Shown here: positions 1-20,000 of the stretch, piece by piece | Layout: every line of letters starts with the position of its first letter | Position numbering within the stretch: the first letter of the stretch is position 1 | IMG/VR virus record: IMGVR_UViG_3300007734_000752 | Strand: one strand, 5' to 3' | DNA: 20,000 nucleotides | DNA from: an uncultured virus (IMG/VR IMGVR_UViG_3300007734_000752) | Taxonomy: Duplodnaviria > Heunggongvirae > Uroviricota > Caudoviricetes | The notes under the pieces: model-generated | The model's database searches: none | Seen by the model: only the letters and a program-made list of their open reading frames with translations | What the model was told of the DNA's origin: nothing | Program-made: the position numbers and the translations under genes

Positions 1-2
1 AT

Positions 3-800
3 GCTGAAGGTAGCCCTTTCCTAAGACAAGACTCATACAAAAACGAGATTGGGTGTGCTGATGGAAATAGTGTGGTGCAATACCAACAAAGTGTTATTTA
101 TGTTGGCAAATCAAAAACCTATGGAAAGTCTGTATATAAACTAGATGGGTTTACTCCTGAAAAGATTTCAGACCAATACATAGAGAAGTATCTTAACGCT
201 GACACTGATACTGAGATTCAAGCATTTGCTTTTAGGATAGCTGGTCACACATTTTATGTGATGACTTTGCCTAATCTAGATAAAACTTTTGTTTATGATA
301 CAGACCAAAAAATCTGGTATGAGTGGACTTCATACTATAGTGGAGCTGAACATGCGTATAAAGTGTGGACAGCAACTGAATTCTTTGTGGGAACCTATGG
401 AGTAGATTCAACTAGTGGCGCTCTATATAAAGTAGACACTAATACCTACTCAGATAATTCACAGCCCATTTATTGGCGAGTTGTTACTAATAACTTAGAT
501 GCTGGAACTAGACACAGAAAGTTTTTTGAATCTGGAGAAGTAATTGGCGATAAGGTAAGTGGGACAATGAGTGTTAACTTTTCTGCTAATGACTACAACA
601 ACTTCTCTGCGGTTAGATCAATAGCTTTGAATGACCCCAGAAGTATTATTTGGCAGTTAGGTCAGTCTAGGTATAGGGCGTATCAGTTTTTAGTTACAGC
701 AGACATACCACTACGTTTATCTGACTTTGAAATGTCTGTACAAGCTGGCGAACAAGCCTCTGATCCTCAACTAGAAGCTGTAGCTGCTCAACAAAGTTAA
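3..800 (+). CDS. Tail hub / packaged-DNA stabilization protein (P22 gp10-like), C-terminal part; 5' end lies outside the window
   Basis: The frame is open from nt 3 (AEGSPFLRQDSYKNEIGCADGNSVVQY...), so the ORF-track start at 72 is not the real start. Motifs IGCAxxxSV, GHTFYVMTLP, TFVYD...WYEW and WxLGxSR are typical of gp10-like beta-propeller proteins; it lies directly before a GNAT and ejection genes. Confidence 0.8.
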   Translation, partial: AEGSPFLRQDSYKNEIGCADGNSVVQYQQSVIYVGKSKTYGKSVYKLDGFTPEKISDQYIEKYLNADTDTEIQAFAFRIAGHTFYVMTLPNLDKTFVYDTDQKIWYEWTSYYSGAEHAYKVWTATEFFVGTYGVDSTSGALYKVDTNTYSDNSQPIYWRVVTNNLDAGTRHRKFFESGEVIGDKVSGTMSVNFSANDYNNFSAVRSIALNDPRSIIWQLGQSRYRAYQFLVTADIPLRLSDFEMSVQAGEQASDPQLEAVAAQQS

Positions 801-802
801 CT

Positions 803-1261
803 ATGACTATTACTTATGCTAAAGAAACTTATGCAGATATTATTGAAGACATAAAACCTTTGTTAGAAACCCATTGGCAAGAAGTAGCCAACTATAAAGA
901 CAAAGTGCCTTTAAAGCCCGACTTCAGTAAATATCAACTATTAGAAAAAAATAAAGCTTTAGTTATAGTGGCTTGTAGAGATAAAGAAAAACTTATTGGA
1001 TATTCAATATTTTTTCTTAGTAGGCATCTGCACTACACTACTTGTCTAGTAGCCAGTAACGACGTATTGTTTCTTACTAAAGCATTTCGTAAGGGCAGAG
1101 CTGGTATTAAACTTATTCAAGAATCAGAACGACTCTTAAAAAATATGGGTGTTAATAGAGTCATTTGGCACATTAAGCCAAAAAATAATTTTAGTCCTAT
1201 TTTGATTCGTATGGGGTACATACAAGAAGAAATCATTATGGGAAAATTTTTAGGAGATTGA
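803..1261 (+). CDS. GNAT-fold acetyltransferase-like protein of the virion module
   Basis: 152 aa with an acetyl-CoA-binding-type motif (DVLFLTKAFRKGRAGIKLIQESE) and C-terminal LIRMGY; sits between tail hub and pilot protein. Confidence 0.8.
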   Translation: MTITYAKETYADIIEDIKPLLETHWQEVANYKDKVPLKPDFSKYQLLEKNKALVIVACRDKEKLIGYSIFFLSRHLHYTTCLVASNDVLFLTKAFRKGRAGIKLIQESERLLKNMGVNRVIWHIKPKNNFSPILIRMGYIQEEIIMGKFLGD

Positions 1262-1262
1262 C

Positions 1263-2303
1263 ATGGCGATTTCAGCCGCTGCTACTGTTTTTGAAGTTAT
1301 AGGCGAAACATTTATTGCTGAAGCATTTATTGCTGATGCTGCTACTGGCCTAGTTATGGATGCAGCTACTGGGGCACTTGTAGAAGGCCTTGCTGTTGAT
1401 GCAGCTACTGGAGCAATAGTAGATGCTGCTACAGGAGCAGTAATAGATGCTACTACTGGAGCAGTTGCAGAGGCCGCAGTAACCGCAGGCGTAGAAAGTG
1501 CGCTGCCTGCCGACATTAACGACTTTACATCTAAGTGGTATGAAAGTGCTTTTCCTAAGAGTTCTAATTTGGTTGCTGATCCGGCTTCTGAATGGACGTT
1601 TGATAAATTTACAAAGGGAATAACAGACAATCCCATTAGATCTGCCTTATCTGCTGGGCAGATATTGAGTGGAATCTCTACTGCTAATAAGGCTATGTCT
1701 CCAGAGCAAGCTAGAGCTATGGCTGATCCCTTTTCATCTTCTAGACAACAGTATGTAAACCAACTTAATGCTGTAATGGCTAATCCTTCTTTAGCTATGT
1801 CCCAACCTGGGTATCAGTTCCAACGGCAACAAGGCGAACAAGCAATAGACAGAAAGTTAGCAGCTAGGGGTATGGGATCATATACCCCCGATGGTAGAGG
1901 CTCTGCTTCTGGTGGTGCTGATATTGCCCGCATGAAGTATGGACAAGAGTATGCCTTAGGCTCATACAATGACTATGTTAAGCAGTTGTCTGGGCTAGCT
2001 GGGGCTACTCAAGCTCCTGGTGTAGGTGGTCAAGCAGCTCTAAGTGCTCAAGCTGCTGCTGCTAAGGCCGCAACAGAGGGATGGAGCGCTATTAATCAGG
2101 GCATAGGCACTATGGACAAAATTATGAAAGTCGCCCCAACTGCCCCAAATAATTCTGGTTGGAGTACTCCAGCTACTCCTGGATTTCAAGGAGCATTTCC
2201 TGGTGGTGTGCCTTGGTCAGATATGCCTGCTTATAGTGGCAGTGTTCCTAATAACACCATTAGTGACAGTGGAGGTTGGTCTTTACAAGAATTTGGTTTC
2301 TGA
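1263..2303 (+). CDS. DNA ejection / pilot protein (P22 gp7-like), cassette 1
   Basis: 346 aa, Ala/Gly-rich, motif PGYQFQRQQGEQAIDRKLAARGMG...SGGA...YGQEYA; AGGAG RBS at about 1252-1256; follows the GNAT gene. Confidence 0.7.
   Translation: MAISAAATVFEVIGETFIAEAFIADAATGLVMDAATGALVEGLAVDAATGAIVDAATGAVIDATTGAVAEAAVTAGVESALPADINDFTSKWYESAFPKSSNLVADPASEWTFDKFTKGITDNPIRSALSAGQILSGISTANKAMSPEQARAMADPFSSSRQQYVNQLNAVMANPSLAMSQPGYQFQRQQGEQAIDRKLAARGMGSYTPDGRGSASGGADIARMKYGQEYALGSYNDYVKQLSGLAGATQAPGVGGQAALSAQAAAAKAATEGWSAINQGIGTMDKIMKVAPTAPNNSGWSTPATPGFQGAFPGGVPWSDMPAYSGSVPNNTISDSGGWSLQEFGF
1335..1466 (+). repeat. Five in-frame DAATG/DATTG peptide repeats in the pilot protein N-terminus
   Basis: DAATGLVM-DAATGALVEGLAV-DAATGAIV-DAATGAVI-DATTGAV; nucleotide unit gatgc(t/a)gctac(t/a)gg. 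Confidence 0.85.
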
Positions 2304-2333
2304 GGCGCAACCTAATTTAAAGGAATTACTACT

Positions 2334-3602
2334 ATGCCAATGTTAATGACAGAGATTGAGCAAGGACAAAAAGCTGCCCTCAATCTAGATCTAAATCCCT
2401 ATCGTGCTCAAGCAGAGTTAGAGCGCATACCTCTTGAAACACAGAAATTACAACAAACTCTTGAGACTGGAAAGACTACTCAAGCAACTGCTGCTTTACA
2501 GTTAAGAGCACTCTTAAGTGAAGAGCAAAGTAACACTCAGTTTAAGACTGCTGTAGAGCAAATGGTTAAGTCTGGCGGGCTTGATAGTACACGACCCATT
2601 TCTGAGCAAGCCTTAAAACTATCTCAGATTGCTTACGGGCAAGGTAACTTTGATTTGGGCAGGAAATTTAGTGCTGATGGTGAAAGAGCAACTCAGCATG
2701 AAGCACAAGCTGAAGTTAATACTTATAAGATAGGACAAAGAAAGTTAGAAACTTTGGGCACTCTTTTAAAAACTCTAGCTCCTGATGGTAGTGATTTAGA
2801 TTCTGCTATAAATAGTGGAATTAAATTAAAGTTGCTGCCCCCGGAACAACTTGAAAGTTTTAGAGAACAAGGTAAACAAGCTATTGCTATTAGCCCAGCA
2901 GCCTATACTGCTTGGCAAGCTGGTCTAACTAAAAAATTAAGAACACACGAACAAGAAAAAATAGCTGTTGAAGAAGCAAAATTAGCTGCAAAAATCATTG
3001 AAGATGAAAAAAAAGATAAGTTAAATACCCGTAGATTTGAAGCTCTACTTAGTCAACGAGGTGCTGCTCGAACTAGCGGAGATGATAGAGCAGCAGTACG
3101 CTTAGATACAAACATGTTAGCAAGTGCTCGTAGGCAACTAGAATACATTACTGACGACATTAGGGACGTAGATCGTGAGCTAGCAAAACTTCCCCCTAAA
3201 CCTACTACAACTGAATGGCTTAGTAGCAAAGTAGTAGCCGACCCCAATGCTGAGGCTAGAAAAGAGCTGCTTGACAGAAAAACTATACTTAAAGAGCGAC
3301 AAGAAAAATACGCAAAAGAAGAAGCAGAAGCTCTTAAGAACTTACGTAAAGATGGTGGTAAAGACAAAACTTCAGAACCAAAAACAAACGATGCGCCTCC
3401 TGCTTCCTTTACGCCAGAAGGCAGAAATACTTTTGATACTCGTCCCGCTTCTCCTAATGTAGCAGCACCTACTGCTCCTGCTACTTCTGGGTTAATACGT
3501 CCTGCCGATGTGCCTAGAGATTGGGTAGTACGACAAGACGGTAAGGGAAACAGAGCTTGGGTAAGTCCTGATGGCAAACAATTTAAAGAGATAACAAGAT
3601 AA
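2334..3602 (+). CDS. DNA ejection protein (P22 gp20-like position), cassette 1
   Basis: 422 aa, helical/coiled-coil Q/E/K/A-rich, Pro-rich linker, then a compact C-terminal motif DGKGNRAWVSPDGKQF; AAGGA RBS upstream; TAATG overlap with the next gene. Confidence 0.6.
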   Translation: MPMLMTEIEQGQKAALNLDLNPYRAQAELERIPLETQKLQQTLETGKTTQATAALQLRALLSEEQSNTQFKTAVEQMVKSGGLDSTRPISEQALKLSQIAYGQGNFDLGRKFSADGERATQHEAQAEVNTYKIGQRKLETLGTLLKTLAPDGSDLDSAINSGIKLKLLPPEQLESFREQGKQAIAISPAAYTAWQAGLTKKLRTHEQEKIAVEEAKLAAKIIEDEKKDKLNTRRFEALLSQRGAARTSGDDRAAVRLDTNMLASARRQLEYITDDIRDVDRELAKLPPKPTTTEWLSSKVVADPNAEARKELLDRKTILKERQEKYAKEEAEALKNLRKDGGKDKTSEPKTNDAPPASFTPEGRNTFDTRPASPNVAAPTAPATSGLIRPADVPRDWVVRQDGKGNRAWVSPDGKQFKEITR

Positions 3603-6600
3603 TGGCCTTTGATCTCTCTACTGCTAGGCCCATTGATGAATCTCGCCCTAGTAGCGCGGGGGGATTTGATCTATCTACTGCTCGTCCTATAGACGACCCT
3701 ACTGTTACTAGTAACACAGACGCAGGAGCTTTATCTGCTTTTGGAAGTGGTGCTGCTACTGGAGTTGTCCCTGGGCTAACTGGTTTAGCTGGATTTGGTG
3801 CTGGGATGAAAGCCTCTGCCCCCTACGCACTGAGGGCTGCTGCTGCGTTTCCTGTACCACATCCACTAGCTAAAGCTGCTGTTGGTGGTGGAGTAGCTCT
3901 TCTTGGTGGGTTTGCTGGTGCAGGAATAGGCGGCGGTGTAGCTTCTATAGCACAAGACATGCTTTACAAGATTGTAGATCCAGAAGGATACGCTAAAAAC
4001 AAGCTTGCTCAAGCACAACATCCTACTGCCTATGGAATAGGTAACATAGTAGGCAGCTCTGTAGGTATGAGTCCTAAAGCTCTACCTGAAATAGCGGGCA
4101 AAGTCTTTACTAAGCCTGTAGTTCAACGTGGAGTTAGTGCTGGACTAGGTGGTGGAATAAACGTAGCACAACAAGCTATGACTAAAGACCACATAGATTG
4201 GACAGAAGCCGCTGCTGCTACTGCTGTTGGTGCTGCTCTTCCAGGGTTTAATCCTTTAGGTAGTGCAGCTTTTCGTGCTGGAGAACGGCTTGTTCCTGGG
4301 AGTCGTCAACCTGTTGAGATGGGTATTGGGCCTAGAGACCCTGAGCCTGAAGTAGCTTCACCAGGTATTACTCCTAAGCCACCAGAGCCTCCTGCCCCCA
4401 CTAGGACAGAGGCGACTGGTCGTATTGACGCTAATCTACGTGAGGCAGAACTATCTACAGATCCAGGTAAGAGGCTTAAAGAAGCTGCTTTTAAAGATAC
4501 TGGTAACAATGACACCATTATTCCCCAAGGAAAAGGTCATGATGATTTTCTTAAAACAGATCCTAGGTTAGAACGAGGCTACTTAACAGAAGACAATACT
4601 TTTGTTACTCCCCAAGAAGCTAAGATTATTGCTGAGAACCAGCACTCTGATTTGCTTACAAAGGGCGTTGATCCTAAAGAAGGATTTCATTCTACTGACT
4701 TTGGCCCTGAGCGCATGGATGCGCTTAAGCCCAAAGAAGAATCTAAGTCTGTTGCCCAAGAACTAGGAATACGTAACGACAGCAGAAGTAATTTCTTTGA
4801 AGACGTAGAAAACTACAAACTTAGCCTATTAGACAAAGAGCAAAAGCTGGATAGTGCTGCTGCTTCTATGTCTCAAGAAGATCTTATTGCTGCCAATAGT
4901 GCTCTAGCTGCTGAGAAAACAAAACTAGCTGAAGCTAGCAAAGAAGTTCCAGAACTAATAATTAAAGACAAACAAAAAGCTACTTGGCAAGAAACTCATG
5001 ATGTTTTAGCAGGAGCTAAAACTATTGGTGAGGGTATAGATCGTTTGCTAAAAGAAGGAGTTGGCAGCAAGACTGTCCAACTAACGCTTAGGGTTTTAGG
5101 GCAATCAAAGTATATCCGTGATGCAGATCTTTCTATAAGCAGTGAAGCCAAACTTATAGATGGAAGACCTGCTCTTGGTCAATACATCAGCGGAGGAGCC
5201 AGTAAATCTCATGAAACTCGGCTATATGAAGGTGGCGGGCTAGGTACTTTTATTCATGAAGCAGTTCATGCTGGAGCACAACGTCTTCTTTATAACAAAA
5301 CATCTGAGGCTGCAAAAGAACTAATTAAAATATTTAAAAAGTTTGAAGATATTGGAGAAGGTGAATACCAAACTGCACTAAAACAACACCTTATAGATAA
5401 TCCTAATGCTACGCCTTTTGAATTAAACGAGTTTAGTTATAAAAATAGGCGCTACGGACTAACTGATGTTCATGAATTTGTTTCTGAAGCACTAAGTAAC
5501 CATAACTTTAAACAGTTCTTGTCTGAGTTTAAATCAGACGGTTCTAATGGAGTTGCTAGTAACTTATGGAAAGACCTTAAGAACAGCATCTATGATGGTC
5601 TTGGAGTTCCTAGAAAAGATCGTACTGCATTAGATGATGTGTTAGGACACACAGAGACTCTTTTAAAAGAATCTGAAAACTTTACTAGAAGTGAGTTAGA
5701 TGGCAGAAGCTTGCCTTCTAAAGGCTCAGCTCCTTTTGAATCTATTGGTGATACGGGCATAATTAAAGAAGCTTATGCTAAATTAAAAACTTGGAGTAAA
5801 GACAGAGAACAAAAAATAATAAATAATCACACTAATGATTACGGCACTATTGTTAACGATAAAGAATTAAAATCTGATCTTGATCGACTTAAAACAGAAA
5901 GTCTTTTTGAATACAAAAGAATTAAAAACGAGTTATTAGAAAATAAAAATAGAAAATTATTTTCTGAATTAAAAGAAAACGAAGTAGTTCATTACACACC
6001 AGAAGAAAACATACCTTCTATATTAGAAGGCGGCTTAGACACAACCAAGCCCCCTAAATTTTCTTTTGGAAACGACTCCAGTGGGAAAATGGGGCCAGAA
6101 GGAACCTATTACTTTACTAAAGACATAGTACAGTGGGCATTTCACGGTAAAGAACGTACTGGAATGAGTCGTGTAAAAGCAACTTTAGAGCCTAATTTAA
6201 ATATACTAACTATAGACTCCATAGATGCTGCAAAAAAAGCTGGACTTGAGAAAGATAGCGTAAGTGACTTTATTAGTGGTGCTAAAAATAATGGTTATGA
6301 TGGTGTAAGGTTTAAGTATTCTGAAGAAGGTTGGAAATCTGATTATGAGTATAGCCAGTGGACTGGTGGCAGTGGTAAAGATGATTTTTTAATATTTAAT
6401 AAAGACTCTTTTGTTTCTAATGAAAAAGGTAATCCTAAATTAACACTAGCTTCTAGAAGTACTGACGCACCCGGTGCACCTACTTCTGCTGTAGGCCCCA
6501 AACGCTATGATCCGCGCAATGTAGTTGACGAAGCAGACCTTAAAATTAAAGGTAAAGAACTCTATGCTGCTGAAGGTGCTGATGCTGCTCGTAAATTCTT

Positions 6601-8713
6601 TACTGACTATGAAACCTATAGAGATACTTGGCTTAATCCTGTTAAAGAGGTTGAGGATTTTGTAGAGATCAACATTAATAACAAGATGGCTGATGAGAGG
6701 ATTGTTATTAATAACAGTAACGACCTCAAGGCTTTAGTACCTGATGCTGTTGCTAGGGAACAAGTTTCTATAGCTATTGATGCTAAGAATACAAAGTCTC
6801 TTACAGGTGCTGCTAAAGAAGCAGCGGATAAATATACTGGCTGGATGAAAGACATTGGAGAACGCGCTTTAAAAGAAGGGGTTGTTAAAGGACTTCTTGA
6901 GAACTACGTTACTCACATTGTTAACTGGAAAGACTTGCCCAAAGGAGCTTTGGATACATTTCTTGCTGATGTATTTGGTAAGAAGTTTGAAGGTGAACCA
7001 AGCGGCATGACGCCAGAAAGCAGGTTTGGTAAAGAACGTACTGTAGAAACCTTTCATCAATTAGATCTGGCCCTAAAATACATAAATGAACGTATAGAAG
7101 CGGCGGGTAAGTCTGACTTTAGGTTAGAAGTTAAGACTAAAGATATTGCAGAAATTTATAAACAATACGCATCTTCAATGGAGAAAGCCATTGAGAACAA
7201 GAAGCTTGTTGATAGTGTTCGTCAAATTAGAAATGTAAAGGGAGAGTCTTTAGTACGTAGAATTACTGAAGAAGACCCCCTGCCTCGTGGTTGGACAACA
7301 ATTGATGATCGACAGTTTGCTGGCTTTGCAGTACACCCTGACCTTGCTCCTGCCCTTAAGTTTGCTTTTGAAGCTAAAGGCGGGATGATCTTAAATGCTC
7401 TCTACAATGTTTCTCAAATAACTAAACGTTTAAATGTTATAGCTTCTTTGTTCCACGCAAAAAGTCTTATGGAAGTGCTTAACAGCACCCATACTCCTAT
7501 AGTTACGCCAATAAAAGAGATTGCTCTTGGTATAACTGACAAGTCACTAGGAACAGAATTATCTGGAATTAGAAAAGCAGTCAATGAGTTTAAAGAAGGT
7601 GGGTTAGGCAGTAGTGTAGACAAATGGCAACGTGGTGGGCTGGTTCTTGAAACACCTGGCGATGTTTCTAAGGGAGTGATTGCTAATGCAGGTAAGTTTG
7701 CTGACAGTATGATCTCTAAGTTTGGCCCTAAAACACACATACTAGAATCAGCACTTACTGCTACTGAGAAATACACCTTAGGCGTTTTTGATAAAGTTAC
7801 TTGGGACTACCTGCACACTGGCGGCAAGCTAATGACTGCTGAAGCCTACCTAACTAAGGCTAGAGAACAAGCAACTAAAGATGGTGTTCCTTTTGATGAA
7901 GCTGCTTCTCGTAAAGAAATAACAAGTTTCATTAATAAATCTTTTGGTGGATTAAACTGGTTTCAAGAAGCCCGTAGTGCTGAAACAGAGTTTGGCAAAC
8001 GTATGGCTATGGCTGCGTATTCTCCAGAAGGACGTAAAGCTTTACAGATAATGTTGTTTGCTCCTGACTGGACTATCTCAACAATCAAAGCCTTTACCTC
8101 AGCTCTTCCTAAGGGGTTTAATCCCACTAAATGGCACCCCATAGAGGGAGTCAAGGGGATGGGTACACCTAGTACCCAAGCTGATTACGCTAGGTTGTAT
8201 CAGTTTAAAACTGCTTTGACTTATTTGACTTTGATTAATGGCATCAATCTAATTACAGCAAACCGTCCTATTTGGGAGAACAAAGATCCAACTCGTATTG
8301 AATGGCCTGATGGAACTAGTATGCAAGCCATGAAGCACGCTATGGAACCCTATCATTGGTTAGCTGACCCAACTAAAACCTTAAGCAATAAGCTGGGATT
8401 TGTGCCCAAATCTGCTGTTATTGGGCTAACAGGTAGTGAGTATGCAAGCCCAAGTGCTCCCAAATTAGTTGATCCTTCTCTAACTAACCGCGCTATTGCT
8501 ATTGGTAAGCAAGCTTTGCCTTTCCAAATCTCTGCTGCTATGTCTGCACCAGAGGGGGAGGGAACTAAGAGAGCGTTACTAGGAACAATTGGGTTGCCTG
8601 TCTATGGGAAAACCGTAGAACAGCGTAAGATAGCTCGTAAAGAACGTTATGAAGCAGTACGTGAACAACGTGAAAAATACAGAGAACGTGAAAGAATGAG
8701 AGAAAATCAGTAA
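3602..8713 (+). CDS. Large multidomain (polyvalent-type) DNA ejection protein (gp16-like position) with HExxH metallopeptidase and ADP-ribosyltransferase-like domains
   Basis: 1703 aa. Gly/Ala-rich hydrophobic N-terminus; HEAVH at aa 552-556 with downstream HEFVSEALSN; ART-like motifs HYT...SILEGGL, GTYYFT, GYDGV, FLIFN; C-terminal helical region with FGGLNW and FAPDW. Coupled by TAATG overlaps at both ends. Confidence 0.75.
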   Translation: MAFDLSTARPIDESRPSSAGGFDLSTARPIDDPTVTSNTDAGALSAFGSGAATGVVPGLTGLAGFGAGMKASAPYALRAAAAFPVPHPLAKAAVGGGVALLGGFAGAGIGGGVASIAQDMLYKIVDPEGYAKNKLAQAQHPTAYGIGNIVGSSVGMSPKALPEIAGKVFTKPVVQRGVSAGLGGGINVAQQAMTKDHIDWTEAAAATAVGAALPGFNPLGSAAFRAGERLVPGSRQPVEMGIGPRDPEPEVASPGITPKPPEPPAPTRTEATGRIDANLREAELSTDPGKRLKEAAFKDTGNNDTIIPQGKGHDDFLKTDPRLERGYLTEDNTFVTPQEAKIIAENQHSDLLTKGVDPKEGFHSTDFGPERMDALKPKEESKSVAQELGIRNDSRSNFFEDVENYKLSLLDKEQKLDSAAASMSQEDLIAANSALAAEKTKLAEASKEVPELIIKDKQKATWQETHDVLAGAKTIGEGIDRLLKEGVGSKTVQLTLRVLGQSKYIRDADLSISSEAKLIDGRPALGQYISGGASKSHETRLYEGGGLGTFIHEAVHAGAQRLLYNKTSEAAKELIKIFKKFEDIGEGEYQTALKQHLIDNPNATPFELNEFSYKNRRYGLTDVHEFVSEALSNHNFKQFLSEFKSDGSNGVASNLWKDLKNSIYDGLGVPRKDRTALDDVLGHTETLLKESENFTRSELDGRSLPSKGSAPFESIGDTGIIKEAYAKLKTWSKDREQKIINNHTNDYGTIVNDKELKSDLDRLKTESLFEYKRIKNELLENKNRKLFSELKENEVVHYTPEENIPSILEGGLDTTKPPKFSFGNDSSGKMGPEGTYYFTKDIVQWAFHGKERTGMSRVKATLEPNLNILTIDSIDAAKKAGLEKDSVSDFISGAKNNGYDGVRFKYSEEGWKSDYEYSQWTGGSGKDDFLIFNKDSFVSNEKGNPKLTLASRSTDAPGAPTSAVGPKRYDPRNVVDEADLKIKGKELYAAEGADAARKFFTDYETYRDTWLNPVKEVEDFVEININNKMADERIVINNSNDLKALVPDAVAREQVSIAIDAKNTKSLTGAAKEAADKYTGWMKDIGERALKEGVVKGLLENYVTHIVNWKDLPKGALDTFLADVFGKKFEGEPSGMTPESRFGKERTVETFHQLDLALKYINERIEAAGKSDFRLEVKTKDIAEIYKQYASSMEKAIENKKLVDSVRQIRNVKGESLVRRITEEDPLPRGWTTIDDRQFAGFAVHPDLAPALKFAFEAKGGMILNALYNVSQITKRLNVIASLFHAKSLMEVLNSTHTPIVTPIKEIALGITDKSLGTELSGIRKAVNEFKEGGLGSSVDKWQRGGLVLETPGDVSKGVIANAGKFADSMISKFGPKTHILESALTATEKYTLGVFDKVTWDYLHTGGKLMTAEAYLTKAREQATKDGVPFDEAASRKEITSFINKSFGGLNWFQEARSAETEFGKRMAMAAYSPEGRKALQIMLFAPDWTISTIKAFTSALPKGFNPTKWHPIEGVKGMGTPSTQADYARLYQFKTALTYLTLINGINLITANRPIWENKDPTRIEWPDGTSMQAMKHAMEPYHWLADPTKTLSNKLGFVPKSAVIGLTGSEYASPSAPKLVDPSLTNRAIAIGKQALPFQISAAMSAPEGEGTKRALLGTIGLPVYGKTVEQRKIARKERYEAVREQREKYRERERMRENQ
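3608..3694 (+). repeat. Duplicated N-terminal decapeptide FDLSTARPID
   Basis: Copies at 3608-3637 and 3665-3694 are identical in protein and differ at several synonymous positions. Confidence 0.9.
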
Positions 8714-10608
8714 TGGCACAGCTCTTACCGCCTATTCCTAAGGAACCGATTGAACCAAACTCCCATGTTTGGAGAGAGTGGTTTAATTCTATTAGGAACG
8801 TCATTGTTGGTACAGCCCAAGGAGTTATTTCTTGGGCCTCACTCAACTTTGATGGTAGTAACATTACAGATATTGTTACTAGGAACCACAACAATCTACA
8901 GACTATCCAAGGCGGTACTGCTAACCAGTATTATCACCTTACAGCTACTCAGCTTACAAACCTAGGTACCGTTACAACGGTCTCTGTAGCCACTTCTAAC
9001 GGCTTTGCTGGTACTGTGGCTACTGCCACCTCCACACCCGTCATAACCCTTTCTACAAGCATTACAGGGCTTCTAAAGGGTAACGGTACGGCTATCAGTG
9101 CTGCTACTTCTGGTACTGACTATGCTCCAGCTACTAGTGGAACATCTATTCTGTACGGTAATGGCTCTGGAGGATTTTCTAACGTCACTATTGGTACTGG
9201 TGTTTCTTTTACTACGGGTACTCTGTCAGCTACAGGATCTGGGGGCACCATAACTAGCGTTACTGGTACTGCTCCTGTTGCTAGTTCTGGTGGTACAACC
9301 CCTGTCATTAGCATGGCGGCTGCTACAACATCAGTAAATGGTTATTTAACCAGTACAGACTGGACTACTTTTAATAATAAAGGATCTGGCACTGTTACCA
9401 GTGTAGCTGCTATTACTCTTGGTACAACTGGTACAGACCTGTCTAGTACTGTTGCTAATGGTACAACTACCCCAGTTATTACGCTTCAAGTACCAACTGC
9501 TTCTGCTTCTAATCGGGGTGCTTTAAGTGCTGCTGATTGGACAACCTTTAATAGCAAAGGCTCAGGCACTGTTACTTCTGTTACAGGTTCTGCCCCTGTT
9601 GTGTCGTCTGGTGGTGCTACACCTGCAATCTCAATGGCTGCTGCTACTACGTCGGTCAACGGATATTTGACCAGTACGGACTGGAATACGTTTAACGGCA
9701 AGGGCAGCGGCACCGTTACCAGTGTAGCGCAGTCATTTACCGGCGGCTTGATCTCGGTTGCTGGCTCACCGATCACCACATCCGGCACTCTGGCTTTAAC
9801 GGTTGCTGGTACTTCTGGTGGTGTTCCTTACTTTTCTAGTACCTCTACTTGGGCAACATCTGCTGCGCTTGCTGCTAGTGCTATTGTAATAGGTGGTGGT
9901 GCAGGAGCAGCTCCTTCTACAACAACTACGGGAACAGGTGTTGTTACTGCTCTGGGAGTTAATACAGGTTCTGCTGGTGCGTTTGTGGTCAACGGCGGCG
10001 CTCTCGGCACACCTTCTAGCGGCACCGTCACTAACCTGACCGGCACTGCCAGCATCAACATCAACGGAACGGTTGGCGCGACAACTGCCAACACTGGTGC
10101 GTTTACCACGATTAGCGCGACAGGGAATATATCCAGTTCAGCAGGAAACTTTGTACCTGCAAACGGCTACGGCATCGACTTTTCTGCCACATCAGGAACA
10201 GGCACAAGCGAGTTGCTGGCTGACTACGAAAAAGGCACTTTTACACCGACAGTAATTGGAACAACAACCGCAGGAACAGCTACTTATGCCTATGCTGTGG
10301 GTAACTATGTAAAAGTAGGTGATGCGGTTAATTTCCAAATAATTATCAGTTGGAGTGCTGGCACAGGCACAGGCAACCTTGCTTTATCTAACTTACCTTT
10401 TACCGCTGGTGGTTCTTATTATTCTGTAAGCCTTGGTCGGGTTGACGCATTAGCATTAACTGCGTCAAATATCGCAACAGCGTATGTTGAAGGTGCTACA
10501 ACAAAAATAATATTTGCCCAAACCCCAGTTGGCGGGGGCGCAGCTTCTCAAGTTCCATACGATGCAAATGTTGACGGGTTGTTTGTTTCTGGAACTTATC
10601 TTATCTAA
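8713..10608 (+). CDS. Tail fibre protein, Thr/Gly/Ser-rich with internal repeats
   Basis: 631 aa. N-terminal VWREWF and HNNLQTIQGG...YYHLT motifs; repeated GTVTSV and DWTTFNxKGSG units; C-terminal GIDFSA...LADYEKGTFTP receptor-binding-type domain. Confidence 0.8.
   Translation: MAQLLPPIPKEPIEPNSHVWREWFNSIRNVIVGTAQGVISWASLNFDGSNITDIVTRNHNNLQTIQGGTANQYYHLTATQLTNLGTVTTVSVATSNGFAGTVATATSTPVITLSTSITGLLKGNGTAISAATSGTDYAPATSGTSILYGNGSGGFSNVTIGTGVSFTTGTLSATGSGGTITSVTGTAPVASSGGTTPVISMAAATTSVNGYLTSTDWTTFNNKGSGTVTSVAAITLGTTGTDLSSTVANGTTTPVITLQVPTASASNRGALSAADWTTFNSKGSGTVTSVTGSAPVVSSGGATPAISMAAATTSVNGYLTSTDWNTFNGKGSGTVTSVAQSFTGGLISVAGSPITTSGTLALTVAGTSGGVPYFSSTSTWATSAALAASAIVIGGGAGAAPSTTTTGTGVVTALGVNTGSAGAFVVNGGALGTPSSGTVTNLTGTASININGTVGATTANTGAFTTISATGNISSSAGNFVPANGYGIDFSATSGTGTSELLADYEKGTFTPTVIGTTTAGTATYAYAVGNYVKVGDAVNFQIIISWSAGTGTGNLALSNLPFTAGGSYYSVSLGRVDALALTASNIATAYVEGATTKIIFAQTPVGGGAASQVPYDANVDGLFVSGTYLI
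9244..9726 (+). repeat. Two 54-aa repeats (9244-9405, 9565-9726) plus a partial third unit in the tail fibre
   Basis: GTITSVTGTAPVASSGGTTPVISMAAATTSVNGYLTSTDWTTFNNKGSGTVTSV vs GTVTSVTGSAPVVSSGGATPAISMAAATTSVNGYLTSTDWNTFNGKGSGTVTSV: 47/54 aa identical by manual alignment. Confidence 0.9.
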
Positions 10609-10616
10609 AGGTCAAT

Positions 10617-12224
10617 ATGTCTTTAACAAAAGTTTCCTATTCGATGATTTCTGGTGCGCCAGTTAACATTACTGATTTTGGAGCGGTGGGTGACTCTAAC
10701 GGAACTACTGGAAACGGCACAGATGACACAGCCGCTATTCAAGCCGCTGTTACTTATGCAAACGTAAATGGGCTTAGTGTGTATCTTCCATCAGGAACAT
10801 ACCGAATCACTGCCCCAATTAATTTTGCTGGAGCGCAAACCAAGATGGATTTTGTTGGGGAATCAAATTTTGACACAGTAATTTTTGCTGATTTTACTTC
10901 TGCTACCCCTGTCGCAGCTTTGTCCGTAGCAAGCACAGACAGTGCTAGAACTTATGTTGGGTTCAGAAACTTTGCTCTTTTAGGTAGAAGCACAGCTAAT
11001 GTAAGCGGCATATACAGCAACTATGGAAGCGAATTTACAGAGTTTCAAAATGTTTGGGTTAGAAATTTTTACAATGGTTTTGTCATTGGAGTTAACTACC
11101 ATTTAAAACTCACAAATTGCCAAGCATGGGCTTGCGTAAACAATGGTTTTCAAATTGGATACACGATAGATGGCACTTTAGCACCTGCTAATAACGTAGG
11201 ATTGTTTGGATGTCTTGCCACTGGTAACGGGGCAAATGGTTACAATGTTGCTGCTTGTCGTGCATTAGGAATGGTGCAATGCGACAGCGAAGCCAACGTG
11301 TATGCAAACATCAATTTAGACACTGTGTATGGGGCTAGTCTGACTGGAATTTACATGGAATATGCCCCAAGTGTTCCGGGAAATCCACCAGCTCAACTTT
11401 ACATTAAAAACTCTACTGGTGTTGCTGTAAATGGCTTGTCAGTTAGCGCATTTGATAACAGTTTAAACCCAGTTATTCTTGTAGATGATGGATGTAACGG
11501 AGTTATTCTTAACGCTATTGCTATAGAAACGGCTGGATCGCCTACGTTAGCTGTTGGATTACTTGTAAGAGATAGCTTTGGTGTTGCATTGAATTCATCA
11601 TATTTCAATGGAATGAATACTGGTGTTTATTTGGCTAATGCAGCCCGTCTTTCAATTCGTGACTCAACCTTTGATAACTGCACAAATCCAGTAACGGCTA
11701 CAGGCGCTGGTGGACAATATATATATTGGGATCAAGCAACTGTTGCACAAGTTGCGGCATCTGCTCCTAACATTGCAAGCAATGTGTCTATCGATGTTTG
11801 GTATATCAATAACACAAAAAACAAGGTAGATCAAACTGTAGCGTTTAACGTATCCGTAAGCTATACAGATTTAGTTGCAGCGGGAACAAAAACGCTTATA
11901 GATAGTACATTTTTAGGTGAGCAATGGAGAATTCTTAACATTATTATTCTTGGTCTTACTCAATTTTCGGGTGGTGGCGGTAATCGTTTGCTTTCAGTAA
12001 CAGATGGTACGCATACTTATACCGTTTTGACTGCTGCTACTTTGGGAACTGCTAATATTCAAGCACAACTTGGTTCGGCATCAGTTCCTTTTTCAGCAGT
12101 ACCATCAGACATGGTACAGCCGACTACCGCTGGCGCAAATCTATATGCTGCTTATTCTGGCGGCACAACTGATTACACCGCTGGTGCTATTAATTTGACT
12201 ATTGTTGCTGAAAGAGTTGCATAA
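10617..12224 (+). CDS. Tailspike / depolymerase, pectate-lyase-like right-handed beta-helix
   Basis: 535 aa with the Pectate_lyase_3-type N-terminus VNITDFGAVGD...DDTAAIQAA...VYLPSGTYRIT, followed by Asn/Gly/Cys-rich beta-helix rungs. Confidence 0.85.
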   Translation: MSLTKVSYSMISGAPVNITDFGAVGDSNGTTGNGTDDTAAIQAAVTYANVNGLSVYLPSGTYRITAPINFAGAQTKMDFVGESNFDTVIFADFTSATPVAALSVASTDSARTYVGFRNFALLGRSTANVSGIYSNYGSEFTEFQNVWVRNFYNGFVIGVNYHLKLTNCQAWACVNNGFQIGYTIDGTLAPANNVGLFGCLATGNGANGYNVAACRALGMVQCDSEANVYANINLDTVYGASLTGIYMEYAPSVPGNPPAQLYIKNSTGVAVNGLSVSAFDNSLNPVILVDDGCNGVILNAIAIETAGSPTLAVGLLVRDSFGVALNSSYFNGMNTGVYLANAARLSIRDSTFDNCTNPVTATGAGGQYIYWDQATVAQVAASAPNIASNVSIDVWYINNTKNKVDQTVAFNVSVSYTDLVAAGTKTLIDSTFLGEQWRILNIIILGLTQFSGGGGNRLLSVTDGTHTYTVLTAATLGTANIQAQLGSASVPFSAVPSDMVQPTTAGANLYAAYSGGTTDYTAGAINLTIVAERVA

Positions 12225-12229
12225 CCGTA

Positions 12230-12290
12230 CCAGTTCGGACAACTGGAAAACTTAATATCTGACTGGATGGTCAGATTGGAAACAAGGAAA
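12230..12290 (+). promoter_or_regulatory. Intergenic double hairpin with GGA loops upstream of an RBS (putative translational control element)
   Basis: CCAGTT-cggac-AACTGG (12230-12246) and ATCTGAC-tggatg-GTCAGAT (12257-12276) are perfect stems; no U tract; followed by an AAGGAAA RBS. Confidence 0.5.
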
Positions 12291-12294
12291 CATC

Positions 12295-12528
12295 ATGTTA
12301 GAAAAAGTCATCTCTGTCGATTTGATTGAAGTTGTTGAAAACGGCTCAATTCAAGTTCGTACTAAAATCGCCATCAAAGAAGATGGCGTTGAAATCAGTA
12401 GCAAGTTCCACCGTCACGTTGTCGCCCCCGGCAATGACTACGCTGGCGAAAATGCCAGAGTGCAGGCGATTTGTGCGGCAGTGCATACGGATGAAGTGAT
12501 TGCGGCGTACATTAAGGAACAACTATGA
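12295..12528 (+). CDS. Small tail-fibre-associated protein (possible assembly chaperone)
   Basis: 77 aa (D.IEVVENGSIQVR...EDGVEIS..FHRHVVAPG), good RBS, ATGA overlap with the next gene; resembles small genes that follow phage tail fibres. Confidence 0.65.
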   Translation: MLEKVISVDLIEVVENGSIQVRTKIAIKEDGVEISSKFHRHVVAPGNDYAGENARVQAICAAVHTDEVIAAYIKEQL

Positions 12529-13019
12529 GCAATGTTAATCTCTCAGCGTTTGGCGGCGTCGGTTGGCAATTCTTCGACAACAACGGCGTGCCGCTGGCTG
12601 GCGGGCTGATCTACACCTACGAAGCAGGCACCACGACACCGCAGGCCACCTACACGACCAGTGCGGGAACGGTCGCGCACCCTAATCCGATTGTGTTGAA
12701 TTCCGCAGGGCGGGTGCCTGGTGGCGAGATTTGGTTGCTGTTTGCCAGCTACAAGTTTGTCCTGCAAACCTCGGCAGCGGTGTTAATTGCCACCTACGAC
12801 AACATCACCAGCGGCGGCGGTGTGCCTGTTATTTCCAACTTTACCGGCGACGGCACCACGGTCAGTTTTAGCTTGGGCAACGCAACCAACGAAAACACTA
12901 CAAACGTCTACATCAACGGCGTTTACCAGCAGAAAAACACTTACTCGCTTAGTGGGTCAAATCTGGTGTTTTCAACCGCACCGCCGATAACATCTTCAAT
13001 TGAAGTCAGCTTTACTTAG
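12525..13019 (+). CDS. Tailspike head-binding-like / adaptor protein
   Basis: 164 aa. N-domain QFFDNNGVPLAGGLIYTYEAGTTTP...NPIVLNSAGR resembles tailspike virion-attachment domains; C-domain FTGDGTT..F...VYINGVYQ...Y..SG..LVFSTAP is a small beta-sandwich common in phage tail proteins. Confidence 0.65.
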   Translation: MSNVNLSAFGGVGWQFFDNNGVPLAGGLIYTYEAGTTTPQATYTTSAGTVAHPNPIVLNSAGRVPGGEIWLLFASYKFVLQTSAAVLIATYDNITSGGGVPVISNFTGDGTTVSFSLGNATNENTTNVYINGVYQQKNTYSLSGSNLVFSTAPPITSSIEVSFT

Positions 13020-13030
13020 CAGGAGCAACC

Positions 13031-13495
13031 ATGACCGTAACCGTAAAAGTCCTTATCCCCGCCAAGACCGCAGGCATGGACAATCCAATAGGCTGTTGGA
13101 ATTGGACAGGCTTTAAAAGCCGTGACGGTTACGGTATTGTCCATTCAGGTAATAAATTGTTGAAAGCGCATCGCGTAGCGTATTGTGAGGCTAACCATAC
13201 GACTTTGGCTGAAATTAAAAATGTAGTTATCCGGCATAGTTGTGACAACAGGCAATGCCTTAACCCCGCGCATTTACTGCCGGGGTCTAGCGCAGACAAC
13301 ACTCAAGATCGACACAAACGAAATAGGGATGCAAAAGGCTCTACCAATGGCAATTCAAAGCTAACGGAAAGCCAAGTGCAAATCATTCGTACACAATATG
13401 AAAATTATGGCAAAAGAGTGTTGGCCGCGCAATACGGCGTGTCTGTTAGTTTAATCTCCCAGATTGTCCGAAAAGACATCTGGAAACACGTTTGA
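13031..13495 (+). CDS. HNH (His-Me finger) homing endonuclease with C-terminal HTH, fused to the first 14 codons of the downstream structural gene
   Basis: GCWNWTG...GYG...AHRVAY...RHSCDNRQCLNPAHL..GS.ADN..D is the phage HNH signature; KLTESQV...LAAQYGVSVSLISQI...W is HTH-like; AGGAG RBS at 13021-13025. Confidence 0.9.
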   Translation: MTVTVKVLIPAKTAGMDNPIGCWNWTGFKSRDGYGIVHSGNKLLKAHRVAYCEANHTTLAEIKNVVIRHSCDNRQCLNPAHLLPGSSADNTQDRHKRNRDAKGSTNGNSKLTESQVQIIRTQYENYGKRVLAAQYGVSVSLISQIVRKDIWKHV

Positions 13496-13570
13496 AAAGG
13501 ATATTAAAATGACAGTTACAGTCAAAGTTTTAATTCCGGCTAAAATTGCCGAAGCAACTCAAGTAACCCA
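13073..13570 (+). mobile_element. Inferred homing-endonuclease insertion cassette: HNH body, new RBS and recoded 5' end of the target gene
   Basis: Bounded by the duplicated peptide MTVTVKVLIPAK. Lower GC than flanks (26/60 at 13141-13200 and at 13321-13380 vs 38/60 at 12601-12660 and 39/60 at 13621-13680). Right boundary is approximate. Confidence 0.65.
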
Positions 13571-13844
13571 ATACACCGCCACCAACGTCACCACGATCAT
13601 CGACAAGTTTACGGCGACCAACTACAGCGCGACAGCGGCGACCTTGAGCGTGAATCTGGTCACGTCGGGCGACACGGCTGGCAATCAGAACTTGATTACC
13701 AAGACCAAGACGCTGGCGGCCAGCGAGGTATATACTTTCCCTGAGATTGTTGGCCAGGTGCTGATGGCAAGCGGGTTCATCTCCACCATTGCAGGCACCG
13801 CAACGGCAATCAACATTCGCGCTTCAGGGCGGGAGGTTAGCTAG
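13509..13844 (+). CDS. Small beta-rich putative virion structural protein (111 aa)
   Basis: The likely start is ATG 13509 after AAAGG (13496-13500), not 13464. Thr/Ala-rich sequence MTVTVKVLIPAKIAE...IIDKFTATN...YTFPEIVGQVL...INIRASGREVS. Confidence 0.75.
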   Translation: MTVTVKVLIPAKIAEATQVTQYTATNVTTIIDKFTATNYSATAATLSVNLVTSGDTAGNQNLITKTKTLAASEVYTFPEIVGQVLMASGFISTIAGTATAINIRASGREVS

Positions 13845-14221
13845 TGGGCGAGCAAGAACAAGCGGTGCGCGCCATATACGATTCGGTGCAAGACCGTTTG
13901 GCTTGCGATTTTGCGCCATTTGCGGCTTTACTAAAAGACTGGCAAATAGTGCCTTTGACGCAAAACAACACCGTAATTGGTGGTGTTATGTTACGCAATA
14001 ACGAGATTCACGTAGGCTATAAACGCCGCCCAAGCGCGTCAATTATGCGGCATATCAAAAGCACGTTAGGCGATATACTAACGCGGTTTGATGAAGCGGT
14101 AACTTGCGTAATGGAGACAAATACGCGGGGGCTAGAGTTCTGCCGCCGGTTAGGGTTTGTGCCTACATTGGTTGAAAATGGTTGTATCTATATGAAATGT
14201 ATGAGGTGTCCCTATGTATAA
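13844..14221 (+). CDS. GNAT-fold-like protein (P22 gp14-like position), cassette 2
   Basis: 125 aa; GTG start overlaps the upstream stop; EIHVG and motif-B-like NTRGLEFCRRLGF; precedes the pilot protein. Confidence 0.6.
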   Translation: MGEQEQAVRAIYDSVQDRLACDFAPFAALLKDWQIVPLTQNNTVIGGVMLRNNEIHVGYKRRPSASIMRHIKSTLGDILTRFDEAVTCVMETNTRGLEFCRRLGFVPTLVENGCIYMKCMRCPYV

Positions 14222-15119
14222 AGTCTATCTTAGCCGCGCTCAAACCCGCGCTTGGAGTTTGGATATGCCTATCGGTGATCCGACAGGCGGGCCTGCGTAT
14301 GGTGAACGTAACGATCCGGTTTCAGCCGCGATAAGCGTTGGCGGTTCGTTACTTGGATCAGTGCTTAGTTCCAATAGCGCGTCTGACGCAGCAAGCACCG
14401 CAGCGCAAGCATCGGGCGCGGCTTCGGATGCGTCCATCGCAGAGCAGCGCCGACAGTATGACCTTAGCCGCGCTGATTACGCGCCGTACCTTGCTGCTGG
14501 CACTGAGTCGGTCAACCAGCTTGCTACTGATCTAAGGCCAGGTGGACGGTTTGCATCTCCCACACCATTTGATTTTCAATACGACCAAAACACTGACCCC
14601 GGTTACGGATTTAGGTTTGACCAAGGAATGCGCGGCGTGAACGCTTCAATGGCGGCTAAAGGTATGGGCCTATCCGGTGCAGGTATTAAAGGCGCAACTG
14701 CGTTTGGTCAAGGCATGGGTAGTCAAGAATACAACAACGCTTTCAACCGCTATCTGACCGGCTTCAACGCCAACACGGGCGAACGAAACCAGCTCTATAA
14801 CCGATATGCGGGTGTAGCAGGAACAGGTCAAAATGCGGTTGGAGGCGTTACGGCACAAGGCGCGAACATGGCGGGTAACATCGGCAACGCCTACATGACC
14901 AGCGCAGCCAACACCGGCAACGCAGCAATGGCAGCAGCGGGGCAGCGTCAGTCGGCTTTTAGCGGCGCGGCTAACGTGTTAGGCCAGATGAACAGATATG
15001 GGGGTTACCGGTCACCTTATGGTGGCGGTGGCGGTGGCGGTGGCGGTGGCAACTACGCCCCAGTGCAAGAAGGCCCGTCTAATTTTAGCCAACCAAATAT
15101 GCAGGAACAAGGATATTAA
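14214..15119 (+). CDS. DNA ejection / pilot protein (P22 gp7-like), cassette 2
   Basis: 301 aa; DPVSAAI..GG hydrophobic segment, EQRRQYD...PYLAAG, DPGYGFRFDQG...AAKGMGLSGA...GQGMGSQEYNNAFNRY; Gly/Ala/Asn-rich. Confidence 0.75.
   Translation: MYKVYLSRAQTRAWSLDMPIGDPTGGPAYGERNDPVSAAISVGGSLLGSVLSSNSASDAASTAAQASGAASDASIAEQRRQYDLSRADYAPYLAAGTESVNQLATDLRPGGRFASPTPFDFQYDQNTDPGYGFRFDQGMRGVNASMAAKGMGLSGAGIKGATAFGQGMGSQEYNNAFNRYLTGFNANTGERNQLYNRYAGVAGTGQNAVGGVTAQGANMAGNIGNAYMTSAANTGNAAMAAAGQRQSAFSGAANVLGQMNRYGGYRSPYGGGGGGGGGGNYAPVQEGPSNFSQPNMQEQGY
15021..15050 (+). repeat. (GGTGGC)x5 perfect tandem repeat encoding 10 Gly
   Basis: ggtggcggtggcggtggcggtggcggtggc read directly from the sequence. Confidence 0.95.
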
Positions 15120-15121
15120 TC

Positions 15122-16759
15122 ATGGCTGAACTTAACTTTGGACTACTGACCCCGCCCGGCTCGCAGAGCATAGGCAACGCTTTTGCACAGGGCATGGATC
15201 AAGCAGCGGTGGCTAGGGCGCAGGAGAACCAGAACGCGCTGGCTCAGTACACCTTGAGCAAAGCAAAGCGCGAGGATGAACTGAACACTCAGTTGTTGGG
15301 TGATCTGCGAAACGCGACTACAAACGATGAAATATATCGTGCGTATCAACGAGCGGGCAAAGGTGACGTAGCGTCCAAGCTGCGTGGAGAAGGACTAACA
15401 CAAGACAAAACTCGGCTAGAAATAGCTGGGATGCCAGCAACACAAGCAAACACAAAAGCGCAAACTGCCGTACGTCACGGCACCGTTATGAAAAACGAGG
15501 CAACAAGGGTGCTTGCAGATCCTACCCTCGACAACGCAATGCGAGCTGTAGTTAATTTCGGTAAAGCTACGGGGCAAGATGTAACGCAAGAACTAGCAGC
15601 GATTACCGCTATGGGAAATGACCCGGTTAAAATTGCTAACTGGGCTAAAGGCCATGCAGTTACCGGCGAGCAACTGTTAAATCAAAGCAAACCGCCAGAC
15701 GTAGCCCGGTTAATAGAATACCGCAATAGTCTGCCCGAAGGCGCGGATCGCAACGCTGTGACGGCTATGATAGAAAAAGCGAGCAACGAAAATTATCAGT
15801 ATAATACTAATACTGGAACATTTGAACTCCGACAAGGTGGTGGCGCTGCGCCAGCATCCGCGCCGCGTGGGTTTGTCGATCCCGGTATAGCGCAAGGTGC
15901 GACGCCGGTACTGCAAGCACCTAGCGTTGACGAAGCACGTCGGCAGGCGTTTGCTATGAACGCAGCGGGGCTGCCGGTTAATATTCGGGGTGGTGGTAAT
16001 GCTTTGGCCGGCGCGCAACCGGCGGCAACGCCGCCGGATGTTAATGCGCTGCGCGCGCAGCCTGCCGCCGCTGCGCCGCCGTCAAACCCAAGAGAAAAAT
16101 TGGAAGACTTTCAAGCGGTTCTGGCGTTAGAAAAATTAGGGTATCGTCGAACACCCGAAGGTAATTTTGAAAAAATTTCCGGCGGCCCTGCGGATAAAAC
16201 CGTCGTAACAAGAACACCAGTGCAAGAAGGAAAATTCCGAAAAGATTTGGCCACTGATTACACTACCACTACCGCTACCACGCAAGGAATGCAAGATGTT
16301 CTTGACGCCATAACTGACGTTAAAAACTCTCCGGGTTTGGCCGGCGCAACGGGCATCTCCGGTATGGTGTATTCTTTTCCGGGTTCCCAAGCGGCGGCTG
16401 CTGAAACTAACTTAGCTAACCTAAGAGGTAAAGTTACTTCGTTAGGCCAAACCCTTGCAAACGCCAGCGGCAAAATTGGCCCTATGGCCGTACAAGAATG
16501 GACAATTGTTAGGGATATGGTTGCCGCGTTAGATACAGCGGTTAGCAAAGGCGAAACTATTACCCGCGAAGAATTAACTAAAATAGAGTTTGCCGCTAAA
16601 AATGTTGCTAAACGGGTACAAGATAAATTTGAAGGCCAATACGGCGACGAATTGAGCAACTACCCGCAATTTGCCACCGTTCCAGAACCAAAATCACGAT
16701 TAAGCGGCAAAATAAAACCCGCAAGTACCATTGACGCGCTGTTAAAAAAGTACGAATAA
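15122..16759 (+). CDS. DNA ejection protein (gp20-like position), cassette 2
   Basis: 545 aa, Ala/Gln-rich with ENQNALAQY, ISGGPAD and LGQTL...GKIGPMAVQEW motifs; lies between the pilot and the large ejection protein. Confidence 0.6.
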   Translation: MAELNFGLLTPPGSQSIGNAFAQGMDQAAVARAQENQNALAQYTLSKAKREDELNTQLLGDLRNATTNDEIYRAYQRAGKGDVASKLRGEGLTQDKTRLEIAGMPATQANTKAQTAVRHGTVMKNEATRVLADPTLDNAMRAVVNFGKATGQDVTQELAAITAMGNDPVKIANWAKGHAVTGEQLLNQSKPPDVARLIEYRNSLPEGADRNAVTAMIEKASNENYQYNTNTGTFELRQGGGAAPASAPRGFVDPGIAQGATPVLQAPSVDEARRQAFAMNAAGLPVNIRGGGNALAGAQPAATPPDVNALRAQPAAAAPPSNPREKLEDFQAVLALEKLGYRRTPEGNFEKISGGPADKTVVTRTPVQEGKFRKDLATDYTTTTATTQGMQDVLDAITDVKNSPGLAGATGISGMVYSFPGSQAAAAETNLANLRGKVTSLGQTLANASGKIGPMAVQEWTIVRDMVAALDTAVSKGETITREELTKIEFAAKNVAKRVQDKFEGQYGDELSNYPQFATVPEPKSRLSGKIKPASTIDALLKKYE

Positions 16760-16761
16760 TT

Positions 16762-19125
16762 ATGGCAACCATCGAAGAACTAAGCGCGGCGCTGGTTAAA
16801 GCGGATGCAGCGGGCAATGCTGTTGACGCCAAAGCCTTTGCGGATGAAATTCGGCGCGTAAAGCAAGCCCCCGAAAAAGAACGCAGTTTTACACGTAGGG
16901 CGTCCGATGTAATGGGTGACATTGGGTCGGGCGTGGTGAAAGGTGCAACGGATATTGGCGCCACGTTGATGGCACCCTTTGATTTTGCCGCTCGGTATCG
17001 CGGGTACGACATTCCATTTGTTCCTGGCCGTTTGGATGACCGACGGCAACAAATTACCAACTTCTTAACCGACCAGGGCGCGGATGTTAATTCGCTATCT
17101 TATGGCGGGGGTCGCCTTTTCAGTAACGTTGCTGGCACTGCGGGTTTGGGGCCGGTACTCGGCGCGGGGCTAAAAGCAGTTGCGCCATCAGCCGCGCCGT
17201 TAGCCGCGTCTATTAGCGCCGGCGGGTTTATACCCAAATCTTTAACCGCCACCGAACGTATAGCGGCAGGTTTGCCTGCGGCTACTATTCTTGAAAAGGC
17301 CACTAACGTAGGCATTCGCGCTGCGGGCGGTGCGGTAGCCGGTGGGGCGGGCGCATTTGCGATCAACCCGTCAGAAACTGGTACCGGCACCGTTGTAGGC
17401 GCGTTAGTGCCTACCGTGGGCGCGGCTCTTGTATCGCAATTGGCGAAGAAAACAGGTTTTCTTTGGGACGCTATAACGGGAAAATTAGGCGCGGTAAAAG
17501 CCGCCGAAATAGCTAGGCAAGTAGCGGCGGGGGACGCCGCCGCTATTCGCGCAGCTAACGCTGTTGCCGACCCAAGCCTTACCGCAGGGCAAGCAGCGGG
17601 GGGCGCGGGTAATACCGCGTGGGCTGCGTTGGACGCCTTGTCTCGTAAACAAAACACGGGCGGCGCGTTCACTAAAAAAATTGACGCTCAAACCGCTAAC
17701 ACTGAAGCAACGTTTGATAGGTTAGCTGGCGGCCCCACCGCGCTGGAATCCGATATAGCGCAAAAGCAGACTAAGGCCACGCTTAATACACTTACTACGC
17801 CTATGCGTGAGGCGGCGCTTGAACGCGCCGGTGTGGCGGGCGAAGCGGTGCCTTTCTTGCAACAAGTAGCTGCCAAAGGCGAAGCCGGGGCTACAAGCGC
17901 GGTTGCCGATGTGCGTCGGTTTACGGGTTTGATTGAACCCGCAGATAATTGGGCGCGTACTTGGGCGCCTAGCGCTATGGCAGATGTTGATGCAGCAGGA
18001 AAATTTATACGCGGTGGCGATGTGCGTTTGTTAGGCATACCAAGACAACCGCAAGCAGCTACATACCCCGGCCAATTAGCAGTGCGGGCTGAAGGCGCGG
18101 CTACCACGGCGGCTGAAGAGTCATTGAAACTGGGTGCTATTGCACGCAACGCCAAAACAGCAATAGCTGACTTGGAAGCACAAGGACTGAAACCGCTTAA
18201 ACCGGACAGCATTATAGCGTCTATAAAGTCTAAACTTACTGACCCAAGCATTGCGTTAAACGCCAATCTTGCACCCGCGTTAAAACGGGTTACAGACATG
18301 TTGGGCGACTGGACTAACAAGTTTGGGGTTATCACACCTGAAGCACTGTACGCCATACGCAAAAATGGTATTGCTGGCGTTATTCAAGATTTGCATCCTA
18401 CCGCCACGCCAGACCAACGCCGCGCTTTTGCTCAAGCGGTTATGACCGAAGTGCGCCCGCTAATTGATGACGCTATAGAAGCAGCGGGTGGTGCGGGCTG
18501 GAAAGCATACCTAAAAACTTTTGAGCAAGGTATGCACGTCGTTGAACAAAAACGAATGGCCGACGTAGCGCGACAGCTATACAAGTCCGGCGACAAGCAA
18601 GGGTTCATAGACTTGGTCAAAGGTAGCAACGACAAGGCGCTGGGTATAGTAGAAGATGTTTTTGGCCCCGGCAAAGTTAATTTTGTGCAGCTTATGGGCG
18701 GGCAACGGCCTAAAAGTCCCGCGTTGGAATATATGCGGATAGCCGAAGAAACCGCAAGAGACCTTGATTTGGCTAAACGCGCGGGCGAAGGCGGCGCGGA
18801 ATTAGCCAAAATTATAGACCGCAACGCGTTAAAATTTAATTTCCCGCCGTCACTTAGCACCAAAATTGCCGTCGCGCGGCAGGGCATGAAAGAATTTGAA
18901 GGCAAGATAAACCGCGCCGCTATGGACGCGTTGGAAAAAGGTATGCGTTCCGGCGCAAGTGCCAATGAAATGTTGGCTATGGTACCTGCCGCCGAACGGG
19001 GGAAAGTGCTTAAAATTATGACTGATAGCGCAACATGGAGTCCTCTGCTAACAACGGGCGTTAGGCAGGGCGCGGTTAACCGGCTAGCACCGCAAGAAAA
19101 CCAAAACAGACTAACGGCACCTTAA
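16762..19125 (+). CDS. Large DNA ejection protein (gp16-like position), cassette 2
   Basis: 787 aa; N-terminal LSAALVKADAAGNAVDAKAFADEI, Gly/Ala-rich hydrophobic region, helical C-terminus ending NRLAPQENQNRL. Confidence 0.65.
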   Translation: MATIEELSAALVKADAAGNAVDAKAFADEIRRVKQAPEKERSFTRRASDVMGDIGSGVVKGATDIGATLMAPFDFAARYRGYDIPFVPGRLDDRRQQITNFLTDQGADVNSLSYGGGRLFSNVAGTAGLGPVLGAGLKAVAPSAAPLAASISAGGFIPKSLTATERIAAGLPAATILEKATNVGIRAAGGAVAGGAGAFAINPSETGTGTVVGALVPTVGAALVSQLAKKTGFLWDAITGKLGAVKAAEIARQVAAGDAAAIRAANAVADPSLTAGQAAGGAGNTAWAALDALSRKQNTGGAFTKKIDAQTANTEATFDRLAGGPTALESDIAQKQTKATLNTLTTPMREAALERAGVAGEAVPFLQQVAAKGEAGATSAVADVRRFTGLIEPADNWARTWAPSAMADVDAAGKFIRGGDVRLLGIPRQPQAATYPGQLAVRAEGAATTAAEESLKLGAIARNAKTAIADLEAQGLKPLKPDSIIASIKSKLTDPSIALNANLAPALKRVTDMLGDWTNKFGVITPEALYAIRKNGIAGVIQDLHPTATPDQRRAFAQAVMTEVRPLIDDAIEAAGGAGWKAYLKTFEQGMHVVEQKRMADVARQLYKSGDKQGFIDLVKGSNDKALGIVEDVFGPGKVNFVQLMGGQRPKSPALEYMRIAEETARDLDLAKRAGEGGAELAKIIDRNALKFNFPPSLSTKIAVARQGMKEFEGKINRAAMDALEKGMRSGASANEMLAMVPAAERGKVLKIMTDSATWSPLLTTGVRQGAVNRLAPQENQNRLTAP

Positions 19126-19289
19126 TGGCAACCACCAACGAGTTAGACGTTCGCCTAACATCGCACGAAGCCGTGTGCGAGCTGCGCTACGACAGCATCA
19201 ACGCTAGGCTGAAGCGGATCGAGCATATCGGCATCACTATTGCAGGATTCATAATTGCCCTACTTCTTCACATTGTCCTAAAAGGCTAA
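19125..19289 (+). CDS. Small membrane protein (coiled coil plus C-terminal TM helix; XhlA/holin-like), not in the ORF track
   Basis: Manual translation: MATTNELDVRLTSHEAVCELRYDSINARLKRIEHIGITIAGFIIALLLHIVLKG* (54 aa). TAATG overlap with the upstream gene; ends 2 nt before the next ATG. Confidence 0.75.
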   Translation: MATTNELDVRLTSHEAVCELRYDSINARLKRIEHIGITIAGFIIALLLHIVLKG

Positions 19290-19291
19290 CC

Positions 19292-19813
19292 ATGAAAAGA
19301 CTTCTATTGCTCTTGCTGCTGCCGATTAGTGTATCTGCTGCTGACCTGATGATGTGCAACGGCGAATACGCGCTGTGTGCTGCGTCAGGCTCCACGCCTA
19401 CCGGCAAGTCAATAACGGTCAAAGGTAAAGTGTTTCAAGAGGGGATGGCAGTCTGTCCCGTCCTGACAGGCCGTAGCGTAGCCAACGGTGCGCTAATGAA
19501 TAACAGTTGCGATGCCCCTGCCGGTAAAGTGTGGAGCCTTTTTAGTACTGTTAGCGAAGCGCCACAAGCGCCTAGTTGGGCAGTTGCGCCGCTGGTAAAA
19601 CGATCTTTTATCCTCGGCAAAGATTCTGGCATGAGTAACCAGTGGTCGTTTTTGTGCGACAAGCAAGCGAAGAAAACCAACAATGTGCAGCTTGCATCCT
19701 GTTACGGCCCAATCAACGAGAGTCCGGCTACTAACGGGCATATCAAGCCGGGTGCGAAGATTGTTACTGACGCTCCAGTTGGAGTGTTAAATCCTGTAGG
19801 AGGGAATTTCTAA
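19292..19813 (+). CDS. Secreted/periplasmic six-cysteine protein of unknown function
   Basis: 173 aa; Sec-type signal peptide MKRLLLLLLLPISVSA; six Cys in the mature part. Confidence 0.7.
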   Translation: MKRLLLLLLLPISVSAADLMMCNGEYALCAASGSTPTGKSITVKGKVFQEGMAVCPVLTGRSVANGALMNNSCDAPAGKVWSLFSTVSEAPQAPSWAVAPLVKRSFILGKDSGMSNQWSFLCDKQAKKTNNVQLASCYGPINESPATNGHIKPGAKIVTDAPVGVLNPVGGNF

Positions 19814-19974
19814 TGGGCTGGTTAAAAGCAAGGTTTGGCGAGGCATCTACGCTTGCCGGGTTGGGGGTTGTAATGATGGTAGCGTCTGCAATTGCGCCGC
19901 CGCAGTATCAATTACTGATTCAAGGGCTGGCAGCGGCGCTGGGTATCGGCGGTGTGGTGCGTCCTGAAAAATAA
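19813..19974 (+). CDS. Putative small two-TM holin, not in the ORF track
   Basis: Manual translation: MGWLKARFGEASTLAGLGVVMMVASAIAPPQYQLLIQGLAAALGIGGVVRPEK* (53 aa). TAATG overlap; RxxExST.AGL motif, two hydrophobic segments and a charged tail. Confidence 0.65.
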   Translation: MGWLKARFGEASTLAGLGVVMMVASAIAPPQYQLLIQGLAAALGIGGVVRPEK

Positions 19975-20000
19975 CTTTGAGCGTTCGCTGGCGCTGGTGT

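Follow-up and report, generated by a model that had tools for sequence, protein, structure and literature searches.

A putative HNH homing cassette carrying a replacement gene start within the 5' end of a phage gene

In an uncultured virus of the class Caudoviricetes (IMG/VR record IMGVR_UViG_3300007734_000752), the open reading frame (ORF) of an HNH nuclease and the gene that follows it begin with a shared peptide, which is spelled with different codons in the two places. This arrangement raises the question of how a nuclease has come to bear the first residues of its neighbour, and how the neighbour has kept them. Here, we analysed a stretch of 20,000 nucleotides of this virus, hereafter referred to as the window, and compared it with related phage contigs, public sequencing runs and known homing systems. 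It is very likely that the locus holds a homing cassette, which sits among the first codons of a conserved virion gene of phages and which uses neither an intron nor an intein.

The surroundings of the cassette form a podophage-like structural module. The features of the locus, with the evidence for each, are the following:
12525..13019, + strand: upstream gene, 164 aa, with a DUF4183-type C-terminal domain, tail-fibre-like (Pfam PF13799, E 8.2e-9)
13021..13025, + strand: native Shine-Dalgarno AGGAG of the target gene, now serving the nuclease ORF (sequence; same context in empty alleles)
13031..13073, + strand: copy 1, codons 1-14 of the target gene in their native form, plus 1 nt (1-3 nt from empty alleles)
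13031..13495, + strand: HNH homing-endonuclease ORF, 154 aa, read from the native start (phrog_6254, I-HmuI profile match)
13074..13090, + strand: junction codons (G)MDNPI, with an internal ATG at 13076 (invariant in all window-type copies)
13091..13492, + strand: nuclease core (His-Me finger, Cys/His zinc ligands) and C-terminal helix-turn-helix DNA-binding part (invariant columns)
13496..13508, + strand: spacer borne by the cassette, with the replacement Shine-Dalgarno AAGGA (conserved in L084, L093 and L094)
13509..13568, + strand: copy 2, which replaces codons 1-20 of the target gene, with A/T-ending spelling (GC3, departures from consensus)
13509..13844, + strand: target gene, 111 aa, small, all-beta, jelly-roll-like, probably a virion protein (relatives, model, fold matches)
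13074..13568, + strand: mobile cassette as a unit, from the junction codons through the nuclease with its stop to the new ribosome site, the new start and the respelled codons 1-20 (identity across contigs, unitigs)

The translations of 13031-13495 and 13509-13844 start with MTVTVKVLIPAKTA in the nuclease ORF and with MTVTVKVLIPAKIA in the 111-aa target gene. The insertion falls after native codon 14 of the target gene (codon 19 in relatives). The nuclease therefore follows in frame on the first codons of the target, behind their native start and ribosome site, and the target gene is rebuilt intact downstream. The pattern of ribosome sites is as the preliminary description of this DNA had given it: AGGAG lies 5 nt before the ATG at 13031, AAGGA at 13497-13501 lies 7 nt before the target ATG at 13509, and no spaced AGGA or GGAG is present in the 22 bases ahead of the internal ATG (13076). 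The nuclease ORF ends with the TGA at 13493-13495. The context formed by the upstream-gene stop, the ribosome site and the ATG is also found in the empty (nuclease-free) alleles L016, L017, L009 and L023. The upstream gene is again located 5' of the cassette in L084, and the immediate upstream DNA is different in L093 and L094; this gene is outside the element and varies between backgrounds. The GMDNPI junction is unrelated to target codons 15-19. One may speculate that it is a decayed form of these codons, for which the alignment speaks neither for nor against. A promoter and terminator scan of 12200-14300 returned 4 and 6 sites, compared with 2.4 and 3.0 in shuffled sequences, and none was tellingly placed. 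A search of GenBank phages for DNA nearly identical to the window gave no match.

The two copies of the target's 5' end agree in protein and differ in spelling, as had been claimed before: ten of codons 2-12 differ, and the same codons are found only for the ATG and one AAA. Over the first 43 bases there are 14 differences, and the longest run identical in both copies is 5 nt. A DNA repeat finder detected neither this duplication nor terminal inverted repeats. A scan with the peptide pattern found two occurrences per locus in the window and three other nuclease-bearing loci and nowhere else; in nuclease-free loci the motif never occurs twice. A transposon with a target-site duplication was considered and rejected, since the copies differ at 14/43 nt and the element has neither terminal inverted repeats nor a transposase domain. 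The GC content at third codon positions (GC3) is 0.21 in copy 2, compared with a mean of 0.59 in 80 alleles, 0.76 in the body of the target gene and 0.66 in the upstream gene. It had been stated that copy 1 shares the C/G-ending codons of the surrounding genes; this holds for the two immediate neighbours but does not extend to the window genes at 803-12224, of which the GC3 is 0.22-0.33. In the first 75 nt, 20 of the 21 departures of copy 2 from the allele consensus are inside its 60 nt, and copy 1 carries none of the 11 departures that fall in the duplicated part. We also considered that an A/T-rich copy 2 lowers the mRNA structure at the new start. This was rejected, as its folding energy is -11.3 kcal/mol vs -6.1 for copy 1; 60 of 80 natural alleles are folded at the start as weakly as copy 2 or more weakly, and L238 and L239, two loci of nuclease relatives, follow no consistent trend.

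Which copy is the native one can be judged from the empty alleles. The nuclease is present in none of the 83 loci that were fetched via the target gene. In the empty alleles of which the gene body is closest, copy-1 spelling continues without a break into ...E..Q.TQYTA, a pattern that had been predicted. Copy 1 differs from the empty alleles L014, L023, L005, L009 and L016 by 1-3 nt. The 20 alleles closest in gene body are at a mean of 5.4/43 nt from copy 1, with 4.7 expected from body divergence, and at a mean of 11.95/43 nt from copy 2. By these comparisons, the inserted copy 2 is more diverged from the relatives than the displaced native copy 1. Public sequencing runs contain the empty form as well. 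In one run, a contig joins 13073 to 13565 with 13 native letters between them and skips 13074-13564; loose ends at 13073 in public reads run on as empty alleles, and one sample holds both the cassette and the empty allele.

Copy-2-type spelling is also found in some nuclease-free alleles, namely L004, L021, L030 and L041, and partly L008 and L010. Empty alleles matching copy 2 had been named as evidence that would speak against the insertion; L004, L008, L010, L021 and L041 do match it, but the 20 alleles closest in gene body match copy 1. These five alleles are mosaics or scars and a minority. The candidate loss products comprise the mosaics L041, L010, L008 and L021 and the scar alleles L004, L155, L157 and L158. 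Separately, in L020 and L030, a second, unrelated HNH-AP2 nuclease appears to occupy the right end of an older cassette.

The same cassette is located at the same base in three further phage contigs, L084, L093 and L094, making four backgrounds with the window. The preliminary description had predicted that the same HNH gene with a respelled start would be met in other genomes, and it was found in these three and in distant relatives. Compared with the window, the cassette is 97.3-100% identical in the three contigs, copy 1 is 90.7% identical and the upstream DNA is 34-93% identical; the gene body of L094 has an identity of 88.8%. Between the four nuclease-bearing backgrounds, copy 1 differs at 4/43 nt each, and judging by sequence it follows the allele of each background. 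In L093 and L094, homology to the window starts at the copy-1 ATG, and the DNA further upstream is unrelated. Since the homology between backgrounds starts exactly at copy 1, copy 1 would be the working left arm. The presence or absence of the cassette at a fixed site, together with near-identical copies in diverged backgrounds, is the pattern that is expected of a homing element.

At 90% identity, the nuclease falls into a protein cluster of 20 members, of which 15 are listed, on 45 contigs. Its members carry seven leader strings that mirror known target alleles, followed always by the same GMDNPI. It had been raised as a concern that the duplication might have arisen in assembly, and an artificial change to the window was considered as well. 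The contigs L084 and L093 do stop 73-85 nt past the start of copy 2. Contig ends fall where strains diverge, as a shared cassette predicts, and the same structure is found in the three other contigs and on the 45 contigs of the protein cluster. Moreover, unitigs covering 13032-13594, 13032-13598 and 13061-13598, from runs of three public studies, have zero differences from the window. An artefact or artificial change is thus a negligible prospect. In runs X1, X3 and X7, the summed contig depth over the nuclease is 20.6, 8.7 and 8.1, and over the body of the target gene it reaches up to 401, 74 and 26, respectively. This hints that carriers of the cassette are a minority, but each depth is a sum over contigs from every strain at 90% likeness and does not give a frequency.

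The nuclease can be assigned to a family by several comparisons. I-HmuI of Bacillus phage SPO1 is an intron-encoded, nicking HNH homing endonuclease, and many phage HNH genes of this type are located in group I introns. A profile of the window's nuclease family matches I-HmuI (1u3e) with an E of 0.0018, spanning the nuclease and the C-terminal DNA-binding part. Among the PHROG profiles, phrog_6254 'HNH endonuclease' matches residues 16-149 (E 2.6e-27), and there are matches to six further HNH or endonuclease PHROGs. Pfam HNH_3 scores 20.4 bits on the window nuclease, which is under the cut-off of 24.8, and relatives carry the precomputed PF13392. The window nuclease has all of the 11 residues whose columns are invariant in 49 relatives (C22, G33-Y34-G35, H47, R48, H69, C71, C76, H81 and N90); they presumably include the catalytic His and Asn and the Cys/His metal ligands. 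The AlphaFold model has a pLDDT of 91.6, with 66 for the leader block, and its top Foldseek match is I-HmuI, a weak match with an E of 0.011 and 14% identity in the structural alignment. By sequence, the window nuclease groups with the I-HmuI-like HNH family, and it looks intact. One RNA contig of 256 nt (13091-13346), 100% identical, was found in one metatranscriptome run; it is no proof of transcription because DNA can occur in such libraries.

The start of the nuclease is best understood from its relatives. Of the 26 relatives fetched, 16 have the first 19 residues of the target fused directly to the nuclease core; these 16 are 57-69% identical to the window nuclease over the whole protein, and their leaders track the diversity of the target N-terminus. 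The usual junction in the family lies between target codons 19 and 20; in the window type, six unrelated codons come after 14 native ones. The copies of L238/L240 agree in 19/19 aa and differ at 14/57 nt, all synonymous; those of L239 agree in 17/19 aa and differ at 19/57 nt. These two lineages, in which the DNA could be read, encode a nuclease without a start codon of its own (L238, L239), and both have a related module of stop, GGAG-type site and start 3' of the nuclease. Because they lack an own start codon, the leader fusion would be obligatory in these relatives. Some 151-aa relatives start with MLNQSKIVK and have no close relative in the viral contigs; going by sequence, this leader might be a capture from another target. 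The junction pattern of the nuclease gave zero matches in prokaryote genomes.

It is improbable that the nuclease is an ordinary free-standing intergenic HNH gene that begins at Met 13076, with the 43-nt copy 1 as a functionless remnant of illegitimate recombination. Such a gene would fit the in-frame ATG at codon 16 of the window type, the PHROG HNH profiles, which begin near that codon and cover the ORF only from residue 16-22 on, and the leaderless relatives of 140-142 aa, P0148 and P0149. But a spaced ribosome site is missing before 13076 and a strong one precedes 13031, with the frame open between them; the 16 relatives fuse a 19-residue leader to an invariant core, L238 having its next in-frame start only at codon 56; and homology between backgrounds begins exactly at copy 1, which would make it the working left arm. 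As the window type has an ATG at codon 16, some independent initiation is possible next to the leader fusion.

Removal of the insert as a group I intron or an intein, with the two N-termini as exon or extein ends, is extremely unlikely. It is suggested by the many I-HmuI-type phage HNH genes that sit in group I introns, according to the available text of PMC10448857. Against it, Rfam over 12400-14300 gave no intron family at E up to 1 and only a chance match to a snoRNA, Pfam reported no intein-type domain, a stop codon closes the nuclease ORF, and the downstream gene is full length without any joining, with its own ribosome site and start. The claim of the preliminary description that the insertion dispenses with splicing therefore stands.

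The target gene is conserved among phages, with at least 7994 relatives that fall into 824 clusters at 50% identity. The model of the protein has a pLDDT of 93.9, and residues 3-13 form its first strand. It matches the folds of phage proteins of about 110 aa, some of which are named 'virion structural protein'. A sequence-profile search against solved structures gave nothing credible, and Foldseek against the PDB gave weak jelly-roll matches only, with E of 1.6e-3 or more. The model suggests that the product is probably a small, all-beta, jelly-roll-like virion protein.

The spelling of copy 2 extends six codons beyond the duplicated 14 in all four nuclease-bearing loci; this extension and the nuclease-free mosaics are consistent with co-conversion of flanking target sequence. 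Since nuclease-free alleles with copy-2-type spelling exist, copy 2 may be the 5' end of a natural lineage. The element would then be real, and copy 2 would be the start of another target allele, saturated by drift and co-converted, with immunity and resistance to deletion as by-products. We regard this as a serious possibility, if somewhat on the unlikely side. The divergence of the copies is near synonymous saturation and is within the upper tail of allele pairs: 14/43 nt is equalled or exceeded by 5.2% of 2211 natural allele pairs, 10/11 codons is matched by 2.8% of them, and a uniform-synonymous simulation gives at least 13 differences in 3.3% of pairs. Target lineages of lower GC also exist (L068, L074-L076, L081). 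On the other side, none of 81 5' ends has a GC3 below that of copy 2, and only L041, itself a mosaic, equals it. Moreover, no allele was found that combines copy-2 spelling with a body of similarly low GC; body GC3 does not fall under 0.46. Furthermore, both L238 copies encode the rare MAVNVK variant with 14 synonymous differences, which fits divergence in place, and the divergence between copies is high in all three cassette lineages. Because the divergence of the two copies is in the upper tail of natural pairs and not beyond it, respelling as a selected design can only be inferred.

For the homing cassette, which is the reading that we prefer, the following mechanism is proposed. We infer that the nuclease is made from the target's own start as a leader fusion, and also its cleavage activity, target site and specificity. 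During co-infection, the nuclease would nick or cut naive alleles around codons 15-20, and the break would be repaired from the cassette-bearing genome, in which copy 1 would provide homology on the left and the gene body on the right. The respelling of copy 2 would remove the recognition site from the carrier, would prevent the left end of the break from pairing 3' of the nuclease, and would make deletion difficult by keeping identical runs short. Occasional recombination between copy 1 and copy 2, or illegitimate recombination, would drop the nuclease and give rise to resistant mosaic or scarred alleles.

A broader reading, to which we give just under an even chance, is that such cassettes are a widespread class in phages, in which the nuclease has lost its own initiation signals and is obligately fused to the first codons of the invaded gene, with the respelling under selection. 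The leader fusion would tie the output of the nuclease to the late expression of the invaded gene. Selection on spelling would act through self-immunity, a block to deletion, and the forced pairing of the left end upstream of the nuclease. The insertion site would become a battleground, of which the HNH-AP2 nuclease in L020 and L030 might be an instance.

Among known systems, the closest parallel is that of the fungal mitochondrial mORF gene hybrids, described in the available text of PMC3630166 for atp6 of Allomyces macrogynus and for atp6, atp9, cox2 and nad3 of Glomus sp. As in those hybrids, an endonuclease ORF lies inside a coding sequence, in phase and without splicing; a foreign copy of the displaced gene end is carried along and restores the gene; and divergence from relatives is greater for the inserted copy than for the native one that it displaces, with the protein conserved. 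In the mORF cases, it is the 3' end (C-terminus) that is exchanged, and the native end persists downstream, whereas here the 5' end is replaced together with the ribosome site and the start, and the native start is captured by the nuclease. The mORF enzymes are of the LAGLIDADG or GIY-YIG types and act in organelles; here an HNH enzyme is found in a phage.

Intronless homing by the T4 Seg and Mob endonucleases, as the available part of PMC2988022 presents it, resembles the present case in the presence or absence of the gene at a fixed site between related phages, and in the presumed cleavage of the naive allele, repair from the carrier and co-conversion of flanking markers. Some free-standing phage homing endonucleases in that source have no translation signals of their own and overlap the upstream ORF. 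The Seg and Mob genes sit between genes, and this part of the source describes neither fusion to target codons nor a replacement start. Unlike a free-standing homing-endonuclease gene, which lies between genes and has its own start, the nuclease ORF starts at the target's ATG and includes 14 target codons (19 in relatives). MobE in Aeh1 nrdA and MobA in T4 gene 39/60 are likewise HNH genes inside a coding region, with neither intron nor intein, in which the host function is retained, but in those cases the host protein is made as two polypeptides that come together again (available text of PMC2988022 and PMC10448857). In the present locus, the part that the insertion cuts off is provided by the cassette, and the host protein is thereby kept whole. 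The literature searched, with most subscription journals outside the search and including the available text of PMC10448857, PMC8351571 and PMC2988022, described no phage nuclease that carries a replacement gene start. The likeness to I-HmuI (1u3e) is remote, and that enzyme is intron-encoded while the window nuclease is not.

Engineered home-and-rescue gene drives (compare 10.1101/2020.08.21.261610) carry a recoded, cleavage-immune copy of the target gene, and are synthetic, RNA-guided and used in insects. The cassette resembles that design in logic: an important gene is targeted, and a respelled rescue copy would escape recognition by the nuclease. It is unlike these drives in that it is natural, protein-guided and located in a phage, and in that only the first 20 codons or so are replaced.

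The cassette would represent a third route by which homing endonucleases enter coding sequence, beside self-splicing and gene splitting, namely by replacing the end of the gene that they displace. A nuclease family at 57-69% identity, associated with many target alleles, suggests that the strategy is conserved and is no one-off accident. Since both homology arms are inside the target gene, the cassette would be movable between phages with unrelated neighbours, such as L093 and L094. For annotation, nuclease ORFs with chimeric N-termini are to be expected, as well as TTG starts and ribosome sites in tandem at target genes, duplications that escape repeat searches at the DNA level, and contig breaks at the edges of the cassette. 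In freshwater phages, the locus offers a natural system in which carriers, empty alleles and probable resistant mosaics and scars are found side by side, and which may be used to study the cycle of gain, loss and resistance of gene drives with a respelled rescue copy. If the reading as a widespread class is true, these phage cassettes would be the natural counterpart of engineered 'recoded rescue' gene drives.

The nuclease gene and the virion-type gene that follows it, hereafter the target gene, begin alike:

13031-13495, + strand: HNH nuclease ORF, 154 amino acids, beginning MTVTVKVLIPAKTA
13509-13844, + strand: target gene ORF, 111 amino acids, beginning MTVTVKVLIPAKIA

As the preliminary description stated, these shared N-termini are spelled with different codons. 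The first 14 codons of the nuclease ORF (copy 1, 13031-13073) and the start of the target gene (copy 2, codons 1-20, 13509-13568) differ in 10 of codons 2-12, which corresponds to 14 of the 43 leading bases. Identical runs do not exceed 5 nt, and the pair is absent from the output of a DNA repeat finder on the window. The cassette, at about 13074-13568, is composed of the junction codons (G)MDNPI, the nuclease, its stop, a new ribosome site and start, and copy 2. The ribosome sites are also placed as first described: AGGAG is located 5 nt upstream of the first ATG (13031), AAGGA lies 7 nt upstream of the second ATG (13509), after the nuclease stop, and no spaced site precedes the internal ATG at 13076. 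PHROG HNH profiles align with the nuclease ORF only from residue 16-22 on, so its first 15 residues are foreign to the nuclease family. The family-invariant residues are intact, the enzyme has a remote likeness to I-HmuI, and no intron signal was found at the nuclease/target region.

The possibility that the duplication is an assembly artefact, raised at the outset, is ruled out by public reads, for which Logan contigs from four runs were compared with the window at 12600-14100. Runs of three studies each have a unitig that extends from 13032 or 13061 to 13594-13598 with 0 differences to the window, and the unitig ends coincide with points of strain divergence. In one run, a contig joins 13073 to 13565 through 13 native-type letters, which is an empty allele, the target gene without the nuclease, in the same sample. 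Loose contig ends at 13071 and 13073 run on as empty alleles, and those before 13030 belong to other upstream contexts.

A scan of viral contigs with the 111-residue protein gave 572 relatives, the best 80 of which were retrieved. The nuclease was found in none of these 80 loci and in none of three GenBank phages, within flanks of up to 3 kb upstream. Four related loci (L016, L017, L009 and L023) have the window's upstream gene and ribosome-site context but no nuclease; in these, copy-1-type codons run uninterrupted into ...AE(A/N)(S/T)QTTQYTA, which is what had been foreseen for empty alleles. The nearest alleles are 1-3 nt from copy 1, while those nearest to copy 2 are 5-6 nt away and are themselves atypical. 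Over the first 43 nt, the 20 alleles with the gene body closest to that of the window differ from copy 1 at a mean of 5.4 positions, with 4.7 predicted from body divergence, and from copy 2 at a mean of 11.95. By these comparisons, copy 1 is the native 5' end of the target gene and copy 2 the intruder.

The same nuclease with a recoded start had been predicted to occur in other genomes, and we found it in the viral contig L084 and in the metagenome contigs L093 and L094, with a nuclease core that is 99-100% identical. The copy-1 ATG is where L093 and L094 begin to resemble the window in nucleotide sequence; the DNA upstream of it is unrelated.

Identity to the window of three contigs that carry the cassette.
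Upstream DNA: L084 92.9%; L093 34.0%; L094 40.4%
Copy 1: L084 90.7%; L093 90.7%; L094 90.7%
Nuclease part (13074-13495): L084 100%; L093 98.6%; L094 97.6%
Spacer and copy-2 codons 1-20: L084 100%; L093 94.5%; L094 97.3%
Gene body: L084 and L093 not covered; L094 88.8%

In copy 1, each background's own variants reach the junction, with codons 13-14 in three spellings and a GTG start in L084, and (G)MDNPI, the six junction codons, do not vary between backgrounds. The 90%-identity protein cluster of the nuclease has 20 members, of which 15 are listed; these occur across 45 contigs of several data sources. Among the listed members there are 7 leader strings (5 when GTG and ATG starts are merged), which include MAVYVK, MTVTVKTL and a two-codon deletion, and GMDNPI follows every one of them. 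A cassette of this anatomy is present or absent at a fixed site and nearly identical in diverged backgrounds; its leaders follow the recipient allele, and the downstream codons are co-converted. Contigs L084 and L093 end 73-85 nt past the copy-2 start, and the read unitigs stop at 13594-13598; breaks in the assemblies fall where strain-specific sequence takes over from the shared cassette.

From a large protein collection, 73 relatives of the nuclease were obtained and 26 of them retrieved. Sixteen of the 26 have 157-164 residues and are 57-69% identical to the window's nuclease; their leader consists of 19 target-gene N-terminal residues (for example MTVTVKVLIPAKTAENSQT, MAVNVKVLIPAKIAENSQT and MAVTVNNIIPAKTAENVVT), with the invariant Cys-Trp core immediately after it. 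Variation among the leaders mirrors that of the target N-termini in a sample of 271 target-family members. Among the other retrieved relatives, five start with MLNQ/MLNT..KI, two are leaderless and two are remote. Proteins P0129-P0133, nuclease relatives of 151 residues, start with MLNQ(S/T)KIVK and not with the target's leader; perhaps this start was taken over from some other target gene. A search of viral contigs found no DNA context for them. The DNA of two leader-type lineages was located by a junction-pattern scan. In L238/L240, both 19-codon copies yield one and the same peptide, with a rare AVN variant, and 14 of 57 bases differ, all synonymously; the next in-frame start of the nuclease ORF is codon 56, past the invariant core. 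In L239, the copies agree at 17 of 19 residues and 19 of 57 bases differ, with changes that go both ways and not just towards A/T. From the 19-residue leaders and 19-codon copies, the canonical junction of the family therefore falls between codons 19 and 20 of the target. The window type has copy-2 spelling as far as codon 20, six codons beyond the duplicated 14.

Among 2211 natural allele pairs, 5.2% are at least 14/43 nt apart and 2.8% have at least 10 of 11 codons different, and 3.3% of simulated, uniformly respelled pairs reach at least 13 differences. The divergence of the two copies is at or just beyond synonymous saturation, and does not demonstrate that the recoding was engineered by selection. 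In favour of more than drift in the spelling of copy 2 are three points: its GC3 of 0.21 is the lowest among 5' ends (mean 0.59), the divergence is high in all three cassette lineages, and L238 has identical peptides alongside 14 silent changes. Lower mRNA structure as the reason for this spelling was rejected by a folding comparison.

We propose that the nuclease would be translated from the target gene's own start and would cut naive alleles near codons 15-20. Repair would use copy 1 for the left arm and the gene body for the right. The carrier would be protected from its own nuclease because its site is divided at copy 1 and spelled differently in copy 2. The element is a real, natural homing cassette, whose biochemical steps are predicted.

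Relative to the consensus of 80 alleles, copy 2 has 21 departing sites within its first 75 nt, and most alleles share 1-5 of these. Some nuclease-free alleles share contiguous runs of them: 18 in L041, 15 in L004, 12 in L010, and 11 each in L008 and L021. Nuclease-free alleles that match copy 2 were a possible counter-case in the preliminary description. Their existence could alternatively mean that the copy-2 spelling is an independent natural allele lineage. Because they are few and mosaic, we read them as probably left by loss of the nuclease, or by repair that did not bring it in. L041 has a MAVYVK-type copy 1 joined to a window-type copy 2 at codons 6-7, and a nuclease carrier with a MAVYVK-type leader exists (protein P0204). 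In four nuclease-free loci, L004 (2960-3003), L155, L157 and L158, 22 extra bases come after the native ribosome site, then another such site and a TTG start that opens copy-2-type codons, an arrangement that looks like a deletion scar of a cassette.

Two loci, L020 (2396-3010) and L030 (200-815), have an unrelated second nuclease (HNH_3 and AP2, 174 residues) at this gene start, encoded on the opposite strand. The stub on its left retains the native ribosome site and start together with ~10 nt of the gene; a 69-codon frame, antisense to the nuclease, begins at the stub start. On its right side lies a module of a stop, a GGAG site and a TTG start, which also follows the leader-type nuclease in L239. 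From this arrangement we infer that the second element may have taken over an older cassette. HNH-AP2 relatives 47-50% identical to the L020 nuclease are found in L114, L115 and L116, a few hundred bases past the 3' end of the target homologue, and thus occupy another site next to that gene.

The setting of the cassette is the virion module of a podophage: among the neighbouring ORFs are matches to a head-closure protein, a pectate-lyase-like tailspike, a DUF4183 fibre-like protein and DNA-ejection proteins. This module also holds a GNAT acetyltransferase gene (803-1261) and a 1703-residue ORF of no known family (3602-8713). Codon composition shifts sharply within it, with a GC3 of 0.22-0.33 in the six left-hand genes (803-12224) and of 0.44-0.76 on the right (12525-19125). 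Related contigs match 9001-10000 at similar DNA and protein levels, so the jump looks natural, a mosaic rather than an artefact. The closest named relative is Phage DSL-LC05, a freshwater isolate, whose homologue of the 111-residue protein is 75% identical and has no nuclease ahead of its gene. The protein family is very large, with at least 7994 matching proteins and 824 clusters at 50% identity; one variant, P0003, has 166 residues and an internal tandem duplication of ~55 residues. The AlphaFold model of the target protein (pLDDT 93.9) is an eight-stranded beta sandwich in which residues 3-13 make the first strand, and the replaced N-terminus is thus an integral part of the structure. Fold matches were obtained to many phage proteins of ~110 residues, some annotated as virion structural protein, and neither fold comparison nor sequence profile gave a convincing match in the PDB. 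Target-gene contigs L321-L325 were binned in MAGs labelled Burkholderiaceae, Hydrogenophaga, Alphaproteobacteria and Candidatus Fonsibacter, a weak hint of hosts since binning of phage contigs is unreliable.

The closest described system that we found is the mitochondrial mORF gene hybrid, in which an endonuclease ORF brings a C-terminal gene segment of foreign origin and leaves the native end behind (PMC3630166). Compared with that account, the window cassette is a mirror image in which the 5' end is replaced; beyond this, it brings translation signals, its nuclease captures the native start, and it is found in phages, with an HNH enzyme. The excerpted text of a T4 review deals with free-standing genes, upstream-ORF overlaps and genes-in-pieces, and has no replacement ends there (PMC2988022); that of a further source covers introns, inteins and one split gene (PMC10448857). 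In the phage literature, covered incompletely so that absence is not proven, we found no description of a nuclease that carries a replacement gene start. This type of cassette is known in principle from organelles; here, a large family of freshwater phages has a 5'-end variant of it that is conserved, and traces of its gain and loss are seen at the population level.
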